DNA from: Cytophagaceae bacterium
GTDB lineage: Bacteria; Bacteroidota; Bacteroidia; Cytophagales; Cytophagaceae
DNA: 64,000 bases
Direction: 5' to 3'
Assembly (NCBI GenBank): GCA_046290815.1
Contig: JBKBUF010000027.1
Span: 1 to 64,000 of the forward strand
Below are positions 1 through 64,000 of the stretch, piece after piece. Each line of letters starts with the position of its first letter. Positions within the stretch are counted from its first letter, which is position 1. The notes below the pieces were generated by a model. That model was not told the origin of the DNA and searched no databases. It worked only from the letters and a program-made list of their open reading frames with translations. The translations under genes and the position numbers were made by a program.

Positions 1-63
1 AGCTTGCTCAAACAAGCCCTCAAATTCCTTTAATTTTTCGTCTTTGTTGTTTTTGGTGTTCAT
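1..63 (-). CDS. 5' end of an unidentified gene; N-terminus MNTKNNKDEKLKEFEGLFEQA reads off the window edge
   Basis: The reverse complement of 1..63 opens with ATG and stays open to the window boundary. There is no similarity call. Confidence 0.3.
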   Translation of the reverse strand, partial: MNTKNNKDEKLKEFEGLFEQA

Positions 64-136
64 AAAAGTATAATTTAACATTTTTTTACTTTTATGACAC
101 AGTTTATTTTACAGCCTCTTAATGGTAAAATTTACA

Positions 137-162
137 GTCATCCCGACGCAGGAGGGATCTGT
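137..162. repeat. Copy 1 of a ~26-nt hairpin motif, GTCATCCCGACGCAGGAGGGATCTGT (stem ATCCC/GGGAT, 9-nt loop GACGCAGGA)
   Basis: A second copy lies at ~26962..26987, GTCATTCCGACGCAGGAGGAATCTGT. Its C->T change in the left stem arm is matched by a G->A change in the right arm, so the 5-bp stem is preserved. Confidence 0.5.
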
Positions 163-197
163 CTAACACAACAAAAAAGTAAATATCAACAACAGCT

Positions 198-3059
198 ATG
201 AACCTGAGAATTACAAAATTCTTATTATTATTTCTATTTCTACATCACCTTGCCACCGCTACCGGCAATGACAACAATCCATTTGAAGATTCTTTATCTG
301 CCAGAGTACAGCGCGATGTTCAGTTTATCCAACAGCAGCTCGCTGACAGCAGCAATACCAATTACATATTCTACTCAGGCCAGTCGGTGACTATACAAGG
401 TGACAAGCTTAAAACAGGTGACAAATACCTTCATCTGGACAAAGTCAACAAAGCATATTACGGCATTGGCAATAGTTCAGAGGAACAAAAAATAAATGAC
501 CTGCTTAAGCAGCTTGACAATTCTCCGCATAACAGAAAGCTGATAGTTTACATCAGCAGCCTGTTCAGTTACCCTGAGTATGCTACAGAGATGAAGCATT
601 CCTCCATGCAGGAGAAGATGATTGGAAAGTGCATCAACACTATCACAAACAAAGTTTACCCGCAGGCATTCGCAAATAAGGACTTCACAACAGTATGCAT
701 AATAAAAGTATACGGTTCATTCTTCAACGAGAATACCGTGCTGGACAAGTCTGATCCGGATTATTATGGCGTACAGTTTATGGTGAAACATGCATTCAAG
801 GTCATACCGGCAGCAACCATTCACCGGAGCTGTCTGACCGATGTAGAAAACAAGATTGCCAGCCACAGAAACTTTCAGGGATTATATCCTTTTGTAAAGG
901 AAATATTTGATGAGTACATAAAAGAAAAATGCAAGCCTGGTTACGCACCTGCAGCTGTAGCACTTTCAAATGGCGTTAATGTCGACTGCAATCTTGACGC
1001 CTCAGGACTGAAAAACTCCATACGCGATGGCAAGCCCGAAGCCTTGATGAGCTTTCTGGAAAAACTAAAGCTGCCGCCTCCTTCAAACTTCGTCGCTTCC
1101 TCCGGCACAGCACCACCTCAGATTACCGATGCGGAAAAGTCTGCCGCAAAAGTAAAATATGAGAAAATCCTTACCGAGTGTTTATCAGCTCAGGAGCGCG
1201 CGGATGCCATTAGGGTAATTCTTAAATCCGGCAATGTAAATCAGAAACACGAGAAGCAGATCCTCGACTTTTTCAAACATATAAAAAATGCAGACATCGA
1301 CCCTTTCCTTGCCGAACTGAAGAAAGGAACTCTTCTAAAAGATCTGCTGAGTAAGATTGATGACGATATTATTAGTGACAGGAAGGATAATTATACGGGG
1401 CTGTTGAGGGAGTTGAACAGTTTGGTATTACATAGCAACTATTATGCTAAGGAAATGGAGCGCATGTATGAGCCTTCTGTGCTGGAACAAAGAATAGTTA
1501 AATGGGGAAATTCCATAAGCCACAATATCTATGCGCAACCGAATGTAAAGAAGAATGCTGTAGCATTGAAATCTGTTTCCATGGGAATCGGTGGGAAGAT
1601 TTCAATTTCCAGAGAGTTAGTTAATGAAATCAAAATAGTATACACACAAGGCAATACTGCCAATATGCCTTCCATGCAAATGCCGGTTTATATAACCACT
1701 GAGTTACCGGTAATTGAACTTGATCCATTTGAACCTGTATTATTCTCCTACCACAACTCACTAAGCATTTTATCTGATGCGACAGGAGTTGGCAAAGGCG
1801 AGATGACAATACTACCGGCGATCTTTCTTGAATATGCCAGAAGGAAACAGTTGAATGATGAGGCTTTTACCACATGTATTGTGGCGGCTGATGTTATTAC
1901 CTTAGCCAGTGGCGTAGGCACTTTACCTAATATAGCAGGCAAACTGGCATACCTCCGGAGAGCATTAGTTCTTATGGAAATTGCCAATGCCGCCGGCAAC
2001 CTGGCCATGAATCTTTCTGATCTTGACCAGCTGGGTGAAAACTTTGTAACGGTAGTTGAAGCCAGTAATAATTTTTTAATAGCCACCAGTATTTATGAGG
2101 TCGGAAGAAAAATAAGCAATATCCGGTCCCTTAAAGGCGGATTGAATCACGGGAAGAATCTGCACACTAAAAATTATTACAACGACTGCCAAAAGTTTGT
2201 CGAGTCCATTAATGGCAAAGATGACCTTATTCACTTATATTTGAATAACCACAATCTAACTCCAAACCAAAGAAAAGCTTTCGAAGAAATCCTGGCTCTT
2301 CGGGATGATATAGTTAAAAAGGCTAAAAAGGAGACGGGCGAGGATTGGGGGAAGTTGGGGAGGGAAGCTCCTGGAGCTGGAAAGTTAGCCAACTACAACA
2401 ATTTGCTTAAAAAACTGGATGAAATTGACAAAATCAATCCAGGTCATAAGCAAAAGTTCATTGAGGATTTTGAGAATGCAACCCCTGAGGTTTTGCAAAG
2501 GCTTGATAGGGAAGTGGGGTTGGTGGATAGTTGGGATAAGTTAACATCCTTAAACGCCGATGAGTCCATCAGAAAGAATATTTTAGCTTTAGATGCTGTT
2601 CAAAAACCCAAAGGTTCAAGACCAAATCCAAACACATATTTAAGTGAAAAATATATTAATGACCACTTGAACATATTCATAATGGAAGGAATAGGATCAA
2701 GACTAGTATTAAAAAAGGATTATCAAAGATTCGGTATTGGAAAACCTGATCCTGGAAAAACAGAATATATTGCACTAAAATCTGAGCTGGACAATTTAAT
2801 CATTAAATGTAATGGGAAAATCGAAGAAATATCCAAAGCTCTCGGACTATCAAAGGAACAACTTCAAGGTGGTCTTGTTAGGATAGATTTTAAAATTACT
2901 TCCTCAAAATTTATCGATATCCCCTCTGGAAATGAATTTGGAACAAATAACAATTGGATTCCAGGGGGCAAGCTACCTTCAGGAAATTCTGAAGTGATTA
3001 TAAAAACAGAAGGTATGCAAGAAAATGTTGACTATTTTGTGAATGATATTATATTTTAA
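198..3059 (+). CDS. Large secreted protein of unknown function, 953 aa, with an N-terminal signal peptide
   Basis: It is a long uninterrupted ORF with an N-terminal hydrophobic signal peptide (KFLLLFLFLHHLATATG). GC content looks higher than the flanks (~42-45% by eye). No family was recognised and there is no T9SS CTD. Confidence 0.7.
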   Translation: MNLRITKFLLLFLFLHHLATATGNDNNPFEDSLSARVQRDVQFIQQQLADSSNTNYIFYSGQSVTIQGDKLKTGDKYLHLDKVNKAYYGIGNSSEEQKINDLLKQLDNSPHNRKLIVYISSLFSYPEYATEMKHSSMQEKMIGKCINTITNKVYPQAFANKDFTTVCIIKVYGSFFNENTVLDKSDPDYYGVQFMVKHAFKVIPAATIHRSCLTDVENKIASHRNFQGLYPFVKEIFDEYIKEKCKPGYAPAAVALSNGVNVDCNLDASGLKNSIRDGKPEALMSFLEKLKLPPPSNFVASSGTAPPQITDAEKSAAKVKYEKILTECLSAQERADAIRVILKSGNVNQKHEKQILDFFKHIKNADIDPFLAELKKGTLLKDLLSKIDDDIISDRKDNYTGLLRELNSLVLHSNYYAKEMERMYEPSVLEQRIVKWGNSISHNIYAQPNVKKNAVALKSVSMGIGGKISISRELVNEIKIVYTQGNTANMPSMQMPVYITTELPVIELDPFEPVLFSYHNSLSILSDATGVGKGEMTILPAIFLEYARRKQLNDEAFTTCIVAADVITLASGVGTLPNIAGKLAYLRRALVLMEIANAAGNLAMNLSDLDQLGENFVTVVEASNNFLIATSIYEVGRKISNIRSLKGGLNHGKNLHTKNYYNDCQKFVESINGKDDLIHLYLNNHNLTPNQRKAFEEILALRDDIVKKAKKETGEDWGKLGREAPGAGKLANYNNLLKKLDEIDKINPGHKQKFIEDFENATPEVLQRLDREVGLVDSWDKLTSLNADESIRKNILALDAVQKPKGSRPNPNTYLSEKYINDHLNIFIMEGIGSRLVLKKDYQRFGIGKPDPGKTEYIALKSELDNLIIKCNGKIEEISKALGLSKEQLQGGLVRIDFKITSSKFIDIPSGNEFGTNNNWIPGGKLPSGNSEVIIKTEGMQENVDYFVNDIIF

Positions 3060-3068
3060 TTTATTCTT

Positions 3069-3293
3069 ATGAACCAGGAACTATTAAAAAAAAATTGGGA
3101 TTTTGTTTTATATGAAAAAGATGGTGAAAGATTTTTAGAGGTAGTATTTTTTGACAAGCCAATAGATTATACCAGGACATTTTCATTGCAAGATGTAAAT
3201 ATAATTTTAGATGTTTCATATTTATCTCAATTGTCAGAAATGATAAGGAATAACTATGAAAGTTATAAAGATTCGGAAGTTACTCTTGATTGA
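3069..3293 (+). CDS. Small hypothetical protein, 74 aa, starting 10 bp downstream of the 953-aa gene
   Basis: An ORF on the same strand is tightly linked to the 953-aa gene. It lies in a very AT-rich block (~27% GC) that differs in composition from the upstream gene. Confidence 0.4.
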   Translation: MNQELLKKNWDFVLYEKDGERFLEVVFFDKPIDYTRTFSLQDVNIILDVSYLSQLSEMIRNNYESYKDSEVTLD

Positions 3294-3341
3294 TATTACT
3301 AATTTCGAACTACAACAATCAATCCAGATAGGCAACAATTC

Positions 3342-3728
3342 TTGATGATATCAATGAGAAAAAACAAACCAATAAAATTACCCAAAGTCTTAACAGAAGA
3401 AATAATTACGATTCTTGCAAAAATGGCCAACGAAATTCCTCAGCCAATAGAATGGCATCAAATATTTGAAATCTTGAATGAAAACGATATACAAAGAATA
3501 ATGGACAGGAAAGTGAAAATTCAAATTGAACTAGAAAAAAGTAGAAAGGATAAAATGACAGAACAAGAAAAAGAAAATGAGAAACTTGTGTGGGAAAAAA
3601 TTAAAAATGACCCGGATCCTAATAAATTTTATGGAAATATGGGCCAACCGGAAACACCGCAGGAATATAAAAACAGATATGGTCAATGGCCTCCAGGATA
3701 TGATAAGGATGGGAATAAACTAACTTGA
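3342..3728 (+). CDS. Hypothetical protein, 128 aa, charged and K/E-rich
   Basis: An ORF in the same AT-rich block. No domain was recognised. Confidence 0.45.
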   Translation: MMISMRKNKPIKLPKVLTEEIITILAKMANEIPQPIEWHQIFEILNENDIQRIMDRKVKIQIELEKSRKDKMTEQEKENEKLVWEKIKNDPDPNKFYGNMGQPETPQEYKNRYGQWPPGYDKDGNKLT

Positions 3729-3753
3729 ATATTAAATCTTAGAATGGCAACAC

Positions 3754-3778
3754 ATTAGATTAGATTAGATTAGATTAA
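3754..3778. repeat. Pentanucleotide microsatellite (TTAGA)4-5 in an intergenic region
   Basis: The sequence attagattagattagattagatta is read directly from the window. Confidence 0.8.
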
Positions 3779-3813
3779 ATTTATTTCAATTCACATTTTA
3801 ACCAGCTATTAAA

Positions 3814-4809
3814 ATGAACAACCAAACTACAGACCAGGAACCTACCCCTGAAGAACCTGTCATTTCTCAAAATACAAAGGTAAAGATTCAGAACAACAAA
3901 CATAATAGCCTAACAAAAACATTATTATGGGCAGCAATGACAATATTGTCTATTGCTACTTTCGTAAAATTAATCCCTATTTATGTTTACGATACTAACC
4001 CTATTCCAATTTCATTAGCAGGCGCAGCTTTAACATCCGTTTGTTTCGGCTTACTAATAATAACCTTTGGAAATAACCGCCTTTTTTATTTATCCAGAAC
4101 ACCACTAAAATATTTTTACTTTTTATTATCCGGAATGATCCTAACTACAACATATTATACCAATTATACTATTAGCAAAGAAAATGAATTAAAAATCAAT
4201 GGCATTATTACAACCGGGACAATTACTAATTTATATAAAGAAAACTTCAGACGATTTAATAAATATGAAATAACCGTTAGATTCAGCCATAAGGCAGGTA
4301 GACATAAAAGTGTAAGGAAAGCTGTTAATGAAGATGATTTTCAAAACCTATATAAAAATCAAAACATTTCCCTTATATATTTACCTGCTTACCCCGAAGT
4401 TGGAGAATTTCTTATAAGTTCACCTTTAATCCGCAAATACACAAACTCTGAGGAAAGGAAAATATTTATCAAAGATTTGATTGAATTACTTTCCATGGAC
4501 AATGCCGATCCCAAAAAATATTTAAACCAAATATATTATGGGTGGACATTCGATACTAAAAAAGATATGTGGACAAACAAAAGAACAAAGAATTCCTTTT
4601 ATTCATTTAGCGCAAAAACGAAATCGGCTACAATAGAGTTAAATGATTTATATATGGACTACACAAATCAGTTAGAATATTTGGGATTCCAGCAAGTTGA
4701 AAATAACGATGACACATTATTGGTATATGAATCTTCTAATTTTATAGCGCGAATTAAAACAGAATTTTTTCCAAAGGTGATAACTACTGTTAAAATTACC
4801 AAAAAATAA
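3814..4809 (+). CDS. Hypothetical membrane protein, 331 aa, with N-terminal transmembrane helices and a C-terminal soluble domain
   Basis: Hydrophobic segments occur between residues ~35-110 and are followed by a polar domain. No family was recognised. Confidence 0.55.
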   Translation: MNNQTTDQEPTPEEPVISQNTKVKIQNNKHNSLTKTLLWAAMTILSIATFVKLIPIYVYDTNPIPISLAGAALTSVCFGLLIITFGNNRLFYLSRTPLKYFYFLLSGMILTTTYYTNYTISKENELKINGIITTGTITNLYKENFRRFNKYEITVRFSHKAGRHKSVRKAVNEDDFQNLYKNQNISLIYLPAYPEVGEFLISSPLIRKYTNSEERKIFIKDLIELLSMDNADPKKYLNQIYYGWTFDTKKDMWTNKRTKNSFYSFSAKTKSATIELNDLYMDYTNQLEYLGFQQVENNDDTLLVYESSNFIARIKTEFFPKVITTVKITKK

Positions 4810-4919
4810 AATGAGAATACTTAACAACTTTGCCTTGTTTCCTGTGCACACAAACCATTCTGCATCATAACATAATTCTTTCATTGGGTGTAATAGTTCG
4901 TGAAGACACTAAGCAATGC

Positions 4920-6515
4920 CTAAACTTTCTTCTCAGCTACCAAAAACATATTGGTAACCGGGAATTCAATAGGTTTATACTCATTCCCCTTTAATTCAAA
5001 AAACTCCAATTTACCTCTAAAACGGTTTTCTACAATCCATTGGTTAGTGAATGCTAAAGATTCCTCCGATACCTCAAAGCCTACATCTTCTACATGATGC
5101 TTCCATTGCGTGTAAGACCAAAATGCAAATGTTTCATTCATTTCACTTTTCCAATTATCCAGATAATCTTTCTTAGTAGCAAATTCGCAGGCATCTCTAA
5201 GACTTAATTCAATAAATAGCTCCTCTGACTGAATAATTTTATATTTGAGAATATAATTTTGTTTCTTTCTGAAATCTCTCGCAAAACGTAAAAACCTCCC
5301 AAATGTGGACAATCCTGAAAGGTATTGCGATAACTCAGAGCGATCCTCAAGATCCTTTTCATAATCATCGTTCCTGCCGTCTTTATTATTTAATCTGAGA
5401 TATATTAATCTGTCTCCATCTTCAGGTCCAACTACATCTCTGTTGATCCAAACCCCACCAGGAACCAATTCTTCATATCTGTTTTTTATAAACCTTATAA
5501 GATCCTCTCTGGATCCGTAAGACTCTATCTCATGGGTTAATGAGGAAGTGAATATTGTATTCATGGATTCCTTATCAAACACCAAACCTGTAACGGCATT
5601 TTTCTGAGCAAAAAACACAAATGGATTTTTAAAATCACCATTATATTTTCGTTGCTGACAAATATCATATAGATGTCTTGAAACCTCTATCCCGTAAAAA
5701 TCAGATTCCCTCAATCTTTCATCAGAACATGCCAGTTTTATCCAGGATCCTACAGCACAACCAATATCACCGATTCGTCCTGGTTTAATGAACTTTGAGG
5801 TATCGTTGTACTTCATGTCAGCTATCTCATCCATTTGACGAACGTATGTATTATAATCTCGAGTAGAAGTGATGTCGCCATCATCTCCAATTATTTTATC
5901 TGAAAACAAGGTTTTAACTTTCTCGCCTATCTGGTATTTCTTCCAAACTTTATATGAGGAAGGATGGATTTTACTTATCAGGTATTTATCTTTATGCCAT
6001 TCGCCTTCTGATTTTGCAACGTATTCTACTAAATCCCAAGGTTGCTCAGCATGCATTTTCCCTGAAAAATTATTTTCTAACTCAGCCGGAAGAATACGAA
6101 ATCCAAGTTCCTGGTATAATTTCATAACAGGAGTGGAACAAACTACTAAAGTATTATCAGGTGATAAGGTTAATCTGCCTTCACTTTCATGTTTGATCAT
6201 TTTAATGGTGTAGGATGCAAAATCATCCCTGACACCTATGTCGTCAATTCCATATACATAAGTGGGAACATTAATTGCTTCTGAAAAGCCTTCCAAACTT
6301 ATCGCCCTTAAATAAAAAGGCAATGGATTCCTTCTTGTATTTGAATGATTAGCAGAAGTTACAGCAAAAATAATACTGGTAACCGGGCTTTTTATATCTA
6401 GCGACTTTCCGAATACATCTGTCTCCTCCTCCAAACCAGCTTGAGTAATGCGATACAAGTATTTAAATTGAAAATCTGTCAGGATATGATGTCTTCCAGG
6501 GAATAAAATGTGCAT
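4920..6515 (-). CDS. Two-domain protein, 531 aa: an unknown N-terminal domain plus a C-terminal class I SAM-dependent methyltransferase fold
   Basis: Motif I resembles RIGDIGCAVGSW, post-I resembles FYGIEVS, and motif III resembles LVPGGVWINRDVV. The gene sits immediately downstream of nadV but after an intrinsic terminator. Confidence 0.65.
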   Translation of the reverse strand: MHILFPGRHHILTDFQFKYLYRITQAGLEEETDVFGKSLDIKSPVTSIIFAVTSANHSNTRRNPLPFYLRAISLEGFSEAINVPTYVYGIDDIGVRDDFASYTIKMIKHESEGRLTLSPDNTLVVCSTPVMKLYQELGFRILPAELENNFSGKMHAEQPWDLVEYVAKSEGEWHKDKYLISKIHPSSYKVWKKYQIGEKVKTLFSDKIIGDDGDITSTRDYNTYVRQMDEIADMKYNDTSKFIKPGRIGDIGCAVGSWIKLACSDERLRESDFYGIEVSRHLYDICQQRKYNGDFKNPFVFFAQKNAVTGLVFDKESMNTIFTSSLTHEIESYGSREDLIRFIKNRYEELVPGGVWINRDVVGPEDGDRLIYLRLNNKDGRNDDYEKDLEDRSELSQYLSGLSTFGRFLRFARDFRKKQNYILKYKIIQSEELFIELSLRDACEFATKKDYLDNWKSEMNETFAFWSYTQWKHHVEDVGFEVSEESLAFTNQWIVENRFRGKLEFFELKGNEYKPIEFPVTNMFLVAEKKV

Positions 6516-6546
6516 TGCTTAAATTATTATTTAAAAGCAAATTAGC

Positions 6547-6575
6547 AAAAAAAAGAGGGATCTTAATCCCCCTTC
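6547..6575 (-). terminator. Rho-independent terminator downstream of nadV
   Basis: The minus-strand RNA AAGGGGGAUUAAGAUCCCUCUUUUUUUU forms a 7-bp stem (one G-U pair) with a 6-nt loop, followed by a U8 tract. Confidence 0.6.
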
Positions 6576-6581
6576 TTAATT

Positions 6582-8039
6582 TTACTTAAATTCAATTACA
6601 TTTTCTGAAGAACCGATCTTAGCGTTTTCCCGAATTTCTTCAAAAGGATAGTCCTTCACTATTTTTCCATTTTCAAAGACAGTAACTAAATGGTCAGTGG
6701 CGTCAGGATAATCGTTTTCCTTAACGGTGGTAAAATTTTCTTCAAGTTTAATGAGTTTAAGCTTACCAGATTTAGACTTTTTAAAGGAGGCTTTAATGTT
6801 ACCATTTTCATCCATTTCAACCGGAGCTTTCATTACTTCTACTTGTTTGCCATTTACTTCAGCATATGAGCATTTTATTGCGAACTTCTGCGTATCTCTA
6901 TCTACTTTTTGAAGTAGAGCCCCTCCCATCCCTAAAACCAGATTTTCAGCTGAAATGTCATTCTTTTTAAGAACCTCATAAATATGCTTAATGCTGTCAT
7001 AATTTATTCCATCTCCTTGAATAACGCGTATTTGAGGAGGAAGAACTTTATAACCTTTACTATTTAATTTATAACCAAATTTTGCAAATAAGATTTCAAA
7101 TACTTTAACTAAGGTCATTGCAGGATCCCCTGAATCCGGTCTGATTACCAATACCCCGTCTCTTTGCAGGATTTTTTCCTTCAATTGTTCTCCCCAATAT
7201 TCCTCACACGCTTTAAAGATATTATAGGAATCTGAAACGCAAGCAACAATACCGGATGGAAATGTATTTAAAACATGCTTGAAAATATTCAGTTCACCAT
7301 CCTTTCCCAATAAAGTACAAATGGAATGCTCTGTGGCAGGAATAGACATGCCATAGATTTTTTTAGCGTTATAATACTTTCTTGCAAATAAAGATGCTGC
7401 TACTGTATCGCTACCATTAAAGTTAATAAGGTGCGCAGAACCACCCAAACCAGCACTTTCAACGGAACTAACTCCTCTGAATCCAAAATCATTAAGAACA
7501 AAATCTATTGATGATTCAGCGCCTTCTTCAGCGGTAGAGTTATAATATTCCACTACTAATTTTTTTATTTCCCTGGATAAAGTTGCTACAGTTATGGGAT
7601 ACCAAATTTGCATGATGAGGGTTTCAAGAAAATTAGTTAACCAAAAACATTTTGGATCTGTGTTTTCAATACTCATCAGTAAATTCCCAACAGGAACACA
7701 AGTACCTTCTGGGACAGCTTTGATTTTAACTGGTAACTTACCTTTATGATTATGGACAATATACTCGAATATTGAACGATCAAAGACATCTTTTCTTCCG
7801 AATACCTGAAACATTACATCTTCTGCTTCATCGATATATTCCTTAGTAAAGACCTCTCCTTCCAAATATTCCTTCAAATAATATTGAAGACCATAAAACA
7901 TGGTATTATCAAATTTCCCTCCCCGGCTTTCGAGATAAGAATAAATCTTTGTTGTGCCTGGATAGTATAACTTATGGTGAGAGTATTTATAAGCATCTGC
8001 CATTAAAATTAAATTTACTTTTCTTCCTAAATTGTTCAT
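6582..8039 (-). CDS. nadV: Nicotinamide phosphoribosyltransferase (NAMPT/NadV)
   Basis: The N-terminal region NLILMADAYKYSHHKLYYPGTTKIYSYLESRGGKF matches the conserved NAMPT family signature, and the length (485 aa) is typical. Its ATG overlaps the nadM stop (ATGA). Confidence 0.9.
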   Translation of the reverse strand: MNNLGRKVNLILMADAYKYSHHKLYYPGTTKIYSYLESRGGKFDNTMFYGLQYYLKEYLEGEVFTKEYIDEAEDVMFQVFGRKDVFDRSIFEYIVHNHKGKLPVKIKAVPEGTCVPVGNLLMSIENTDPKCFWLTNFLETLIMQIWYPITVATLSREIKKLVVEYYNSTAEEGAESSIDFVLNDFGFRGVSSVESAGLGGSAHLINFNGSDTVAASLFARKYYNAKKIYGMSIPATEHSICTLLGKDGELNIFKHVLNTFPSGIVACVSDSYNIFKACEEYWGEQLKEKILQRDGVLVIRPDSGDPAMTLVKVFEILFAKFGYKLNSKGYKVLPPQIRVIQGDGINYDSIKHIYEVLKKNDISAENLVLGMGGALLQKVDRDTQKFAIKCSYAEVNGKQVEVMKAPVEMDENGNIKASFKKSKSGKLKLIKLEENFTTVKENDYPDATDHLVTVFENGKIVKDYPFEEIRENAKIGSSENVIEFK

Positions 8040-8956
8040 AGCTGTAGGGTTTTAGTTTTACATTCTGAATATTTATTAATTAAAAATATGATCTGAGGAT
8101 AATGTTCTTCTGCGATTTTTTTGTTCTCTAACATCTGGATGATATCTTCCAAGGAAAACCATTGTACTATATCAATATCATCGCCGGCTTTAACTTCTCC
8201 AAATAAATAGCTGCAACTGAACATTAAGGTGATAATTTTATCTGTCTCGCTTCTATATCTCCAGTCATTTACTTTAAAAGATTTTTCGTAGGACATTTTA
8301 TCAATTTCAATCATGCCACATTCCTCATGAAGTTCCCGCAAAGCTGCAGATTCATAATCATCGTCAGTAGGATCTGAAAATCCTCCTGGTAATCGCCATT
8401 TTCCTTCTTCATTTCTAAAACCTAGCAGAAGGTAGTTATAATCATCTTTAAATAACGCTATATCAAGTGTAGGATACACTGTAGGGTATTTATTATAATA
8501 GGCATATATTATTCCCCTTCTGAAATCTTCAGTTTGCATAACCTGATCACTTATTTTATCTCTTAAGTTTGTGCCATTTTCTTCAGTTGTTTGTGGGATT
8601 TCCATTACATCCAACTTGCCTTTATAATATGGAATAAAACTATCTCTACTTCCATATAAAAGGAATTTTTCGTTTTGAAATGTGATAGACAACATATGAT
8701 CTAAGTTATTGGACCATGTATTATCATTTCTGCAATCAGACAATGGAAGAATTATAATGTCCGGAAATGTGTGTTTTACCATCCGTTCTCGGGTATAAAA
8801 ATCAAGGGGATTTCGAGTGCTTCCTTTTACCGGACTGACCCCCAAAACGATTACTACTTTATTATGCCTTTCCTTTACATAATTTATGAGACTGATATGA
8901 CCTTGATGGAGATAAGGTGTCTGAAATCTTGCAATTATTACGCCGGTTGTTTTCAT
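8036..8956 (-). CDS. nadM: Bifunctional NMN adenylyltransferase / Nudix hydrolase (NadM-Nudix)
   Basis: The N-terminal nucleotidyltransferase motif is GVIIARFQTPYLHQGH ((H/T)xGH-type). The C-terminal Nudix box is LPGGFSDPTDDDYESAALRELHEECG. The gene is translationally coupled to nadV. Confidence 0.85.
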   Translation of the reverse strand: MKTTGVIIARFQTPYLHQGHISLINYVKERHNKVVIVLGVSPVKGSTRNPLDFYTRERMVKHTFPDIIILPLSDCRNDNTWSNNLDHMLSITFQNEKFLLYGSRDSFIPYYKGKLDVMEIPQTTEENGTNLRDKISDQVMQTEDFRRGIIYAYYNKYPTVYPTLDIALFKDDYNYLLLGFRNEEGKWRLPGGFSDPTDDDYESAALRELHEECGMIEIDKMSYEKSFKVNDWRYRSETDKIITLMFSCSYLFGEVKAGDDIDIVQWFSLEDIIQMLENKKIAEEHYPQIIFLINKYSECKTKTLQL

Positions 8957-9021
8957 GATTTATAATATTTTGTGTTATTTATACGCAAATTAAATAAGCA
9001 AGTATGATTCAAGCAACAATT

Positions 9022-9042
9022 TTTGCGTATTTTTTACGCAAA
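9022..9042. promoter_or_regulatory. 21-bp perfect palindrome TTTGCGTA-N5-TACGCAAA, a candidate NrtR operator in the nadM-nadV promoter region; an additional half-site TATACGCAAAT lies at ~8980-8990
   Basis: The inverted repeat is read directly from the sequence. It sits ~70 bp upstream of the nadM start and adjacent to a Nudix-family regulator gene. NrtR operators are typically ~21-bp palindromes. Confidence 0.5.
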
Positions 9043-9104
9043 CTGTAAAATTACTCAACAGTGACTACCAAAACTTACTTTTATGGATATAGAATAGGAA
9101 AAAA

Positions 9105-9797
9105 TTAAGAATTTAACTCGAAAGAAATACCTTGCTTTTTGAGCTGAAAATATTTTTCCTTATTAAATCTATATAAATTACCAGGTCGACCAGGTGAGTT
9201 CATTGGTGCCTTTTCATTAAGCTCATCAACAATTCCAAGGCTCATTATTTTCTTTTTAAAATTCCTCCTGTCAATTTCCCGATCAAGAATAATCATATAT
9301 AATTGTTCGAGATCTGAAAATGGAAACTTGTTAGGAAGCAGTTCAAAACCAATAGGCTCATAGGTCATTTTTCCACGTAATCTATCCATAGCTGTTTGTA
9401 ATATTTTTTTATGGTCAAATGCTAGTTTGGGGAGTTTTTTGATATTGAACCAGGAAACGTCTTCAGCATCGGTACTGGCTGTTAATTGGAAGTTCTCAGG
9501 CTTCACTAATCCGAAATAAACAACGCTTATAACTCTTGCCCTAGGATCTCGAATTGGGTCACCAAATGTATAGAGCTGCTCAAGATAATTTATTTTTACT
9601 CCTGTTTCTTCTTGTAATTCTCTATATACTGCATCTTCCAAAGATTCCAGGGTCTTAACAAATCCACCAGGCAAAGCCCATTGATGAATAAAAGGCTCAA
9701 TTTTCCTTTTGATCAATAAAACAGAAACACCACCATCCCTGTTGTAACCGAATACAACCGCATCTACTGTAACCTTAATTTCCTGCTTTATTTTCAT
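9105..9797 (-). CDS. nrtR: Nudix-related transcriptional regulator, NrtR-like (Nudix domain plus a ~90-aa C-terminal winged-helix-like extension). The alternative reading is a plain ADP-ribose pyrophosphatase.
   Basis: The Nudix box is GGFVKTLESLEDAVYRELQEETGV. The C-terminal extension (..FSDLEQLYMIILDREIDRRNFKKKIMSLGIV..) resembles the NrtR DNA-binding domain. The genomic context (nadM-nadV) is the classic NrtR regulon. Confidence 0.6.
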   Translation of the reverse strand: MKIKQEIKVTVDAVVFGYNRDGGVSVLLIKRKIEPFIHQWALPGGFVKTLESLEDAVYRELQEETGVKINYLEQLYTFGDPIRDPRARVISVVYFGLVKPENFQLTASTDAEDVSWFNIKKLPKLAFDHKKILQTAMDRLRGKMTYEPIGFELLPNKFPFSDLEQLYMIILDREIDRRNFKKKIMSLGIVDELNEKAPMNSPGRPGNLYRFNKEKYFQLKKQGISFELNS

Positions 9798-9936
9798 TAC
9801 ATAACTTTGAATTTAAAGTAAATAATATTTTAAATTGTATGCAAAGATCCTTTTAAGATAATTCTTGCTAACAATGAATGCTTACAGTTTTGGCTTTTAG
9901 GTAAAATATAAATTCTGGCTTCCCCAATCAATGATT

Positions 9937-11025
9937 TCATAAATTACTATTTTTTAATAATAAAGAGTATAAATATTCATATTCGTCCTTATCCAATATC
10001 AATTCATTTTTTCTCCTTTCTAAGTACATCAAAGGGGTAAAACCATAGCTGTCTTTTAAATTTGGGTTAATACCGGCGTTTAAAAGTAATTCTATGCACT
10101 TAGTGTAATTACTTTCTCCGTTTAGGAAACTGTTAATTTCGCCAAGTTTTCGTGTGGCAAGATGTAAAGCATTTCTGCCAAGACTATCTACTTTTTTTAT
10201 ATCAGCCCCTGCTACAATTAACTCTTTTAATGCTTTCGAATTGCCTTGAGAAGCTGCAATATGAACCGGGTATTCCTTATAACTTGAAATGTTCGGATCC
10301 GCTCCTTTGTCTATTAATAATCTGATTATTTCCGAGTTTCCGGTTAATGCAGCTAAATGAAGAGCTGTGTATTCATCACTGTCTTCAATCAAACTGAGGT
10401 CTTTTTCCAATAACCACTTTACCAAATTAATGCTGTTTCCTCTTATAGCAGCTTTGATGAGGTCTATATTGGAAGCTGCTATGGAAAGATCTGCTCCATG
10501 TTCCATAAGAAGCTTTACTGCTTCCTCATTGCCTTCAGATAAAGCTAAACTCAGAGCTGTTTCCCCATTTATATTTCTTTCATTGACATTTGCTCCTGCC
10601 AATAACAATGATTCTACTAATTTATGACTGGTTATCCTTTTTCTTAATAAATAGTTAACACTTCCACATGTATGAATTTTGGGAAGTAAAGAAGGTTGTA
10701 AGCTGTCGGAAAAGGAGTTTAATAAAACGGTGTTGCCAAAATTATCTTTAAAATTTATCTTAGCCCCCTTTCTGATTAAAAATAAAACCAGATCAGCATC
10801 ATTTTTACTGCAAGCATAATGTAGAGGAGTCCTTCCGGAATGGTCTCTTATGTTAAGGTTTGCTTTATGTTCTGAAAGCAATTTTATTGCTTCTGAATTT
10901 GCAGTTAGATGTACGGGACATTGGTTGTTTTTATTTTTTTCGTTAATCCGGAGGTTGTTTTTTTCTAAAATTAGTTTGATTAAATCTAAGTTAGCGCTGT
11001 CAAAGTTGTGAATGAGATAGTGCAT
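9937..11025 (-). CDS. Ankyrin-repeat protein, with at least 7 ANK repeats
   Basis: Ankyrin consensus elements recur throughout (TPLHYACSKNDADLVLFLIRKGAKIN, TALHLAALTGNSEIIRLLIDKGADPN and others). The ORF continues upstream in-frame to a TAATAG double stop. Confidence 0.8.
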   Translation of the reverse strand: MHYLIHNFDSANLDLIKLILEKNNLRINEKNKNNQCPVHLTANSEAIKLLSEHKANLNIRDHSGRTPLHYACSKNDADLVLFLIRKGAKINFKDNFGNTVLLNSFSDSLQPSLLPKIHTCGSVNYLLRKRITSHKLVESLLLAGANVNERNINGETALSLALSEGNEEAVKLLMEHGADLSIAASNIDLIKAAIRGNSINLVKWLLEKDLSLIEDSDEYTALHLAALTGNSEIIRLLIDKGADPNISSYKEYPVHIAASQGNSKALKELIVAGADIKKVDSLGRNALHLATRKLGEINSFLNGESNYTKCIELLLNAGINPNLKDSYGFTPLMYLERRKNELILDKDEYEYLYSLLLKNSNL

Positions 11026-11207
11026 GGCAGTATTTCCCGAACTATCAGCAAAATTGACATCAGCACATTTTTCAATAATCTTTCTGCAAGAATGCTATTA
11101 TTATTATTTCGAGAGGCAAGAATGAATTCCATATTTAATTCTTTACCAACCTTGTGTCCGCAAGTACTGCAAAGAAGGATCAGAGAAAATAAGGTTAAAG
11201 GTTTCAT
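10986..11207 (-). pseudogene. Out-of-frame 5' segment encoding the signal peptide (MKPLTLFSLILLCSTCG..) of the ankyrin gene; the frameshift lies at an (AAT)4 tract
   Basis: The 73-aa ORF has a signal peptide and runs through aataataataat. Adding one nucleotide after the tract would join it in-frame to HSCRKIIEKCADVNFADSSGNTAMHYLIHNF..., which is the ankyrin ORF. Confidence 0.4.
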
Positions 11208-11265
11208 TACTGACAGATATTTTGAAAAGAAATATAAAATAGAAAATTTATTTGATTTTTACTTT

Positions 11266-11754
11266 TTAATTACTTCTCCCCTTCTCTAAATTTTCATTCA
11301 TACGTCTAAGCTCAATCAGCAGAGAGTCACATTTTTCATTGTCTCTTTCCTTAAAAAGTAATTTATCCATTATTTTAACTATTAATGAATCCGTAATTAC
11401 AGATGAAGCCTTTTTCCCATTAACCGTATCTCCAGGAGAAATGAAAGTTTGTGAGGCTCCTGAATGAATTTCTAATTGCTTTGATCCTAGCAAATCAGTA
11501 TTGGAGATTAGAAATTCAGAATCATTTGGAATAGTAAGTTCTTGTTTAATTTTTACCCTTGCAATAATGTTATTTTCCCTGTTAAGAGCCATGCCTGTTA
11601 CTTTTCCAACTTCCCAACCATTCAATGTTACCGGGTCATTAACATTTAATCCCTCTGCATGATTAAACTTAACATATATTTCATCTCCTGATGAACAGGA
11701 AAAAAGAAAAATAACCAGAAGTGTCTGAACTAAATTCTTAAAATTCTTTACCAT
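11266..11754 (-). CDS. MCE/MlaD-domain lipoprotein (putative)
   Basis: It has a lipoprotein-type signal peptide (LFSCSS) and a segment VTLNGWEVGKVTGMAL..ARVKIKQEL that resembles the MlaD/MCE fold. The call is low confidence. Confidence 0.45.
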   Translation of the reverse strand: MVKNFKNLVQTLLVIFLFSCSSGDEIYVKFNHAEGLNVNDPVTLNGWEVGKVTGMALNRENNIIARVKIKQELTIPNDSEFLISNTDLLGSKQLEIHSGASQTFISPGDTVNGKKASSVITDSLIVKIMDKLLFKERDNEKCDSLLIELRRMNENLEKGRSN

Positions 11755-11755
11755 A

Positions 11756-12526
11756 TCACCTTAAACTAACTTTACCTTTCTTCGGATCATAAACCACCAC
11801 CAGCGGACTATCACCAAGTGGCATATAAAGAAAATTCGCTTTAACAGATATGGGCTTGTACCAGAAATTATAATCCTGATCATCCTGATTTTCTTTATAC
11901 AAACATATATCATTTTCACATCCTAAGGTATCGCTACAAATAACTACTTCCTGCAGGGTTACATGATAAATATTAGGTGACATCGCACTTCTGCAGGCTG
12001 GCTTTACCTTAACTTCTTTGACTTTCTGACTTAGAATAAGACCAGATTCCCCTAAAGTGCCCAGATAAGCTTTATTGCCCGGATTATTAATTTTGAAAGC
12101 AACCTCTCCTATTTCTCTCATGTTATTCGATTGGTTTCGCAAATCAAAACCTCCACAGCATTCATTGTATGTGAACTGATATTTTCCCGCTTCCTTGATA
12201 TTACAATAGATGGTATCCCACTTTGCAGCAGGCTTAGCTTTAAAAAGTAATGTATCAATTTTGTCAGGATTTGGTATTATTTTAACCGAAGGTAAAGCAT
12301 AAGATAAAGGTTGCCCGTTTAAAATCCATTGCATAGCTTGAAACTCGCGATTGCTTTTGTTCTCGGCTGGAGACAATTGCTCTACTGAAAATTCTGCAAA
12401 CTGCGCATTAACATAGGAAGTATAAAGCAAAATCTGGATTAATAAGAAGAGCCTGAAAAACATTATAGAGAATATTTCAGGTAAGATAAGAAAAAAATAA
12501 CTTCCGCAGAATCTGTTTGTCCTCAA
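11756..12526 (-). CDS. Hypothetical secreted protein, 256 aa
   Basis: An ORF with an N-terminal hydrophobic signal-like region (FFRLFLLIQILLYTSYVNAQ). No family was recognised. Confidence 0.5.
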   Translation of the reverse strand: MRTNRFCGSYFFLILPEIFSIMFFRLFLLIQILLYTSYVNAQFAEFSVEQLSPAENKSNREFQAMQWILNGQPLSYALPSVKIIPNPDKIDTLLFKAKPAAKWDTIYCNIKEAGKYQFTYNECCGGFDLRNQSNNMREIGEVAFKINNPGNKAYLGTLGESGLILSQKVKEVKVKPACRSAMSPNIYHVTLQEVVICSDTLGCENDICLYKENQDDQDYNFWYKPISVKANFLYMPLGDSPLVVVYDPKKGKVSLR

Positions 12527-12580
12527 AAGTCAATCATAATTTCTTTGACTCTATAAGAAGTTTTATTGTACGAAATCTAT

Positions 12581-12620
12581 AAAAAAGCCCCCGCCGGCAG
12601 GGAGTTGCCGGCAGGGCCCC
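12581..12620 (-). terminator. GC-rich rho-independent terminator downstream of the GH5 gene
   Basis: The minus-strand RNA is GGGGCCCUGCCGGCAACUCCCUGCCGGCGGGGGCUUUUUU. It has a GCCGGCA/UGCCGGC stem, extendable with a bulge by CCC/GGG, followed by U6. This is a conspicuous ~75% GC island in an AT-rich genome. Confidence 0.6.
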
Positions 12621-12623
12621 AAA

Positions 12624-14649
12624 TCAGTGTTTCAAAAATCGTTTTACTATTTTGCCCTGATTTGTATTCACCTCTACCAGATAACATCCTGGCTGGAGTT
12701 CTCCGGTAGGTAATTCTATTCTTGCATCGGAAAGGGAAGAAATTTTCTCTTCGAAAATTATATTTCCATTCAATGAAAATATTTTAAGCTCCACCGCATC
12801 GTAACTGCCATTAAAATCAAGGTAACAGTTGTCAGTGGCAGGGTTGGGATACAGGTCTACCGCAGTTGAAGAAAGTGCAGAAGCAGAAGTGATGGTACCT
12901 TCGGAAGCTATGGCAATCCAGTGGATGTTAAATCCTCTTGCAGGAATGCCTAATCCTATAGAGTAATTACCCTGTGGTAAATCCACTACTTTGGAAATGG
13001 TAGTCCAGTTCTGCCAGCCTCCTGTTGCAGGAACATTAAACGTTCCCAGTAAAGTTGCCCCTGCATCTTTCTCCAGCGCAATGACTCCGTTTGAATTCAT
13101 GGATGCCACTCTGAAATACACTCTGTATTTTCCTGTAAATGGTATGTTGACTGCAGGGTAACTCAACCAGTCACCTGCATCGATGTAGCCAACATTGCTG
13201 CCCCCTTCTTTGCAGGGTTCCTTCTCTACGCCTGACATTACATTGTAGGACTCTGCAGCTATTACTTTCAGCGGTTCATATGGCACTATAATCACCGTAC
13301 CGTTTACCTGACTTAAAATGTTAGTGGATGAATTTCCTCCCAAGGGGCGTATGTCTGCCCGCCAGGAGTAGGTCTTTCCTGTTTCGGGAAGGTTTGCAAG
13401 CGAAACTACCACATCCACAGTTTTGCTTCCTTCTATCTCTGTTGTCTTTGATGCTACAATGTTGTTCAGGTTATCGCGCAAGGTTACAACCAGATCTCTT
13501 TTTTCCTTAACTGTGTAATTGACTTGAACGGTATAGGATGTCTTAGGTGTGGTAAGGTTTGGTGATTTCACAAAACTGATTTCTTCTGTTACCTGCCCGT
13601 AATCATATGATCTCAAAATGGATCTTACCACCGAACCTGACCAGGTAAGATTGGAAGCGCTCCATCCACCTGTCGTGCTACCTCCCGGTTTGAGAATGGA
13701 TGCGCCTTCATTTTTATCATTGACACTCCAGTTGCAAGTGCTTAGCTTATTTGATTTGATAAAATTGAACCATGCATTGGTTTCAGCTTCATTCACGCCA
13801 CCGTTACCATCGGCATTTACAGTTCCCCACTCTGTAATGAACACGGCAACTCCTTTATTGAGTGCGCTCTGCACTTTGTCTCTGTACCATTGCCCGTGCG
13901 AACCAGCATAGAAGTGCATAGTATAAGCTATGTTGCTTCTGTTGATCGGGTCGTTGGCTGCCACATCTACATCGGATGACCAGTTGGGCGTACCTACTAC
14001 AATGATGTTGTCTGGGTCAATAGCACGTATCTCATCAATCACCTGAATGGCGTAAGGCTTTATCACACCGCCCCAGGAAACATTTAAGGGTTCATTATAA
14101 ATTTCATAAATGATATTGGGAAGATGTCCGTAGGTACTTGCCATCTCTTTAAAAAATGCGATGGCTTCAGCAGTATTCCACTCCGCATGGTGGCTGTGCC
14201 AATCGATGATCACATACATGTTGTTGGCAATGGCTGCATCTACAACCGTTTTCACTCTGGCTTTATTTGCGTCTTTGAATTGCAGATAGCCTCCGGGATC
14301 TTCCACACCCATCGCCGCTCTTACTATTGCGCAGTTCCAGTCATTTTTCAGCCAGGCCACCACGTCGGCATTGTAGTACTTTTCTCCGCCCCAGCCGTTG
14401 TTTGACCAAAAAAAACTGTTGCCCGCCAGTCCGACTGCCACTCCGTTTTTGTTCACGATTCTGTTTCCACTTACAGATAACGCCCCGTTGATCGACACCA
14501 CCTGGGCAGAAATCAGGTGCATGGAAAACAACAGCACCACCAAAATGAATATAATTTTTAGCCTGAAATCGGGCCCTTCTTTTTTGCGCAGCGAATTTAT
14601 ACCTTGTATAAAACCCCCACCTGTTTTAATCTCTAAATGTGTTTTCATA
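12624..14649 (-). CDS. GH5-family endoglucanase (cellulase) with a C-terminal carbohydrate-binding-like region and a T9SS type-A C-terminal sorting domain. The likely start is the internal Met (MKTHLEIK..), and the ORF is open up to 14918.
   Basis: GH5 catalytic signatures are present: ..IYEIYNEPL.. (acid/base NEP) and ..VFITEWGTV.. (nucleophile). A signal peptide-like segment IFILVVLLFSMHLISAQ follows the internal Met. The C-terminus KIFSLNGNIIFEEK..GCYLVEVNTNQGKIVKRFLKH is typical of a Por/T9SS CTD. Confidence 0.85.
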
Positions 14650-14809
14650 TCAAAAAAGTTATATTTAATGTGTGTTAAGTGACAAAATACTACACAAAAA
14701 GGAGAGCGCGGCACGAGGTTGGCTTGATTAAGTATAAAAAATTCTAAAATAAACACTAAATTTAGATGGTTTATACGCTTTAGTAAATGACTGATATTTA
14801 AATAATTGT

Positions 14810-16630
14810 TTGATGAGGAGGTATTGGATAGCGCTGGTTTTATACGCATTAGTCCTTTCGTGCTACGGTATGGATACTTTATCGGTCTACCGTGCCCGTG
14901 AGATGGAGATATTTGCACCTTTCCTCAAGTATCGGATAACTAGAGCGAAGGATGCCGTCTGGGAAAAAATCAGTCGTGACAAGGTGATGGTAAACCCCGG
15001 TGACATTTTTCACGCCGAGGCTTTGTTCAGGCCTGAGACTGATGCGGCTTTGGTTTTCGAATGGGCTGACAATAAGATTGAATTTTTAAAAGCCGGCATA
15101 GTCAATACTAAAGGTGATACCTGTGCCCATCTATTCTTCGATGATACCGAAGGTTATAACAACCAACTTTTCGTCAAAAATCATGTGATGGTTTTTCAGC
15201 GTCCAGTTGCTGGCGAAACCTATAGACTGCTTTATAAATTAAAAGCCCACAATCCTGTATATGCCATGTGCTGGATAAGCGATATGGATATATTTATAAA
15301 AAGATTTATCAGAGAGTACACCTGGTACGGCATCTTCTCCGGTATGATCATGATTATTTTTTCATTGAATGCACTGTTTTATATTATTCTCCGGGATAAA
15401 ACATTTTTATGGTATGCGCTATATACAATTGCTCTCGGAATTTTTCACTGGTCGTACACAGGTGTAGGTTTTCAATGGCTGTGGCCTGACTTACCGATCT
15501 GGAATCGTTATGCCTATATGTATGCTTCGTTCTTTATGTTGAGCATGCAGTTCATATACTTCCGTTATTACATAAAAAATTTGAATTTCCTCAACGAGTG
15601 GTATATCATCAGCATCATTGTTGCACGACTGGCCATACTTATGATTTCTATTTTCAGTCCGGACTTCAGGGAATGGTTTTTTCTTTCAGACTTTTTTACC
15701 TTTTCATATCTCCTGTTTCTACAAATAAAAATTAAGCTCTATGAAACACTGCATGGAAAAATGTTTATCACTTCTGTAAGTCTTCTGCTCTCTTCATACC
15801 TGATATTCATACTTGCCTTTTACCACATTATCCCTAATAGTGTATGGGCATACAATTCACTGGCAGTAGGCGGCTCATTGGAATTGTTGGTAGGATTACT
15901 TGCCCTTGCCTTGCGCTACAAATACCTGGGCGATGAAAAAGATAAGCTGAAACAATCAGAGATAAGTTCGCTTACCAAAATATCCTCTTTGAAAGATCAG
16001 CTGATTTATGAAACCAAAGAAAAAGCGCGCATACAAAAAGAAATAAATAAAGAACTTGAAATTAAAATTGCTGAGCGCACAATAGAACTTGCAAAGAAGA
16101 ATGAAGACCTGGAAGCTCTAAATAAAAAACTGAATGAAATCAGCAAGACATTGGACAAACAGAACTGGTCATTGAATAAAGAACTCAGAAGCGACAGGAT
16201 TACGTTAATGTGGGGGAAAAACATCAGCTTTTCTGAATTCACCAGATCCTTCCCGGCCGAGGATCATGTATTGCGTTTTATTGCAGACTTAAAATGGGAA
16301 GATGGCTACAGTTGTAAAAAATGCGGCAGCAGCGACTGGACAGCCGGCATACAATTTCAGGCCAGGAAGTGCAATAGTTGTAAATACGAAGAATCAGTTA
16401 CTGCCAATACTTTATTTCATGGTGTAAAATTCCCGCTTATAAAGGCACTGTATATTAGTCTTGCAACTGTGATTAATAGGGAAAACATATCCGTGAGGCA
16501 AATTGCATCAGAAATAGAATTAAGAGAAGCCACGGTTTGGACCTTCAGAAAAAAAACATTGGACAAAATAGCCAGTGCAACTAATAATCAGGGGGAGATA
16601 TTGAAGTGTTTTGTCAGGATGGAGATTTAA
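14810..16630 (+). CDS. 7TM-DISM-type membrane receptor fused, via a coiled coil, to an IS1595-family transposase-type zinc-ribbon/HTH domain. It is a putative membrane-anchored one-component transcription factor.
   Basis: The architecture is a signal peptide, a ~170-aa extracytoplasmic domain, seven hydrophobic helices (residues ~180-390), a ~100-aa coiled coil, and a C-terminus LRFIADLKWEDGYSCKKCGSSDWTAGIQFQARKCNSCKYEESVTANTLFHGVKFPLIKALYISL.. The C-terminus matches the Zn_Tnp_IS1595 N-terminal domain (CxxC...CxxC plus HTH). There is no DDE catalytic domain. Confidence 0.7.
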   Translation: MMRRYWIALVLYALVLSCYGMDTLSVYRAREMEIFAPFLKYRITRAKDAVWEKISRDKVMVNPGDIFHAEALFRPETDAALVFEWADNKIEFLKAGIVNTKGDTCAHLFFDDTEGYNNQLFVKNHVMVFQRPVAGETYRLLYKLKAHNPVYAMCWISDMDIFIKRFIREYTWYGIFSGMIMIIFSLNALFYIILRDKTFLWYALYTIALGIFHWSYTGVGFQWLWPDLPIWNRYAYMYASFFMLSMQFIYFRYYIKNLNFLNEWYIISIIVARLAILMISIFSPDFREWFFLSDFFTFSYLLFLQIKIKLYETLHGKMFITSVSLLLSSYLIFILAFYHIIPNSVWAYNSLAVGGSLELLVGLLALALRYKYLGDEKDKLKQSEISSLTKISSLKDQLIYETKEKARIQKEINKELEIKIAERTIELAKKNEDLEALNKKLNEISKTLDKQNWSLNKELRSDRITLMWGKNISFSEFTRSFPAEDHVLRFIADLKWEDGYSCKKCGSSDWTAGIQFQARKCNSCKYEESVTANTLFHGVKFPLIKALYISLATVINRENISVRQIASEIELREATVWTFRKKTLDKIASATNNQGEILKCFVRMEI

Positions 16631-16632
16631 CT

Positions 16633-17571
16633 TTAAAACCTCAATCTATATTCCAAACTAACTATCAGACTCCTTGTAAGTCCATCAGGTCTTGCCTTTC
16701 TCGCCAAAAATGGTGTCCCAATATTAAATTGAAATGAATTATTATCATTAATGATATAATCAATAAAAAAATTTCCATTTAAAGTTAAACCTTGCGAACC
16801 TTTAATCTCCCTTTGAATGCCGGCACTGTCTGTAAACCTGTCATCTGAAATATGATAGATGGGCAATAATCCAGGAGTAACTTTAAATTTATTAGTAAGC
16901 TTAACAGGATAAGACATTCTTAACAGAATATCACCGCTACGGATATAATTTTTAGTGGACTGAAAATTTCTCAATGGGAAATCAATCGGATAATCCTCTG
17001 CAATAAATTCATTGTTATTTTGAGTCAATGGTTGCTGAAAGGCGAGCATCAGTTGCAGTCCTTTAATTTCATATCCTAATCCACCTATCAAATCAATGGT
17101 ACCAAGGCTTGATTGATAATCCATGGGCAAAGAAATGTTGTTGATCTTTCTGTTAGCATTTGTCAATGGAATTTTCGAACCTAAAATTATCCTGATCTTG
17201 TTATCCATTTTATAATTCCCTATCAGGAAAACATCTCCTAAACCGAAAGTATTAATATTATTACCTGTTTGTCCCAGGGTAGTAAGCTTTATATCGACTC
17301 TAAACCTGTTAGAAAAAGAATAAATGTATTCCAGATAATTACCCCAAACCACAACCGAATTATCTGCCTTCCCATAAAAAGCACCTAGTTTTATCTGACT
17401 ACCTCCTTTAGTCGTACTATCTGTAATGGGTTTAATACCACCAATAGTACAAAAACCAGCATCACTACATCCCTGACTAAAAACATCCTTGCCTGATATG
17501 ATTATAAGAATAAATAAAATAAGCCATACAAATCGAAACTTAATTTTTATCATTTCAAGGTTCATTAACAA
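16633..17571 (-). CDS. Putative outer-membrane beta-barrel protein, 312 aa
   Basis: It has a signal peptide, alternating amphipathic beta-like segments, and a C-terminal ..SLEYRLRF aromatic terminus typical of OM beta-barrels. Confidence 0.5.
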   Translation of the reverse strand: MLMNLEMIKIKFRFVWLILFILIIISGKDVFSQGCSDAGFCTIGGIKPITDSTTKGGSQIKLGAFYGKADNSVVVWGNYLEYIYSFSNRFRVDIKLTTLGQTGNNINTFGLGDVFLIGNYKMDNKIRIILGSKIPLTNANRKINNISLPMDYQSSLGTIDLIGGLGYEIKGLQLMLAFQQPLTQNNNEFIAEDYPIDFPLRNFQSTKNYIRSGDILLRMSYPVKLTNKFKVTPGLLPIYHISDDRFTDSAGIQREIKGSQGLTLNGNFFIDYIINDNNSFQFNIGTPFLARKARPDGLTRSLIVSLEYRLRF

Positions 17572-17573
17572 TT

Positions 17574-18254
17574 TTACTCTTCTTTATATATATCAAATTC
17601 ATCAAACTTCAGCACACCAAAATCTTTCTTTGTAAGAATTTTTGTGGTGACCTTTTCCGGATCGCCGGTATGAAAACTTTCATGTCCGTCTTTATGCAGA
17701 TACCAGTAATTGTCTTCGGGTGAATATTTGTAGGTGATGATCCTTGTCCATCTCCAGGCGCTGCCGCCATGATGTTCCACGGAAAAATATCCTTTTTTTA
17801 TGGTGATACTCATATATGGATCTCCCATCATACCGCCACAATCGATGCAATAAACAGTATTTTCGTTTTTAGCTGCCAGCTTAAAAGTATTATCTGCCTG
17901 ACCTATCAGGATAAGCAAAGGCCTCTTTGCAGGATTTTCACTAACATCTGAAGTGGTTTCCTCGTCATTTCTTTTTAATACAAGAATCATATCCGGAATG
18001 GTATCAAGGTTAAGATCACCTGTGGCAGTGTCAAGCACAAGGTAATTTTCCGGAACAAACTTCATAAGGCTGCCGGATAAACCCTGTACAGTTTCTTTAT
18101 ATGGTACATGAGAGAAACCTGATGGTAGTGTTGTGGAATCAACTGCCGCTTCTTCTGTTACTACAACTTCTTCAGTCTGGTCTTTTGATGATTGTTTGCA
18201 GGAGAAACAGAATACTATAAAAAAAAGAGGGAGAATTAATAATTTACTGTTCAT
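17574..18254 (-). CDS. Hypothetical lipoprotein, 226 aa
   Basis: A lipoprotein signal peptide (..FCFSCKQSS) is present. The gene is 2 bp upstream of the OM protein gene and 14 bp downstream of a small membrane protein gene. Confidence 0.55.
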   Translation of the reverse strand: MNSKLLILPLFFIVFCFSCKQSSKDQTEEVVVTEEAAVDSTTLPSGFSHVPYKETVQGLSGSLMKFVPENYLVLDTATGDLNLDTIPDMILVLKRNDEETTSDVSENPAKRPLLILIGQADNTFKLAAKNENTVYCIDCGGMMGDPYMSITIKKGYFSVEHHGGSAWRWTRIITYKYSPEDNYWYLHKDGHESFHTGDPEKVTTKILTKKDFGVLKFDEFDIYKEE

Positions 18255-18268
18255 TGGTGTATAAATAT

Positions 18269-18688
18269 TCAGTGTTCAGATACTTTATTACGATGCGGTT
18301 TCAGCTTATAAAAAAACAAGGTTAAAAGTCCAAGCAGTAAAATTATCACTGCATACTTTAAAAGTAGTTCTTTTCTGAAGGATGTTGAAATAATATATTC
18401 ACGCTCCATTGCAATCAATTCCCATAAAATCAAGGTATAAATTTTATACGCACTAAAAAAAATGACTGCGCCAAATAAGAAGATCCAGACCATCTTATTA
18501 TTAAATACAATCTGAAAAAGCATTAGAATTAAAGGTATGTAAATGATATACCAATTCTTGATACCAAGAAATGCTACCGAATTCCAGCAACAAAAAATAT
18601 CATTACGCCACAAATACAACCATAATAAAACTATGGTGGCATAGTAACACCTTTGAAAAATATCAGAAAATATCCGATCTGATAGCAC
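18269..18688 (-). CDS. Hypothetical small integral membrane protein, 139 aa
   Basis: Four hydrophobic helices are predicted. The gene is tightly linked to the downstream lipoprotein gene. Confidence 0.45.
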   Translation of the reverse strand: MLSDRIFSDIFQRCYYATIVLLWLYLWRNDIFCCWNSVAFLGIKNWYIIYIPLILMLFQIVFNNKMVWIFLFGAVIFFSAYKIYTLILWELIAMEREYIISTSFRKELLLKYAVIILLLGLLTLFFYKLKPHRNKVSEH

Positions 18689-18852
18689 GGAATTTTAATT
18701 CAGTTAGATTGTACGAAAAGGAATCAGATTGCTTCGGCATTACATATAGAATCATTAAATAAATAATTCAACACAATTCCTCTTTCAACCTTTATCACTT
18801 GCCCCGCAAAGACGGTTAATTTTATCGCCCACTCCTCATTCATCATTCACCA

Positions 18853-18880
18853 TTTATCATTTATCATTTATCATTTATCG
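18853..18880. repeat. Heptanucleotide tandem repeat (CATTTAT)4 spanning the stop codon of the 1631-aa gene
   Basis: The sequence catttatcatttatcatttatcatttatc is read directly from the window. Confidence 0.8.
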
Positions 18881-21800
18881 CCTTCTTTATCCCTTCCAGG
18901 CTCTCTCCCAATACCGACACCTGCGCCAATAGCTTCGCCATATGATCCTGACCGTCCATGCCGCGGAATTTCTGGTTCTTGCGGAAGGTGGTTTTGATCT
19001 CTTCCCATCTCTCTTTCTCTTTTTCAGTCATCCAGCCTGCGATCTCTTTAAACTTTAAAAGATTCGCCTCAGCACCGGTAGTTAATGTTTGCGATTCGTT
19101 TTGATAATGACCAAGGATAAGATTTTTTAATTCTTCATCGTTCATCAGCGGAACCACTTTCTCCGCCATTTTATTCATATTACGATAAGAACCCTGCAAC
19201 TTAAATGGAGGCTCTGTCCTGAACTCGTCTGATTGAGATGCTGATCTTATGTACTCAAGATTTACTTTCAGTACCAGTTCTCTTATGGCGTTAAGCTTCT
19301 TCAAAACTGATACCACTTCGTTGCTTTCTTCTGCAGAATAGGCACCTTCAAAATCAAGTCCCGTCTTATCTCCAGTTTCCACCAAAGAAAGGTATGAATG
19401 AACATCTTTAAGACTCTTATTAGAAACTCTTGATGTTACCGGATTAGAGGTAAGTGTATTTTCAATGTAGCTTAACTTAAATACATTGTCCTTGCCGCCA
19501 ATGATATCACCGAGATTATAGGTATCTGCTCTGTTGGCAAGCATGTCCGGAATTTTAAACTTCTCTCCGCTTTCTGTATACGGATTACCGGCCATTACCA
19601 CACATACCTTCTTGCCTCTGAAATCATAGGTTTTACTTTTTCCTTTATAAACACCTTCAATTTTTCTCTGTCCGTCACAAAGGGAAATAAACTTCTGCAA
19701 AAATTCTGCGTTGCAATGTTGGATATCGTCAATGTATATCATTACATTGTCTCCCATTTCAAAAGAGAGATTCAGCTTCTCCAACTCTTCTCTCGCTCCT
19801 GCATTGGTCGCCTCGGCCGGATCCAGCGATGTTACTTTATGACCTAAAGCAGGACCATTGATTTTCATAAATATTAATCCTAGTCTGCTCGCCACATATT
19901 CCATCAATGTAGTCTTACCATAACCCGGAGGTGATATAAGCAGGAGCATACCCATTTGGTCTGTTCTCTTATTTTCTCCAACCACACCTATCTGTTTGGC
20001 CAGGTTCGCACCTATCAAAGGAAGATAAACTTCGTCAATCAGTTTGTTTCTGACAAAAGAGGAAAGCACCTTGGATTTAAACTCATCCAGTCTTAACTGT
20101 TGTTTATATGCATCTATTAACTGAATTTTCAGGTGCTGATACTTTTCAAAAGCCGAAGCATGCTGATTGATATATAATGACAACTTATTGATGAAGCTGT
20201 TATAGTCCAGCAAATACTTTCCCTTTTCAATAAGTGCATGTTCTCCGCTCAGGCCTTGTAACTCTACAGATGTTTCTGTACGAATAACTTCTCCCTGAGA
20301 ATCTTCAAAGAGCAGCATAAGTGCTGTTTCTTTAAAAACTGAATTATCTGCTGCTAAACCTTCGCTGCTGCAGAAAGCCCTTATCCACTTCACTGCTGCC
20401 GATAATGTATTGGATGCATCGTTTTCAAATTTCTTTATCGACTCCTGAAACAGATCTCCATATTTATTCTTCTTCAGATAGGTGTTGAAGCTGTTATACA
20501 AATTGTGGGCAGGAAGGCTGGAAATAAATTTGTCACCACGCAGCAATTCCATAAACAGGTATTCTGCGGCCTGGTGTGCAAGTTCATTATTAAACTGACC
20601 TGTTGCATCGTTGTATGCCATAATAGACAACTCTACCTCATTTACCAGATCATCAAAGTCTCTTGCATCGGGGAATACTTTCAATATAAGTGAAAGTCCT
20701 TTGATTTTATTCTGAAGCAAGGTTCTTTGCTGCTCCTCTATCCCTGTATGATACCAGAACCTTGCACAGGCTCTTGCCTCTGAATTGTAAGTAAGCAGAT
20801 CTATGCTTCTGTACAGTTTCATCAGCGCTTTCAAAATTATTAGCGCATCTCTGTCACTCACACCTTTAAGGTAACCTTCTGCATAACGGGTAGACATAAA
20901 CTTCTGGATAAACTCCAGCAACTCATTTTCACTCATCAGCTCAAGATTTTCACTGATATTTTTATTGATATAGGATTGGAAAATAACGTAAGCCAGATAT
21001 TCTCCTTTATAAATATCTCTGTTTTCAGAAACTATAATCTGATTCCAGAAGGGCTTAGTCTGAATGAATGATTCGTCACTTATCCTTTCGAAAAATCCTG
21101 TACCGGTAATATGGTAAAACATTTCATTATCTCTGTTTACCATAGTAAGGTCTATAGGTTGTGTATTTACTGAGAAATGAAACTTACCGAATTTAATTAC
21201 ATTACCTCCTTCTGTGAACAGCTCCTGTTTATCTTTCAGCTGCCTGAGTGCATCTTCCTTTGCTGACTTTAATCTTCCCTGTATATCATCTGCCTTTACC
21301 GTATCCTTCAGTTCTTGTAGCTGCTTCACTATATCTCTCAGCTTATCGAGCATGAGATCAGAAGCGAAATAGCCATTGATGTCGGAAGCAGTTTTAAAGT
21401 TGTTCAAACGGTTTTTTACGCCGCTCAAAATTCTTTCTGCAGCGGACATAAGTGAGTTTGCTTTCCTGTTATTCTGCTCTACAAGCTGAAGTTTTCTGTT
21501 TTCAAAAGCTTCATATACCTCTTCTCTCTTTTCCGTTAGAGTAGTAATGAACTGATCGAAATCAGCAAACTTACCCTCAAGCTCCTCGATCTGTATCATT
21601 ACCTTTGAAAGGTATTCATCACATTTCTCTGGCTGATCTGATATATCCAGGTAATTGACAATAGACTGATCTATCAGCTTGATCTGGGCATGAAACTCAG
21701 CCAAACTTTCGGATTTTTTTAGTTCAAGCTTTTTATTTCTGATCCCTGCCTTCAATTGATTAACTTCTGCAAAAACCAATGAGATGTTGTCAATAATTTT

Positions 21801-23759
21801 TGTAGTCTGTGTAGCATCTTCTATTTTTAGGTTGCTGACAATTTCAATCAGCATTTCCAGTTGTTTCGCAGCATTCCCTATTTCTTCCTCTACTTTTGTA
21901 GCCTCAGTTACCTTGGAAGCTTTTTCAATATCTGCCTTGAGCTGGATTGTTCTTTCTTTATAGGGCAGCAGGGATTTTTCCTGTAGAAGGAACTGTACAC
22001 ATGAACGGGAAAGTTTGTCTGTCTGCTCAGCTACCTGAGCTTCCATGTGCTTTACCTGCTCAACATCAACATACCTTAGCTCTTTCAAACCAATTATTTC
22101 TCCTCTGAGTTGACGTAGGTCTGAAAGGGCTTTAACATAAGTATTGATATCCTGAAACTTCTCCCTCTTGATGAACGCCTGTACTTCATTTACTTTTTCA
22201 TTGCAGGCTTTTACCTGTTGCAGGGTATTCTTCTTAATCCTTACGACTTTCTCAAACTCCTCTATCGTTGCCGATGCAGTATTCCGGATATCAGTTAAAG
22301 GAATAGCCAGATTGCAGGCATCTTCCTCTCTGATCCAGAAATAACTGTCGAGTACATCATTGCTTCTGTTTACAATATCGAGATAAAGATTTTCATAACT
22401 TTCGTCGTCTTTCCTGATTAAGTTAAGAAGCTCTGTACACTCGGACATAGCACGCACGATGTTTTTGTTACCGATCTTAAACAAATAAGAATCAGGAACA
22501 GATGCAGGCACGTAATCCTGAGAAGTAAATGCGGTCTGCCATATCTGAATGACATGGTGTTTGGAAGCTTCATCTTCCGTTAAAAAATAAATCAGCTCAC
22601 CGTTTTTGAACAATGAATACCCGTTGCATACAATCAGGTTTTCTACCTTCTGTTGGATAATATTATATGGTAGCAGAATGTAAGCTCCATTGTCGCTATG
22701 ATAAAAAACATATAGATGATCTTCTCCGTTAGGGGATGAAATACGTTTTTCAAATTTCAACCCCTGTAATTCATTTTCAAAAAGCTTATACTCTCCTGTC
22801 TGCAAATAATAACCTTTTGAAAATATCAACCCTTGTGCATCAGGTAACAAAACACAGGAATCTTTTATAGCATCAATCCGCTGTGCTTTCTTTATTTTGT
22901 GATTGTAAACGATGTACCTGAAATTATCTTCCTTAAAGGGTCGAATCTTAAGAAGTATAATGTTACCCAGGTCTGCATAATACATTTCAGCATCATCCAG
23001 CCTTTGATCTTTATCTTCTACCGGTTCGGAATAAATACCCTCCCCTGTATCGGTGTTGTCTTCTACTTTAATGGTAAGATCACCGCCAACTGTCTCGATA
23101 AAAACTTTATCCAGAACAGAAATATGAGGATGCTTTCCTTTTCTGTGATAATCTCTGGAAGTTCTCAACCATTCAAACTCGAACTGTGCAGGATATTTGA
23201 ATTCACTTTCACTCCTGTTTCCTTCATATTTCAAGGAGGAACCCTGAATAAGCCACTTGAAAGTTTTGAAGTCATTAGGATTTTTCCCTATTCTGAAAAC
23301 CATGTGAAGGTAGGGGCCAATCACAGCGAACTTTTCAAAATATGTGTTCTTGTAATACTTATAAAGCTCTCTGAAGTCCAGCTCGAACTGATCGATCTTA
23401 ATCAGATCAAGTCCGGCAGCATGAAAAGATAGGTTGTTGAACTCATAGATACTGAATACATCGCTTAGGACTGTTTCTGATCTCAGTCCAATGTGTACGT
23501 TGTAACCAAAAAGCAGGTATTGCCCCAAAGCAATCATATCTCTGGGGACGCAGTTATTTTCAGTGGTAATGCGGTCGGTAGCTATAAGTTTGGTTTCAAT
23601 AGCGCCGAATACATTTTTCCGCTCTTCATTCAGCTTGTTGAGTCTCTCTGTAAGTTCGCTGCTTGCCTTCTCCAGTCTGCTTTTCAGAATCTCATAAGTA
23701 CCGGCATCAAGCTGATTTTTTTGACTTTCTTTATGGTCACGGCTTTTGTTTTCAGCCAT
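18864..23759 (-). CDS. Giant (1631 aa) uncharacterised AAA+ ATPase. The N-terminal ~450 aa are beta-rich, a central region of ~600 aa is coiled coil, and a C-terminal AAA_5/MoxR-dynein-like module follows.
   Basis: Walker A is LLLISPPGYGKTTL. Walker B is VMIYIDDIQH. Sensor-like segments are VCVVMAGNPYTESG and IPDMLANRADTYNLGDI. A long heptad-like E/K/L-rich middle region is present. The gene lies immediately downstream of the nfeD-flotillin pair on the same strand. Confidence 0.8.
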   Translation of the reverse strand: MAENKSRDHKESQKNQLDAGTYEILKSRLEKASSELTERLNKLNEERKNVFGAIETKLIATDRITTENNCVPRDMIALGQYLLFGYNVHIGLRSETVLSDVFSIYEFNNLSFHAAGLDLIKIDQFELDFRELYKYYKNTYFEKFAVIGPYLHMVFRIGKNPNDFKTFKWLIQGSSLKYEGNRSESEFKYPAQFEFEWLRTSRDYHRKGKHPHISVLDKVFIETVGGDLTIKVEDNTDTGEGIYSEPVEDKDQRLDDAEMYYADLGNIILLKIRPFKEDNFRYIVYNHKIKKAQRIDAIKDSCVLLPDAQGLIFSKGYYLQTGEYKLFENELQGLKFEKRISSPNGEDHLYVFYHSDNGAYILLPYNIIQQKVENLIVCNGYSLFKNGELIYFLTEDEASKHHVIQIWQTAFTSQDYVPASVPDSYLFKIGNKNIVRAMSECTELLNLIRKDDESYENLYLDIVNRSNDVLDSYFWIREEDACNLAIPLTDIRNTASATIEEFEKVVRIKKNTLQQVKACNEKVNEVQAFIKREKFQDINTYVKALSDLRQLRGEIIGLKELRYVDVEQVKHMEAQVAEQTDKLSRSCVQFLLQEKSLLPYKERTIQLKADIEKASKVTEATKVEEEIGNAAKQLEMLIEIVSNLKIEDATQTTKIIDNISLVFAEVNQLKAGIRNKKLELKKSESLAEFHAQIKLIDQSIVNYLDISDQPEKCDEYLSKVMIQIEELEGKFADFDQFITTLTEKREEVYEAFENRKLQLVEQNNRKANSLMSAAERILSGVKNRLNNFKTASDINGYFASDLMLDKLRDIVKQLQELKDTVKADDIQGRLKSAKEDALRQLKDKQELFTEGGNVIKFGKFHFSVNTQPIDLTMVNRDNEMFYHITGTGFFERISDESFIQTKPFWNQIIVSENRDIYKGEYLAYVIFQSYINKNISENLELMSENELLEFIQKFMSTRYAEGYLKGVSDRDALIILKALMKLYRSIDLLTYNSEARACARFWYHTGIEEQQRTLLQNKIKGLSLILKVFPDARDFDDLVNEVELSIMAYNDATGQFNNELAHQAAEYLFMELLRGDKFISSLPAHNLYNSFNTYLKKNKYGDLFQESIKKFENDASNTLSAAVKWIRAFCSSEGLAADNSVFKETALMLLFEDSQGEVIRTETSVELQGLSGEHALIEKGKYLLDYNSFINKLSLYINQHASAFEKYQHLKIQLIDAYKQQLRLDEFKSKVLSSFVRNKLIDEVYLPLIGANLAKQIGVVGENKRTDQMGMLLLISPPGYGKTTLMEYVASRLGLIFMKINGPALGHKVTSLDPAEATNAGAREELEKLNLSFEMGDNVMIYIDDIQHCNAEFLQKFISLCDGQRKIEGVYKGKSKTYDFRGKKVCVVMAGNPYTESGEKFKIPDMLANRADTYNLGDIIGGKDNVFKLSYIENTLTSNPVTSRVSNKSLKDVHSYLSLVETGDKTGLDFEGAYSAEESNEVVSVLKKLNAIRELVLKVNLEYIRSASQSDEFRTEPPFKLQGSYRNMNKMAEKVVPLMNDEELKNLILGHYQNESQTLTTGAEANLLKFKEIAGWMTEKEKERWEEIKTTFRKNQKFRGMDGQDHMAKLLAQVSVLGESLEGIKKAINDK

Positions 23760-23789
23760 AATAATTTAAAATTAAGTGTTGAAAAAAGG

Positions 23790-23905
23790 ATTTCACGCAA
23801 AGATTAGCAAAGGGAACGCAAAGACCGCAAAGGTTTTATAGGATTTAAAACAGTTTACCTATGCTTTGCGTTCTTTGCGAATCTTTGCCGTCCTTTGCGT
23901 GAATA
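23790..23905. repeat. ~115-bp imperfect palindrome made of eight ~10-bp CGCAAAG-containing units (four direct, four inverted) that fills the flotillin / AAA+ intercistronic gap
   Basis: The left arm is tcaCGCAAAGattaGCAAAGggaaCGCAAAGacCGCAAAGg. The right arm is CTTTGCGttCTTTGCGaatCTTTGCcgtcCTTTGCGtga and abuts the flotillin stop codon. Confidence 0.7.
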
Positions 23906-25993
23906 TTAATCCTTTAAGTTTTTAAACTTTAATCCAAGGCTGCTCACTGTCTGATCTGCAATACCTGCTGCCTTTACGTCTTTCAATAAAGTGTCAAGTG
24001 TGCTCTTCAAAGCATTATCGACTGTTTGTGAACTTAATCTCAACAGCAACGCAGATATGCTCAGATTTTTGATGTCAGCGCTGCTGATGCCATGGCTGGC
24101 AAGTATATTCTGAATTCTTTCGATTACATTTTCAGATCCGTCACCAAGCAATGAATCTTTGATGCCGGTAAATACTTTGCTGTTGTCCACCATTCTGTCC
24201 ATTGCTTTTCCTTTAGTAACAGACCCGACAATCTTGTCAAAGAAGGTAGTCTCACCGCCAACGATATCGATCTTAGCAGACTTCAATGCTTCAGACACAA
24301 CTTTGGCTTGTGCTTCTGCAATATCTTTCTGGATATGAATTTCCGCCAATTCGATAGCTTTTTCTTTCTCCAGCTTAAGTTTGAACTCTTCGTGGTCTTT
24401 ACCAACTCCGTCAAGTTTCTTCATAGCTGCAGCCTTCTGCTCTATACCCTGAGCTTCCACTTCAAGTTTTTTGTTAAGTACTGTAGCTTCCACGATGCCT
24501 TTTTTCTCATCTGCAACAGCTTTTGCTTCTATACCTTTTGCTTCCGCCATGGCTTTTTTCTCCATCACTACGGCTTCTGTCGTTCCCTGTTTCTCTAATG
24601 CTTTAGCTTTAGCTTCGATCACCGTAGCCTCAGCAACTCCTTTTGAAGACTCTTCAAGTACTACCACTTCCACTATAGTCTTTCTGGCATCTGCCTGCAT
24701 CTCTGCAGCTTTTTGTTCTGCTTCCGCTTCGATCAGTTTCTGCTGCGCTTTGAGTTCTGCAGATGACTTCATTGCTTCAGCGAGTTTAATTTCTTTGATT
24801 TTCTTCTCTTCTGCCTCAGTAGTTGCCACAGTAAGTGCCACCTCTTTGGTTCTGTGAGCTTCAGCAAAAGTTTTGGTGTCTTTGATTTTTTCTTCTTCTT
24901 CTACTACTGATTTCTGCAATGCCACTCTTTCTCTTATCACATCCTGAATGTTCTTTTTCTCCTCTTCCACTGCTTTTTCTTTCTCTATCTGAGCAAGCGC
25001 CACTACTCTTTCTTTCTCGTTTGCCTCAAGTAGTTTATCTTTTTCTACCCTTTGTGTTTCCACAGCCTCTGTTCTTTCTTTGCTCTTTGAAGCCACGATG
25101 ATCTGGCGAAGTTTGTTTTCTTCGGCTATCTGAGTTTCCTCTTCTGCCTTGATTCTGGCTATATCCGCTTTCAATTTTTCCTCTGCAGTAACTTTTTCAG
25201 CTTCGGATCTCTCTCTTGCCTTGATGATGGCTACTTCTCTTGCCTGCTTCTCTTCGGTTTCGGTCAACTGTTTGTTCAACTCAAGGATAGCTTCTTTCGC
25301 TTCTACGTCCTGCTTCTTAATTACCTTTTCTTCATTTCTTCTGATTTCGTTAGCAAGGATTTTTTGCTGAGCAGTCATCTCGGTAATTTTCTTAATACCT
25401 TGTGAGTCAAGAATGTTATCTACTTTAAGGAATTCAAGAGGAGTCTGCTCCAGATAATCTATAGCGCAGTCGTCAAGGATGTAACCGTTAAGGTCAGTTC
25501 CGATGATGTCAAGTATTTCCTGCTTGAATTTGTCACGGTCTGAATAAAGATCAATGAATTCAAATCTTCTTCCGACAGTTTTCAAAGCTTCGGAAAACTT
25601 TGCATCGAAGATGGTGACAAGCGTATCTCTGTTAGATGCTCTTTCGCAACCTATGGTCTGAGCTACTTTTACAACGTCTTCTACTGATTTGTTTACTCTC
25701 ACGAAAAAGGCAACTTCTATATCAGCACGGATGTTGTCTTTACAAATCAATCCATCTTTGCCGATTCTTTTTATCTGAAGAGACTTCAATGATATATCCA
25801 TGATCTCCATTTTGTGGAGCACAGGTATAACAAACATAGCAGAGAAAGTTACTTTCGTACCTCCGGCACCGGTTCTTACTATAGCTTTTCCCTGTGGAAC
25901 TTTATTGTACCACTTGATCGCAAGTACAAATACTATAAAAACGAAGAATAAAGAGCCGACAATAACGGTCAGCATTAAATTTTCCAGAAACAT
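23906..25993 (-). CDS. Flotillin-like SPFH/band-7 protein with a long coiled-coil (EA-repeat) region
   Basis: An N-terminal TM segment is followed by an SPFH domain (..GKAIVRTGAGGTKV..ISLKSLQI..DNIRADIEVAFFVRV..) and then extended A/E/K-rich heptad repeats. The whole is typical of FloT/YuaG-type flotillins. Confidence 0.85.
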   Translation of the reverse strand: MFLENLMLTVIVGSLFFVFIVFVLAIKWYNKVPQGKAIVRTGAGGTKVTFSAMFVIPVLHKMEIMDISLKSLQIKRIGKDGLICKDNIRADIEVAFFVRVNKSVEDVVKVAQTIGCERASNRDTLVTIFDAKFSEALKTVGRRFEFIDLYSDRDKFKQEILDIIGTDLNGYILDDCAIDYLEQTPLEFLKVDNILDSQGIKKITEMTAQQKILANEIRRNEEKVIKKQDVEAKEAILELNKQLTETEEKQAREVAIIKARERSEAEKVTAEEKLKADIARIKAEEETQIAEENKLRQIIVASKSKERTEAVETQRVEKDKLLEANEKERVVALAQIEKEKAVEEEKKNIQDVIRERVALQKSVVEEEEKIKDTKTFAEAHRTKEVALTVATTEAEEKKIKEIKLAEAMKSSAELKAQQKLIEAEAEQKAAEMQADARKTIVEVVVLEESSKGVAEATVIEAKAKALEKQGTTEAVVMEKKAMAEAKGIEAKAVADEKKGIVEATVLNKKLEVEAQGIEQKAAAMKKLDGVGKDHEEFKLKLEKEKAIELAEIHIQKDIAEAQAKVVSEALKSAKIDIVGGETTFFDKIVGSVTKGKAMDRMVDNSKVFTGIKDSLLGDGSENVIERIQNILASHGISSADIKNLSISALLLRLSSQTVDNALKSTLDTLLKDVKAAGIADQTVSSLGLKFKNLKD

Positions 25994-26029
25994 AAAACAG
26001 AATATTAAATGGTTAAAAGTGTATGAAAA

Positions 26030-26647
26030 TTAATTATTGGAATCGTAGGGTTCTGCAAGGTAGTAGCCTTTCGCAGGGAAGAACTCTATAAGAAGAGCTG
26101 ACTGTCCTTTCTTTAAAATTTTTCCTTCAGAGGTTTTTACATGCACCAGGATAGAGTCACCATTGCGGTTTACTTCACCCTGTCCCATCTGTTGAGCGCT
26201 TGCTTCAATGGTAAGGGTGCAAACCGAACCTGTGAAATCTGAAGTCAATTCTTCTTCAGGCTTATTCAGCATTGCATAAACTTTGCTAAGCGGAGCGGTT
26301 ACAATCTTAGTCAGAATAAAACCTCCGAAGATATTTGGAATAAATATCAGCAAACCTAACAGCAAACTGCTGTTTCCCAGATAATGGTTGCAGAACATGG
26401 TACCTGTCCAGAAGAACAGGGCAAAGAAGCTGATCACGATAGTAATCGGAAGATCACCGAAGCCGACATATTTTGCTATGCCAGATTCGGAATGTGCATC
26501 CGCGTCGGTATGAACATCAGCATCGCCAAACATTTCAAGGTCGAAAAGACCAAGAAGATTGACAATCCAATAGAGCAATACCAATGCAAGTAATGCAGTT
26601 GCCGGCAGATTAGGAGCCTTAATGGCTTCCTCAAATATTTCAATCAT
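26030..26647 (-). CDS. NfeD-like membrane protein (flotillin-associated, YuaF/YqiJ family) with a C-terminal OB-fold
   Basis: There is an N-terminal multi-TM region and a C-terminal beta-rich soluble domain. The gene lies immediately upstream of flotillin with a 37-bp gap, which is the canonical nfeD-flotillin pairing. Confidence 0.7.
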   Translation of the reverse strand: MIEIFEEAIKAPNLPATALLALVLLYWIVNLLGLFDLEMFGDADVHTDADAHSESGIAKYVGFGDLPITIVISFFALFFWTGTMFCNHYLGNSSLLLGLLIFIPNIFGGFILTKIVTAPLSKVYAMLNKPEEELTSDFTGSVCTLTIEASAQQMGQGEVNRNGDSILVHVKTSEGKILKKGQSALLIEFFPAKGYYLAEPYDSNN

Positions 26648-26912
26648 TGTTTAAGAATATAAAAGTTTAAAAAATGGATATGATGAGTATCCAGACTACT
26701 CCGTTGATTGCAGATTTATCTCGAATTAAAAATAATTGCCGGCGGAGGAATCATAGTAAAAATAGCTTTTTTTACTTAATTCCCCAATGATGAAGAAAAG
26801 TAACCACTTCGGAAATAAAAAATATTTTATCCAGACTGGTGGACAAAAAGTGGATAAAGTGTGGATAACAAAATGTCTGAACCAGGACACTCAGGATTAA
26901 AGGATTAGATTT

Positions 26913-27098
26913 GGAATGTTGAATGTTGAATGATGAATGTTGAATGTAGGTAAAAATTAACGTCATTCCGACGCAGGAGGAATCTGTTAAATCTAATCAT
27001 CGCAGATAATTTTGCGAGGCTTCGACTCCGCTCAGCCCGACGGAATATTTATCAGCAGAGCGTAGCCATTCAACATTCAACATTCAGCATTCAGCATT
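26913..27098. repeat. Composite palindromic element: five copies of (TGAATGT) on the left, a ~115-bp core carrying copy 2 of the hairpin motif, and five inverted copies of the heptamer on the right
   Basis: The left arm is ggaatgttgaatgttgaatgatgaatgttgaatgt. The right arm is ccattcaacattcaacattcagcattcagcatt. The core contains GTCATTCCGACGCAGGAGGAATCTGT and the near-palindrome attccgAcg...cgAcggaat. Confidence 0.7.
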
Positions 27099-27107
27099 TA
27101 TAATTCA

Positions 27108-29255
27108 TCATTGTTTAACAAACATCCTGATCACTACTCCCGATTCATCCTTTAGCATGTACAGTCCTTTATCGAGTGATGAAATGTCAATTTCCATTCC
27201 TTCATGTACATGAACATTCATTAGCACTCTTCCGCTGAGATCTGAAATTTCCCAGTTGCTGTCATTGGCATTGGAAATAAAAATTCTGTCTGTAGCAGGA
27301 TTAGGATATACTTTGAAAGTATCTATGGATTTATTTATGCCTGTAACAATAGCAGAAGTAAATTCCATGTGATGAAGGTTAACATTGCCTGTAATAATAT
27401 GTACCCTGAGTATATGTTCCCCTTGTGAAAGAGAAATATTTGTAAAGTTTGTATTTGCCCATGTTTGCCAGCCTCCTGTTGCAGGAAGATTTAACTGAGG
27501 ACTTACAAAATTTCCACCAATGCTTAAACGTATTGCACCGGCTGTATTAAGACCTGCATGACGAACCCTCAGGTTATACAATCCGGGCTGTGTTACATTC
27601 ACCGTATATTCAAGCCACTCACCTGCAATCGTCCATCCGACGTTGTAACCACCTCCGGTTGCAGCTTCTATATCCACTGCATCGTTTCTTAATGCTCCAC
27701 CTTCGTTTGCAGGAGTAGTATCATAAAAGCTTAAATTTTGTCCTCCGGTGTCATAAGTCTCAAACTGAATGGTGCCGGGAATAAGATGTGCGGATCCACC
27801 GTATGGACTGCGTGTACCTCCTGTAATGTTATTTTCGATCTTATTGATGTAGGCCACCGCACCATTGAAGGCAGCATTATAATAACTGCAATATTCGCTG
27901 GAAACATAGTTGTTAATTCTATCATGAAAGTTGTTGCAGGCAGACTCCGGACCTCCTGCAAGTCCTCCTGACAATGTATAACCAAAAGGAACAGATCCCG
28001 GATTGTTTCCTTCCTGGGTATATAAGGTCCATGCATTGGAAGACTTACCAAATGCGGCTGCATGATGAGGAGATTTGGGAAATCCTCCTCCAAGGACATT
28101 ATAACCTATGAGAAAAGAAAAATTTGCAGGAGCATTCGGCCCGATACCATTATGAGTACCCAGAATAAAATCAACATTTCTTTTTGCAAAAGTATATGCC
28201 GAAGCACTTCCAGAGGACCTATGATAAAGTGCCGACAGGAAAGCTGCATTTCCGGCATCGCGCAAAGATCCCCAGTTGGTGTTATGAAAATATCCGCAAG
28301 ACTGATTTGTATATGCATTAACCCTGCTTGCTACACGGTTAAGCCAAGTGGTGGTCCCTGTTATTTCATACAACTCATAAAATAAAAGATGATTCATAGT
28401 ACCATAATCAAAGCCTGCACTTTGGCTTAAAGAATTGGCATAATTCGTAGCTTCAGTCAGATAAGTATTAGTGGCTGTCGCGCGATAAAGCATGGCCGCA
28501 GCTAGTCCCATCTCGTCAGCATAACCCGCATTTGCAAGCCACGAATAAAATCCATCTGTGGATCTTGCATCAGCAGTAGAGGCAGGGTTAATTTTTCCTA
28601 TTGTATAATAGGAGACTGCCGCATTCAGGCAGGACTGAGCATAATTAGCATCGTAGCTTTTATATAGGATCGACATTAGTGCCAAAGCCGCGGCACTATT
28701 CCCAAATGCATTAGACCTTCCGGAAGTGGCAGAATAAACAGTACGGATATTAGATCCATTATACAAAGTCTGGCTGGAATTGGAAATAGGTTCGTTAAAG
28801 CTATTATGGTCATTGCCATCTCCTATCTGCCAGTAAATGGTGTTACCATTTACACATTTGATTAAGAAGTCTGTTTCAATCTTTACCTCATCCAATACAT
28901 CAGGAATACCATTTGCCGGAGGTTTGGAATATGCCTGGGAATACTGATCGGGATACACCTCAGGAAATTTGTCCATACCATATAAGTAAACCAGTGCAGT
29001 GTACGGACCGGTAACATGGAATTTAATGTAATCACCGCAATCGTGCCAGCCTCCTGTCAGGTCCCGACCGATACTTTGTCCGTCAGTGGTATGACAGCCG
29101 TTGCTGGTTTCCGGCTGAATCCAGGATTTGGTGTTGCCACATCTTTGTGCACCTAAAAAGCGGGTGGAAAGATGTTGTGCCAACCCATAATTATGCTGTG
29201 CCTGGCTGGAAATGTACCCTAAAAGGACAATGCATGTAAAAATTAACTTCTTCAT
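27108..29255 (-). CDS. GH9-family endoglucanase with a T9SS type-A C-terminal sorting domain. The likely start is the internal Met (MKKLIFTCIVLLGYISSQAQ), and the ORF is open up to 29312.
   Basis: The GH9 signature DLTGGWHDCGDYIKF is present (compare the family consensus DxxGGWYDAGDHVKF). The C-terminus VYPNPATDRIFISNAND..GLYMLKDESGVVIRMFVKQ is a T9SS CTD. Confidence 0.85.
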   Translation of the reverse strand: MKKLIFTCIVLLGYISSQAQHNYGLAQHLSTRFLGAQRCGNTKSWIQPETSNGCHTTDGQSIGRDLTGGWHDCGDYIKFHVTGPYTALVYLYGMDKFPEVYPDQYSQAYSKPPANGIPDVLDEVKIETDFLIKCVNGNTIYWQIGDGNDHNSFNEPISNSSQTLYNGSNIRTVYSATSGRSNAFGNSAAALALMSILYKSYDANYAQSCLNAAVSYYTIGKINPASTADARSTDGFYSWLANAGYADEMGLAAAMLYRATATNTYLTEATNYANSLSQSAGFDYGTMNHLLFYELYEITGTTTWLNRVASRVNAYTNQSCGYFHNTNWGSLRDAGNAAFLSALYHRSSGSASAYTFAKRNVDFILGTHNGIGPNAPANFSFLIGYNVLGGGFPKSPHHAAAFGKSSNAWTLYTQEGNNPGSVPFGYTLSGGLAGGPESACNNFHDRINNYVSSEYCSYYNAAFNGAVAYINKIENNITGGTRSPYGGSAHLIPGTIQFETYDTGGQNLSFYDTTPANEGGALRNDAVDIEAATGGGYNVGWTIAGEWLEYTVNVTQPGLYNLRVRHAGLNTAGAIRLSIGGNFVSPQLNLPATGGWQTWANTNFTNISLSQGEHILRVHIITGNVNLHHMEFTSAIVTGINKSIDTFKVYPNPATDRIFISNANDSNWEISDLSGRVLMNVHVHEGMEIDISSLDKGLYMLKDESGVVIRMFVKQ

Positions 29256-29535
29256 AAGCGAGAGATTTTGATTAAAACCAGATTCTGCTTTTAAGAAAAA
29301 AGACCTGGGCACAATTGCAACCTTAGGGATAAAAAACAGGCAATAAAAACTGCTGAATATATGCTAAAAATGATAAAAAATCCCATAATAATATCATTAC
29401 CATTGATCAAAATCGTTGAAAATCAATTGATATTTAAGAGGGCCTTATGCGGGAAAATAACAGAGGAATATTTTTTTTCCAAAAGGAGGCTTTCAAAAAT
29501 CTTTGATAACAGCAAAAATAGCACTTTTCTCCTCA

Positions 29536-29662
29536 GGCCGGAAGGCCCTCGTTTCCATCTCCGCGATTGAATTTTTAGCCACACGGCCTACACTGCTAAA
29601 GCCCAAAGCTAAAAACCTGTCTGCCGACAGGCAGGTAAGATCGCCACGATGGAAACTTGTAT
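29536..29662. ncRNA. GC-rich (~50%) structured element: a closing helix GTTTCCATC/GATGGAAAC plus GCGAT/ATCGC, an inner helix TTTTTAGC/GCTAAAAA, and a hairpin CCTGTC-tgcc-GACAGG. It may be a candidate cis-regulatory RNA or a small RNA; the strand is unknown.
   Basis: The inverted repeats are read directly. The region has only short overlapping ORFs on both strands. It lies ~290 nt upstream of the GH9 start and just downstream of the DUF1569-like gene. Confidence 0.35.
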
Positions 29663-29731
29663 CAATGGCTGCTACAAATACCGCCTTTTCTTTCCAACCT
29701 TCCCTATGTGCTACATAACTATAATTCAATA

Positions 29732-30187
29732 TTATAACCCAAACTGTCTCAAATGATGGTCCAAATGCATCCAGGTAAAAACACCCCATTCTTTCATACT
29801 TAGTCTGCCCAAAAGCTTGTGATTGACTTCAATAGGTTCTTTCCTTTCAGAAAACTGGTGAATAATATCAATATATAGTTTCTTCTCTCTTTCAAAGATC
29901 TTTTCATCAGTCTTATCTCCTTTATAAACCACTGACAGAGGAGCTTTAATTTTTTTCGGCACCTTAGGAAGAATATACAAAATAACTATCCGGAAAAATA
30001 TCTGCCTTAAACTGCTTGGGCGGTTATCCGAAGGTGCATCAAGGCAAATTTTATTCAACCTGTTACAATGGTGAAGCATTTCCAAAGGGGTCATGCTTCC
30101 CCACAAAGGCATAGAATCATGCTTAAGTGGCTGAACCCGTGAAATGAGCTCTTTTGCAACATCTTTATCAAAAATATTTTTCTTCAT
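29732..30187 (-). CDS. DinB/DUF1569-like small protein (putative)
   Basis: A WGxMT..EML.H..H...HL.QFG-type pattern (..PLWGSMTPLEMLHHCNRL...HLDHHLRQFGL) is present. The call is low confidence. Confidence 0.45.
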   Translation of the reverse strand: MKKNIFDKDVAKELISRVQPLKHDSMPLWGSMTPLEMLHHCNRLNKICLDAPSDNRPSSLRQIFFRIVILYILPKVPKKIKAPLSVVYKGDKTDEKIFEREKKLYIDIIHQFSERKEPIEVNHKLLGRLSMKEWGVFTWMHLDHHLRQFGL

Positions 30188-30290
30188 AATAATTATATTC
30201 TGCTTGAATGCTCTGCAATTTAAAGTTATTTTAGTCTTGAAATGATCAAGGCATTAAATTTGCCGCATTTTTCTATAGACGGAAAGCAGC

Positions 30291-31115
30291 ATGAGTAAAA
30301 AAAACACGAAAGAAAATCTTCCTATAAACCAATATTTAATTCAAAGTGGAAACCTGGCTGGGAGATTTAAAGAATATGAGTCGTTAGTAGAAGGAATAGA
30401 AATTAAAAAAAGCGCTGGCCTGCTGATGCAAGACAGTGCTTTCCTAAGTTTTACTGAGCTATTTCCAGGCATTGTAGCACTGGCAGATTTTGCAAAGGGC
30501 GAATACCTTTACATTAAAAACATGGAAGCCATACTTGGCTATTCCAGCCAGGATTTTTTTGATAAGGGCATTAGCTTCACATTGACCTTGTTTCCTCCGG
30601 AACATAATGAAGTCATCATCAATCAGATTTTCCCGACAATGTTTTCAATCATTCAGGAAGAAGCAGCCAAAGGTAAGGTGGAAGGTTTCAGAATCTCTTA
30701 TCCTACAAGAATGATCATGAAATCAGGAAAGACTTCATGGTTTTTGCATCAGATCAACATTCTTCAAAGCTATCCCGACGGGAAGCATCTTGCCTTAAAA
30801 CTACTTTCCGAAATAGAGCATGTGAAGAAAGACGAGAGCATCACCCTTTCGATAAGCAAGAAAGACAACAAAGGAATTTACTTTCCTTTTTTCACCAAAA
30901 CATTTATTCCGGGCCAACAAAAAGAAGAACTTTCCAATCGTGAACTGGAAGTACTGTCATTGCTTAGCCAGGGGAAATCCAGCAAGGAAATTGCCGATAT
31001 GCTTTTCTTAAGTGAACATACGGTTTATAACCATAGAAAAAATATGCTGAAAAAATTAAAGGTCAACAGAACCGCTGACCTTGTGTCAAAAGCATTTACC
31101 AATGGATTGATATAA
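30291..31115 (+). CDS. LuxR-family transcriptional regulator with an N-terminal PAS-like sensory domain
   Basis: The C-terminal GerE/LuxR HTH is LSNRELEVLSLLSQGKSSKEIADMLFLSEHTVYNHRKNMLKKLKV. The N-terminal ~200 aa are PAS-like (..YIKNMEAILGYSSQDFFDKGISFTLTLFPPEH..). Confidence 0.75.
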   Translation: MSKKNTKENLPINQYLIQSGNLAGRFKEYESLVEGIEIKKSAGLLMQDSAFLSFTELFPGIVALADFAKGEYLYIKNMEAILGYSSQDFFDKGISFTLTLFPPEHNEVIINQIFPTMFSIIQEEAAKGKVEGFRISYPTRMIMKSGKTSWFLHQINILQSYPDGKHLALKLLSEIEHVKKDESITLSISKKDNKGIYFPFFTKTFIPGQQKEELSNRELEVLSLLSQGKSSKEIADMLFLSEHTVYNHRKNMLKKLKVNRTADLVSKAFTNGLI

Positions 31116-31132
31116 GTATTCCTTACATTCAA

Positions 31133-34100
31133 ATGAATTTTTCAAATTGTGCCAATAAAGGAATTTTATTGGCGCTGACATTTTTACTTATCATATTCAC
31201 ATCTAATGCACAGAGCGACAGCAGCAGATCTGAACTTTCATTTGATTTTGGAATTACCAGAGGAAGAAACCTAAACTTGTGGCCTGTTTTGAAAAAATAC
31301 AAGGACCATGAAAAGAAGGAGCTTCAGATTTTATACCCTATTTACTCTAAAGTAAAATATTTCGACCTACATATAAAACACAGTCATCTTCTACCTTTGT
31401 TTATTGCGGACAGCTCCGCACAGGGTACTGAAAAAAGGTATATCACTTTCTTTTATCCAACTCTTTTTCATTACCAAAAACAGACCATCAGGGAAGAAAC
31501 AATAAAGTCAGCAAAATTTCTGGAGCTGGCGCCTAATATTTCAATGTTAGGAATAAGCAGATCTCCAAAAGGACTATTTGTAGAGAACAATTTATTCTTT
31601 TTTATATGGCACAAAAGAGACGAGCTTAACCAAAAATCAAGACTTATTGCTTTCCCGCTTTACTGGCACTTTTCGACAGCTACTGATACAAGTCATCTTT
31701 TGCTTCCATTTTTTTATAAGAAGAAAAGTAAAGATCTGGAAAAATTTAATTTACTGGGAGTCTACAATTATCACCGTAGCAAATATAAAAAAAATCATAC
31801 CGTCTTTCCTGTATGGTGGAGCAGAGAAGAATATTATGGAAGAGACACCACAAGCAAAAAGATAATATTTCCTGTATACTGGCAGATGAACAGTAAAATC
31901 AGGAGCCATTATGTATTTTTCCCTCTCTTTTATAACTTTAATTATGCACATTATAAGACAACCACAGTAATTCCATTATTTTCTAAAGGCATTTCTCCTG
32001 ACGAAAGCCAAAGTCATTTTGGATTCCTTAACTACTGGAAAATAAAAAACAAAAACAAAGAAACTAAATTGCTGATTCCGGTGGGATGGAACACCAAAGA
32101 AATGTATTCTAATGACACGATCAGCAAAACAACCTTTCTTTTTATGTTCTGGTCAATACGGAGCACCAATAAAAAAGAAGACATTTTCCCGCCATTTTTC
32201 TATCGCTATCAAAATTCTTACTATCGCACCTTTTCATTCTTCCCATTCATATCATACGGAAAACAAACCGGTACTGACAACAAGTACCTTTCAGTAACAC
32301 CGTTCTACTGGAAAATAAGAAATGCACATAGCCATAAAGATATATTGATACCCCTGGCCTGGAAAACCTACCGGTATACAGATAAAGGGATGATTGAAAA
32401 AACAACATTATTTCCAATTTACTGGAGAACCAAAAGTAAAGAAACAAATAATACTATATTGTTTCCTTTAGTTTTCAAAACCGACAACAAGCATTACAGT
32501 TCATTAACTATCTGGCCAGTCTACTCCAAAGGTATTTCGAAAGACTCCATCATCAGCCATTCAGGTTTTCTCACCTGGTTCAAGGTGCAGTCACCCCAGG
32601 GGACAACTTCTTTTATAGTACCGCTTGGCTGGAAAACAAAAACATTTCAGAAAGATGACACCTTAACCAGATTTACTGCATTCCCTTTGTACTGGAGCGC
32701 AAAGAGTAAAGTAAAAAATAACAAAACCTTATTTCCTCTATTATACTACCGGCACAACGACAAACGTACAGCTATTACATTTTGGCCGGTATTTACATAT
32801 GTAAAAAGAGCTGATTCTTTGAGAACACTTCTTTCGGTGACACCTTTTTATTGGAGGGTAAGAGAAAAATATTATAAAAAAGATCTTTTGATTCCTCTGG
32901 CTTGGAAAGTTAAACATTATCTCGACCATGACACGGTTCATATTTCCTGCGCTATTCCTCTATTCTATAGCAAGCGAAATAAAAATACAGGAACAAAAGT
33001 GATTTTTCCTTTTTACTACAGCTATCACAACCCTGAATACAAAACTTCAGGTATATTTCCATTATTCTCTAACGGAAGCTCAGCTGATAATAAGATGGCT
33101 CACCTTGCCTTTTTTAATTATTTCAGGTACCGTACACCAAACACCCATATTAAAGTTTTATTTCCACTGGGATGGGTAAAAGAAAGATATTATAAAAATG
33201 ACACCGCAAGAGTTGCAACATTATTTCCGATATATTGGTCAGCTAAAAGTAAAGAAACGAAGCAAAAATATCTCCTACCATTCATTTATACCACACAAAA
33301 CAAGGGCTACAGATCCTTCACATTTTTCCCGCTTGCATCCTTTGGCAAATCTGCAGACAGCACAAGTGCTTCTCACCTTACCATAACACCACTATTCTGG
33401 AAAACAAATAATAAACAGGAAAGCAGAACCATTTTATTTCCGCTTGTATGGCACAGAAAGGAATATTTCCGAAATGACACACTTGTATATACCAGAATTA
33501 TTCCCTTTTATTTTTCTACATGCACCAACAACAAACAGAACAAAACAATTTTCCCTATTATTTACAGCATCAACAACAAGAGATACAAATCATTTACATT
33601 CTTTCCCTTACTCTCACACGGACACTCCAAGGATAGCTTAAAAACAAGATCACATGTTATGATTACCCCATTGACAGGAAGATTTAATTCTAAGGATAAA
33701 TCCACCACCTTTTTATTTCCTTTGATAACCCACAAAAGGCAGGGTGACGAAAACAGATTGTCAATCCTTCAGATTTTGTTCAGGTACTCTTCCGGAAATT
33801 CCGGAACAAGAGCATCATTACTATTTCCATTATGCGAATACAGAAAAGAAAACTCTAAACGAAGTTTCAGAATGGCTCCCGTTTTATGGTATGCTAAAAC
33901 GGACACAAGCCTTATGACTTCCATACAGCCTTTATACTATAGCTATCACAGCGAAACAAGAAATAGTTTCATTTTAGGTTGGTATCTCTATAAATATGAA
34001 AAAGTGAAAGAGGAATCTACTGCACATCATTTTCTGTGGAGATTCTTCTACAGGAAAAAATGGAACAATGGAGATTTTGAAACCAGATTCCTGCATATCG

Positions 34101-34348
34101 TTTATGCTAACGTAAAAAGAAAGGGAAAGCGTGAAAAAAGCATAATACCTATATACAGGAATGTGCGATACCCCGATGGCGACAGAAATGTTTCAGTTTT
34201 CTTTAATTTCTACAGCTACTTCAGACAGTACAAAAAAGAGATCAACGATTCGTATGAAGAGGAGCGTATATTCTGGTTTATACGTCTGCGATCTAACTAT
34301 GCAAGACTAAAAAGTGAAGGGAAAGATAAATATTTCAGAAGGAAATAA
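31133..34348 (+). CDS. Secreted 1071-aa tandem-repeat protein. It has ~40 copies of a ~22-aa unit (hFPLxWxxKxxxxNxT), organised into ~110-aa super-repeats that each contain a conserved W-G/W-K.
   Basis: The N-terminal signal peptide is ILLALTFLLIIFTSNAQ. Units such as LIPLGWKTK..DT, LFPLYWSAKSKxxNNKT, LFPLxYxxxNKxY and FWPVxSKGxSxDS recur visibly. The gene starts 18 bp after the LuxR gene. Confidence 0.75.
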   Translation: MNFSNCANKGILLALTFLLIIFTSNAQSDSSRSELSFDFGITRGRNLNLWPVLKKYKDHEKKELQILYPIYSKVKYFDLHIKHSHLLPLFIADSSAQGTEKRYITFFYPTLFHYQKQTIREETIKSAKFLELAPNISMLGISRSPKGLFVENNLFFFIWHKRDELNQKSRLIAFPLYWHFSTATDTSHLLLPFFYKKKSKDLEKFNLLGVYNYHRSKYKKNHTVFPVWWSREEYYGRDTTSKKIIFPVYWQMNSKIRSHYVFFPLFYNFNYAHYKTTTVIPLFSKGISPDESQSHFGFLNYWKIKNKNKETKLLIPVGWNTKEMYSNDTISKTTFLFMFWSIRSTNKKEDIFPPFFYRYQNSYYRTFSFFPFISYGKQTGTDNKYLSVTPFYWKIRNAHSHKDILIPLAWKTYRYTDKGMIEKTTLFPIYWRTKSKETNNTILFPLVFKTDNKHYSSLTIWPVYSKGISKDSIISHSGFLTWFKVQSPQGTTSFIVPLGWKTKTFQKDDTLTRFTAFPLYWSAKSKVKNNKTLFPLLYYRHNDKRTAITFWPVFTYVKRADSLRTLLSVTPFYWRVREKYYKKDLLIPLAWKVKHYLDHDTVHISCAIPLFYSKRNKNTGTKVIFPFYYSYHNPEYKTSGIFPLFSNGSSADNKMAHLAFFNYFRYRTPNTHIKVLFPLGWVKERYYKNDTARVATLFPIYWSAKSKETKQKYLLPFIYTTQNKGYRSFTFFPLASFGKSADSTSASHLTITPLFWKTNNKQESRTILFPLVWHRKEYFRNDTLVYTRIIPFYFSTCTNNKQNKTIFPIIYSINNKRYKSFTFFPLLSHGHSKDSLKTRSHVMITPLTGRFNSKDKSTTFLFPLITHKRQGDENRLSILQILFRYSSGNSGTRASLLFPLCEYRKENSKRSFRMAPVLWYAKTDTSLMTSIQPLYYSYHSETRNSFILGWYLYKYEKVKEESTAHHFLWRFFYRKKWNNGDFETRFLHIVYANVKRKGKREKSIIPIYRNVRYPDGDRNVSVFFNFYSYFRQYKKEINDSYEEERIFWFIRLRSNYARLKSEGKDKYFRRK

Positions 34349-34418
34349 AGAGGGAAAATAAAAAAGCTATCTCTATTCTACATGGCGCAAAATGAAGATA
34401 GCCCAAACTTTAGCTGTT

Positions 34419-35147
34419 TTATTGATTCTCCAGTCTCTTTGCTTCAGCAAGCTTAGCTTTTAGCTGAGCAAGAGAGTCTGTTACTGCAGGATGCACCATA
34501 CTGCCTTCAAGCGCTTTATTGATTTGCTCATCAATTGATTTATTGTTATCAGCAATGGATGCATAAGACTCAGCAAGTGCTTCTTCCTGTCTTATTTTAT
34601 CCTTCATTTTCTCCAACATTCTCAAAGTATTGTTAGCATCAAGTCCAGCAAGCTTCTGATTGAAATCTTTGGTACTACGAGCCACTTTCACTCTTGCTTT
34701 CAGCGATCCCAATTCGCTCTCGTAACCTTCGATTTTAGATTTAAGCATTTTGTTGTTACTATCAATTTTAGAAGCCATTTCATTGTATTGTCTGGTTGAT
34801 AATTGCAGTGACTGTACATGCTGCTCAGTAGTATGCTTTTTCATGAGTGCTTCAGCAGCTAGTCTGTCAGCCTCTGTAGCTTCAAGATTCCCTGCTTGTG
34901 CCTTCTGTAAAAGCAGCAGGGCTTTATGCTCATATTCCCCGGCAATTTTCAATTTCTCCTTTTGCTCATTTTCTGCTTTTATTGCCAGAGCTTTAATTTC
35001 GGCAAGACTCTTCAATCCCTTGTTAAGATCTTCTCTCAGATCTCTTATACCCTGCTCAATCATATTGATCGGGTTTTCAAGTTTGTCAAGTGCAGCATGA
35101 GCTTCTGCTTCACCAATTTTGAATAATCTTCTGAACCAGTTAAACAT
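34419..35147 (-). CDS. pspA: PspA/IM30 (Vipp1) family protein
   Basis: The N-terminus MFNWFRRLFKIGEAEAHAALDKLENPINMIEQGIRDLREDLNK aligns with the PspA N-terminal helix. The protein is alpha-helical and coiled-coil throughout, and its length (242 aa) fits the family. Confidence 0.85.
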   Translation of the reverse strand: MFNWFRRLFKIGEAEAHAALDKLENPINMIEQGIRDLREDLNKGLKSLAEIKALAIKAENEQKEKLKIAGEYEHKALLLLQKAQAGNLEATEADRLAAEALMKKHTTEQHVQSLQLSTRQYNEMASKIDSNNKMLKSKIEGYESELGSLKARVKVARSTKDFNQKLAGLDANNTLRMLEKMKDKIRQEEALAESYASIADNNKSIDEQINKALEGSMVHPAVTDSLAQLKAKLAEAKRLENQ

Positions 35148-35275
35148 ATAGGTAAATTTATTTGTAAAAATTCTTTAATCTAATTTCGGGTATTTTCCTT
35201 AAAATCAGGAATTTTTTATGAAGTTTTTTTGAAAAAATACACAAAAATGTCTTTAACACCTTAACACTCTAAATC

Positions 35276-35662
35276 CTACCCCTTCCCAAACTTCCTCTCA
35301 AAATAACTGTAGGCCTCGTTGAGTCTGCCGGTTATCAATTCAGCAGTTTTGCGGCTTTCCTCATTGTAATTATGGAGGTCAGGATGGTATTTTTTCATTA
35401 GCGATTTATAAGCAGCTTTAATTTGGTCAAAATTAGCACCGGGTGCCAATTCAAGATTGGCGTAATACTCTGCTTCCTTTTTATTTTCAGGGTTCTGATA
35501 AAGATTCTTATTCATAGGATCAGCCTGTTTTTGCTCAGTATGAAAAAATTCTTCAGCCGGTTCAACAGGCTTAGCTCCCGAAGATGACCCGGCATTAACA
35601 TTTGCTTTTAAAATATTTAAAAATCTTTTTAAAGGCATAAAAAAACAAAACACAAATAACAA
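35276..35662 (-). CDS. J-domain (DnaJ-like) protein with an N-terminal hydrophobic segment
   Basis: The C-terminal J domain YYANLELAPGANFDQIKAAYKSLMKKYHPDLHNYNEE..LNEAYSYF carries the HPD motif. The gene lies immediately upstream of pspA. Confidence 0.7.
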   Translation of the reverse strand: MLFVFCFFMPLKRFLNILKANVNAGSSSGAKPVEPAEEFFHTEQKQADPMNKNLYQNPENKKEAEYYANLELAPGANFDQIKAAYKSLMKKYHPDLHNYNEESRKTAELITGRLNEAYSYFERKFGKG

Positions 35663-35711
35663 AATCCAAACAACAATGGATGTGAAATTCGAAATAATTC
35701 TTAATTCTTAA

Positions 35712-36902
35712 TTACTCCTCTTCCCCTTCCCCCTTATGAATCTCCGCTGCCAGATAATATGCTCCTTCTAACACTACGTCTGCACCAGGATTTAGTTCTG
35801 TCATTGGAATCACTTCTGTATAACCACCATCGGAAACACCAACATTCACCTGAACCATTCTGAAATTGTTTTTACCGGTGTCAGATTTTTCTTTCACAAA
35901 AATGTATTTTGCATCACCATCTGAAATAATTGCCTTATCGGACAAAGAATTCACCTCCTCATTTCCGGTATAAACCTTTGCTCTCACATATCTTCCAGGC
36001 AATAGTTTGCTGTTTTTATTATTCTTTAACTCTCCATGAACTTCAATAGACTTGGTAGTAAGGTTCAAAGACTTTCCTACATTAAAAACTTCTGCTTCAA
36101 ACCAGCTTTCATCCTCTTCACTTAAAGCAAATAAAATTTTCTGATCTTCCTTTATCTTGTCTATATCTTTTTCGAACACATTTAGCACAACGTGGATATG
36201 ACTTACATCTACAATGGAAAACATTTCCTGAGAAGGATTAATATACCCACCGGTTGAAACCGATACCGTATTGATATAGCCATGTATAGGAGCTAAAACA
36301 GGAATGGAATTAACCACATTACCTTTAGCTACAGACAGAGGATTAATATTGATCAACTGCAGTCTTTTTTCAAGAGCATTTACAAGAGCTTTTTGTGAAA
36401 GATAATCTGATTCGGCCTGCTGAAATTTTTTCCCTGCTGACACATTTTCTTCATGAAGCTCCTTCTGTCTAAAATAATCTTTTTCCATAAAGGAAAAGGA
36501 TGCCAATGCTTTTAAATATTCCTGCTGCAGTTGTATAATTTCTGGATGCTCAATCACTGCCAGCAACTCGCCTTCTTTTACAAACTCACCGGGAATCACC
36601 TGGATATTCTTCACCATTCCTCCTACAAAACTGCTAACACTAGCCATCATCTGAGGAGGCAATTCAAGTCTGCCGTTGCATAGCACAACCGAACTTAAAT
36701 TACGTTTTTCAAATTTGCCCGTCACAATTCCTGCCTGTTTTATTTGTTCATCTGAAAGCGTGACAATGTCAGAAACTTCTTCAGTCTCTTCAGAAGCATT
36801 GGTCTCTGTCACTTTTGTCTGGCAGGCAAAAGTAAGCAGACAACAAACAAAAATTACAGCATTATTTATCTTCATATTAATTTCCTCCCAAAAGGTAGTC
36901 AA
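35712..36902 (-). CDS. czcB: RND efflux periplasmic adaptor (membrane fusion protein, CzcB/CusB-like). The real start is probably the ATG at MKINN.., since the track start is a TTG.
   Basis: The signal/lipoprotein segment is VIFVCCLLTFACQ. The HlyD-like beta-barrel/lipoyl pattern is conserved. The gene overlaps the upstream RND pump gene. Confidence 0.8.
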   Translation of the reverse strand: MTTFWEEINMKINNAVIFVCCLLTFACQTKVTETNASEETEEVSDIVTLSDEQIKQAGIVTGKFEKRNLSSVVLCNGRLELPPQMMASVSSFVGGMVKNIQVIPGEFVKEGELLAVIEHPEIIQLQQEYLKALASFSFMEKDYFRQKELHEENVSAGKKFQQAESDYLSQKALVNALEKRLQLININPLSVAKGNVVNSIPVLAPIHGYINTVSVSTGGYINPSQEMFSIVDVSHIHVVLNVFEKDIDKIKEDQKILFALSEEDESWFEAEVFNVGKSLNLTTKSIEVHGELKNNKNSKLLPGRYVRAKVYTGNEEVNSLSDKAIISDGDAKYIFVKEKSDTGKNNFRMVQVNVGVSDGGYTEVIPMTELNPGADVVLEGAYYLAAEIHKGEGEEE

Positions 36903-39900
36903 GATTAATTTTAACCTGGTTAAACTGATTAATTGTATTAAGATAGTTCCGCCTGATCTGCATGGCCTCTGTCAGGCTCTGAATGTATTCCAGATATCCG
37001 CTCTCGCCGGATCTGTACCCCTTTTCTGCAAACTGAATCAAAGAGGCTGACTGTGGCAGGGCTCTGCTGATATAATATTCCCTGCTGCGCTCCAATTTTT
37101 GATATTCTCTTTTCAGACGCTCTGCTTCTGTTTCCAGAAGCAATTTCTGATTTTGAAAATTGTATTGGGCTACCTGCTCATTCAATTCCGATGCTTTAAT
37201 TTTCGCCCTTGCCGGTTTCATCCATAATGGTATACCTATACCTCCGAAAACATAATGAAACCTGTCGCTCCTGCCATAAAACCTTTCAGGCTGTTCAGCA
37301 TGTTGACGATAAAACCCTATCAAGGTATGAGAAGTAACACCAAAATTTATTTCCGGAAAAAATGCGGAGCGGAATAGTTTTGTTTGTAATTTTGCTACCT
37401 CTACCTGCTGCCTTCCGGAAATAAGAATAGGATTTGCCTCAAGATTACCTTGCCCTGAAAATACAGGACTGTACTCAACAGAACTACCTGAACAGATAAC
37501 ATCTTCTGAAATATTCAGCAGCTTACCTAACTGCTTTCTTAAAATGTCAGCATCGGCCTGAGCCTGAAATAAAGCGTTCTGCACTTCCATAAGCCTGCTG
37601 TCGGCAGTGAGTTTTTCCAAATAATTTGATTCTCCGGTACGGTATCTCAGATCTGCACTGCGTGAAAAATTCTTGTAAATACTATCCTGATACCGGAAGA
37701 GTTTAATCATTTCTTCAGCCACCAGACATTGATAAAAGATAATCCTCACTTCACGCTGTAGCTGATTTTTTGAAACCGACAATCGCAACTCAGCACTTTT
37801 GATCAATTGATCAGACAGCTGAACATTTCTGGCATAAGATAAGGGAGATCCGAAATTCTGGCTTATGGAAAATGAATTATCAACTTCAAAACTATTGTAA
37901 TTACCATAGACAAAGCTAAGATTGGTAGTTGGAAGTTCAACAGCAGATCTTCTCAATACTCTATGCCTTTCACTTTCCAGAGACACAGCTCTGATGTTAG
38001 GGTTATTTTCCAGTGCAATGTTTACAGCTTCCTCTACATTAAGAGTTCTTGGTTGCTGTGCATAAGAAATCACCGGTAATAATAATGGCAATAAAAATAC
38101 TCCGGCTTTACCTAATGAAATATTTCCTGTATTTCCTGATCTGTTTTTTTCAGAATAACTATAAAGGACAGGCAATACAAGCAAAGTAAGAATGGTAGAT
38201 GTCACCAGTCCCCCGATAACTACAGTTGCCAATGGCTTTTGCACCTCGGCGCCTGCGCTACCTGAAAGTGCCATAGGAAGAAAACCGAGAGAAGCAACTG
38301 CAGCAGTCATAATGACAGGACGCAACCTTTCTTTTGTTCCTTCAAAAATTCTATCCGTAACATCAGACATGCCATCCTTTTCCAGTTGATTGAAGCAGGA
38401 TATTAATACAATCCCATTAAGTACAGCCACACCAAACAAAGCTATAAAGCCAATTCCGGCAGAAATACTGAAAGGCATATCGCGGAGATAAAGTGCAAAA
38501 ATACCACCTACTGCAGCAAAAGGAATTGCAGTAAAAATCATAATGGTTTGCTTCACTGAACCAAAAGTAAAATAAAGCAACATAAAAATTAATGCCAGCG
38601 CTACCGGAACAGCTACAGCCAAACGGTTTTTTGCTTCCAGCAGATTTTCAAATTGCCCGCCATAAGTTACATAATACCCGGGCTTTAGTTTAAGCTTAGA
38701 ATCCAGCGTTTCTTGTATTTCATTTACCAATGATTCAACATCTCGATTCCTGACATTGATACCTATTGTAATTCTTCTTTTGGCATCTTCTCTGGAAATC
38801 TGCATCGGACCTTTTTCATAATTTATCTCAGCCACCTCTGTTATCGGAATCTGCTGTCCGTTGGCAATTGGAATATAAAGACTTTTTACATCTGAAATAT
38901 TTTCCCGCAAACTTTCTTTTAATCTCACCACCAGCTCAAATCTTTTTTCCCCGTCAAATACCAAACCTGCTACCTCTCCTGCAAAAGCAGTTCTGACAAT
39001 ACTGTTTACATCATTTATATTTAAGCCATACCTGGCAAGATTTTCTCTTTTAAATTTAACCACTATCTGTGGCAGGCCTGTAACTTTCTCTACATATATA
39101 TCACCAACACCTTGTTTTTTACTTATAAGATCAGCGGCTTTTTGAGCCTTGGAAGAAAGCTCATCAAGATCCTCACCGAATATCTTCACTGCTATATCCT
39201 GTCTTACACCAGTCATCAGTTCATTAAAACGCATCTGGATAGGTTGCTGAAATCCGAATTCCACACCAGGTATAACGGAAAGCGCATCATTCATTTTTTC
39301 TGCCAGCTCTTCCCTGCCGGAGGCACTTACCCACTCACTTTTATCTTTTAAGATTACCATGAGATCGCAAGCCTCTATTGGCATAGGATCGGTAGGAATT
39401 TCTGCAGTACCGATCTTACCGATAACCTGTTTTACTTCAGGAAAATTTTTCAATAAAATATCTGCTGCTTTCTGCGATGTCTCAATAGTTTGAGACAAGG
39501 AACTTCCTGAAAGCAATCTTGTCTCTACGGCAAAATCACCTTCTTCAAGCGTCGGAAGAAATTCTCCTCCCAAACCGGAAAAGGTAAATAAAGAAATAAA
39601 AGTAAGAGCTATCGCAGTTCCTACAACAGTTTTCTTATGCTTCAGTGATTTAACCAAAAGTGGATTATAAATTTTTTGACAAAAGTTTATTATCCTATCA
39701 GAAATAGACGTTTGAGTTACATTTCCACCTTTTAATACCAAAGCAGACATCATTGGCACATAAGTAAGAGAAAGAATAAATGCACCCAAAATGGCAAACG
39801 ATACTGTTTGCGCCATAGGAGTAAACATCTTTCCTTCTATACCGGAAAGCGTTAGTATAGGAAGATAAACAATCAATATTATAATTTCCCCGAATGCTGC

Positions 39901-41247
39901 AGACTTTCGGATCTTCACTGCTGCCCCAAGCACTTCTTCGTCCAGTTCCTGCTGGCTTATTTCGGCAGTTCTATTGATTTTACTTATGCGGTGCACTATT
40001 GATTCTACAATTATCACAGCACCATCTACAATAATTCCGAAATCAATTGCTCCAAGGCTCATCAGATTTCCTGAAATTCCAAATACATTCATCATTGCTA
40101 TGGCAAACAACATGGAAAGCGGAATTACCGAAGCGACTACAAGCCCAGCCCGGAAATTACCCAACAGTAATACCAGCACGAAAACAACTATCAATCCGCC
40201 TTCAATAAGATTCTTTGAAACGGTGGTGATGGTTCTGTCTACCAATTCTGATCTGTCAAGGAACGGATCTATGTAAAGTCCTTCCGGTAAAGATTTTTCA
40301 ATCTTATCTATCCTTTCCTTTACATTTTTTATTACCTGACTTGAATTTTCCCCTTTAAGCATCAGCACAAGGCCACCTACCGCTTCCCCTTCATTATTTC
40401 TTGTCATGGCACCATATCTTACTGCTGATCCATATCTGATCTCTGCAACATCCCTTATCAGCAAGGGAACACCATTAACATTTTTTACCACCACAGTTTC
40501 CAGATCGCTTTTGCCTTTCACTAGCCCTACACTCCTGATAAAGTATGCATTTGGTTTTTTGTCAATGTAAGCTCCTCCTGTATTCTGATTATTTTTTTGC
40601 AAGGCTTCAAATAACTCAGGAATTGTTACTCCCATTCCTCTTAATCGTGAAGGGTCTATAGCGATTTCATATTGTCGCAGATTTCCTCCGAAAGAACTGA
40701 CATCAGCTATTCCGGGAGTACCCAGTAATTGACGCTTGACTATCCAATCCTGAATAGTCCTAAGGTCCATAGTACTAAATTTGTTTTCGTAACCTTCCTT
40801 GGCTCTGATGGTATATTGATAAATTTCGCTAAGTCCGGTAGAAATTGGAGCCATTTCAGGGACACCGTAACCGGGAGGTATCTGGGTTTGGGCAGATCTT
40901 ATTCTTTCGCTTACGTGCTGTCTGGCATCAAGAATATTAACATGGTCTTTGAATACTATCGTCACTACAGATAGTCCGAAACGGGAGATGGACCTCACTT
41001 CAACCACATCAGGGATAGTGGCCAGGGCTATCTCAACAGGATAGGTTATATATTTTTCAATCTCCTGCGCTGCTAATGTTGGGGCAGTAGTAATCACCTG
41101 CACCTGATTATTGGTAATATCCGGAACGGCATCTATCGGCAGCTTGCTAAGAGAATAAACTCCCCAAACAACAAGCGCCAGTACCATTATACCGGTTACC
41201 AGTTTATTCCTGATGGAAAATGCAATCAGGTCATCTATCAGTTTCAT
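36877..41247 (-). CDS. czcA: Heavy-metal efflux RND permease (CzcA/CusA, HME family) fused in-frame to a TolC-like outer-membrane factor (CzcC) domain
   Basis: The N-terminal ~1040 aa form a 12-TM RND permease (MKLIDDLIAFSIRNKL.., two large periplasmic loops). A signal-peptide-like segment, GKAGVFLLPLLLPVISYAQQ, follows without a stop codon. The remaining ~400 aa are helical repeat/OMF-like (..NVEEAVNIALENNPNIRAV.. then coiled alpha/beta repeats). Confidence 0.85.
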   Translation of the reverse strand: MKLIDDLIAFSIRNKLVTGIMVLALVVWGVYSLSKLPIDAVPDITNNQVQVITTAPTLAAQEIEKYITYPVEIALATIPDVVEVRSISRFGLSVVTIVFKDHVNILDARQHVSERIRSAQTQIPPGYGVPEMAPISTGLSEIYQYTIRAKEGYENKFSTMDLRTIQDWIVKRQLLGTPGIADVSSFGGNLRQYEIAIDPSRLRGMGVTIPELFEALQKNNQNTGGAYIDKKPNAYFIRSVGLVKGKSDLETVVVKNVNGVPLLIRDVAEIRYGSAVRYGAMTRNNEGEAVGGLVLMLKGENSSQVIKNVKERIDKIEKSLPEGLYIDPFLDRSELVDRTITTVSKNLIEGGLIVVFVLVLLLGNFRAGLVVASVIPLSMLFAIAMMNVFGISGNLMSLGAIDFGIIVDGAVIIVESIVHRISKINRTAEISQQELDEEVLGAAVKIRKSAAFGEIIILIVYLPILTLSGIEGKMFTPMAQTVSFAILGAFILSLTYVPMMSALVLKGGNVTQTSISDRIINFCQKIYNPLLVKSLKHKKTVVGTAIALTFISLFTFSGLGGEFLPTLEEGDFAVETRLLSGSSLSQTIETSQKAADILLKNFPEVKQVIGKIGTAEIPTDPMPIEACDLMVILKDKSEWVSASGREELAEKMNDALSVIPGVEFGFQQPIQMRFNELMTGVRQDIAVKIFGEDLDELSSKAQKAADLISKKQGVGDIYVEKVTGLPQIVVKFKRENLARYGLNINDVNSIVRTAFAGEVAGLVFDGEKRFELVVRLKESLRENISDVKSLYIPIANGQQIPITEVAEINYEKGPMQISREDAKRRITIGINVRNRDVESLVNEIQETLDSKLKLKPGYYVTYGGQFENLLEAKNRLAVAVPVALALIFMLLYFTFGSVKQTIMIFTAIPFAAVGGIFALYLRDMPFSISAGIGFIALFGVAVLNGIVLISCFNQLEKDGMSDVTDRIFEGTKERLRPVIMTAAVASLGFLPMALSGSAGAEVQKPLATVVIGGLVTSTILTLLVLPVLYSYSEKNRSGNTGNISLGKAGVFLLPLLLPVISYAQQPRTLNVEEAVNIALENNPNIRAVSLESERHRVLRRSAVELPTTNLSFVYGNYNSFEVDNSFSISQNFGSPLSYARNVQLSDQLIKSAELRLSVSKNQLQREVRIIFYQCLVAEEMIKLFRYQDSIYKNFSRSADLRYRTGESNYLEKLTADSRLMEVQNALFQAQADADILRKQLGKLLNISEDVICSGSSVEYSPVFSGQGNLEANPILISGRQQVEVAKLQTKLFRSAFFPEINFGVTSHTLIGFYRQHAEQPERFYGRSDRFHYVFGGIGIPLWMKPARAKIKASELNEQVAQYNFQNQKLLLETEAERLKREYQKLERSREYYISRALPQSASLIQFAEKGYRSGESGYLEYIQSLTEAMQIRRNYLNTINQFNQVKINLDYLLGGN

Positions 41248-41264
41248 CTGCAGCGACTGTTTTA

Positions 41265-41801
41265 TTAATGATTATGTTCTTCGTTATCGTGATGATGATC
41301 ATGACCATTGTGTTCATGATCATGATCTGATTCATTGGCATGGGAACTGGTTTTATTTGGCACCCCTTCGATTTCAGAATGTCTGATAAGTCCGCCGGTA
41401 TAAGAAAGGCCAGACATCCACATAAAAGTCAGCAATGATCCTGCAATGATCAGCATATTGATAGCCGTCTTTAATTTTCCCTCTGCATTAAACTTAAGTA
41501 GTCCAATCAAAGCAAGGCAAGCAACACCAAGTGAAAAAATCATTCCCAATTTCCCCATTTCCTCATGTTCTTCCAGCATAGATTCATTTACGCCGGGCAA
41601 ATGTTCTACAACATGCTCAGCTTCGTCACCGGTCAGATAGACAGGAATTGCTACAATTCCGACAACAATAAATGTGATTAATCCGGCTCTTCTTAATCCT
41701 GTACTGCGCCAGATAAGACCGGATACATAGATAAAAAAGCCAAATAACATTCCAAGCAATGGAACGTGGTTAAGCATCAAATGCCAATGAGTTGAGTTCA
41801 T
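41265..41801 (-). CDS. Small 4-TM membrane protein with a histidine-rich C-terminal tail (putative metal-binding)
   Basis: The C-terminus is SSHANESDHDHEHNGHDHHHDNEEHNH. The gene is located immediately upstream of the czc operon start. Confidence 0.55.
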   Translation of the reverse strand: MNSTHWHLMLNHVPLLGMLFGFFIYVSGLIWRSTGLRRAGLITFIVVGIVAIPVYLTGDEAEHVVEHLPGVNESMLEEHEEMGKLGMIFSLGVACLALIGLLKFNAEGKLKTAINMLIIAGSLLTFMWMSGLSYTGGLIRHSEIEGVPNKTSSHANESDHDHEHNGHDHHHDNEEHNH

Positions 41802-41944
41802 GGAAATAAAATTTAATTAAGGTTTACAATGAAAATACAAGTATAGGAATCAAAGCTGATATCTTATAATCGGACATAATTTGTCTGACCAAACGAAGGA
41901 CTGCTATTTAAGACCTCGGAAAATAAAGATAGATATCAGTATGA

Positions 41945-42319
41945 TTATGCCTTTGGAGGCTGCCAGAAGGAATGTACAAATCCGGAATAAGACGAAGATT
42001 CGTTTTGGTTAAAAGCCTCGTTGCGGACAGGTGATGGTACATATTCAAGCTTAATTTCAAAAAATGAAACAAGCAACGGACTTACAGTATGAAAATGACT
42101 AAAATAAGGAAGTTCACTATGGTTTTCTTTTGAAGAATGCTCAGAATCCAGGTAGTGCATCACCAAAAATTCTACAAAGCCAAGTTGTTCGTTTTCCTGA
42201 ATGTGGCTTTGGTAGTGGCGGCACAATTCAGGAATTTTGGATAATTCACAAGTATCATTCATCGGCAACAAACTGCTGCCAAGGAAAAACATACCTAAAA
42301 TGAATGAAATAAGTCTCAT
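41945..42319 (-). CDS. Small secreted His/Glu-rich protein, 124 aa, hypothetical
   Basis: It has a signal peptide and multiple H/E clusters (HYQSHIQENEQ, HYLDSEHSSKENHSE, FSHFH). Confidence 0.4.
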   Translation of the reverse strand: MRLISFILGMFFLGSSLLPMNDTCELSKIPELCRHYQSHIQENEQLGFVEFLVMHYLDSEHSSKENHSELPYFSHFHTVSPLLVSFFEIKLEYVPSPVRNEAFNQNESSSYSGFVHSFWQPPKA

Positions 42320-42416
42320 GTAACCTTATCCTTGATGTCTTAAACGAATAAATGGATAATATTCGTTTCCAAATTATCCATTTATTTGAATTAAGGAAAG
42401 GTTTTTTCACTGTAAA

Positions 42417-42872
42417 TCATTCATCCTCATACTTTCCGGTAAATTCTGACAGGCGGATTCTGTAAATAATCGTGTTTTCAGAGTGAGCGCCGGTTTTTGA
42501 AATATCATTAAGAAACTGAACATGAGGATGTTTGTCATCATTCACCAGTTCTTTAACCCTTGTAACCAGAGTATGAACCGCATTTCTGGCATCAGAACCT
42601 TTGAGTTCTTCATACACGCCCCATGCAAGTACACTTTTCCAGTCAGAAAAGTCCCTGATATTGTCTACCTGGAAGCAAACTTCAGGATTATTACGCATTA
42701 TATCAATTTTTGTCCCCTTACAACTATGGCCAAGGATACTCAGACTTTCCTTATCATAGCAGTATGTTACGGGAAGAATGAACATACGATCCTTGTCACT
42801 GAATCCAATTCTACCTATGTATTCAGAACTAAGCACTTCTTCAATATCCGGAGTTGTCAATGTTTTTATCAT
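42417..42872 (-). CDS. Pyridoxamine 5'-phosphate oxidase-like FMN-binding split-barrel protein
   Basis: The protein is 151 aa and carries the pattern ..EYIGRIGF..FILPVTYCYDKESLSILGHSC.GTKIDIMRNNPEVCFQVD... typical of the PNPOx-like (Pyridox_ox_2) family. Confidence 0.55.
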   Translation of the reverse strand: MIKTLTTPDIEEVLSSEYIGRIGFSDKDRMFILPVTYCYDKESLSILGHSCKGTKIDIMRNNPEVCFQVDNIRDFSDWKSVLAWGVYEELKGSDARNAVHTLVTRVKELVNDDKHPHVQFLNDISKTGAHSENTIIYRIRLSEFTGKYEDE

Positions 42873-42884
42873 CTCTGTTAAAAT

Positions 42885-43775
42885 TTATTGGTCCAAATCA
42901 TTATCATGAAATACCAGTAAGGGAAGTTTCAGGCTCGAAGAAATTTTTCTAACTACACTTTTATGATACATACTTTCCATTAAAAAACTTCTTCGTTTAT
43001 TCATTACCAGCAGATCCGCTTTATGTTCTTCGATAAAATAATTAATTGTTTTCTCCACATCAGAACCAGCAACTGAATAAAACTTCAGATCAGAATCAGG
43101 AATAGCAGACAAAACAGAATCTTTAAATCTCAAGGAAGAATACTTTATACCATCGGTGTTGTCATCTACATGTATGAGAGAAATTTCAGGCGAATAAGGT
43201 TTAGTAAATGAAATCAGCGCCTTCAAATACTGTAAATCTTCCGGCAGAAAATTAGCTGCATATACTATCCTTTTGAAACTTGCGCTTTGAATTTTTCCCG
43301 GAACAAGCAAAACGGGACATTGTGCATTTTCCAACACCTCCCATGTAATGTCACCGAAAAAATATTTATCCCGGGAGAATCCTGTTCCTGTCGGAATTAT
43401 TATCAGATCGATATTGTACTTTTTAACTGCATTGACAATTTCTTTTGCCGGCTCTCCTTCCTCTATCTGAAAATTAAATTCCAGATCAGGTCTGAGCCTG
43501 TAAAGACTTTTGGAATATAGTTCCAGCCGATTTTTCAGGTTAACCTTGCTGCTTTCCCTCTCCCTACGGGAGATTCCATAAATAGGGGTTATAATACTTA
43601 AAACCGGAGGGGTGTATACATTCATCAGAATTATACGGGCATTATATCCGGAAAGAAAGGCAGAAGTATAAACCAAAGCATTTTCACATTTTTCAGTGAA
43701 ATTGACAGGCACCAGAATGTTCAAACGATTTTCCATAGCTAAAAGCCCTGATATAATGCAAGGTCTAACCTTCAA
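42885..43775 (-). CDS. Tandem universal stress protein (two UspA domains)
   Basis: Two ~140-aa alpha/beta halves each show Usp-like ILVPV../..LLV.. patterns and C-terminal G-x2-G-x9-G(S/T)-like segments. Confidence 0.65.
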   Translation of the reverse strand: MKVRPCIISGLLAMENRLNILVPVNFTEKCENALVYTSAFLSGYNARIILMNVYTPPVLSIITPIYGISRRERESSKVNLKNRLELYSKSLYRLRPDLEFNFQIEEGEPAKEIVNAVKKYNIDLIIIPTGTGFSRDKYFFGDITWEVLENAQCPVLLVPGKIQSASFKRIVYAANFLPEDLQYLKALISFTKPYSPEISLIHVDDNTDGIKYSSLRFKDSVLSAIPDSDLKFYSVAGSDVEKTINYFIEEHKADLLVMNKRRSFLMESMYHKSVVRKISSSLKLPLLVFHDNDLDQ

Positions 43776-43856
43776 CCATATAATTTGTTAATCATAACAC
43801 ACTAATTTTTAAACCTCTTAGGGAGAATGGAGTTTTATTGTTTGTAACCAGAAGTT

Positions 43857-44699
43857 TTGATGCAGGGAAAATCCTTCCTATATATCTCCATTTTCTTACT
43901 TGCTACAATTACCCGTAGCTACTGCTGTGATGATACTTTAACCAACAAAAAATCCATCAAGCGTATATATTTTCCTGTTCTTACCTTTCACCTGGGTGCT
44001 TCTGTATTGAATACAGACGGAGACATAAGGCTAAACAGCCCGAACCAACGAGGTACGGACCTTGACTATACAAAAGACCTTGGCTTTACGGGATTTGCCT
44101 ATATGCCCAGGGTAAATATTACAGTCCGCTTTAAGCGAAACCAGCTTTCATTTCTTGATTTCATCGGATTCAACAGAATTGCTGATACCGAGACCAGGAG
44201 GCCTTTCCGATTCGGATTTAAGGAATTTCCGGAAGGAACGGCCATCAGCTCACGCATGCATATTTACTCTGCCAATATTGCTTACAGACATACCATTATC
44301 AGTAACAGATTTGGAGACGTTGGAATCTTAGGAGGCTTCACAGGATCACACATTTATACTCTTATAACTTTACAAACAGATAAATCAGTAGGAGAAAGTG
44401 CCAAAATAATGTATGCATCTCCTCTTATAGGATTTGAGGCATTCTTTTTTCCCTCACAAAAGATTTTTATCCGTTGTGTTGCGCACTATTTCAACTCTCC
44501 ATTAACCGGATTCAATTTTGAATCACTATCATTTAAGCCAACGATCGAATATTTTTTTACAGAAAATATAGGTGCCGGATTCAGATACCACTATTTCAAT
44601 ACCATTGTCAATGACATGTACAAGGAAAGGTTTGACGGGCGGTTTGCATACCACTTTCACTCCTGGTCATTATTTGTATGCTATCGGGTATTTCGATAA
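43857..44699 (+). CDS. Hypothetical secreted/outer-membrane protein, 280 aa
   Basis: It has a signal peptide (ISIFLLATITRSYC) and a beta-rich composition with an aromatic C-terminus. Confidence 0.5.
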   Translation: MMQGKSFLYISIFLLATITRSYCCDDTLTNKKSIKRIYFPVLTFHLGASVLNTDGDIRLNSPNQRGTDLDYTKDLGFTGFAYMPRVNITVRFKRNQLSFLDFIGFNRIADTETRRPFRFGFKEFPEGTAISSRMHIYSANIAYRHTIISNRFGDVGILGGFTGSHIYTLITLQTDKSVGESAKIMYASPLIGFEAFFFPSQKIFIRCVAHYFNSPLTGFNFESLSFKPTIEYFFTENIGAGFRYHYFNTIVNDMYKERFDGRFAYHFHSWSLFVCYRVFR

Positions 44700-45811
44700 A
44701 GTTGAATGGATATTTAATTAAACTCAAAAATCTGAATTATTTAAAAATGGGAGAGAGTTTTATTTCAAAAAAGATAACTAAAATATTGATCCATCTGCTC
44801 GGATGGTTATGCTTTTTGTTTTATCCGTTCTTTTTAGGACTTCCTTTCAGAGAAGATCTTTTATCAAAATTTTTCTTGCATACCATTTTACTTGCAGGCT
44901 TCTTTTACCTCAACAGTCATGTATTAGTGCCGAAGTTTCTTACTACCAGAAAATTCAGCTACTACCTGGCATTTACAATTTTTATCATTTCTGTAATTGT
45001 TTTTATAAACTACTATTTCAAAGGGATTCTTGAGATGGACAGCAAGGATTTTCCTTTAAAAGAAATAAATAAAAACTTTTCTTATATGAGTGATGATGCG
45101 AAGATAGTTTCCCGATCCGTAATTTCTTCTTTGTTTATTCTTGCCGTAAGTATTAGTTATAGCTTATTATCGGAATATTTCAAAAATGAGAGAAGGAAGA
45201 AGGAAATAGAAAACCAGCACTTGAGTTCTGAACTTTCCTTTTTGAAGTCCCAGGTAAGTCCTCACTTTCTTTTTAACACCCTAAACAATATATACTCCCT
45301 TACATTAAATAATTCTGAAGCATCAGGGGCCATACTGAAACTATCGGAACTTTTACGATATATGCTTTATGAGTCGGATGAAAAGGAAGTTAGCCTTGCA
45401 AAAGAAGTAAAGTATCTCCAAAACTACATAGAGTTACAAAAGATGAGAATCAAGAAAGAGGTTAATATACATTTAAATATCAGTGGAGATATAGAAAAAG
45501 AAAATATTGCCCCCATGCTGTTGATCCCATTTATTGAAAATGCCTTTAAACATGGTGTACTTTCTTCGGACAAAACTTATATCAGTACCGAAATAAAACT
45601 GGAAGGGAAAATCTTATTAGTATACATAGAAAATAATTGCACCGAAAACACTCAAAAGGATTATGCTTCAGGTATTGGACTTACAAATGTTAAGCGAAGG
45701 CTGGAATTATTATACCCTGAAAAACACTGGTTGAAGGTCGAAAGGTCAGAATCAAAATTTATCGTAAAACTGAAAATAAATCTTGGCAATGATGAGATGC
45801 ATAGCAATTGA
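44678..45811 (+). CDS. LytS/YehU-type sensor histidine kinase (His_kinase family); the start is possibly the internal MGESF..
   Basis: A multi-TM N-terminus is followed by ..HFLFNTLNNIYSL.. (H-box of LytS-type kinases) and an HATPase region GIGLTNVKRRLELLY. Confidence 0.75.
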   Translation: MLSGISIKLNGYLIKLKNLNYLKMGESFISKKITKILIHLLGWLCFLFYPFFLGLPFREDLLSKFFLHTILLAGFFYLNSHVLVPKFLTTRKFSYYLAFTIFIISVIVFINYYFKGILEMDSKDFPLKEINKNFSYMSDDAKIVSRSVISSLFILAVSISYSLLSEYFKNERRKKEIENQHLSSELSFLKSQVSPHFLFNTLNNIYSLTLNNSEASGAILKLSELLRYMLYESDEKEVSLAKEVKYLQNYIELQKMRIKKEVNIHLNISGDIEKENIAPMLLIPFIENAFKHGVLSSDKTYISTEIKLEGKILLVYIENNCTENTQKDYASGIGLTNVKRRLELLYPEKHWLKVERSESKFIVKLKINLGNDEMHSN

Positions 45812-46484
45812 CGACGAGCCATTAGCATTGGATGTCATTAAAAACTACATGGAGAAAATTCCTTTTGCAGAATTGTCGGGAATATTTGGCAGTGCACCGG
45901 ATGCAGCAGCATATATTTCAGCCGAAGAGCCCGACCTCATCTTTCTGGATATTCAAATGCCGGAAATTTCAGGGATCCAATTTTTGAAAAGTTTGGCAAA
46001 TCCTCCAATAGTTATTTTCACTACTGCTTATGAAAAATTTGCTTTGGAAGGATTTGAACTCAATGTGACGGATTATTTATTGAAGCCCTTTTCATTTGAA
46101 AGATTTTTTAAAGCTGTTTCTAAAGCTCACGAAATTTACTCACTTAAAAAAAGTTCCATTCCAGATGATGAAAAAGATTACTTTTTTGTAAAAAGCGATT
46201 ACCAGCAGCTTAAAATAAATTTCAGAGATATTATCTACGTAGAAGGCCTCAAAGATTACGTCAAAATCTTTACCGGTCCCAAACCGATACTAGCCCATTC
46301 AAATCTGAAAGGCATGGAAAGCAAATTACCTGCATCGAAATTTTTAAGAGTTCACAAATCTTATATAATATCAATTGAAAAAATAGAGGCCGTTCAGAAA
46401 TCAATGATCAGAGTGAGTGGCGTGGAAATACCGGTAGGTGAAATGTATAAAGCAGTCGTTGAGGACTTACTAAAACAAAAGTAA
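45783..46484 (+). CDS. LytTR-family response regulator (REC + LytTR DNA-binding domain)
   Basis: The REC motifs are RCIAIDDE..D, FLDIQMP and K. The C-terminal LytTR pattern is ..FFVKSDYQQLKINFRDIIYVEGLKDYVKIFT... The gene overlaps the kinase gene. Confidence 0.85.
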   Translation: MAMMRCIAIDDEPLALDVIKNYMEKIPFAELSGIFGSAPDAAAYISAEEPDLIFLDIQMPEISGIQFLKSLANPPIVIFTTAYEKFALEGFELNVTDYLLKPFSFERFFKAVSKAHEIYSLKKSSIPDDEKDYFFVKSDYQQLKINFRDIIYVEGLKDYVKIFTGPKPILAHSNLKGMESKLPASKFLRVHKSYIISIEKIEAVQKSMIRVSGVEIPVGEMYKAVVEDLLKQK

Positions 46485-46803
46485 CTAATTCTCACTTTCA
46501 CGACCAAAACTTTGCCTCAAGGTTAAGGATAGACCTTGAATAATACCTACAAATTATCCCCTACGTCTTTACTTTTTGCCTGTTGGTATAAGCTTTTTAT
46601 TTTCATAAAATTATACAAGCTGTTTTGTGGTTAAGCTTATAATTAAACAGAAAATCAAAACACAAGACAAACAATTTCATTTTTTCATCGACATTTTTTT
46701 TGGGAATACAGTGAGGCAGGCGGTGTGCGCCTGCCTATTTTTTGACTGGGATTTCAAGTTTAATTTGATTGACAGGATTGACAAAATGAATTTCGGCAAG
46801 ATG

Positions 46804-47616
46804 TTACATTGCCAACAAGGCTCCTATGATTGAAAAGACAATTGCAATAGAGAACAGGCTGAAAAATATTCCGTACAATAAGATAGAATTTACTACTCTT
46901 AAGATACCGGAATTCCCATATACCGGTTTTATAGAAAGATAAAAATAGATCAGTGTAGTACTGATACCGATAAATACTGCAATATCTTTATTGATCATAT
47001 ACAACGGCAAACAGAGAGTATCACGAAGAAATCCGAATGACATAAAGTACAAACAAAATATAAGGTGTTCTATATAAAATCTGCCTTTTTTGAAATAGTA
47101 CAATTTAAGAACAAAAGCAAAAATAAAGATGATAAAATAAAGGCTTATGGAAAAAGCGTTGTTGGCCGCAAGATTCAGCTCATGGAAAAAGGCTTCCTGT
47201 GTAATTCCGGACTTCTGAATTTTAGTTTGAAGAACATTGTTTACCCAATCAATATTTCCCAACTGCAGAAGATAACTACTTTCAATTGGAGAATAATTAT
47301 CGAAGAAAGAATATACCAGAAAGTTAACAGTGATAATTACCAGGTAGAGTTTAACAGGACTAATGTAAGTACGCTGCTTTCCACTTATGTAATCTATGGT
47401 AAGTTTTCCAGGTTTTAGGACAAGCAGTTTTAATGTATTGAATATTTTAGAATCAAAATCAAAAAGATCATCTGCGAACTCTTTGCTGAACTCTTTTATG
47501 TTGAAGTCCTGACGGTCAAATTTTTTTTGACCGCAGTGATTACAATATAAGCCATCGAAATCTTTTGAGCAGTTATAGCAAGGTTCAGGCTGTCCGGCCA
47601 CGATATTATTCATCAC
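46804..47616 (-). CDS. DUF3667-like protein: an N-terminal zinc ribbon (CYNCSKDFDGLYCNHCGQ) plus a multi-TM domain
   Basis: The CxxC-x9-CxxC N-terminus is followed by ~5 hydrophobic helices. Confidence 0.5.
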   Translation of the reverse strand: MMNNIVAGQPEPCYNCSKDFDGLYCNHCGQKKFDRQDFNIKEFSKEFADDLFDFDSKIFNTLKLLVLKPGKLTIDYISGKQRTYISPVKLYLVIITVNFLVYSFFDNYSPIESSYLLQLGNIDWVNNVLQTKIQKSGITQEAFFHELNLAANNAFSISLYFIIFIFAFVLKLYYFKKGRFYIEHLIFCLYFMSFGFLRDTLCLPLYMINKDIAVFIGISTTLIYFYLSIKPVYGNSGILRVVNSILLYGIFFSLFSIAIVFSIIGALLAM

Positions 47617-47744
47617 TAATTAATAAAACCACATTGAATTTACGATTTTTTCTTGTGGTAAGCTAAGAAATCAGAGTTAGGTACGAAAAAAAATCCCGCA
47701 GTGATTGCGGGATTTCAAATATTATGATTTGATGCACAAAAACA

Positions 47745-48656
47745 TTAATTCTTCACAAACATTCTGCTGCTTTTTGTTCCGTCAGTATAGTTAACAATTA
47801 AAGTATAAACTCCATTGTTCAGGGAAGATACATTAATGGTAGAATTATTGACTTCAAAAGATACCGTTTTACCTAAAGCATCAGAAAAAATCACCGAGGA
47901 AACAGATTTTTCTGTGGTTAAAGTCATAACAGAGCTTGCAGGGTTAGGATAAATATTCATGGTTTTATCCTCGATTGCGCTGTTAACGCCGGTAATCACT
48001 GGTGTTCCATAAGCTGTTACAAAATTCGTCATCATATCTATAGTAAACACAGGATAAACCATTGGACTTACTACATACCAACTATAAGCAGTTACGACGT
48101 TGTCCGTTTTGGAAACTAATCTGGCAACATTGTTATAGGTTCCTATCGGAGTTTTAATTGTTCCATAAGCATCGTAATGGTTAGTGGATGTTTTAGGTGT
48201 TCCATTCTCAGGTGTATAAGAATCATCTACTGATTCATTGTAATTTAAGGGAAAAGTCAGATAAACTCTTGAATCAGTATATTTCACTCCGTCTCCTCCG
48301 CCGATATTATCACCAAGACTTTCTAATTTGTCTGCTGATAAAATATAGTAATTGTATCTTTTGCCAACTATTGGTGCATCTAACTCCCAAGCATAATTTG
48401 AGCTTGGATAATCACCACCATTTGGGGTAGACGCAGGGTTAAGGATTTTTAAAGTACCTCCGGGAGACATGGTAAGACTTGAAAAATCCCAGTTTTGGTC
48501 AGCACCTGCAGGACCTGGATTGGGACCAAACACCATTGTCGCAGAAAAAGGTGCCGAAAATCCTATTGGGGGCATCTTATCCCTTTCGATAACAGGCTGA
48601 GCAAGTGCTGCAGATAAAACAATTGATGCAAAAAATGATAGTAATAGTTTTTTCAT
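47745..48656 (-). CDS. Secreted protein with a T9SS type-A C-terminal sorting domain, 303 aa
   Basis: A signal peptide is present. The C-terminus NIYPNPASSVMTLTTEK..NGVYTLIVNYTDGTKSSRMFVKN is a T9SS CTD. Confidence 0.65.
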   Translation of the reverse strand: MKKLLLSFFASIVLSAALAQPVIERDKMPPIGFSAPFSATMVFGPNPGPAGADQNWDFSSLTMSPGGTLKILNPASTPNGGDYPSSNYAWELDAPIVGKRYNYYILSADKLESLGDNIGGGDGVKYTDSRVYLTFPLNYNESVDDSYTPENGTPKTSTNHYDAYGTIKTPIGTYNNVARLVSKTDNVVTAYSWYVVSPMVYPVFTIDMMTNFVTAYGTPVITGVNSAIEDKTMNIYPNPASSVMTLTTEKSVSSVIFSDALGKTVSFEVNNSTINVSSLNNGVYTLIVNYTDGTKSSRMFVKN

Positions 48657-48712
48657 AGGAGTTTTATATTTTTTCCTTTAAATATACAATAAAAATACTT
48701 TTTAAGCAAAAA

Positions 48713-49330
48713 TTATCTCCGATGCAGCTTAAACGCAATATTTCTTCCCTGCCCCTGCATAATGGCGAGATTTATCCAGCATAAAGCCATTTTTTCAAGC
48801 AATTCCACCTTATCATCACCACCGAAATCAATACAGGAACCGAATCCGATATCATTGGAAAGGTTTTCCGCTATTTGTTTTGCTTTTTTGCTGTTTCCTG
48901 CCATAAACATATCTATTGCCACATCCCCATAAACAGGGTCGGCCATATTTTCATAGCCCGTAGTATTAAAGCATTTCACTACATGCTCGGCACCGGCGAT
49001 TGCCTTCAGAGCATGAAATGCGGTAGCGTATGGTTCAGGTTTTACTCTTACGGCATTCGTGGCATCAATGATCACCTGCTTTGTATCTTTGATTAAAAGT
49101 CCGGCTATTTCAGTTGCTGCATCTGCAGGGGTAGTAATCACTATGATGTCGGCACTTTTTAATGCGTCTTTAAGACCAGCCATATGACTTCCTTTCACCT
49201 TTTCAGCTGCAGCCATGGCTTTTGCAGAATGAGGATCGCGTACTCCGAAAGTAATTTTATGACCGGCTTTTGCCCAGCCTGTAGCTAAAGCAGTACCTAC
49301 ATTGCCGGAACCGATGATTGAAATGTTCAT
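48713..49330 (-). CDS. NADP-dependent oxidoreductase of the F420-dependent NADP reductase-like (NpdG/ProC-like) Rossmann family. The likely start is MNISIIGSG, and the ORF is open to 49360.
   Basis: The dinucleotide-binding motif is ISIIGSGNVGTALATGWAKAGHKITFGVR. The overall length is ~205 aa. Confidence 0.65.
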   Translation of the reverse strand: MNISIIGSGNVGTALATGWAKAGHKITFGVRDPHSAKAMAAAEKVKGSHMAGLKDALKSADIIVITTPADAATEIAGLLIKDTKQVIIDATNAVRVKPEPYATAFHALKAIAGAEHVVKCFNTTGYENMADPVYGDVAIDMFMAGNSKKAKQIAENLSNDIGFGSCIDFGGDDKVELLEKMALCWINLAIMQGQGRNIAFKLHRR

Positions 49331-49463
49331 AGCAGATAAATTTTGGATAGAAATATACAAAATAAAGCATGAACCAAATAACTAATGGAATCATTATAAA
49401 TAATCTTTTAAACAAAAAAGGCACTCCAATGGAGTGCCCCAAAAATTATATATGAATAAAAGA

Positions 49464-52130
49464 TTATTTCCTGATAAAAGGGAGATACTTTATCCCATAT
49501 TCAGTCATAAGTTTAATAATGTAATGACCCGAATCAAAGCCGGTAAGATCAACAGTGATAATCTGATTGTTAAGTACAAAAGGAACATTTGTGGATTTTC
49601 CCATAACATCTGTTACTACCACCGCTGCGGGCTTACCATTATTATCATTTCCAGAGATATAGATTACATCTGACTCTGTAGGATTTGGAAAAACCGAAAC
49701 AATATTATTTTGAGAGTGATCTGCGCCTGTGGCAATGTCAATAGTAAGGATTTCACTAGCCGTTCCGAAATAATTCTGATGTGCAATTTCAGCATATACA
49801 GAATACATACCCGGGTTGACAGGTAATTCATCCGATCCATTGTATGTTATATGGTATTGAAGATCTTCAGGAGATGTAATGACTGTAACCGCTTTAGGAG
49901 TACCGTCAAAAGTTTGTTGCAGATTAGAAAAATAAATATCAGCCGGAGCCTTTGTAATTTTCAACACTCCATTTACAAAAGTAAAATCATAATTATTATC
50001 TAATCCACCAGAAAATGAAATTACATAATCTCCAGTATTGCTTAAAGCATTGGCAGATGTATTTATTTGAGGCAATTCATCAAGCACTTGATCTGATTCT
50101 GCATTTACGAATCCGGATATCTCAAAAGTAAGTTCTGGAATCTGAAATCCAAAAATTTTGGTCTTATTATCTGCTGTTACAGTAAGCATTTTTTTATTTA
50201 TGGTAAGGACTATCTCCTTACTTGAAGAAATGTAATTATCATCTTCCAATACCACCGCAGAAATATTCACTGTTCCTGCATTTAAAATCCTAATTTCAGA
50301 ACCAGACAATTCTACCTGGCCTGTACCACCCGGGAGAACTTCATAATATATATCACCGGTAGAATTGGAAGACGCTAATAGAGTGAATGGAACATCTCCA
50401 TATGTTTTAGATATGTTATCAAATATTATTTCAGGATATTCTTTTACTGTAACCATTGAAGTCAATTCTTCACCTTCTCCGCATTCATTAAATGCAAGTA
50501 CATTAATAGTTCCGTTTGCAGCATTCTGATCTATATTTACAATTACTGTATTTGTGCCCTCACCGGAAACAATCACAAAACCCTCCGGAAACTCCCAGGC
50601 AAAAACAACTCCTGGTATACTTTTCACTTTAAAGACAACATCAGACTGATTCCTCAAAACTGATAAAGGAAAATTCAATTTCTCAGGTTTTACAGGAAGA
50701 TTACATATCGAGAGCAGGAAACCATCGTTATTCGGAAACCCATTAGTTGAAGGAGAAGTAAATAAAGCTGCTCCTGCAGTCGGATCAAGATCTATTGTTT
50801 CCTGAAAACTACCGGCAAGATAAATCTTGTCTTCAGATGCTATTATACCGTATAAAAATTCCCTTTTTGTTCCACCGATTGTAAAATGAGCAATATACTT
50901 TCCGTCACTAGTATACCTGGCATAGAAAATATCATCTTCCCCATGAGAACCTGATACTGCCAATCCCAGTCCGGCATCAAAATCGATAGTAGTACTAAAC
51001 TTCCCTGCCAGATGTATCTCATTATTTGAAAAATCGATCTTCTGAATGTGTGCATTAGAATAATTGCCATTGGGTTCTTTAAAACTAATAATCCAGTTAT
51101 AGTTGCCGGATGCATCATATTTTGCAAGGAATGCCACTTCACCAACAACAGACAAATTTGCCACTGAAGCCGAAGGATCAAAATCAGTAGTACCCATAGT
51201 TCTGCCCCCTATAAAAATATTCAATGACTCATCTATTCTGACAGATAAAATATCAACTATAAAATCACTGTTTATTACCTTTCCCCAGGCGAAACTTCCC
51301 TCAGAATTATATTTTGCAAAAAACGAAGAGTTGACTCCCGTACGGCTTACTTCAAAAACCTCCTGTGAAGGGTCCAAATCAATCTTTGCACTGGGGAAAC
51401 TTGCAGCGAGTAATACGTTTCCTGACAGATCCAATTCAATAGAGCCGAAATTTTCAAGACCTGAACCTCCAAACCCATGCCCCCAAAGAAAATCTCCTGT
51501 AGCATTATATTTTGCCAAAAATACATCTACACTTCCGTAGGCAGGAGTTGTAGTCACACCTGCACCGGGATCCAGATCAATTGCACCCGAATAATTTCCG
51601 GCAAGGAAAATATCACCATTCTTATCGGACAATATTTTCAGATCAACATTTACCAGTTGTGCACTTATAAACTTGCCCCAAATTAAAGAAGCATCAGGGG
51701 CATATTTTGCCATAAAGAATCCATTTGATGTAGAAGGTTTTAAAACTTCATTGGAGAAATCAATATCAAAATTAGATGATGCATAATATCCTGCGACAAG
51801 AATATTGTTATCCTTATCAATAGTTAAATCCATAGGACCACCGTTACCTGATTCAAATGTTTTAAAAAAAATTTCTGTACCAACAGAATTGTTTTTTGCT
51901 AAATAACCTCTTCCCTGTTTGTCACCAACAGTAAGGATAGTGCCATCAGTTGACTTATCAGCCTGTCTTACCCTCTCCCCGCTACCCTCCCCGGCAACAA
52001 CAGATGCCCATTTAAAATTAAACTGTGCATGAGCATTCGTTATTCCGAATAGCAAGAGCATGAAAAAAATTATGCTTCGAATATTTTTACAAAAAATATT
52101 AAAACTGTTTGCTTGTAGATTATTATTCAT
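49464..52130 (-). CDS. Large T9SS cargo protein: N-terminal SBBP-type beta-propeller repeats, an MBG domain, and a T9SS type-A CTD
   Basis: SBBP-like repeats recur (..FLAKYNATGDFLWGHGFGGSGLENFGS..). The MBG-like block is ..TADNKTKIFGFQIPELTFEISGF..GDYVISFSGGLDNNYDFTFVNGVLKITKA... The C-terminus VFPNPTESDVIYISGND..GHYIIKLMTEYGIKYLPFIRK is a T9SS CTD. Confidence 0.75.
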   Translation of the reverse strand: MNNNLQANSFNIFCKNIRSIIFFMLLLFGITNAHAQFNFKWASVVAGEGSGERVRQADKSTDGTILTVGDKQGRGYLAKNNSVGTEIFFKTFESGNGGPMDLTIDKDNNILVAGYYASSNFDIDFSNEVLKPSTSNGFFMAKYAPDASLIWGKFISAQLVNVDLKILSDKNGDIFLAGNYSGAIDLDPGAGVTTTPAYGSVDVFLAKYNATGDFLWGHGFGGSGLENFGSIELDLSGNVLLAASFPSAKIDLDPSQEVFEVSRTGVNSSFFAKYNSEGSFAWGKVINSDFIVDILSVRIDESLNIFIGGRTMGTTDFDPSASVANLSVVGEVAFLAKYDASGNYNWIISFKEPNGNYSNAHIQKIDFSNNEIHLAGKFSTTIDFDAGLGLAVSGSHGEDDIFYARYTSDGKYIAHFTIGGTKREFLYGIIASEDKIYLAGSFQETIDLDPTAGAALFTSPSTNGFPNNDGFLLSICNLPVKPEKLNFPLSVLRNQSDVVFKVKSIPGVVFAWEFPEGFVIVSGEGTNTVIVNIDQNAANGTINVLAFNECGEGEELTSMVTVKEYPEIIFDNISKTYGDVPFTLLASSNSTGDIYYEVLPGGTGQVELSGSEIRILNAGTVNISAVVLEDDNYISSSKEIVLTINKKMLTVTADNKTKIFGFQIPELTFEISGFVNAESDQVLDELPQINTSANALSNTGDYVISFSGGLDNNYDFTFVNGVLKITKAPADIYFSNLQQTFDGTPKAVTVITSPEDLQYHITYNGSDELPVNPGMYSVYAEIAHQNYFGTASEILTIDIATGADHSQNNIVSVFPNPTESDVIYISGNDNNGKPAAVVVTDVMGKSTNVPFVLNNQIITVDLTGFDSGHYIIKLMTEYGIKYLPFIRK

Positions 52131-52286
52131 ACGTGTTCTATGTTTTAATTAATAATCAAAACTATCAGATTATAATAGAAATTTAAATAGGATTCAATAC
52201 TCAAATTATATAGGTAGTGCTACCCAAAAAAAAGCTTTCCCGAATTGGATCAGGAAAGCTTTTCATTAAATTAGTTATGTGATAGG

Positions 52287-53162
52287 TTATTTAACAACAA
52301 GCTTATCCTTTTTTAGGAGACCATTTCCATCGCTGCAAATAAGGAAGTAGATTCCTGATTTTAATTCGCTCAGATTAATTACATCAGCTGACCCGATTGT
52401 CTTTACAATTTCAATTCTTCCTTCCAACGAAGTAATTTTTATTTCCAGGTTATCAAGTCCATTGTAATTAATATTTAAAGTTTCATAGGCTGGATTTGGA
52501 TAAAATGAAATATCAAAAGACGTACCTAATGAAGAGGAGGTTGTAACAGGAGTTTTTACTTCAACAGTGTCACTTCTGTTATAGAGTCCGGTGAAAAAAT
52601 CTACCACCTCAATAAAATAAAAATAAGTGGTATTAGGCTGCAGTTCATTTTCAGAAAAGGAGGTCTGGTTAAATACGGCATTATTATTTTCATACGGACC
52701 TAGCAAATTATTGGCTCTATAAATTCTGAATACCAGGTTTTGATTCGGCTGGAATGTATAATCCCAGGTCAGGTTTACTTTGGTATCAGAAACAGCAGTA
52801 GCAGTAAGATGTTCTGGTTTTACAGGTCTTGCCCAGGTTGTTTCATGATAAACTTCAGAATAGCTGCTAAACCCGCCTGCAATAAATGAAACAATTCTGT
52901 AATAATACAAAACCCCTTCCTCCAGATCCTGGTCTTCATAATAATCCAATGATGGGGGTACAGGACCAATTATTTGTTGCCAATTTTCTCCATCTAAAGA
53001 CCGCTCAATAAAATATCCGTCTTCATCCTGAGTATCATCAATCCAATAAATACTGATTGAAGAGATAGATGTCGAATTAAGAAAAACATCGTTTGGCGCC
53101 ATTGGTTGTGCAACAGCGGTAAACGAAACAAAAATGAATAGTGCGTAAAAAATTTTTCTCAT
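52287..53162 (-). CDS. Fibronectin type III-domain protein with a T9SS type-A CTD
   Basis: It has a signal peptide and two FN3-like modules (..SISIYWIDDTQDEDGYFIERSLDG.., ..VNLTWDYTF..FRIYRAN..). The C-terminus FYPNPAYETLNINYNG..GIYFLICSDGNGLLKKDKLVVK is a T9SS CTD. Confidence 0.7.
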   Translation of the reverse strand: MRKIFYALFIFVSFTAVAQPMAPNDVFLNSTSISSISIYWIDDTQDEDGYFIERSLDGENWQQIIGPVPPSLDYYEDQDLEEGVLYYYRIVSFIAGGFSSYSEVYHETTWARPVKPEHLTATAVSDTKVNLTWDYTFQPNQNLVFRIYRANNLLGPYENNNAVFNQTSFSENELQPNTTYFYFIEVVDFFTGLYNRSDTVEVKTPVTTSSSLGTSFDISFYPNPAYETLNINYNGLDNLEIKITSLEGRIEIVKTIGSADVINLSELKSGIYFLICSDGNGLLKKDKLVVK

Positions 53163-53313
53163 AAAAGTAAAATAAAAATGTATTTAAAAATTTGACAAAA
53201 AAACCCCGGTATGCCTTTAACAGCGATACCGGAATCCCAATTACTCAAAACACAGTACAATATTAATTTTTAAAAAATAAAAAGCATCCTGCCTTGACCT
53301 GCTCTAAGGCATT

Positions 53314-56300
53314 TTACATCTTGTGTACCTTGTAAATCCTGGTGTTATCTTTAGAGCTCAGATGAAGAAAATAAATACCCACAGGAAACTCAGAGCCAAA
53401 ATTTAAAATCTGACTTGTGCTTAATTTTCCGGAAGAAAATATTTCTACACCTTCAACTGAAAAAACAGAAATAGAAACTTCTTCTCCATCCGGAATTACC
53501 AATTTTATATAAATCTGATCAGAAAACGGATTTGGATAGATCTCAGCATTCACAGTCAACTCAAATGTCACAATTATAATGTTGCTATAGGTCCTGGTTC
53601 CGTTATAATCTACCTGAGTAAGCCTGTAATAAGCCTGAACTGAAGGAACATTGTGATCTGTAAAATCATATTGTGAAACTGACTGACTGTTACCTTTACC
53701 TTGTACCAATCCGATCTGATAATAATTCTTCCCATCAAAAGACCGTTCCACGATGAAATTCCTGTTGTCTTTTTCCCAGGCAGTAGACCAAAATAATAAT
53801 GCATTTTCACCAGATGAAAATCCGGAGAATGAAAGTAATTCTACAGGAGTTGTTCCATCACAACTTACAAATACCTCACCAGCAGGATCAGGTGTAACCC
53901 CCAGTATTTTTGCATATGCAGTATTTTTTATTTGTGATGCACATGTTGAAACAGTTCCGGACCAGGAATAAACTATCACTTCATTTGCTAATACCGGGCC
54001 AGAGATTGTCTGCCAGGTAACAGTACCCGCTAAATTTGATCCGGAATAATTATTACCATTATGTAAAGCATTGGCTGCAGATACAAAGGTGATCTGCGAA
54101 GGTATCGGGTCTGTCATCTGTAATAGAAAACCTGAATCGAGATGTGTGTACCAGTTACTAATTCGTGCACCTGCATCCCCGGTTGTGGTTTTTACACCGG
54201 CATAGCCTGCATGTACAGGTAATCCTGTAAAGGAAAATGTAGGAGACCCCGGCAATACGGCGTTAGGTACTGCCACCCAAATATTAGCAGCTCCGTTTAC
54301 CAGCTGAATCTGGAAATCAAAAGAAGTGGATGCTGCTGTTGCAAAAGGCACTGTTTGAGCCGAACCTATTTCCACATCTCCCGGCATACTAAACACCCTT
54401 ACCTGTACATTATTACCTGTTTGTGGCCTGAAATAAAATTCTATCCATGAAGTTCCATTATGTCTTGCAATAATCCGGTAGGTTCTGTCAATAGGAATTG
54501 AAAACGTCCCTCTGATGGTACCATTTGTTCCATGAGAATACCTGTGCGTCCAGGATCTCGTATTCCACGTTGTACTTACAAGACTTATTTCTGTAGGATT
54601 ATTCAATACTATATTATTTCCGCCTTCTCTGATATTCCAGTCAGCGGTAGTCATATTTCCTTGTACAACCGTGCCATCAAGATTTGTATAAGTGATGGTA
54701 TATGTGATGGACTCTCCTGAGCCATAAACTGCTTTATCGGCAGTTTTGGTCATGGAAGGAGAAGTAATAGTTACAGGCGTGCAACTTACCTGAGTTTTAA
54801 CAGAATCTCTTGCCATCGGTTCTCTATCGGCCTCAGCTGTTGCTTTATTTTCAAATTCAGAAGGATCAGGATCATCAGGACAACCAAAATAAGAAGCGTC
54901 ATTTACCCTTACCCAAAATTTATAGACAATAGAATCTCCTATGTTTAACTGAGCAATCGTTGGCCAGGTAATAACATTTCCTGCCAATGTACCTGTCGGA
55001 TATCCGGTGAAATAATTCACAAAGGAAACATGATCAGGGAGAATGTCTTTTACAATTATGTTAGTAAGCTCCCTGCCCGTTACAGGTGCATTACCATAAG
55101 CTCTTCTCCAGGTATATCCATCCCACTCTTCCACCAACTGCCTGGTCAAAGCAGCAACGGTACCGTTGCAGTAACCAGGATGATGCGTAGTTACAGGCAA
55201 ATCCGGATTGGCAGGATCTGTCCAGTCATTTCCAATGGGATAATAAGGTGAAACTGCAGCCATTGAAGCAGCAGGTTCTGCCGACCAGTCGGTAGTATAG
55301 TCTACTGCCACTCCCGCATTAATATCATAAACAACTCTTTGAGGTGCAACAGCCCCTTCATGGATATACATTGGCTGATTGTTATACCATTCAAGATGGA
55401 GATATGGCTGAGCTTTCTGATCAGGAAAATTCAGCATAACACGATGATTCCAGGTAGCACCAACAGGAAGTACCTGACTCGAATAAGTAGGTGCAGGCGT
55501 GCAACCCTGATTATATATCAGGGTATAAGAATATGCAGGGGGACCTGGTTTTTTCATATAATATGATACCCTGTAATTTCTGTAGTTTATCACAGGCTCA
55601 TGAGCTGCTTGGAACACTCTGTATTTTAAAGTCAGGATAGAAGGATGATTGGTAAGCCCTGAGTGCGCGGAAGTAATCTTCACTCCCGGTCTTCCTCCAT
55701 TGAGGAAAGGAACAGGATTGTTTTTTACTACAATTGTATAAGAAATTGTGTCACCAACCATAACAACAGGTTTACTTGCCCTCTTTCTTATTGACAATGG
55801 TTTTTCAGTAAGTATATCCACACAATTTCTTTCCATAACATCTGTAATATTATTTGGATATTCATTACTTATCCATCCATATCCATTACTACATGAGATG
55901 GTGGCTGAATTGCATAATCTTCCTGTTGCAGCTGCTGTTACTCTTACCTGTAAGGTTACCGATCCCATGGTAGATGAAAGACCATTGGTAACAAATCCGG
56001 GTACAGCACCGATATTCCATGTCACAGTACTTCCTGCCGCAGTGCCACCATTAGAGGCTGATACAAATGCAAGTCCGGCAGGTAAGTTATCTGTAATGAC
56101 AACGTTAGCGGCTGAAGTTTTGGAATAGTTTCTATAGGATATGGTATATGTTAAAATGTCTCCTTCGTAAGCATAAGTTTTATCTACTGCTTTATAGACC
56201 TTCATATTTGCTTTGGACGAAATGTTTTCACCTTCCAGAATATCCATAGGATCATGATGATTACCTGTTAGTACAAGCATACCAAGGAGACGGAACCATT

Positions 56301-57882
56301 CATGGAAGTAACCTGGCATACCGTCAAGATATTTCTGTACAGCCGGTGTTGTTTTATCTTGATTGGAGGGATCCCACTTCACAACACATTCTCTGACCAT
56401 TTCGGCCATAAGATCAAAGTCCTGAGAAACTACTGCTGCCGGAGCACCTGTACCATGAGCCCAGTTGATGGGATAAAATCTTGCAGGTGGCGGGCCTGGT
56501 GCAGGAGCTTTCGACCCGTCAGGATTATATTGAGCAAGCACTAGCGGAGTGCCACAATAAGGCAGGCCTTCCATCACTTCCGGTGAATTACTTGCATGAT
56601 ATGCATGAGGGTTTTTTAAAAAATTCGCAAAACGCAATGCCATATCATATTCATAAGTATTCGTTCCCGGCACAGCCTGATGTGTTACCGGATCCCATGT
56701 CAGCTGCGGTGCTCCGTTCCACAAGTAATTCAGGATTGTTCTCCAACCGTATCTGAAATCTTCTCCGTCAACAAAGCTTTTGAAACTGGCCGTCTTTGTA
56801 TTTTCATCAATTCCTACCACTCCTGCCCAAGGTATCAATCCCTGAGCATATGCCTGTCCTATTGTCCAGTCATCAGACGCTTCTCCTCTTCGGAATTGGT
56901 TAACAAGAAAGGCAGGCAAACCTTCTGCCTGCAACATATCTCCAAAAGATCTGAAATATGCCGGTGCGGCATAATCTACATAGGTATTATAACCACCATC
57001 ACATGCAGTTCCACAATATGCCGGACCGGGATTCAAAGGAGTGTAACCCATATATCCGCCATTGGCCCAAGTGGTAATTTCTTTTGTTACATCACCATCT
57101 TTTCTATAGCCATCAAAACCTATCACCCCTGGTTTATGTGTTCCCCAGGGAGTAGGTACAGGTTCTACCATAGCTTTAATAAACTTTATAGCTTCATTCT
57201 TATAAGTTACAGGCGTGCCGTCACAAGGATTTATGCAAATAACTCCATTATCTCCCCATTGCTTCCACGCCATGAGCAATGCCAGAGCGACATCTTCATT
57301 TCCATCCAATGCAGCACCGCCATAAATACCACCACCATTTACACTGGTTAAAGTCCAGTTGTTATTAAATTTATCACCTGCTCCTGAAAGACCAGGATTA
57401 CCAAAAGTATAAGGGGGATTGGTTACACAATCAACAAACCGGGTTGCTTCCTGAAACTGCCTGTCATGAATATACATGTAGTATCCGTCGAAGGTAGCTT
57501 TATCCGCCATATATGCGGCAGCAAGAAGATAATACCCATCTCCTTCAACACAGTGGCAATGACCGATGTCATTAGAGGGAGTATGATTAGGGGCAATGTA
57601 TTTAACACCTGCGACAGTCACAGGTGCAAAATTAGCACCCACATTGTACGTCATATTATTGCAAAGTATCTTATAGGCATCCCTAATTCTTTGCTCCATT
57701 TCTGCATGAGTAACTCCAACCGGATTTTTATGCGCCAGGTTTTCAATACCACCGGTATATCCCAGAAACTGGGGAAACGGATAATTAGGATTTCCCGTGT
57801 TTATATTTGCAGGAACCTGCGACCTAACAGCAAAAACCGGAAAAATAAATAATATAAAAATGAAATATCTGTAACCCTTCAT
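53314..57882 (-). CDS. Giant (~1520 aa) T9SS cargo protein: an N-terminal GH8-like (alpha/alpha)6 glycoside hydrolase domain, DUF11-type repeat domains, and a T9SS type-A CTD. The likely start is the internal MKGYRYFIFILFIFPVFAVRSQ.
   Basis: GH8-like motifs are present: CVEGDGYYLLAAAYMAD (compare SEGQ(S/G)YGM) and ALDGNEDVALALLMAWKQWGD (compare (D/A)xD(G/A)D..IA.AL..A...W). Repeated Ig-like segments carry ..ITDNLPAGLAFVS.. The C-terminus is AEIYPNPFSDQIYIKL..GIYFLHLSSKDNTRIYKVHKM. Confidence 0.7.
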   Translation of the reverse strand: MKGYRYFIFILFIFPVFAVRSQVPANINTGNPNYPFPQFLGYTGGIENLAHKNPVGVTHAEMEQRIRDAYKILCNNMTYNVGANFAPVTVAGVKYIAPNHTPSNDIGHCHCVEGDGYYLLAAAYMADKATFDGYYMYIHDRQFQEATRFVDCVTNPPYTFGNPGLSGAGDKFNNNWTLTSVNGGGIYGGAALDGNEDVALALLMAWKQWGDNGVICINPCDGTPVTYKNEAIKFIKAMVEPVPTPWGTHKPGVIGFDGYRKDGDVTKEITTWANGGYMGYTPLNPGPAYCGTACDGGYNTYVDYAAPAYFRSFGDMLQAEGLPAFLVNQFRRGEASDDWTIGQAYAQGLIPWAGVVGIDENTKTASFKSFVDGEDFRYGWRTILNYLWNGAPQLTWDPVTHQAVPGTNTYEYDMALRFANFLKNPHAYHASNSPEVMEGLPYCGTPLVLAQYNPDGSKAPAPGPPPARFYPINWAHGTGAPAAVVSQDFDLMAEMVRECVVKWDPSNQDKTTPAVQKYLDGMPGYFHEWFRLLGMLVLTGNHHDPMDILEGENISSKANMKVYKAVDKTYAYEGDILTYTISYRNYSKTSAANVVITDNLPAGLAFVSASNGGTAAGSTVTWNIGAVPGFVTNGLSSTMGSVTLQVRVTAAATGRLCNSATISCSNGYGWISNEYPNNITDVMERNCVDILTEKPLSIRKRASKPVVMVGDTISYTIVVKNNPVPFLNGGRPGVKITSAHSGLTNHPSILTLKYRVFQAAHEPVINYRNYRVSYYMKKPGPPAYSYTLIYNQGCTPAPTYSSQVLPVGATWNHRVMLNFPDQKAQPYLHLEWYNNQPMYIHEGAVAPQRVVYDINAGVAVDYTTDWSAEPAASMAAVSPYYPIGNDWTDPANPDLPVTTHHPGYCNGTVAALTRQLVEEWDGYTWRRAYGNAPVTGRELTNIIVKDILPDHVSFVNYFTGYPTGTLAGNVITWPTIAQLNIGDSIVYKFWVRVNDASYFGCPDDPDPSEFENKATAEADREPMARDSVKTQVSCTPVTITSPSMTKTADKAVYGSGESITYTITYTNLDGTVVQGNMTTADWNIREGGNNIVLNNPTEISLVSTTWNTRSWTHRYSHGTNGTIRGTFSIPIDRTYRIIARHNGTSWIEFYFRPQTGNNVQVRVFSMPGDVEIGSAQTVPFATAASTSFDFQIQLVNGAANIWVAVPNAVLPGSPTFSFTGLPVHAGYAGVKTTTGDAGARISNWYTHLDSGFLLQMTDPIPSQITFVSAANALHNGNNYSGSNLAGTVTWQTISGPVLANEVIVYSWSGTVSTCASQIKNTAYAKILGVTPDPAGEVFVSCDGTTPVELLSFSGFSSGENALLFWSTAWEKDNRNFIVERSFDGKNYYQIGLVQGKGNSQSVSQYDFTDHNVPSVQAYYRLTQVDYNGTRTYSNIIIVTFELTVNAEIYPNPFSDQIYIKLVIPDGEEVSISVFSVEGVEIFSSGKLSTSQILNFGSEFPVGIYFLHLSSKDNTRIYKVHKM

Positions 57883-58234
57883 ATTAGTTAGAAGATTGAT
57901 TTGATATCTAATTAAAAATAAAAACAAAAAGTGATGTTTTCCATAGGCAATACTGCTCATTTATCTGAGCTGTACCCCCGGAAAAAAATATGATTTGCAA
58001 AAATAAACTTATGGTTAAATTAACCATCCTGATGCATCATGAACATGATATAGTTTCCTGAATAATTTACTTATGAAGCAAGTTTAAAAATATCATTTAT
58101 TAATGATATGATAGTAATAAAATAAATAATAATTCATAAGCTTCATTTGAATTATTCAGTTTAAAAATTGATTTTCAAAATTCCATAACCTTAGTTTTTC
58201 CCTCTCGTAAATAAATCATTTCAACAGCTATGAT

Positions 58235-59548
58235 ATGCAACACCAGGAAACCATTCAAATGATAAGAAGCAAAAATGAAATTATTTTCAGGATGCTTCTA
58301 ATTCCATTGTCTCTTTTATCTCTGATTATTCTAATTTTCAATTTTTATTCAGGAAAAGAGCTTTTCACTGTTACAACAATCTTCTTCAGTATTTGCACCT
58401 GCATTCTGATTTTAAAGTATCAATCAAACCATAATTTAAATATTAAAATCCTGCTGCTTCTGTTATTTAATCTTTCAATATTCCAGGCAAATCAACTGGT
58501 TACAAACGGAGGGTTATATTTTTATTATTTACCTCTAATGCTTGCTCCTTTTTCCATTTTTGAAAGCAATCAGAAAGCTGTTTTGTTTCTATGTTCATTA
58601 GTCTCTCTTTCATGTCTTATATATTTCAGTATAACAGATTTTTCTTCCGAACACTCTAACGAAAGTATTTTTAAATATGCCTTTATTGTCAATCTTTTCA
58701 ACAGTCTTGTTATTCTGATTTATACAATATATTTCTCAATTAACCTTGCGGAAAAATTTTCACAAAAGCTTATGAAAAGAAACAGAAAGCTTGGCAAAAA
58801 AAATAATGAACTGAAGAGCTTAAATAACAATCTTCAACAATTAATATATACCACATCTCACGATATACATTCCCCTCTTGCCTCACTTCAGGGCTTGATT
58901 TATATAGCAGAAAAAAATGTTGTTGATAAAGAAGTTCAGGGATATTTTCATAAAATACTTCAACAGGTGAAGAATATTGAAAATTCCGCTTTGGAAACAT
59001 TAGAATTTTATAATTATGAATTAAAGGAACCTACTATAGAAAATGTGGATTTGCATTCCATGGTAAGTGAAATAATAGAAAGTTATTCATTTCTTGGTCA
59101 TGCTGAAAAAATAACATATAATATATTAATCCCGGAAAAAAGAAACTATTTACTAAACAGGCATTGTATTAAAACCATCTTAAGAAATCTGATTTCTAAC
59201 TCCATAAAGTACCATGATTATCATAAAGAGAAATGTATAATAGAAATATCAGTTACAGAAAATGAAGAATGTATTTCGATTGTAATTAAAGACAACGGAA
59301 AAGGTATTTCTTCGGGTCATGCTGATAAAATATTTGATAAATTTTACAGGATCCCTAATCAATCTGTAAAAGGAACGGGTCTTGGATTATACATTGTGAA
59401 ACAAGCAGTAAAAAAGCTTAAAGGTTCAATTGTCGTAGACTCAAAAGAAAAGGAATGGACTTCTTTTGTTATTCAACTTCCAAAAGAATCTGCTATTGAA
59501 GAAAGCAATACTGATATTAATCTAAGCCCAGATTATAAGAAAGCATAA
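58235..59548 (+). CDS. Sensor histidine kinase (a multi-TM sensor region plus HisKA/HATPase_c)
   Basis: The H-box is IYTTSHDIHSPLASLQGL. The N-box is LRNLISNSIKY. The G-boxes are IKDNGKGISSGHADKIFDKFYR and GTGLGLYIVK. Confidence 0.8.
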   Translation: MQHQETIQMIRSKNEIIFRMLLIPLSLLSLIILIFNFYSGKELFTVTTIFFSICTCILILKYQSNHNLNIKILLLLLFNLSIFQANQLVTNGGLYFYYLPLMLAPFSIFESNQKAVLFLCSLVSLSCLIYFSITDFSSEHSNESIFKYAFIVNLFNSLVILIYTIYFSINLAEKFSQKLMKRNRKLGKKNNELKSLNNNLQQLIYTTSHDIHSPLASLQGLIYIAEKNVVDKEVQGYFHKILQQVKNIENSALETLEFYNYELKEPTIENVDLHSMVSEIIESYSFLGHAEKITYNILIPEKRNYLLNRHCIKTILRNLISNSIKYHDYHKEKCIIEISVTENEECISIVIKDNGKGISSGHADKIFDKFYRIPNQSVKGTGLGLYIVKQAVKKLKGSIVVDSKEKEWTSFVIQLPKESAIEESNTDINLSPDYKKA

Positions 59549-60401
59549 TTTCATGGGAATTAAGATACCCCAAACGAACATTAGGCTGATAAACATCAAA
59601 GGAATAACCCATTTTCAATTTATCTATCAATTTCAATTGTATTATTCCTGTAAATGCATTATTTACCCTGTATCCTGCACCTGCAGATAACCATTCGTTT
59701 AAGTGAAATGTGCCGTTCAGGTGTATCAGTAATGGATATGCATAATGATGTTTAATTAATAAAGAAGGCTCAAACTGTATTGCAGGACTAATATTCGTCT
59801 TTATACCTCCAAAGGCTATATAGTTACTTCTAATGTTTGCAGTTTTTCTATCAGGAGAATCAAATATTCCTGACTGATCATAAACGATAAGATCAGGAAC
59901 AGAAACACCAAGGTAAAATTGATCATTGGAATAATAAGCACCGGCTCCGAATTTCGGGAGTATGGCAGATTTTACATTATCAGAAAAAACGGGATCTCCC
60001 TGCTCGATGATAAAAACATTTGTAAGCCTGGCGGAGTAATACGAAATTCCTGCCCGTAATCCAAAAGAAAGTCCGGACCCTCCAAGGTTGTATGAAAAAC
60101 TTCCTAATACATCCGTCTGAGATGTTACTCCCGACCTGTCATTTGCCAGGTTTAAACCCAATCCTACATTTTTGCCTACTGGCGCATCAATACTAAATAA
60201 CTGTGTGTTGGGTGAACCCTTCACTCCAAGCCACTGGCTTCTGTGAAGAAGCGAAGCGCTTGTTTGTTCATTACTACCTGCATAGGCAGGATTATAATAC
60301 ATCCTGTTGTACATATACTGACTAAGTACCGGTAATTGCTGAGCAGAAACCATCACTGATGTCAGAATTAAAAATAAGAAAAGAATATAGGTCTTCATCA
60401 T
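59517..60401 (-). CDS. Type IX secretion system membrane protein, PorP/SprF family
   Basis: The N-terminus ..VSAQQLPVLSQYMYNRMYYNPAYAGSNEQTSASLLHRSQWLGVKGSPNT matches the PorP/SprF signature. It is a ~290-aa beta-barrel-type OMP. The gene lies directly downstream of a type-B CTD cargo gene. Confidence 0.85.
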   Translation of the reverse strand: MMKTYILFLFLILTSVMVSAQQLPVLSQYMYNRMYYNPAYAGSNEQTSASLLHRSQWLGVKGSPNTQLFSIDAPVGKNVGLGLNLANDRSGVTSQTDVLGSFSYNLGGSGLSFGLRAGISYYSARLTNVFIIEQGDPVFSDNVKSAILPKFGAGAYYSNDQFYLGVSVPDLIVYDQSGIFDSPDRKTANIRSNYIAFGGIKTNISPAIQFEPSLLIKHHYAYPLLIHLNGTFHLNEWLSAGAGYRVNNAFTGIIQLKLIDKLKMGYSFDVYQPNVRLGYLNSHEIMLSYNLGLD

Positions 60402-60408
60402 TGTAGTT

Positions 60409-62544
60409 TTATCTTCTTATTTCAACAAAACTTTTAATAGTCGTTGATTTATCTTTAGTTGTTATCACATAATAGTAAGTGCCATCTGACAACAGCGTTC
60501 CATCCAAATTATTTCCATCCCATTGATTTTTGTAGTCTTCTGATGAGAAAACCAGGCCGCCATCTCTGGTATATACATAAAGACTTATAGGATTAGATGG
60601 ATTTACTCCCAACACCACGAAATAATCATTATATGAATCTCCGTTTGGCGAGAACCCTTCCGGGGCAATAAGATGGTAATTCTGTTGCAAAGTAATTACA
60701 GCACTTCCGGTAAATGTACCTTCCACATCATTAGCGTCTTTCAGACCGGTGATAACGTATGTTCCCGGTAAATTGACGGATTTATAATAAGTGGTTGAAT
60801 TAATGATCAGAGTTTCAGTACTGCTTCCGTTAGAGAAATTAAGGGTAAAGGGCGCTACCCCGGTGATTTCAATTTTAATAAAAGCAGTTTCGCCCTGACT
60901 TATGGTTTTACTACCGGAAATAACTGCATGAGCTTTCTCATAAAGGGACACAACAGCAACACCATTAAAATTTCCTTCCACCCCATTAGCATCAATAATT
61001 TTAGTGATGCTATATATTCCCGCATCTGATACAACTCTGGTAAAAACAGTGGAATTGATATTTAAAACTTCTGATACTGACCCTTTGGTAAGTGTGACAG
61101 AAAAGGGTGCCACTCCTGTCAAATCAATTCTTATTTCTGCCGTCTCTCCTTCTTTAATAGTACCTCCTCCTGAAATGACTGCAGTTGGAATATTCACTAT
61201 TACATTTCTAAATCTTGCTTTCCAGCCATCATCAATAGAAGCCGGCATATCAGGACTCAATTGAAAATGAAAGGTAAGACTTCCATCCGACGCTGTTGAA
61301 GTGATGGTTCCAGGATTTGAATTATAAAATCTACCTAAAACCGGGGCTGAAAGGGAATTGCCATTATGAATTTCAAGAAAATCACATCCGGATTCACTGC
61401 ACAGATCCAGTTGAGTGAATTCTACCTGAACTTTAGTACCGATATATTTCGGAAAAACAGTAAATACATACGTAGTTCGGGAAGGAGAACCATCCGGTCC
61501 TCCATCATCATAAAAGTATTTATTTCCTACAACAGCACTGCCGTTTCTTATATATATGGAATCATATATTATTCTTGCCCCTGCAGGATTCGGGTTTTCA
61601 GGAATGTATGTTTCCGCGGAAACAATAACGGAATGACATATACCATCAATATAGTTGTCCAATGCTTCATCATTTTCTGTTACATCATAAGCAAGCCAGA
61701 AAAAATTTTTCCCTTGCTCAAGCTGCAGATTACCTTCAAAACTAAAGTCACCGGAGGGAATTTCAACTACTTCTCCGAAACTGTTTTCGATAGAAAATTC
61801 ACGATCTGTTCCCGTATAATACAGTCTGGCATTTTTAATATTTTCAAGGGATGAGGTGCCTTCAGGAGAAAAATTAAGCTGAGTTATGGTTAATGGAACA
61901 TTTCTACCCTGTGTTTCTACTGCCACCGCAAGCACTTTCTGACTTTCGGATCCGGGAAATACGCTTTCCTTAATCTGGAATAATTCCGTTCTTAAATATT
62001 CCATATTAAACGGGCTGATAACTGTAACCGTGTAATCCTCTGTTTCTCCCCAATACATTTTGTTACAGTCGTCAGTTGATGCGGTACTAAAATCTCCTGC
62101 ACGTACTCTCATTCTTATGTCACCTGAAATTCCGGAGGGAATTGTAATTTTAAAGTAATGAGGTTGGTCAGAAGGAGCATAACCAACATCAAAAAATTCT
62201 CCCGGATCTCTGAAATCAAAATCCTTATTAAAATCAAAGTAAAGTCGTACTACTTTTTCGCTTTTGCATTTTATCATTATCTCATAAGTTCCTCCCTGCT
62301 CCAGAGTAGTAGTGAACAAAGCTTTGTCGTAATTGATGTAATTATTGGCATTTCCATTACATCCACTTCCTTTGTTACTTAAGTTATTAAGAGTAAAATC
62401 ATCAATATAACTTATATTATAAATATTTTCGGCACAAATATTATGATAAGCAGGAATACAATATTGTCCATTCACATCCGGAGAAACAGTTGTTATAATT
62501 ATGATTAGAAGAAATACAACAGGCAAAAAAGTCTTCATATGCAA
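60409..62544 (-). CDS. Large secreted adhesin-like protein with a T9SS type-B (gliding-motility-associated) C-terminal domain
   Basis: The C-terminus HLIAPEGFSPNGDSYNDYFVVLGVN..ISLYVYTRDGGLVFSSEDYKNQWDGNNLDG..LLSDGTYYYVITTKD matches the type-B CTD (FxPNGDGxND...N.WDG...G.YYY). A signal peptide is present. Repeated Ig-like modules are present (TVSEVLNINSTVFTRVVSDAGIYSITKIIDANGVEG and GSSTETLIINSTTYYKSVNLPGTYVITGLKDANDVEG). Confidence 0.8.
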   Translation of the reverse strand: MHMKTFLPVVFLLIIIITTVSPDVNGQYCIPAYHNICAENIYNISYIDDFTLNNLSNKGSGCNGNANNYINYDKALFTTTLEQGGTYEIMIKCKSEKVVRLYFDFNKDFDFRDPGEFFDVGYAPSDQPHYFKITIPSGISGDIRMRVRAGDFSTASTDDCNKMYWGETEDYTVTVISPFNMEYLRTELFQIKESVFPGSESQKVLAVAVETQGRNVPLTITQLNFSPEGTSSLENIKNARLYYTGTDREFSIENSFGEVVEIPSGDFSFEGNLQLEQGKNFFWLAYDVTENDEALDNYIDGICHSVIVSAETYIPENPNPAGARIIYDSIYIRNGSAVVGNKYFYDDGGPDGSPSRTTYVFTVFPKYIGTKVQVEFTQLDLCSESGCDFLEIHNGNSLSAPVLGRFYNSNPGTITSTASDGSLTFHFQLSPDMPASIDDGWKARFRNVIVNIPTAVISGGGTIKEGETAEIRIDLTGVAPFSVTLTKGSVSEVLNINSTVFTRVVSDAGIYSITKIIDANGVEGNFNGVAVVSLYEKAHAVISGSKTISQGETAFIKIEITGVAPFTLNFSNGSSTETLIINSTTYYKSVNLPGTYVITGLKDANDVEGTFTGSAVITLQQNYHLIAPEGFSPNGDSYNDYFVVLGVNPSNPISLYVYTRDGGLVFSSEDYKNQWDGNNLDGTLLSDGTYYYVITTKDKSTTIKSFVEIRR

Positions 62545-62725
62545 AATGATTATATCTGTAAAAGTATATTAAGCGTGACAAGATATAAATAGGTGTTGCA
62601 CCTCAATTTTTGTAGGCACTATTGCTTATGAATTATCGAAGGGTATTGGATAAAAAAGCCACAATCGAAAGCAGATACGATTGTGGCAATCAAAAAATTA
62701 ATTTACTTAATATAAAAGGCTTTGA

Positions 62726-63409
62726 TTAGTTAAGGTTTGCAGTTTTAGCAATATTAGCATTCCTTTCTTTCAACTCTTTTATAGACTCAAGCTTTAATGA
62801 AAAATTCTTTTCAGAGGTAAACTCTTCCTGCATTTCCTGTTTCACCACATCTACATACTCCATCAGCTCAGCAAAAAATTCATCGAAATCAGCTTTAAAT
62901 GCAGCATAGTTGTTAATGAAATCAACAAGGCTTGAATCCATGTTCCAGGGACGAGAATTTACAATCCCAAATTGCTTAATAGAATTGTTCACCCCCTGCA
63001 ATGTTCTGAACTGGTACAACCAATCGTTTCCCAACAGACGCGGGAAAACCATTTTCAATTTGTAAGGAAAATTTACACAATGATCCATCAGAATATTATA
63101 AGTATCAGTTGCGAATTCCTTAAGGTCTTTATCAGAATATTTTTCCCAGTTGGCTGCCAGTAAATGATCGAAGAATATGTATGTAGCCTTGTATGACTGC
63201 TTTGCGTTTTTTGAAAACCTCTTCTGACACTGCAATACCAATGGATGCGATTCGCTGAACTCATTTATTTTGTCATTCAAAATCACACCTTTTTTATATA
63301 GTTTATGATACTCAGAGTAATCCCAATTGGTATTAAATTCTTTTACAAAATTACCTACAATGGTATATGGACAATCTCCTGACAAGTATAAGTGCGATAA
63401 GTAAAACAT
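62726..63409 (-). CDS. acpH: Acyl carrier protein phosphodiesterase (AcpH)
   Basis: The N-terminus MFYLSHLYLSGD matches the AcpH family opening (MNFLAHLHL..). The length (227 aa) is appropriate. Confidence 0.7.
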   Translation of the reverse strand: MFYLSHLYLSGDCPYTIVGNFVKEFNTNWDYSEYHKLYKKGVILNDKINEFSESHPLVLQCQKRFSKNAKQSYKATYIFFDHLLAANWEKYSDKDLKEFATDTYNILMDHCVNFPYKLKMVFPRLLGNDWLYQFRTLQGVNNSIKQFGIVNSRPWNMDSSLVDFINNYAAFKADFDEFFAELMEYVDVVKQEMQEEFTSEKNFSLKLESIKELKERNANIAKTANLN

Positions 63410-63940
63410 AATTGTAATATTTTATGGTTTCGTTGGATTAAAGGTCCTAATAATAAATCAGCAAAACAAGGATTTTGGTGAAAAAATTTAATTTAAATAG
63501 TTGATTTTCAGGGTATTAAATTGAATCATTAGGCGTATTAAAAGCAATGGAATAGATTGGATTTAATTCGGAATTTTCTGTTTTATAAATGCTTAAAAAT
63601 GGAAGTGTAATCCCTGTTTAGTCAAAAAAAAACAATTGTTTTAATATAAATTCAGGAGTGACTAACTCTGTTGCCTGGAAAAATAATTCTTGTTTTTATC
63701 ACGCCTAATTACCTTTAATTCTATCTAAAAAATACTTTCATCTGTAATCCTTTATAAGGAGACAAATTTGCTTTCAAAGAGCCTAGCAAAACAGTTAACA
63801 TATTAATAATCAATATTTTATACAAAACAAAAATTGATTTCGGCAGTTCTTTTGACTAATTTTACCAATCGAAAGGGTTGAAGGGCAATCTATCATTTTC
63901 AACTTCCACCTGAATGTATAATTATTAAAATCTCATAATA

Positions 63941-64000
63941 TGGAATATGTGCAAAATGCTTTAGCGCGATCAGAAGCAGCAACTAAATCAATTGACAGAG
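63941..64000 (+). CDS. Possible 5' end of an unidentified gene (MEYVQNALARSEAATKSIDR...) running off the window
   Basis: ATG at ~63941 is followed by an open frame to the window edge, after a ~530-bp AT-rich non-coding stretch. Confidence 0.25.

What the first reader, a model, noticed from the sequence alone, without database searches (positions are those of the whole stretch)
14810..16630. 7TM-DISM receptor with a transposase-derived Zn-ribbon/HTH output, divergent from a secreted GH5 cellulase
The protein combines an extracytoplasmic sensor domain, seven transmembrane helices and a ~100-aa coiled coil. Its C-terminal domain has the pattern CxxCG..(15)..CxxC..SVTANTLFHGVKFPLIKAL, which is the N-terminal zinc-ribbon plus HTH module of IS1595-family transposases, but without any DDE catalytic domain. 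This reads as a domesticated transposase DNA-binding domain used as the output of a membrane receptor, that is, a membrane-tethered one-component regulator. 7TMR-DISM receptors are thought to sense carbohydrates. The gene is transcribed divergently from the GH5 endoglucanase across a ~160-bp shared region. A direct polysaccharide-sensing regulator of cellulase expression is therefore a concrete hypothesis. As far as I recognise, this domain combination has not been described.
Basis: partly seen in the sequence, partly recalled or inferred. Interest (0 to 1): 0.72.

Follow-up and report, generated by a model that had tools for sequence, protein, structure and literature searches.

The report
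Membrane glycan sensor with transposase-derived DNA-binding tail
This gene encodes a seven-helix membrane receptor whose cytoplasmic tail is the DNA-binding head of an IS1595 transposase without its cutting domain; it belongs to a large, apparently undescribed Bacteroidota family that almost always sits beside secreted polysaccharide-degrading enzymes and so probably switches them on or off directly.

Summary
ORF 14810-16630 (+) encodes a 606-aa protein. It has a signal helix, a DISMED2/CBM-like periplasmic beta-domain and a 7TMR-DISM seven-helix core (Pfam E 1e-23). A ~90-residue cytoplasmic helix and a hinge follow, then a 120-aa Zn-ribbon + HTH module.

The module is homologous over its whole length to the N-terminus of genuine IS1595 (DDE) transposases (37% identity, E 9e-33). 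There is no DDE remnant anywhere in the window.

It is not a one-off. Thirty full-length orthologues keep the module as their best-conserved part. 773 cluster representatives (E<=1e-10) carry it, mostly at the C-terminus of ~600-aa 7TMR-DISM proteins, and also on Reg_prop/Y_Y_Y sensors.

In 10 of 10 orthologue loci analysed, a T9SS-secreted GH5/CBM6 or GH64/CBM6 gene lies divergently upstream. Paralogues sit beside GH64/GH16, GH18, GH5 or a GH3-SusC/SusD locus.

The intergenic region holds one conserved 26-bp block (14770-14795). It lies exactly 91 nt from a promoter-like element of the hydrolase gene in 11 of 11 loci.

Best reading: a membrane-embedded one-component glycan sensor and transcription regulator, functionally like ChiS or ToxR. 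DNA binding and regulation are inferred, not shown. No paper describing the family was found. Novelty: new variant of a known kind.

The parts
14810..16630 (+). Receptor/regulator gene (606 aa from TTG 14810; 605 aa from ATG 14813; stop included)
   Evidence: ORF list. An identical 605-aa protein, P0001, is in NCBI from a Cytophagaceae MAG. Thirty further full-length orthologues at 48-69% identity.
14810..14875 (+). Signal peptide or N-terminal anchor helix (aa 1-22)
   Evidence: AF2 helix 2-19. This is the least conserved segment (0.42 mean column identity).
14876..15283 (+). Periplasmic all-beta sensor domain (aa 23-158), DISMED2/CBM-like
   Evidence: AF2 shows beta strands only. Foldseek hits the RetS periplasmic domain 2xbz/3jyb (E 5e-4, prob 1.00, TM 0.55-0.57), then CBM6/35/4 modules. 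The family profile aligns to the DISMED2 zone of relatives (E 7e-7 to 2e-4). Pfam DISMED2 itself does not hit.
15314..15913 (+). 7TMR-DISM seven-transmembrane core (aa 169-368)
   Evidence: PF07695, E 1e-23, 84.8 bits against cutoff 29, profile positions 1-204 of 205. Seven helices in the AF2 model.
15923..16186 (+). Long cytoplasmic helix continuous with TM7 (aa ~372-459), a probable dimeric coiled coil or signalling stalk, ending in a flexible hinge (aa 448-466)
   Evidence: AF2 gives a single helix at 350-459 and pLDDT<50 at 448-466. 0.77 mean column identity. Dimerisation is inferred.
16217..16579 (+). IS1595-transposase-type Zn-ribbon + HTH module (aa 470-590). The four Cys are at 16313-16381 and the three-helix HTH at about 16436-16573.
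14770..14795 (+). Conserved 26-bp block TTTATACGCTTTAGTAAATGACTGAT, a candidate operator (or the receptor's core promoter), 18-43 nt upstream of the ATG
   Evidence: It is the most conserved island in the alignment of 11 loci (0.91 identity against ~0.5-0.6 background). A leave-one-out PWM recovers it in 11 of 11 loci at 9.5-32.6 bits, against shuffle 95th percentiles of 2.7-5.3, with one copy per locus. There is a single exact copy in the window.
14683..14689 (-). Promoter-like element of the GH5 gene (reverse complement TATTTTG; TAnnTTTG in orthologues), about 35 nt upstream of the GH5 ATG
   Evidence: Conserved island 1 in alignment A3. It is a perfect TAnnTTTG in 7 of 11 loci and lies exactly 91 nt from the 26-bp block in 11 of 11. 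Reading it as the Bacteroidota sigma-A -7 box is from my own knowledge.
14649..14809 (.). Divergent intergenic control region (161 bp)
   Evidence: Sequence. No Rfam family matches at E<=1.
12624..14648 (-). Presumed target gene: a secreted GH5 endoglucanase with CBM6 and a T9SS C-terminal sorting domain (674 aa)
   Evidence: Pfam Cellulase E 1e-60, CBM_6 E 1e-28, Por_Secre_tail E 3e-11. Close to solved GH5 endoglucanases 8zvk, 4m1r, 1egz, 1tvn and 5ihs (E 1e-97 to 5e-125).

Best explanation
The gene encodes a membrane-embedded one-component signal transducer.

A periplasmic DISMED2/CBM-like domain, together with the 7TMR-DISM helix bundle, senses a beta-glucan-derived oligosaccharide or a related envelope signal. 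The signal passes along a ~90-residue cytoplasmic helix, probably a dimeric coiled coil. That helix holds a Zn-ribbon + helix-turn-helix module about 13 nm below the membrane on a flexible hinge.

The module was recruited from the DNA-recognition head of an IS1595-family transposase and has lost the DDE catalytic domain. I propose that it binds the conserved 26-bp site in the 161-bp divergent intergenic region. From there it would control the adjacent T9SS-secreted GH5/CBM6 endoglucanase gene, and probably the receptor's own gene.

Shown here: the domain architecture, the homology to transposase N-termini, the absence of a DDE domain, purifying selection on the module, the conserved gene pairing, and the conserved DNA block with fixed spacing.

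Inferred: the ligand, DNA binding, which site is bound, the sign of regulation, and whether the protein acts while tethered.
For: Architecture.

Homology of aa ~477-591 to DDE-bearing IS1595 transposases: E 9e-33, 37% identity, no gaps; P0172 has PF12760 + PF12762; four Pfam-confirmed transposase fragments plus P0087 hit only 16208-16600.

Selection: the module is the best-conserved region (0.82-0.87 column identity, against 0.63 for the sensor), and the four Cys are invariant.

Family size: 3112 hits, 773 at E<=1e-10. Of the 149 new representatives among the best 150, 109 are at least 560 aa, nearly all with the module at the C-terminus, and 95 of those match this family's 7TM profile.

Same output on a second glycan-sensor chassis, Reg_prop/Y_Y_Y.

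Gene neighbourhood: a divergent GH5/CBM6 or GH64/CBM6 gene with a T9SS tail in 10 of 10 orthologue loci, with variable downstream genes. Paralogues lie next to GH64+GH16, GH18+CBM6, GH5, or GH3 x2 + SusC/SusD.

Candidate operator.

Precedent for a membrane polysaccharide sensor that binds DNA directly, and for DNA-binding outputs on 7TMR-DISM proteins: ChiS (PMC8092284).
Against: No experiment shows DNA binding for this module, and to my knowledge none exists for IS1595 transposase N-termini either.

The window protein's own PF12760 score is below Pfam's cutoff.

The conserved 26-bp block has no clear dyad or repeat symmetry, occurs once per locus, and lies ~100 nt upstream of the hydrolase promoter-like element. 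It could simply be the receptor gene's own promoter or leader.

No further copies were found upstream of the other hydrolase genes in the loci.

One paralogue subgroup follows an ECF sigma factor instead of hydrolases, so not every member need be a glycan regulator.

Gene adjacency shows a functional link, not its direction.
Confidence: 0.62

Rival explanations
1. The same sensor and DNA-binding output, but working through regulated proteolysis. Signal-dependent cleavage at the flexible hinge (aa ~448-466), or within the membrane, releases a soluble ~140-aa Zn-ribbon/HTH regulator that then acts on the promoter.
For: There is a low-confidence, flexible hinge between the long helix and the module. 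Stand-alone ~144-167-aa versions of the module exist in chromosomal, non-IS contexts (P0193, P0206, P0197), so the module can presumably work untethered.
Against: No protease gene is conserved in the neighbourhood. The ~90-residue helix is highly conserved (0.77 identity), which fits a signalling and dimerising role rather than a disposable tether. ChiS, ToxR and CadC show that tethered operation is feasible (PMC8092284 for ChiS; ToxR and CadC from my own knowledge).
Confidence: 0.13
2. The Zn-ribbon/HTH module is not a DNA-binding output. Instead it contacts a protein or an RNA, for example by sequestering a sigma factor or another regulator in the manner of an anti-sigma factor. Hydrolase expression would then be controlled indirectly.
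Against: The module is homologous along its whole length to transposase N-termini, whose expected job is recognising DNA ends. Its third helix is rich in R and K and nearly invariant (REATVWAFRKKT). No sigma factor is conserved next to the orthologues. A conserved DNA block sits in the control region.
Confidence: 0.1
3. The protein does bind DNA, but the conserved 26-bp block is only the receptor's own promoter, leader or autoregulatory site. The hydrolase gene would be controlled by something else, and the adjacency would reflect co-expression or a shared niche rather than direct control.
For: The block lies 18-43 nt from the receptor ATG and ~100 nt from the hydrolase promoter-like element. 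One orthologue locus also encodes an HTCS-type regulator next to the GH5 gene.
Against: The two islands are exactly 91 nt apart in 11 of 11 loci even though the spacer is poorly conserved, which argues that they work together. The divergent pairing survives at 48% protein identity, and paralogues sit beside other hydrolase families.
Confidence: 0.1
4. A disrupted IS1595 element or an assembly chimera: the transposase N-terminus is fused by accident to a 7TMR-DISM gene.
For: PF12760 is otherwise a transposase marker (PMC13639185).
Against: There is no DDE remnant in 64 kb. A convergent gene starts 2 bp after the stop. Thirty-one orthologues and hundreds of family representatives end at the same point, with the module as their most conserved region. 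The locus is syntenic in independent assemblies, including an isolate genome.
Confidence: 0.01

Closest known systems
[quoted passage not shown]
   Same: Both are inner-membrane polysaccharide (chitin) sensors that regulate glycan-utilisation genes by binding promoter DNA directly through a cryptic C-terminal HTH-type domain. The ChiS-family DBD always sits at the C-terminus of sensory proteins, and these include 7TMR-DISM proteins in Proteobacteria.
   Different: The DNA-binding domain is unrelated. ChiS has a helix-sheet-helix HTH variant with no zinc ribbon, while this protein has a CxxC...CxxC ribbon + HTH of IS1595-transposase type. No ChiS chain appears in the PDB sequence or fold searches. 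ChiS also retains HAMP/HK/Rec domains, which are absent here. The phylum differs too: Proteobacteria against Bacteroidota.
7TMR-DISM receptors with enzymatic outputs (RetS, LadS, NicD, RgsP)
   Same: Same sensor chassis: a signal peptide, a DISMED2-type beta-sandwich and the 7TMR-DISM_7TM bundle. Carbohydrate ligands have been reported or proposed for DISMED2 domains (papers listed).
   Different: Their outputs are histidine kinase, GGDEF/EAL and similar domains. Here the output is a DNA-binding module with no phosphorelay or second-messenger domain. JGI's name for some orthologues, 'sensor histidine kinase LadS', is therefore wrong.
IS1595-family transposases (Zn_ribbon_IS1595 + DDE_Tnp_IS1595)
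   Same: The N-terminal ~120 aa (two helices, a four-Cys ribbon, the SxTAxTxFH motif and a three-helix HTH) is homologous at 30-43% identity.
   Different: There is no DDE catalytic domain and no evidence of mobility: the locus is syntenic in the 10 loci where neighbours were analysed. The module is at the C-terminus of a membrane receptor rather than the N-terminus of a soluble enzyme. The terminal inverted repeats of a related IS show no significant similarity to the conserved intergenic block.
Bacteroides hybrid two-component systems (HTCS) and other PUL regulators (SusR, ECF sigma/anti-sigma)
   Same: All are single-polypeptide membrane glycan sensors encoded next to the hydrolase or SusC/SusD genes they control. 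The same Zn-ribbon/HTH output also occurs on the HTCS-type Reg_prop/Y_Y_Y sensor, and one paralogue sits in a GH3-SusC/SusD locus.
   Different: HTCS proteins signal through HK + Rec domains to an AraC-type HTH. This protein has none of these, so signalling would have to be purely conformational.
ToxR/CadC-type membrane-bound one-component regulators
   Same: Sensor, membrane span and DNA-binding domain in one protein, acting at the membrane without phosphotransfer (my own knowledge).
   Different: The topology is reversed: ToxR and CadC have an N-terminal cytoplasmic winged-helix DBD and one TM helix. Here the DBD is C-terminal, follows seven TM helices and a long coiled coil, and belongs to a different fold family.

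Membership tests
7TMR-DISM receptors | 7TMR-DISM_7TM (PF07695) seven-helix domain above the curated threshold | tested here: met
   84.8 bits against cutoff 29, E 1e-23, profile positions 1-204 of 205 at aa 169-368. Seven TM helices in the AF2 model.
7TMR-DISM receptors | N-terminal extracytoplasmic DISMED1/DISMED2 beta-sandwich domain after a signal peptide | tested here: inconclusive
   Pfam DISMED2 does not hit this protein. However, the AF2 beta-domain at 23-158 matches the RetS periplasmic domain 2xbz/3jyb (E 5e-4, prob 1.00, TM 0.55-0.57). The family profile also aligns to the expected DISMED2 position (aa ~90-185) of relatives not themselves Pfam-scanned; other family members carry Pfam-confirmed DISMED2 at ~45-178. 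So the feature is met at fold level but not by the sequence model.
7TMR-DISM receptors | Cytoplasmic C-terminal signalling output module | tested here: met
   The odd TM count with an N-out signal peptide places aa 372-606 in the cytoplasm. The output here is a Zn-ribbon/HTH rather than an enzyme.
IS1595 transposase N-terminal Zn-ribbon/HTH module (PF12760 region) | Match to PF12760 above the gathering threshold | tested here: inconclusive
   The window protein scores 19.1 bits (21.8 on the isolated domain) against cutoff 25.4, although it covers profile positions 2-45 of 46. Twenty of 21 orthologues hit at E<=0.1 (best 3.4e-6). Paralogues with the same architecture score 26.5-39.8 bits, above the cutoff.
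IS1595 transposase N-terminal Zn-ribbon/HTH module (PF12760 region) | Four zinc-ligand Cys (CxxC...CxxC) conserved | tested here: met
   C502, C505, C521 and C524 are invariant in 31 sequences. They are modelled on a beta-ribbon.
IS1595 transposase N-terminal Zn-ribbon/HTH module (PF12760 region) | Direct sequence homology to proteins that also carry the DDE_Tnp_IS1595 domain, extending through the HTH | tested here: met
   P0172 (PF12760 + PF12762): 37% identity over 115 aa, no gaps, E 9e-33. P0198, P0209, P0210 and P0213 give E 1e-22 to 1e-28 by tblastn.
IS1595-family transposase / insertion sequence (as an active or decayed element) | DDE catalytic domain (PF12762) in the same or an adjacent ORF | tested here: not met
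   No PF12762 hit in the protein. The DDE parts of the transposase-like queries that carry one match nothing in the 64-kb window (all E>0.6). The downstream ORF is convergent and starts 2 bp after the stop.
IS1595-family transposase / insertion sequence (as an active or decayed element) | Mobility: variable genomic location and terminal inverted repeats | tested here: not met
   The same divergent partner gene is present in all 10 orthologue loci analysed. Flanking inverted repeats around the gene were not searched for. The conserved upstream block is not IR-like (p = 0.07-0.9).
Membrane-bound one-component transcription regulators (ToxR/CadC/ChiS-like, a functional class) | Sensor, membrane span and DNA-binding domain in one polypeptide, with no phosphotransfer domains | tested here: met
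   Searches show no HK, Rec, GGDEF or other enzymatic domain. The HTH fold is supported.
Membrane-bound one-component transcription regulators (ToxR/CadC/ChiS-like, a functional class) | Sequence-specific DNA binding and transcriptional control of target genes | not testable with these tools
   Only indirect support: conserved synteny and a conserved 26-bp block at fixed spacing.
ChiS-family DNA-binding domain | [quoted passage not shown] | tested here: not met
Bacteroides hybrid two-component system (HTCS) | HisKA/HATPase_c + Response_reg + AraC-type HTH | tested here: not met
   None of these domains is found.

The most novel reading that the evidence does not exclude
The IS1595-type Zn-ribbon/HTH module is the output of a major, so far unrecognised class of phosphorelay-free glycan-sensing transcription regulators in Bacteroidota. 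A transposase DNA-recognition head was domesticated once and then placed on at least two different periplasmic glycan-sensor chassis, 7TMR-DISM and Reg_prop/Y_Y_Y. The resulting membrane-embedded regulators would directly control T9SS-secreted glycoside hydrolases and SusC/SusD loci. They would fill the role that HTCS, SusR and ECF/anti-sigma pairs play in Bacteroides, and would explain how Cytophagia regulate their cellulases and beta-glucanases.
Probability: 0.45. Interest if true: 0.78.

Novelty: new variant of a known kind. Interest (0 to 1): 0.64.

Why it matters
How Cytophagia and many environmental Bacteroidota decide when to secrete cellulases, beta-glucanases and chitinases is largely unknown. 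The textbook PUL regulators (HTCS, SusR, ECF sigma/anti-sigma) come from gut Bacteroides.

This family offers a concrete, widespread candidate. It has a predicted sensor domain, a predicted DNA-binding domain, a candidate 26-bp operator and two culturable hosts, so the question can be tested directly.

It would also be a clear bacterial example of a transposase DNA-binding head domesticated as a transcription-factor output. It adds a new output type to the 7TMR-DISM and Y_Y_Y sensor families.

There is a practical consequence too. PF12760 is used as a transposase marker in mobile-element annotation (PMC13639185), so these chromosomal receptors will be miscounted as transposases. Some are also misnamed as LadS histidine kinases.

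Tried and rejected
(1) Broken IS or chimera: rejected. There is no DDE remnant, the stop position and synteny are conserved, and the downstream gene is convergent.

(2) The conserved 26-bp block as a relic of IS1595 terminal inverted repeats. A related element (L038, 36-nt IRs at 3903-3938 and 4897-4932) contains TTTATAGGTTTAG, which looks similar. Local-alignment scores are no better than for random 36-mers from the same locus (p = 0.07-0.9), so this was rejected.

(3) Extra copies of the block upstream of the other hydrolase genes, or a second half-site within the intergenic region: none found consistently.

(4) An RNA element in the intergenic region or leader: no Rfam match at E<=1. Covariation was not analysed.

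(7) The word-indexed search with the C-terminal profile returned mostly short fragments. It added stand-alone and transposase-type relatives but said little about the receptor family.

(8) Neighbourhoods of the two Reg_prop/Y_Y_Y fusions: the contigs end just upstream of the genes, so these were uninformative.

(9) Literature: no paper links 7TMR-DISM with IS1595 or PF12760, or describes such regulators. The founding 7TMR-DISM paper is not in the held library, so absence of a prior description is not proven.
Full report

The ORF lies at 14810..16630 on the + strand. It is 606 aa from the TTG, or 605 aa from the ATG at 14813, which is the start used for the identical NCBI protein from a Cytophagaceae MAG. 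The quoted pattern is there: C502-KK-C505-G, 15 residues, C521-NS-C524, then KYEESVTANTLFHGVKFPLIKAL.

Pfam places 7TMR-DISM_7TM on residues 169-368 over the whole model (84.8 bits, cutoff 29). It places the IS1595 transposase zinc ribbon (PF12760) on 483-526 over profile positions 2-45 of 46, but at 19.1 bits, below the 25.4 cutoff. There is no kinase, receiver, GGDEF or DDE domain.

The full-length AlphaFold model (pLDDT 77) shows:
- a helix at 2-19;
- an all-beta domain at 23-158;
- seven membrane helices at 159-372, the last of which continues as one unbroken helix to residue 459;
- a low-confidence hinge at 448-466;
- the C-terminal module.

The neighbour at 12624..14648 (-) is GH5 + CBM6 + a T9SS sorting domain. 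It is very close to solved GH5 endoglucanases such as 1EGZ, 1TVN and 5IHS (E 1e-97 to 1e-125). The two genes diverge across 161 bp.

**2. Is the C-terminal domain really transposase-derived?**

The sub-threshold Pfam score made this the critical test, and four lines of evidence settle it.

(a) On the isolated domain, 20 of 21 orthologues hit PF12760 (best E 3.4e-6). More distant proteins with the same architecture score above the cutoff, at 26.5-39.8 bits.

(b) An exhaustive profile search of 1.84 billion representatives found proteins carrying the module at their N-terminus followed by DDE_Tnp_IS1595. P0172 aligns to window residues 477-591 at 37% identity with no gaps (E 9e-33), so the match runs through the HTH as well as the ribbon. 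P0198, P0209, P0210 and P0213, all with PF12762, behave the same way.

(d) It is not a decaying IS. The DDE parts of the transposase-like queries that carry one match nothing in 64 kb. A convergent gene starts 2 bp after the stop. In 31 full-length orthologues (48-69% identity), the module is the best-conserved region, at 0.82-0.87 mean column identity against 0.63 for the periplasmic domain.

**3. The sensor side**

Pfam's DISMED2 model misses this protein. However, the modelled beta-domain matches the RetS periplasmic (DISMED2) domain (2XBZ/3JYB, E about 5e-4, prob 1.00, target TM 0.55-0.57). A long series of CBM6, CBM35 and CBM4 carbohydrate-binding modules follows. A profile of residues 23-168 aligns to the DISMED2 zone of relatives. 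Paralogues carry canonical DISMED2. A divergent DISMED2/CBM-like glycan-sensing domain is therefore the best reading.

**4. How common is the architecture?**

It is very common. The module profile finds 3112 cluster representatives (50% identity level), 773 of them at E<=1e-10. Of the 149 new representatives among the best 150, 109 are at least 560 aa, nearly all with the module at the C-terminus, and 95 of those match this family's 7TM profile. Many shorter ones are N-terminally truncated fragments that still match the coiled-coil region.

The same module also ends ~1000-aa proteins whose periplasmic part is the Reg_prop/Y_Y_Y sensor typical of Bacteroides hybrid two-component systems (P0119, P0153). 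Genome hits come from Cytophagaceae, other Cytophagales, Chitinophagaceae, Persicobacter and unclassified Bacteroidota. Stand-alone ~144-167-aa versions exist in non-IS chromosomal contexts.

So this is a general output module for membrane sensors in this phylum, not a one-off fusion.

**5. Genomic association**

Ten distinct orthologue loci were analysed: the window, C. aurantiaca L001, L003, L005, L007, L009, L010, L013, L014 and the P0030 contig. In every one, the gene immediately upstream and divergent is a secreted GH5/CBM6 or GH64/CBM6 enzyme, usually with a T9SS tail. More GH5, GH64 or GH16 genes often lie behind it. The downstream genes differ from locus to locus.

More distant paralogues sit beside other enzymes:
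- GH64 + GH16 (L016, 43% identity);
- CBM6/ricin + GH18/CBM6 (L019);
- GH5 (L024, in the same MAG as orthologue L014);
- two GH3 genes on one side and SusC/SusD on the other, in Persicobacter diffluens (L025).

One subgroup (L020-L023) instead follows an ECF sigma factor.

GH5_2 endoglucanase together with GH64 and GH16 and a beta-glucan-type CBM6 suggests beta-glucans in general, not only cellulose.

**6. The control region**

An almost gap-free alignment of the ~170 nt upstream of 11 non-redundant orthologue genes shows two conserved islands in otherwise poorly conserved AT-rich DNA.

Island 1 lies about 35 nt upstream of the hydrolase ATG. On the hydrolase strand it reads TAnnTTTG in 7 of 11 loci. 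This is the Bacteroidota sigma-A -7 consensus (my own knowledge). The window has TATTTTG at 14683-14689.

Island 2 is TTTATACGCTTTAGTAAATGACTGAT (14770-14795), 18-43 nt upstream of the receptor ATG, with a GC core that stands out. A leave-one-out PWM finds it in 11 of 11 loci at 9.5-32.6 bits, against shuffle 95th percentiles of 2.7-5.3. There is one copy per locus and no consistent secondary site.

The two islands are exactly 91 nt apart in all 11 loci. That argues for a constrained nucleoprotein geometry.

No Rfam family matches. The block is not significantly similar to the terminal repeats of a related IS.

**7. Mechanism proposed**

I propose a phosphorelay-free, membrane-embedded one-component regulator. 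Glycan binding to the periplasmic domain and helix bundle changes the register or packing of the long, probably dimeric, cytoplasmic helix. That in turn changes how the hinged Zn-ribbon/HTH heads engage the 26-bp site in the divergent promoter region. The result would be control of the secreted hydrolase and probably of the receptor's own gene.

Architecture, homology, selection, synteny and the conserved DNA block are shown here. The ligand, DNA binding, the sign of regulation, and tethered action versus proteolytic release are inferred.

Rivals:
- release of the module by proteolysis;
- a non-DNA partner, such as an anti-sigma-like role;
- autoregulation only;
- a broken IS (refuted).

**8. 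Comparison with known systems**

The closest working analogue is V. cholerae ChiS. It is a membrane chitin sensor that binds promoter DNA through a cryptic C-terminal HTH. Its DBD family is always C-terminal and is also fused to 7TMR-DISM in Proteobacteria (PMC8092284). However, the DBDs are unrelated, and ChiS keeps its kinase and receiver domains.

The protein is a member of the 7TMR-DISM family by its 7TM core. It carries a member of the IS1595 N-terminal module family. It is not a transposase (no DDE domain), not an HTCS and not a ChiS-family DBD protein.

**9. Novelty**

Nine full-text searches found no paper that links 7TMR-DISM with IS1595 or PF12760, or that describes such regulators. 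PF12760 appears only as a transposase marker.

Databases already record both domains on some members (P0009) but name the proteins generically, or wrongly as 'LadS histidine kinase'. The founding 7TMR-DISM paper could not be read here, and subscription literature is not covered, so a prior mention cannot be excluded.

I rate it a new variant of a known kind: membrane-bound one-component regulators, with a new output of transposase origin and a clear ecological role. Interest is 0.64, and confidence in the proposed mechanism is 0.62.

Noticed in passing
L020 3634-6752; L021 2717-5936; L022 1671-4897; L023 4989-8302: A paralogue subgroup (Chitinophagaceae and Cytophagaceae MAGs) has an ECF sigma factor (192-193 aa) and a 123-125-aa ORF with no Pfam hit directly upstream, on the same strand as a DISMED2-7TM-Zn-ribbon/HTH receptor. 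No hydrolase is nearby. This may be a three-part sigma/unknown/receptor module with a different logic.
   Followed up: partly
L039 4001-4435 (P0193); also P0197, P0200, P0206: Stand-alone 144-167-aa proteins consist of the Zn-ribbon/HTH module alone, on long contigs (29-135 kb). Where the neighbours were examined (P0193, locus L039) they are ordinary chromosomal genes. NCBI calls one of them a 'transposase'. They may be soluble domesticated regulators.
   Followed up: partly
P0119 (L042 678-3683), P0153 (L041 242-3388): These ~1000-aa proteins join the Reg_prop beta-propeller/Y_Y_Y periplasmic sensor of Bacteroides HTCS, via one TM helix and a coiled coil, to the same Zn-ribbon/HTH module. They look like a short-circuited HTCS without kinase, receiver or AraC domains. 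The contigs end just upstream, so target genes could not be seen. Downstream of P0119 is a 1307-aa PA14/PKD/fn3 surface protein.
   Followed up: partly
P0009, P0020, P0028; PMC13639185: There are annotation problems. JGI names several orthologues 'two-component system, sensor histidine kinase LadS' although they have no kinase domain. PF12760 is used as a transposase marker in mobile-element pipelines, which would count these chromosomal receptors as transposases.
   Followed up: no
window 14810-16630 (model m9e9796c0ff74): The best Foldseek PDB hit of the full-length model is human Wntless (8TZS, E 6e-6), and TMEM87A also appears. These are eukaryotic proteins with a luminal beta-sandwich on a seven-helix bundle. 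This may be a distant structural parallel between 7TMR-DISM and GOLD-domain 7TM proteins, or just a shared topology.
   Followed up: no
window 16633-17571 (-) and 17574-18254 (-): The two genes convergent with the receptor (312 aa and 226 aa, both with signal-like N-termini) have no significant Pfam or NCBIfam match. They are not conserved next to the orthologues.
   Followed up: partly
L001 7641-7830 and L003 7636-7830: In C. aurantiaca and a related MAG, the called GH64 gene starts ~190 nt further from the conserved promoter-like island than in the other loci. The position that holds the hydrolase start codon elsewhere is still conserved there (TTTCATAATGAAATA). This could be a long 5' leader, a displaced start or a small upstream ORF.
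   Followed up: no
window 18444-18460: TTATACGCACTAAAAAA shares the first eight bases of the conserved block, with 3 mismatches to the 17-mer. The window-wide count of such near-matches (7) is at the upper end of the shuffle distribution (mean 2.65; 3 of 100 shuffles reached 7), so most are probably chance.
   Followed up: partly
window 9937-11025 (-) and 18864-23759 (-): There is an ankyrin-repeat-like 362-aa protein (repeated 'G.TPLH.A...G' motifs, read by eye) and a 1631-aa protein with a long coiled-coil-like middle and a P-loop motif (GPPGYGKT, read by eye) near the C-terminus. Neither was analysed.
   Followed up: no

Follow-up and report, generated by a model that had tools for sequence, protein, structure and literature searches.

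A flotillin/NfeD/giant ATPase locus of a Cytophagaceae bacterium, probably an abbreviated Psp-associated membrane-stress operon

The window analysed here, i.e., a stretch of 64,000 nucleotides from a Cytophagaceae bacterium, encodes on its minus strand an NfeD-like membrane protein, a flotillin-like protein and a giant AAA+ ATPase (Table 1), which together probably represent the 'abbreviated' form of a Psp-associated membrane-stress operon, whereby the AAA+ protein would remodel assemblies of flotillin and NfeD and perhaps also those of PspA. All three open reading frames named in a preliminary description of this DNA were recovered at the positions given there; 36 nt separate the NfeD-like from the flotillin-like gene, 146 nt the flotillin-like from the ATPase gene, and the next gene downstream follows after 175 nt. 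In the preliminary description a giant ATPase partner was considered to lie outside the described flotillin/NfeD modules. This claim of novelty fails, as the trio has already been published: the same operon was described as a PspA-associated module by Ravi et al. (mSystems 2024, preprint 2020), with Dokdonia donghaensis ANH61663.1 as an example, and the three genes are bacC-bacD-bacE of Pseudomonas aeruginosa. The work of Ravi et al., purely a study in comparative genomics, proposed a role in sub-membrane assembly and dynamics and suggested ESCRT-like analogues. Order and domain architectures of the three core genes match between their operon and the window, whereas pspA of the window lies at a distance of 7.8 kb and has a J-domain gene as its partner, in place of one for CesT/Tir. 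The CesT/Tir-PspA dyad that the full form of the operon includes is hence absent, and because of the distant pspA and the lack of any CesT/Tir homologue in the window the locus fits the form published as 'abbreviated'.

An experimentally handled instance of this operon is bacABCDEF of P. aeruginosa (PMC10948618), corresponding to PA3732-PA3727, with BacC being a short NfeD protein, BacD the SPFH protein PaFlo3 and BacE the product of PA3728 (PA14_16190). Its genes are orthologous to those of the window and kept in the same order, with identities of 42% for the ATPase (1634 aligned columns), 44% for the flotillin (639 aligned columns) and 22% for the NfeD-like protein (E 3e-11); the bac operon differs in having genes for YjfI (DUF2170) and PspA at its start and one of the PLD family at its end. 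Mapping of the published bac primers onto the DUF3686 locus identified BacE (PA3728) as the DUF3686 AAA+ orthologue, a designation found nowhere in those bac operon papers known to us. A sigma-54 promoter was proposed for the operon, bacD-bacE-bacF were reported to be co-transcribed in PA14, and the proteins BacB-F were found co-regulated, with a 6-13-fold increase in a bacA mutant. Deletion of paFlo3 (bacD) in PA14 lowered biofilm formation by only ~20% and was devoid of a strong stress phenotype, and the published phenotypes cover bacA, bacB and paFlo3, not bacE. The preliminary description had reasoned that its finding would fall if the ATPase turned out to be of a known family with an established, unrelated role: the first part of this condition holds, family and operon being known and tied to Psp, but not the second.

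What carries the assignment beyond the single locus is the linkage of flotillin and ATPase genes. Whether the ATPase always follows flotillin had been raised as a check. Of the 64 informative loci, for which the upstream sequence exceeds 2.4 kb, 61 have the flotillin gene as immediate upstream neighbour of the ATPase gene, in the same orientation and with a median gap of 178 nt. As these loci were sampled from Bacteroidota, Planctomycetota, Verrucomicrobiota, Kiritimatiellota, Desulfobacterota and Clostridia, such a recurrence across phyla puts the arrangement far beyond chance. In another seven loci, which are truncated, part of a flotillin gene is present; the linkage also persists in all five of the most divergent family members, with propeller identities of 27-34%, and it was found in Proteus, on the Pseudomonas plasmid pQBR103 and in P. 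aeruginosa. Upstream of the flotillin gene the NfeD-like gene is present in 51 of 60 loci. The ATPase occurs without an adjacent flotillin gene in five loci (L005, L032, L034, L003 and L011), and in at least one case (L089) a flotillin/NfeD pair of the same subfamily has no ATPase gene nearby. The ATPase as a dedicated, conserved cis-partner of the flotillin/NfeD pair is therefore supported by the linkage counts, and the absence of conserved linkage, which had been named as a ground for refutation, is not what was found. A further conserved gene between flotillin and ATPase was considered and rejected: insertions of 1-2.4 kb in six loci carry unrelated genes for small lipoproteins or membrane proteins, or toxin-antitoxin-like or transposase-like genes. 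Equally, the three genes downstream of the ATPase (for a 139-aa membrane protein, a 226-aa lipoprotein and a 312-aa barrel), which had been left as possible members of the unit, are not part of it, as 0 of 80 loci carry homologues; they matched nothing in Pfam, NCBIfam and PADLOC.

Table 1. Positions of the genes, domains and motifs of the locus and of the pspA pair within the window
Feature	Position	Strand	Basis or remark
PspA/IM30 homologue, 242 aa	34419..35147	-	Pfam PspA_IM30, E 1.4e-35
J-domain protein, 128 aa	35276..35662	-	Pfam DnaJ, E 4.6e-10; immediately upstream of pspA
YqiJ/YuaF-type 'short NfeD' membrane protein, 205 aa	26030..26647	-	ORF and hydrophobic segments
Divergent flotillin-like (SPFH) protein, 695 aa	23906..25993	-	ORF, orthologues
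Flotillin-like: N-terminal membrane anchor, aa 1-33	25895-25993	-	one hydrophobic segment
Flotillin-like: SPFH-like region, aa ~28-200	25394-25912	-	
Flotillin-like: E/K/A-rich helical region, aa ~201-560	24314-25393	-	
Flotillin-like: conserved C-terminal domain, aa 561-695		-	
Intergenic hairpin element and U6 run	23780..23903	-	folding
BacE-type giant AAA+ ATPase, 1631 aa	18864..23759	-	ORF, profiles, homologues; no TM segment
ATPase: N-terminal beta-propeller (Pfam DUF3686), aa 35-474	22338..23657	-	preceded by a long helix, aa 19-51
ATPase: coiled-coil region, aa ~488-857	21189..22298	-	crude heptad scan; DUF7902 inside (aa 596-677; 21729-21974)
ATPase: middle domain, helical plus small beta elements, aa ~860-1230	20070..21182	-	predicted model
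ATPase: AAA+ core, aa ~1231-1420	19500..20069	-	motifs
ATPase: Walker A PPGYGKTT, aa 1277-1284	19908-19931	-	
ATPase: Walker B IYIDD, aa 1341-1345	19725-19739	-	
ATPase: beta-hairpin before sensor-1, aa 1366-1379	19623-19664	-	
ATPase: C-terminal helical lid and extension, aa 1421-1631	18867..19499	-	helical in model; highly conserved

The ATPase, which is 100% identical to P0001 (a Cytophagaceae MAG), has the architecture of the Psp-associated operon's ATPase, i.e., propeller, coiled coil and AAA+ module. Its N-terminus, noted earlier as beta-rich, is a beta-propeller domain corresponding to Pfam DUF3686 (E 7e-183), the model of which resembles WD40 and sialidase folds. The subsequent coiled coil, which harbours DUF7902 (E 5.5e-26), had been put at ~600 aa, whereas the crude heptad scan gives ~370 aa with segments at 488-533, 607-689, 711-802 and 820-857. 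The model of aa 860-1631 possesses a mean pLDDT of 79.6, with aa 860-1230 mostly at 80-94, and structure comparison of this helical middle domain gave no specific match. The Walker A and Walker B motifs quoted in the preliminary description were both found, with no variation among 12 homologues that span several phyla; the AAA+ core further comprises a sensor-1 (VVMAGN) and a candidate arginine finger, R1410 in MLANRAD. The closest structures to the AAA+ module, at the level of a weak match, are the MoxR remodellers CbbQ and NorQ as well as midasin, which suggests that the C-terminus folds as a divergent MoxR/midasin-like AAA+ module. From MoxR proteins (CbbQ, NorQ, RavA) and midasin it differs in that no VWA/MIDAS partner is encoded at the locus, in its Walker B motif, which reads DD instead of DE, and in a substrate-binding part formed by a beta-propeller on a coiled coil. 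Since its Walker B deviates in this way, the ATPase may be slow or switch-like. An assignment to the classical AAA proteins (p97/Vps4-like), considered on the basis of sequence matches, was dropped because the alignments cover only ~40 residues and the structure favours a MoxR-like module; likewise, the protein is not a split ABC ATPase of the SMC/Rad50 type, as a contiguous AAA+ module at its C-terminus makes up the nucleotide-binding site.

These domains also bear on the name under which Pfam and NCBI keep the family, namely 'DNA repair ATPase'. A function in DNA repair would accord with the database names, with weak RuvB_N and RuvB matches found next to those to Pfam AAA (E 7e-7) and AAA_5 (E 5e-5), and with the location of recJ near the operon in P. 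aeruginosa, yet it is hardly credible: the RuvB and p97 matches span only ~40-50 residues around the P-loop, the RuvB equivalog models reach 21-23 bits against cut-offs of 282-299 and cover aa 1256-1307 only, Pfam finds no DNA-binding, nuclease or helicase domain in the protein, and its conserved partners are membrane proteins and PspA. No literature was found on DUF3686, PF12458 or DUF7902, and no paper backs the name.

For the two smaller proteins, the profile criteria disagree with their earlier designation as a canonical NfeD/flotillin pair. The flotillin-like protein has no Pfam match at E<1, Band_7 (PF01145) included, and its sole profile match is a weak one to NCBIfam FloT (E 3e-3, 16.5 bits against a cut-off of 700). 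Direct profile proof of an SPFH domain was sought in the PDB and not obtained: the full-length profile matched QmcA (E 1e-3) within the coiled-coil part, and the best matches of the N-domain profile, to stomatin PH1511, were non-significant (E 0.48). Band_7 is matched by 4 of 30 orthologues (best E 3e-13) as well as by the orthologue in locus L081, the pQBR103 copy is annotated 'SPFH domain-containing protein', and the databases name the protein 'flotillin family protein' (NCBI) or 'YqiK' (JGI). The SPFH homology of the window's protein is thus a putative one, drawn solely transitively via its orthologues; a flotillin-like gene next to the ATPase gene, as in the Psp-associated operon, is nevertheless what the locus has, with the window's protein itself below the Pfam thresholds. 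In the case of the NfeD-like protein, three hydrophobic segments (aa ~11-40, 60-86 and 90-118) precede a soluble C-terminal part of ~80 aa, as compared to one such N-terminal segment in the flotillin-like protein and none in the ATPase. Pfam YqiJ_N is matched by 15 of 26 orthologues (best E 1e-6) and by the window's protein with E 0.14; the NfeD C-terminal OB-fold domain (PF01957) is matched by 3 of 26 orthologues (best E 0.005) and not by the window's protein, and the family profile found as its best PDB match the soluble domain of YuaF (2k14), though with an E of 0.12 this is non-significant. A three-TM protein of apparent YqiJ/YuaF type is therefore encoded upstream of flotillin, as in the Psp-associated operon, an assignment made from the family and not from the window's protein alone. 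The gene order, NfeD-like then flotillin, is that of B. subtilis YuaF-FloT and E. coli YqiJ-YqiK (SPFH2, Hinderhofer et al. 2009), and shared with these canonical modules are an N-terminal anchor, an SPFH region and a long E/A-rich helical region, as well as a partner protein with three TM segments and a small domain at its C-terminus. The window's subfamily differs in being longer (~690-730 aa), in that most members are missed by Band_7, and in having a giant ATPase as third gene; the survey of Hinderhofer et al. described no ATPase partner, the word 'ATPase' being absent from it.

A hairpin of ~110 nt (23792-23903) was identified between the flotillin-like and ATPase genes, comprising four CGCAAAG units and their inverted copies and followed by a U6 run (23780-23785), with a folding energy of -49.4 kcal/mol and a z-score of -7.6 versus shuffles. 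That it belongs to a repeat family was rejected, as there is no second copy in the window and none in 89 loci; it may serve as attenuator or partial terminator. Scans for promoters, of the sigma-70 type only, and for terminators gave background level.

The connection to Psp rests on the neighbourhood of pspA. In the window, 7.8 kb separate the gene from the NfeD-like gene, upstream of which it is located; the four unrelated genes in between encode a GH9 protein, a DUF1569 protein, a LuxR protein and a 1071-aa repeat protein. A PspA orthologue is encoded upstream of the NfeD-like gene and on the same strand in 22 Bacteroidota loci, and downstream and on the opposite strand in L001. PspA is encoded no more than 10 kb away in 24 of 80 loci, of which 23 are from Bacteroidota and one is L077, as well as in L081. 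At least three different gene arrangements are represented; in most non-Bacteroidota loci PspA is not adjacent, and on pQBR103 it belongs to the yjfI-yjfJ(pspA) cluster. It is thus likely that pspA was displaced by inserted genes in the window and that PspA is a functional partner of the unit. The J-domain gene sits where other Bacteroidota have the CesT/Tir (YjfI-like) gene, and as the pair of J-domain gene and pspA is present in L001 too, this suggests that a J-domain protein can replace CesT/Tir beside pspA, with Hsp70 as alternative assembly factor. From the same neighbourhood one may reason that the ATPase mainly targets PspA, i.e., that it is a functional analogue of Vps4 which recycles ESCRT-III-like polymers, with flotillin/NfeD as recruiting membrane platform. 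Adjacency of PspA in at least three independent arrangements, reviews according to which bacteria are without a Vps4-like ATPase for PspA, and the analogues suggested by Ravi et al. speak for this idea, and a functional analogy is possible in so far as PspA, a member of the ESCRT-III superfamily, is genetically coupled to an AAA+ ATPase. Membership among Vps4-type classical AAA proteins was rejected, as both the MIT domain and a core of the classical clade are lacking, and the tightest partner is flotillin, not PspA. That PspA is the main target of the ATPase is unlikely.

An envelope-stress function fits the evidence, whereas for the defence-like module that the preliminary description had also considered, direct support was not obtained. 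Such an anti-phage or abortive-infection system would have flotillin/NfeD sense the membrane perturbation caused by a phage and the ATPase, in Proteobacteria together with the PLD-family protein, respond. PA3728-PA3732 belong to a set of 17 genes whose induction was seen in every sample infected with either of two virulent phages, the PLD-family gene follows the ATPase gene in P. aeruginosa, an AbiH gene adjoins the operon in Apibacter, and variable genes, including a toxin-antitoxin-like pair, are inserted in some loci. Induction by phage is, however, equally expected from a phage-shock-type stress response, PADLOC (PADLOC-DB v2) matched 0 of 6 proteins at E<0.01, 0 of 50,697 phage records carry a copy, and the ATPase is highly conserved (42-66% identity across phyla) and core-like, with 3222 member sequences in one P. 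aeruginosa cluster and a stable synteny with psp genes. A defence function is hence quite improbable.

Considering the probable assignment as a Psp-associated membrane-stress operon, the following working is suggested. The flotillin-like protein with its one N-terminal anchor and the three-TM NfeD protein would form a cage or microdomain at the cytoplasmic face of the inner membrane, for which the soluble 1631-aa protein would serve as dedicated ATP-driven remodeller. Its beta-propeller may dock on the flotillin/NfeD assembly or on a client held there, the ~370-aa coiled coil may act as spacer or lever, and the MoxR/midasin-like AAA+ ring would spend ATP on building, dismantling or reshaping the flotillin scaffold and might also act on PspA polymers recruited to damaged membrane. 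PspA would be the ESCRT-III-like effector; many Bacteroidota and Proteobacteria have its gene within the operon, and in the window it is found at a distance of 7.8 kb. Contact between the proteins, the identity of the substrate and the direction of remodelling are what we infer from this arrangement, and ring formation and ATP hydrolysis are likewise presumed for a protein whose Walker B reads DD. SPFH cage-formers coupled to an AAA+ machine at the membrane are known from HflK/C-FtsH and prohibitin-m-AAA, where the cage surrounds the AAA+ protein, a protease anchored in the membrane; by contrast, the 1631-aa protein is soluble and protease-free, with propeller, coiled coil and a MoxR-like core. 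By analogy to these systems and to erlin-p97, a protease-free quality control might be envisaged, in which the AAA+ protein extracts or unfolds damaged membrane proteins from the flotillin compartment. The conserved unit is, however, without protease domain or protease gene, a pore-loop motif was not identified in the ATPase, and its best structural matches are MoxR-type remodellers, which are not known to thread substrates. Quality control of this kind has therefore a low probability. As to remodelling proper, it is conceivable, if on balance doubtful, that the BacE-type MoxR-like AAA+ ring with its propeller on a coiled-coil arm opens, closes or recycles flotillin cages and/or PspA polymers in membrane repair and would thus be an independently evolved bacterial counterpart of Vps4. 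The idea of a Vps4-like remodeller was hinted at in print by Ravi et al.

The window's locus is an ordinary member of a family in which DUF3686 is known in one architecture only (724 clusters at 50% identity) and whose three-gene unit is spread over at least six phyla plus Proteobacteria, Actinobacteria and Deinococcus. What is gained is that the 'DNA repair ATPase' family (DUF3686) is now tied to BacE of the bac operon, that there is evidence for this database name being misleading, and that the gene linkage is quantified. Tractable organisms in which to study the unit are P. aeruginosa (PA3728-PA3730), Proteus mirabilis and P. fluorescens with pQBR103; being conserved and widespread, the unit is therefore a concrete candidate for the so far missing step at which the turnover of flotillin/PspA assemblies consumes energy.

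Three consecutive open reading frames on the minus strand, claimed in the preliminary description to encode an NfeD-like protein, a flotillin-like protein and a giant ATPase, were all confirmed, with gaps of 36 nt (NfeD-like/flotillin-like) and 146 nt (flotillin-like/ATPase), and a 175-nt gap followed by three more small open reading frames beyond the ATPase gene. By a simple hydropathy scan, the 205-aa protein has three hydrophobic segments, the 695-aa protein a single N-terminal one and the ATPase none. The two small proteins had been described as a canonical pair, for which neither qualifies by profile criteria: the 695-aa protein stayed without a Pfam match even when E<1 was allowed and matched FloT only weakly, its close relatives carry no precomputed Pfam domains, and the 205-aa protein matched YqiJ_N at E 0.14 only. 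At NCBI the 695-aa protein is named 'flotillin family protein' and at JGI 'YqiK'. As Band_7 was detected in four of 30 orthologues (best E 3e-13) and in the orthologue adjoining a distant ATPase in locus L081, and as the copy on pQBR103 is annotated as SPFH domain protein, sequence comparison places the 695-aa protein in a divergent, long flotillin subfamily, its SPFH membership being reached transitively, only through orthologues. The 205-aa protein is a member of the YqiJ/YuaF 'short NfeD' group; 15 of 26 orthologues carry YqiJ_N, and the family profile returned YuaF as best PDB match at a non-significant E of 0.12.

Features of the core operon and its surroundings (nucleotide positions of the window, or residues of the ATPase)
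Feature	Position	Strand	Remark
ATPase gene, 1631 aa	18864-23759	minus	
DUF3686	residues 35-474		Pfam E 7e-183
DUF7902	residues 596-677		Pfam E 5.5e-26
AAA	residues 1272-1392		Pfam E 7e-7
AAA_5			Pfam E 5e-5
Hairpin, ~110 nt, then UUUUUU	23780-23903	minus	in flotillin-ATPase gap
Flotillin-like gene, 695 aa	23906-25993	minus	
NfeD-like gene, 205 aa	26030-26647	minus	
GH9 glycoside hydrolase, CBM6/35 and T9SS C-terminal sorting domain	27108-29312	minus	between NfeD-like gene and pspA
LuxR-type regulator	30291-31115		
1071-aa protein, signal-like N-terminus	31133-34348	plus	adjoins LuxR-type regulator
pspA (PspA/IM30 homologue)	34419-35147	minus	7.8 kb upstream of core genes; Pfam E 1e-35
J-domain gene, small	35276-35662	minus	before pspA, in CesT/Tir (YjfI-like) place
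HlyD-type adaptor gene	35712-36902		
1456-aa ORF, RND pump (ACR_tran, aa 8-1030) and OEP (aa ~1269-1454)	36877-41247	minus	

Within the ATPase, the Walker A (PPGYGKTT) and Walker B (IYIDD) motifs noted earlier were both found and are invariant across phyla, and the coiled coil, put at ~600 aa in the preliminary description, was delimited by a crude home-made heptad scan to about aa 488-857, roughly 370 aa. A structure model of aa 860-1631 (pLDDT 79.6) shows a helical globular domain (aa 860-1230), an AAA+ alpha/beta core and a helical C-terminal part, whereby a beta-hairpin (aa 1366-1379) sits between Walker B and sensor-1 in the modelled core. The AAA+ clade appears to be MoxR-like, an assignment made on modest scores. 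The database label 'DNA repair ATPase', taken as a rival reading of the protein, has essentially no support, as the similarity to RuvB is confined to the P-loop, the protein carries no DNA-related domain and its partners are membrane proteins.

Scanning one genome per GTDB species for ATPase relatives identified more than 584 encoding stretches, the 80 best-scoring of which were fetched; this set is biased to relatives at at least 44% identity, which is offset by five distant members and proteobacterial loci. By record title it comprises 40 loci from Bacteroidota, 18 from Verrucomicrobiota, 11 from Planctomycetota, five from Clostridia, four from Desulfobacterota, one from Kiritimatiellota and one unclassified. 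Among these best 80 of more than 584, 64 extend more than 2.4 kb upstream of the ATPase gene, and in 61 of them a flotillin-like gene precedes it on the same strand (median gap 178 nt); seven truncated loci carry the 3' part of such a gene. In 51 of 60 loci the flotillin gene has an NfeD-like gene upstream of it. Between flotillin and ATPase, unrelated and non-conserved genes take up 1-2.4 kb in six loci, and five (L003, L005, L011, L032, L034) encode the ATPase with no adjacent flotillin gene. Where it is lacking, unrelated genes lie upstream, e.g., a C5-methyltransferase-like ORF (L005) or small ORFs (L032). The trio downstream of the ATPase gene in the window (membrane protein, lipoprotein and barrel) was found in none of these best 80 loci. 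A search with the propeller domain over 1.84 billion cluster representatives returned 724 clusters, the domain being N-terminal in every case and the full-length proteins measuring ~1600-1900 aa, while shorter entries look fragmentary. The most distant full-length members examined, five in number (27-34% propeller identity), all keep the order of ~210-aa gene, ~640-710-aa flotillin homologue and ATPase. Conversely, of three flotillin homologues examined, those of Apibacter and of an Acidobacteriota MAG are followed by the ATPase, and that of Cloacimonetes is not. The linkage, set as the central test, is thus convincingly conserved and near-obligatory. Further family members are encoded in Proteus mirabilis, Vibrio, Halomonas, Streptomyces, Nonomuraea, Deinococcus and on the P. 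fluorescens megaplasmid pQBR103, and none was found in 50,697 phage records.

The association of flotillin, NfeD and ATPase, initially taken as novel, had already been published: Ravi et al. (mSystems 2024; bioRxiv 2020) described operons combining CesT/Tir-PspA with three further genes, and reported that abbreviated operons lacking PspA occur more widely and may rely on PspA encoded elsewhere. The gene order in their supplementary entry for Dokdonia donghaensis matches that of the ORF clusters obtained here. Moreover, the 'biofilm-associated cluster' bacABCDEF of P. aeruginosa (PMC10948618) is an experimentally handled instance of the operon, in which BacA is a YjfI/DUF2170 protein, BacB PspA, BacC a short NfeD and BacD the SPFH protein PaFlo3, BacE and BacF being listed in the bac papers only as hypothetical proteins. 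That BacE is the DUF3686 ATPase was established in three steps, by homologue, gene order and primer mapping. The homologue P0393 (1746 aa, cluster of 3222 member sequences) is encoded in the order DUF2170, PspA_IM30, 213-aa gene, 688-aa gene, DUF3686 ATPase, PLDc_2, YaeQ, RecJ, LasB. On this locus the bacD/E forward RT-PCR primer maps to 7665-7684 in the flotillin gene and the reverse primer, with one indel in its printed sequence, to 8202-8221 in the ATPase gene, yielding the 557-bp product listed in the paper, and the two bacE/F primers fall at the 3' end of the ATPase gene and at the beginning of the PLD gene. Therefore co-transcription, proposed earlier as an RT-PCR check, has already been shown in PA14 for the orthologous flotillin, ATPase and PLD genes. 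Stress or phage induction of this operon was likewise documented in Pseudomonas: BacB-F proteins are up 6-13-fold in a bacA mutant, and PA3728-PA3732 (PA3728 being BacE) belong to a set of only 17 genes induced in every sample infected with two virulent phages; anti-phage defence is a less likely rival reading of the module. Deletion of paFlo3 alone lowered biofilm by only about 20%. No published study of BacE itself was found in the literature. Identity of the window proteins is 42% to BacE, 44% to BacD and 22% to BacC.

When all ORFs from the 80 loci were clustered, 21-23 Bacteroidota loci showed three extra genes on the upstream side of the NfeD-like gene, encoding a PspA/IM30 homologue, a 131-aa CesT_Tir_1/YbjN-like protein and a divergently transcribed HTH regulator. 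PspA linkage is recurrent and independently arranged: pspA lies just downstream of the ATPase gene in the Phycisphaerae locus L077 and convergent with it in L081 and L001, and on pQBR103 the core genes are fused to the whole yjfI-yjfJ(pspA)-DUF2491-DUF350-DUF1190-glutathionylspermidine-synthase cluster, i.e., appended to a polyamine-linked yjfI-yjfC cluster. Within the best 80 of more than 584 loci, PspA is encoded within 10 kb of the ATPase in 24, a count which may be too low outside Bacteroidota given the Bacteroidota-derived query and HMM. In the window pspA is parted from the core genes by the GH9 enzyme, a DUF1569 gene, the LuxR-type regulator and the 1071-aa protein; these four genes together look like an insertion by which this lineage had an ancestral pspA-nfeD-flotillin-ATPase operon split. 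The 1071-aa protein consists of many degenerate repeats rich in F/Y/P/L/W/K (e.g., 'FPLYW', 'IFPLFY') and has no Pfam match. Other Bacteroidota have the CesT/Tir (YjfI-like) gene before pspA, whose place the J-domain gene takes in the window, and the J-domain-then-PspA pair recurs in L001 (16009-17134), the closest relative of the window. In chloroplasts, HSP70B and the J-protein CDJ2 act on VIPP1 oligomers, to which the pair may be a parallel. The survey by Ravi et al. makes no mention of J-domain, DnaJ or Hsp70. The 1456-aa ORF, downstream of the HlyD-type adaptor gene, encodes a complete RND pump fused to an outer-membrane efflux protein domain, an unusual fusion of inner-membrane pump and outer-membrane factor. 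Beyond the ATPase gene, lineage-specific fourth genes were seen (L092, 13260-13952; L090; L084, 12001-13221), this position being held by the PLD-family (PLDc_2) protein BacF in P. aeruginosa and by a TelA (toxic anion resistance) gene in a low-GC metagenomic locus.

The flotillin-ATPase gap of the window holds a hairpin built from four CGCAAAG units, spaced by ~10 nt, and their inverted copies, with a folding energy of -49.4 kcal/mol (z -7.6) and no second copy in the window or in 89 related loci. It may be an attenuator setting flotillin:ATPase stoichiometry, or a protein-binding array.

Considering domain make-up and topology, flotillin-ATPase and PspA linkage, and transcription and induction of the Pseudomonas operon, a Psp-type membrane-stress module is favoured. 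Here, flotillin and NfeD would form a cage or microdomain at the cytoplasmic membrane face, to which the soluble ATPase would dock via its propeller, whereby the MoxR-like AAA+ ring might build, open or recycle this scaffold at the expense of ATP; protease-free quality control is a rival account of the ATPase. Alternatively, the ring could act on PspA polymers recruited to the scaffold, a target shared by the rival idea of a Vps4-like role on PspA. As linkage to flotillin (61/64) is much tighter than that to PspA (24/80), flotillin/NfeD are ranked as primary partner of the ATPase and PspA as accessory or downstream effector. The window locus is hence a real, ordinary member of an operon type known from comparative genomics and present in the P. 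aeruginosa literature under another name, and the interest that remains lies in the biochemical role of its giant ATPase.
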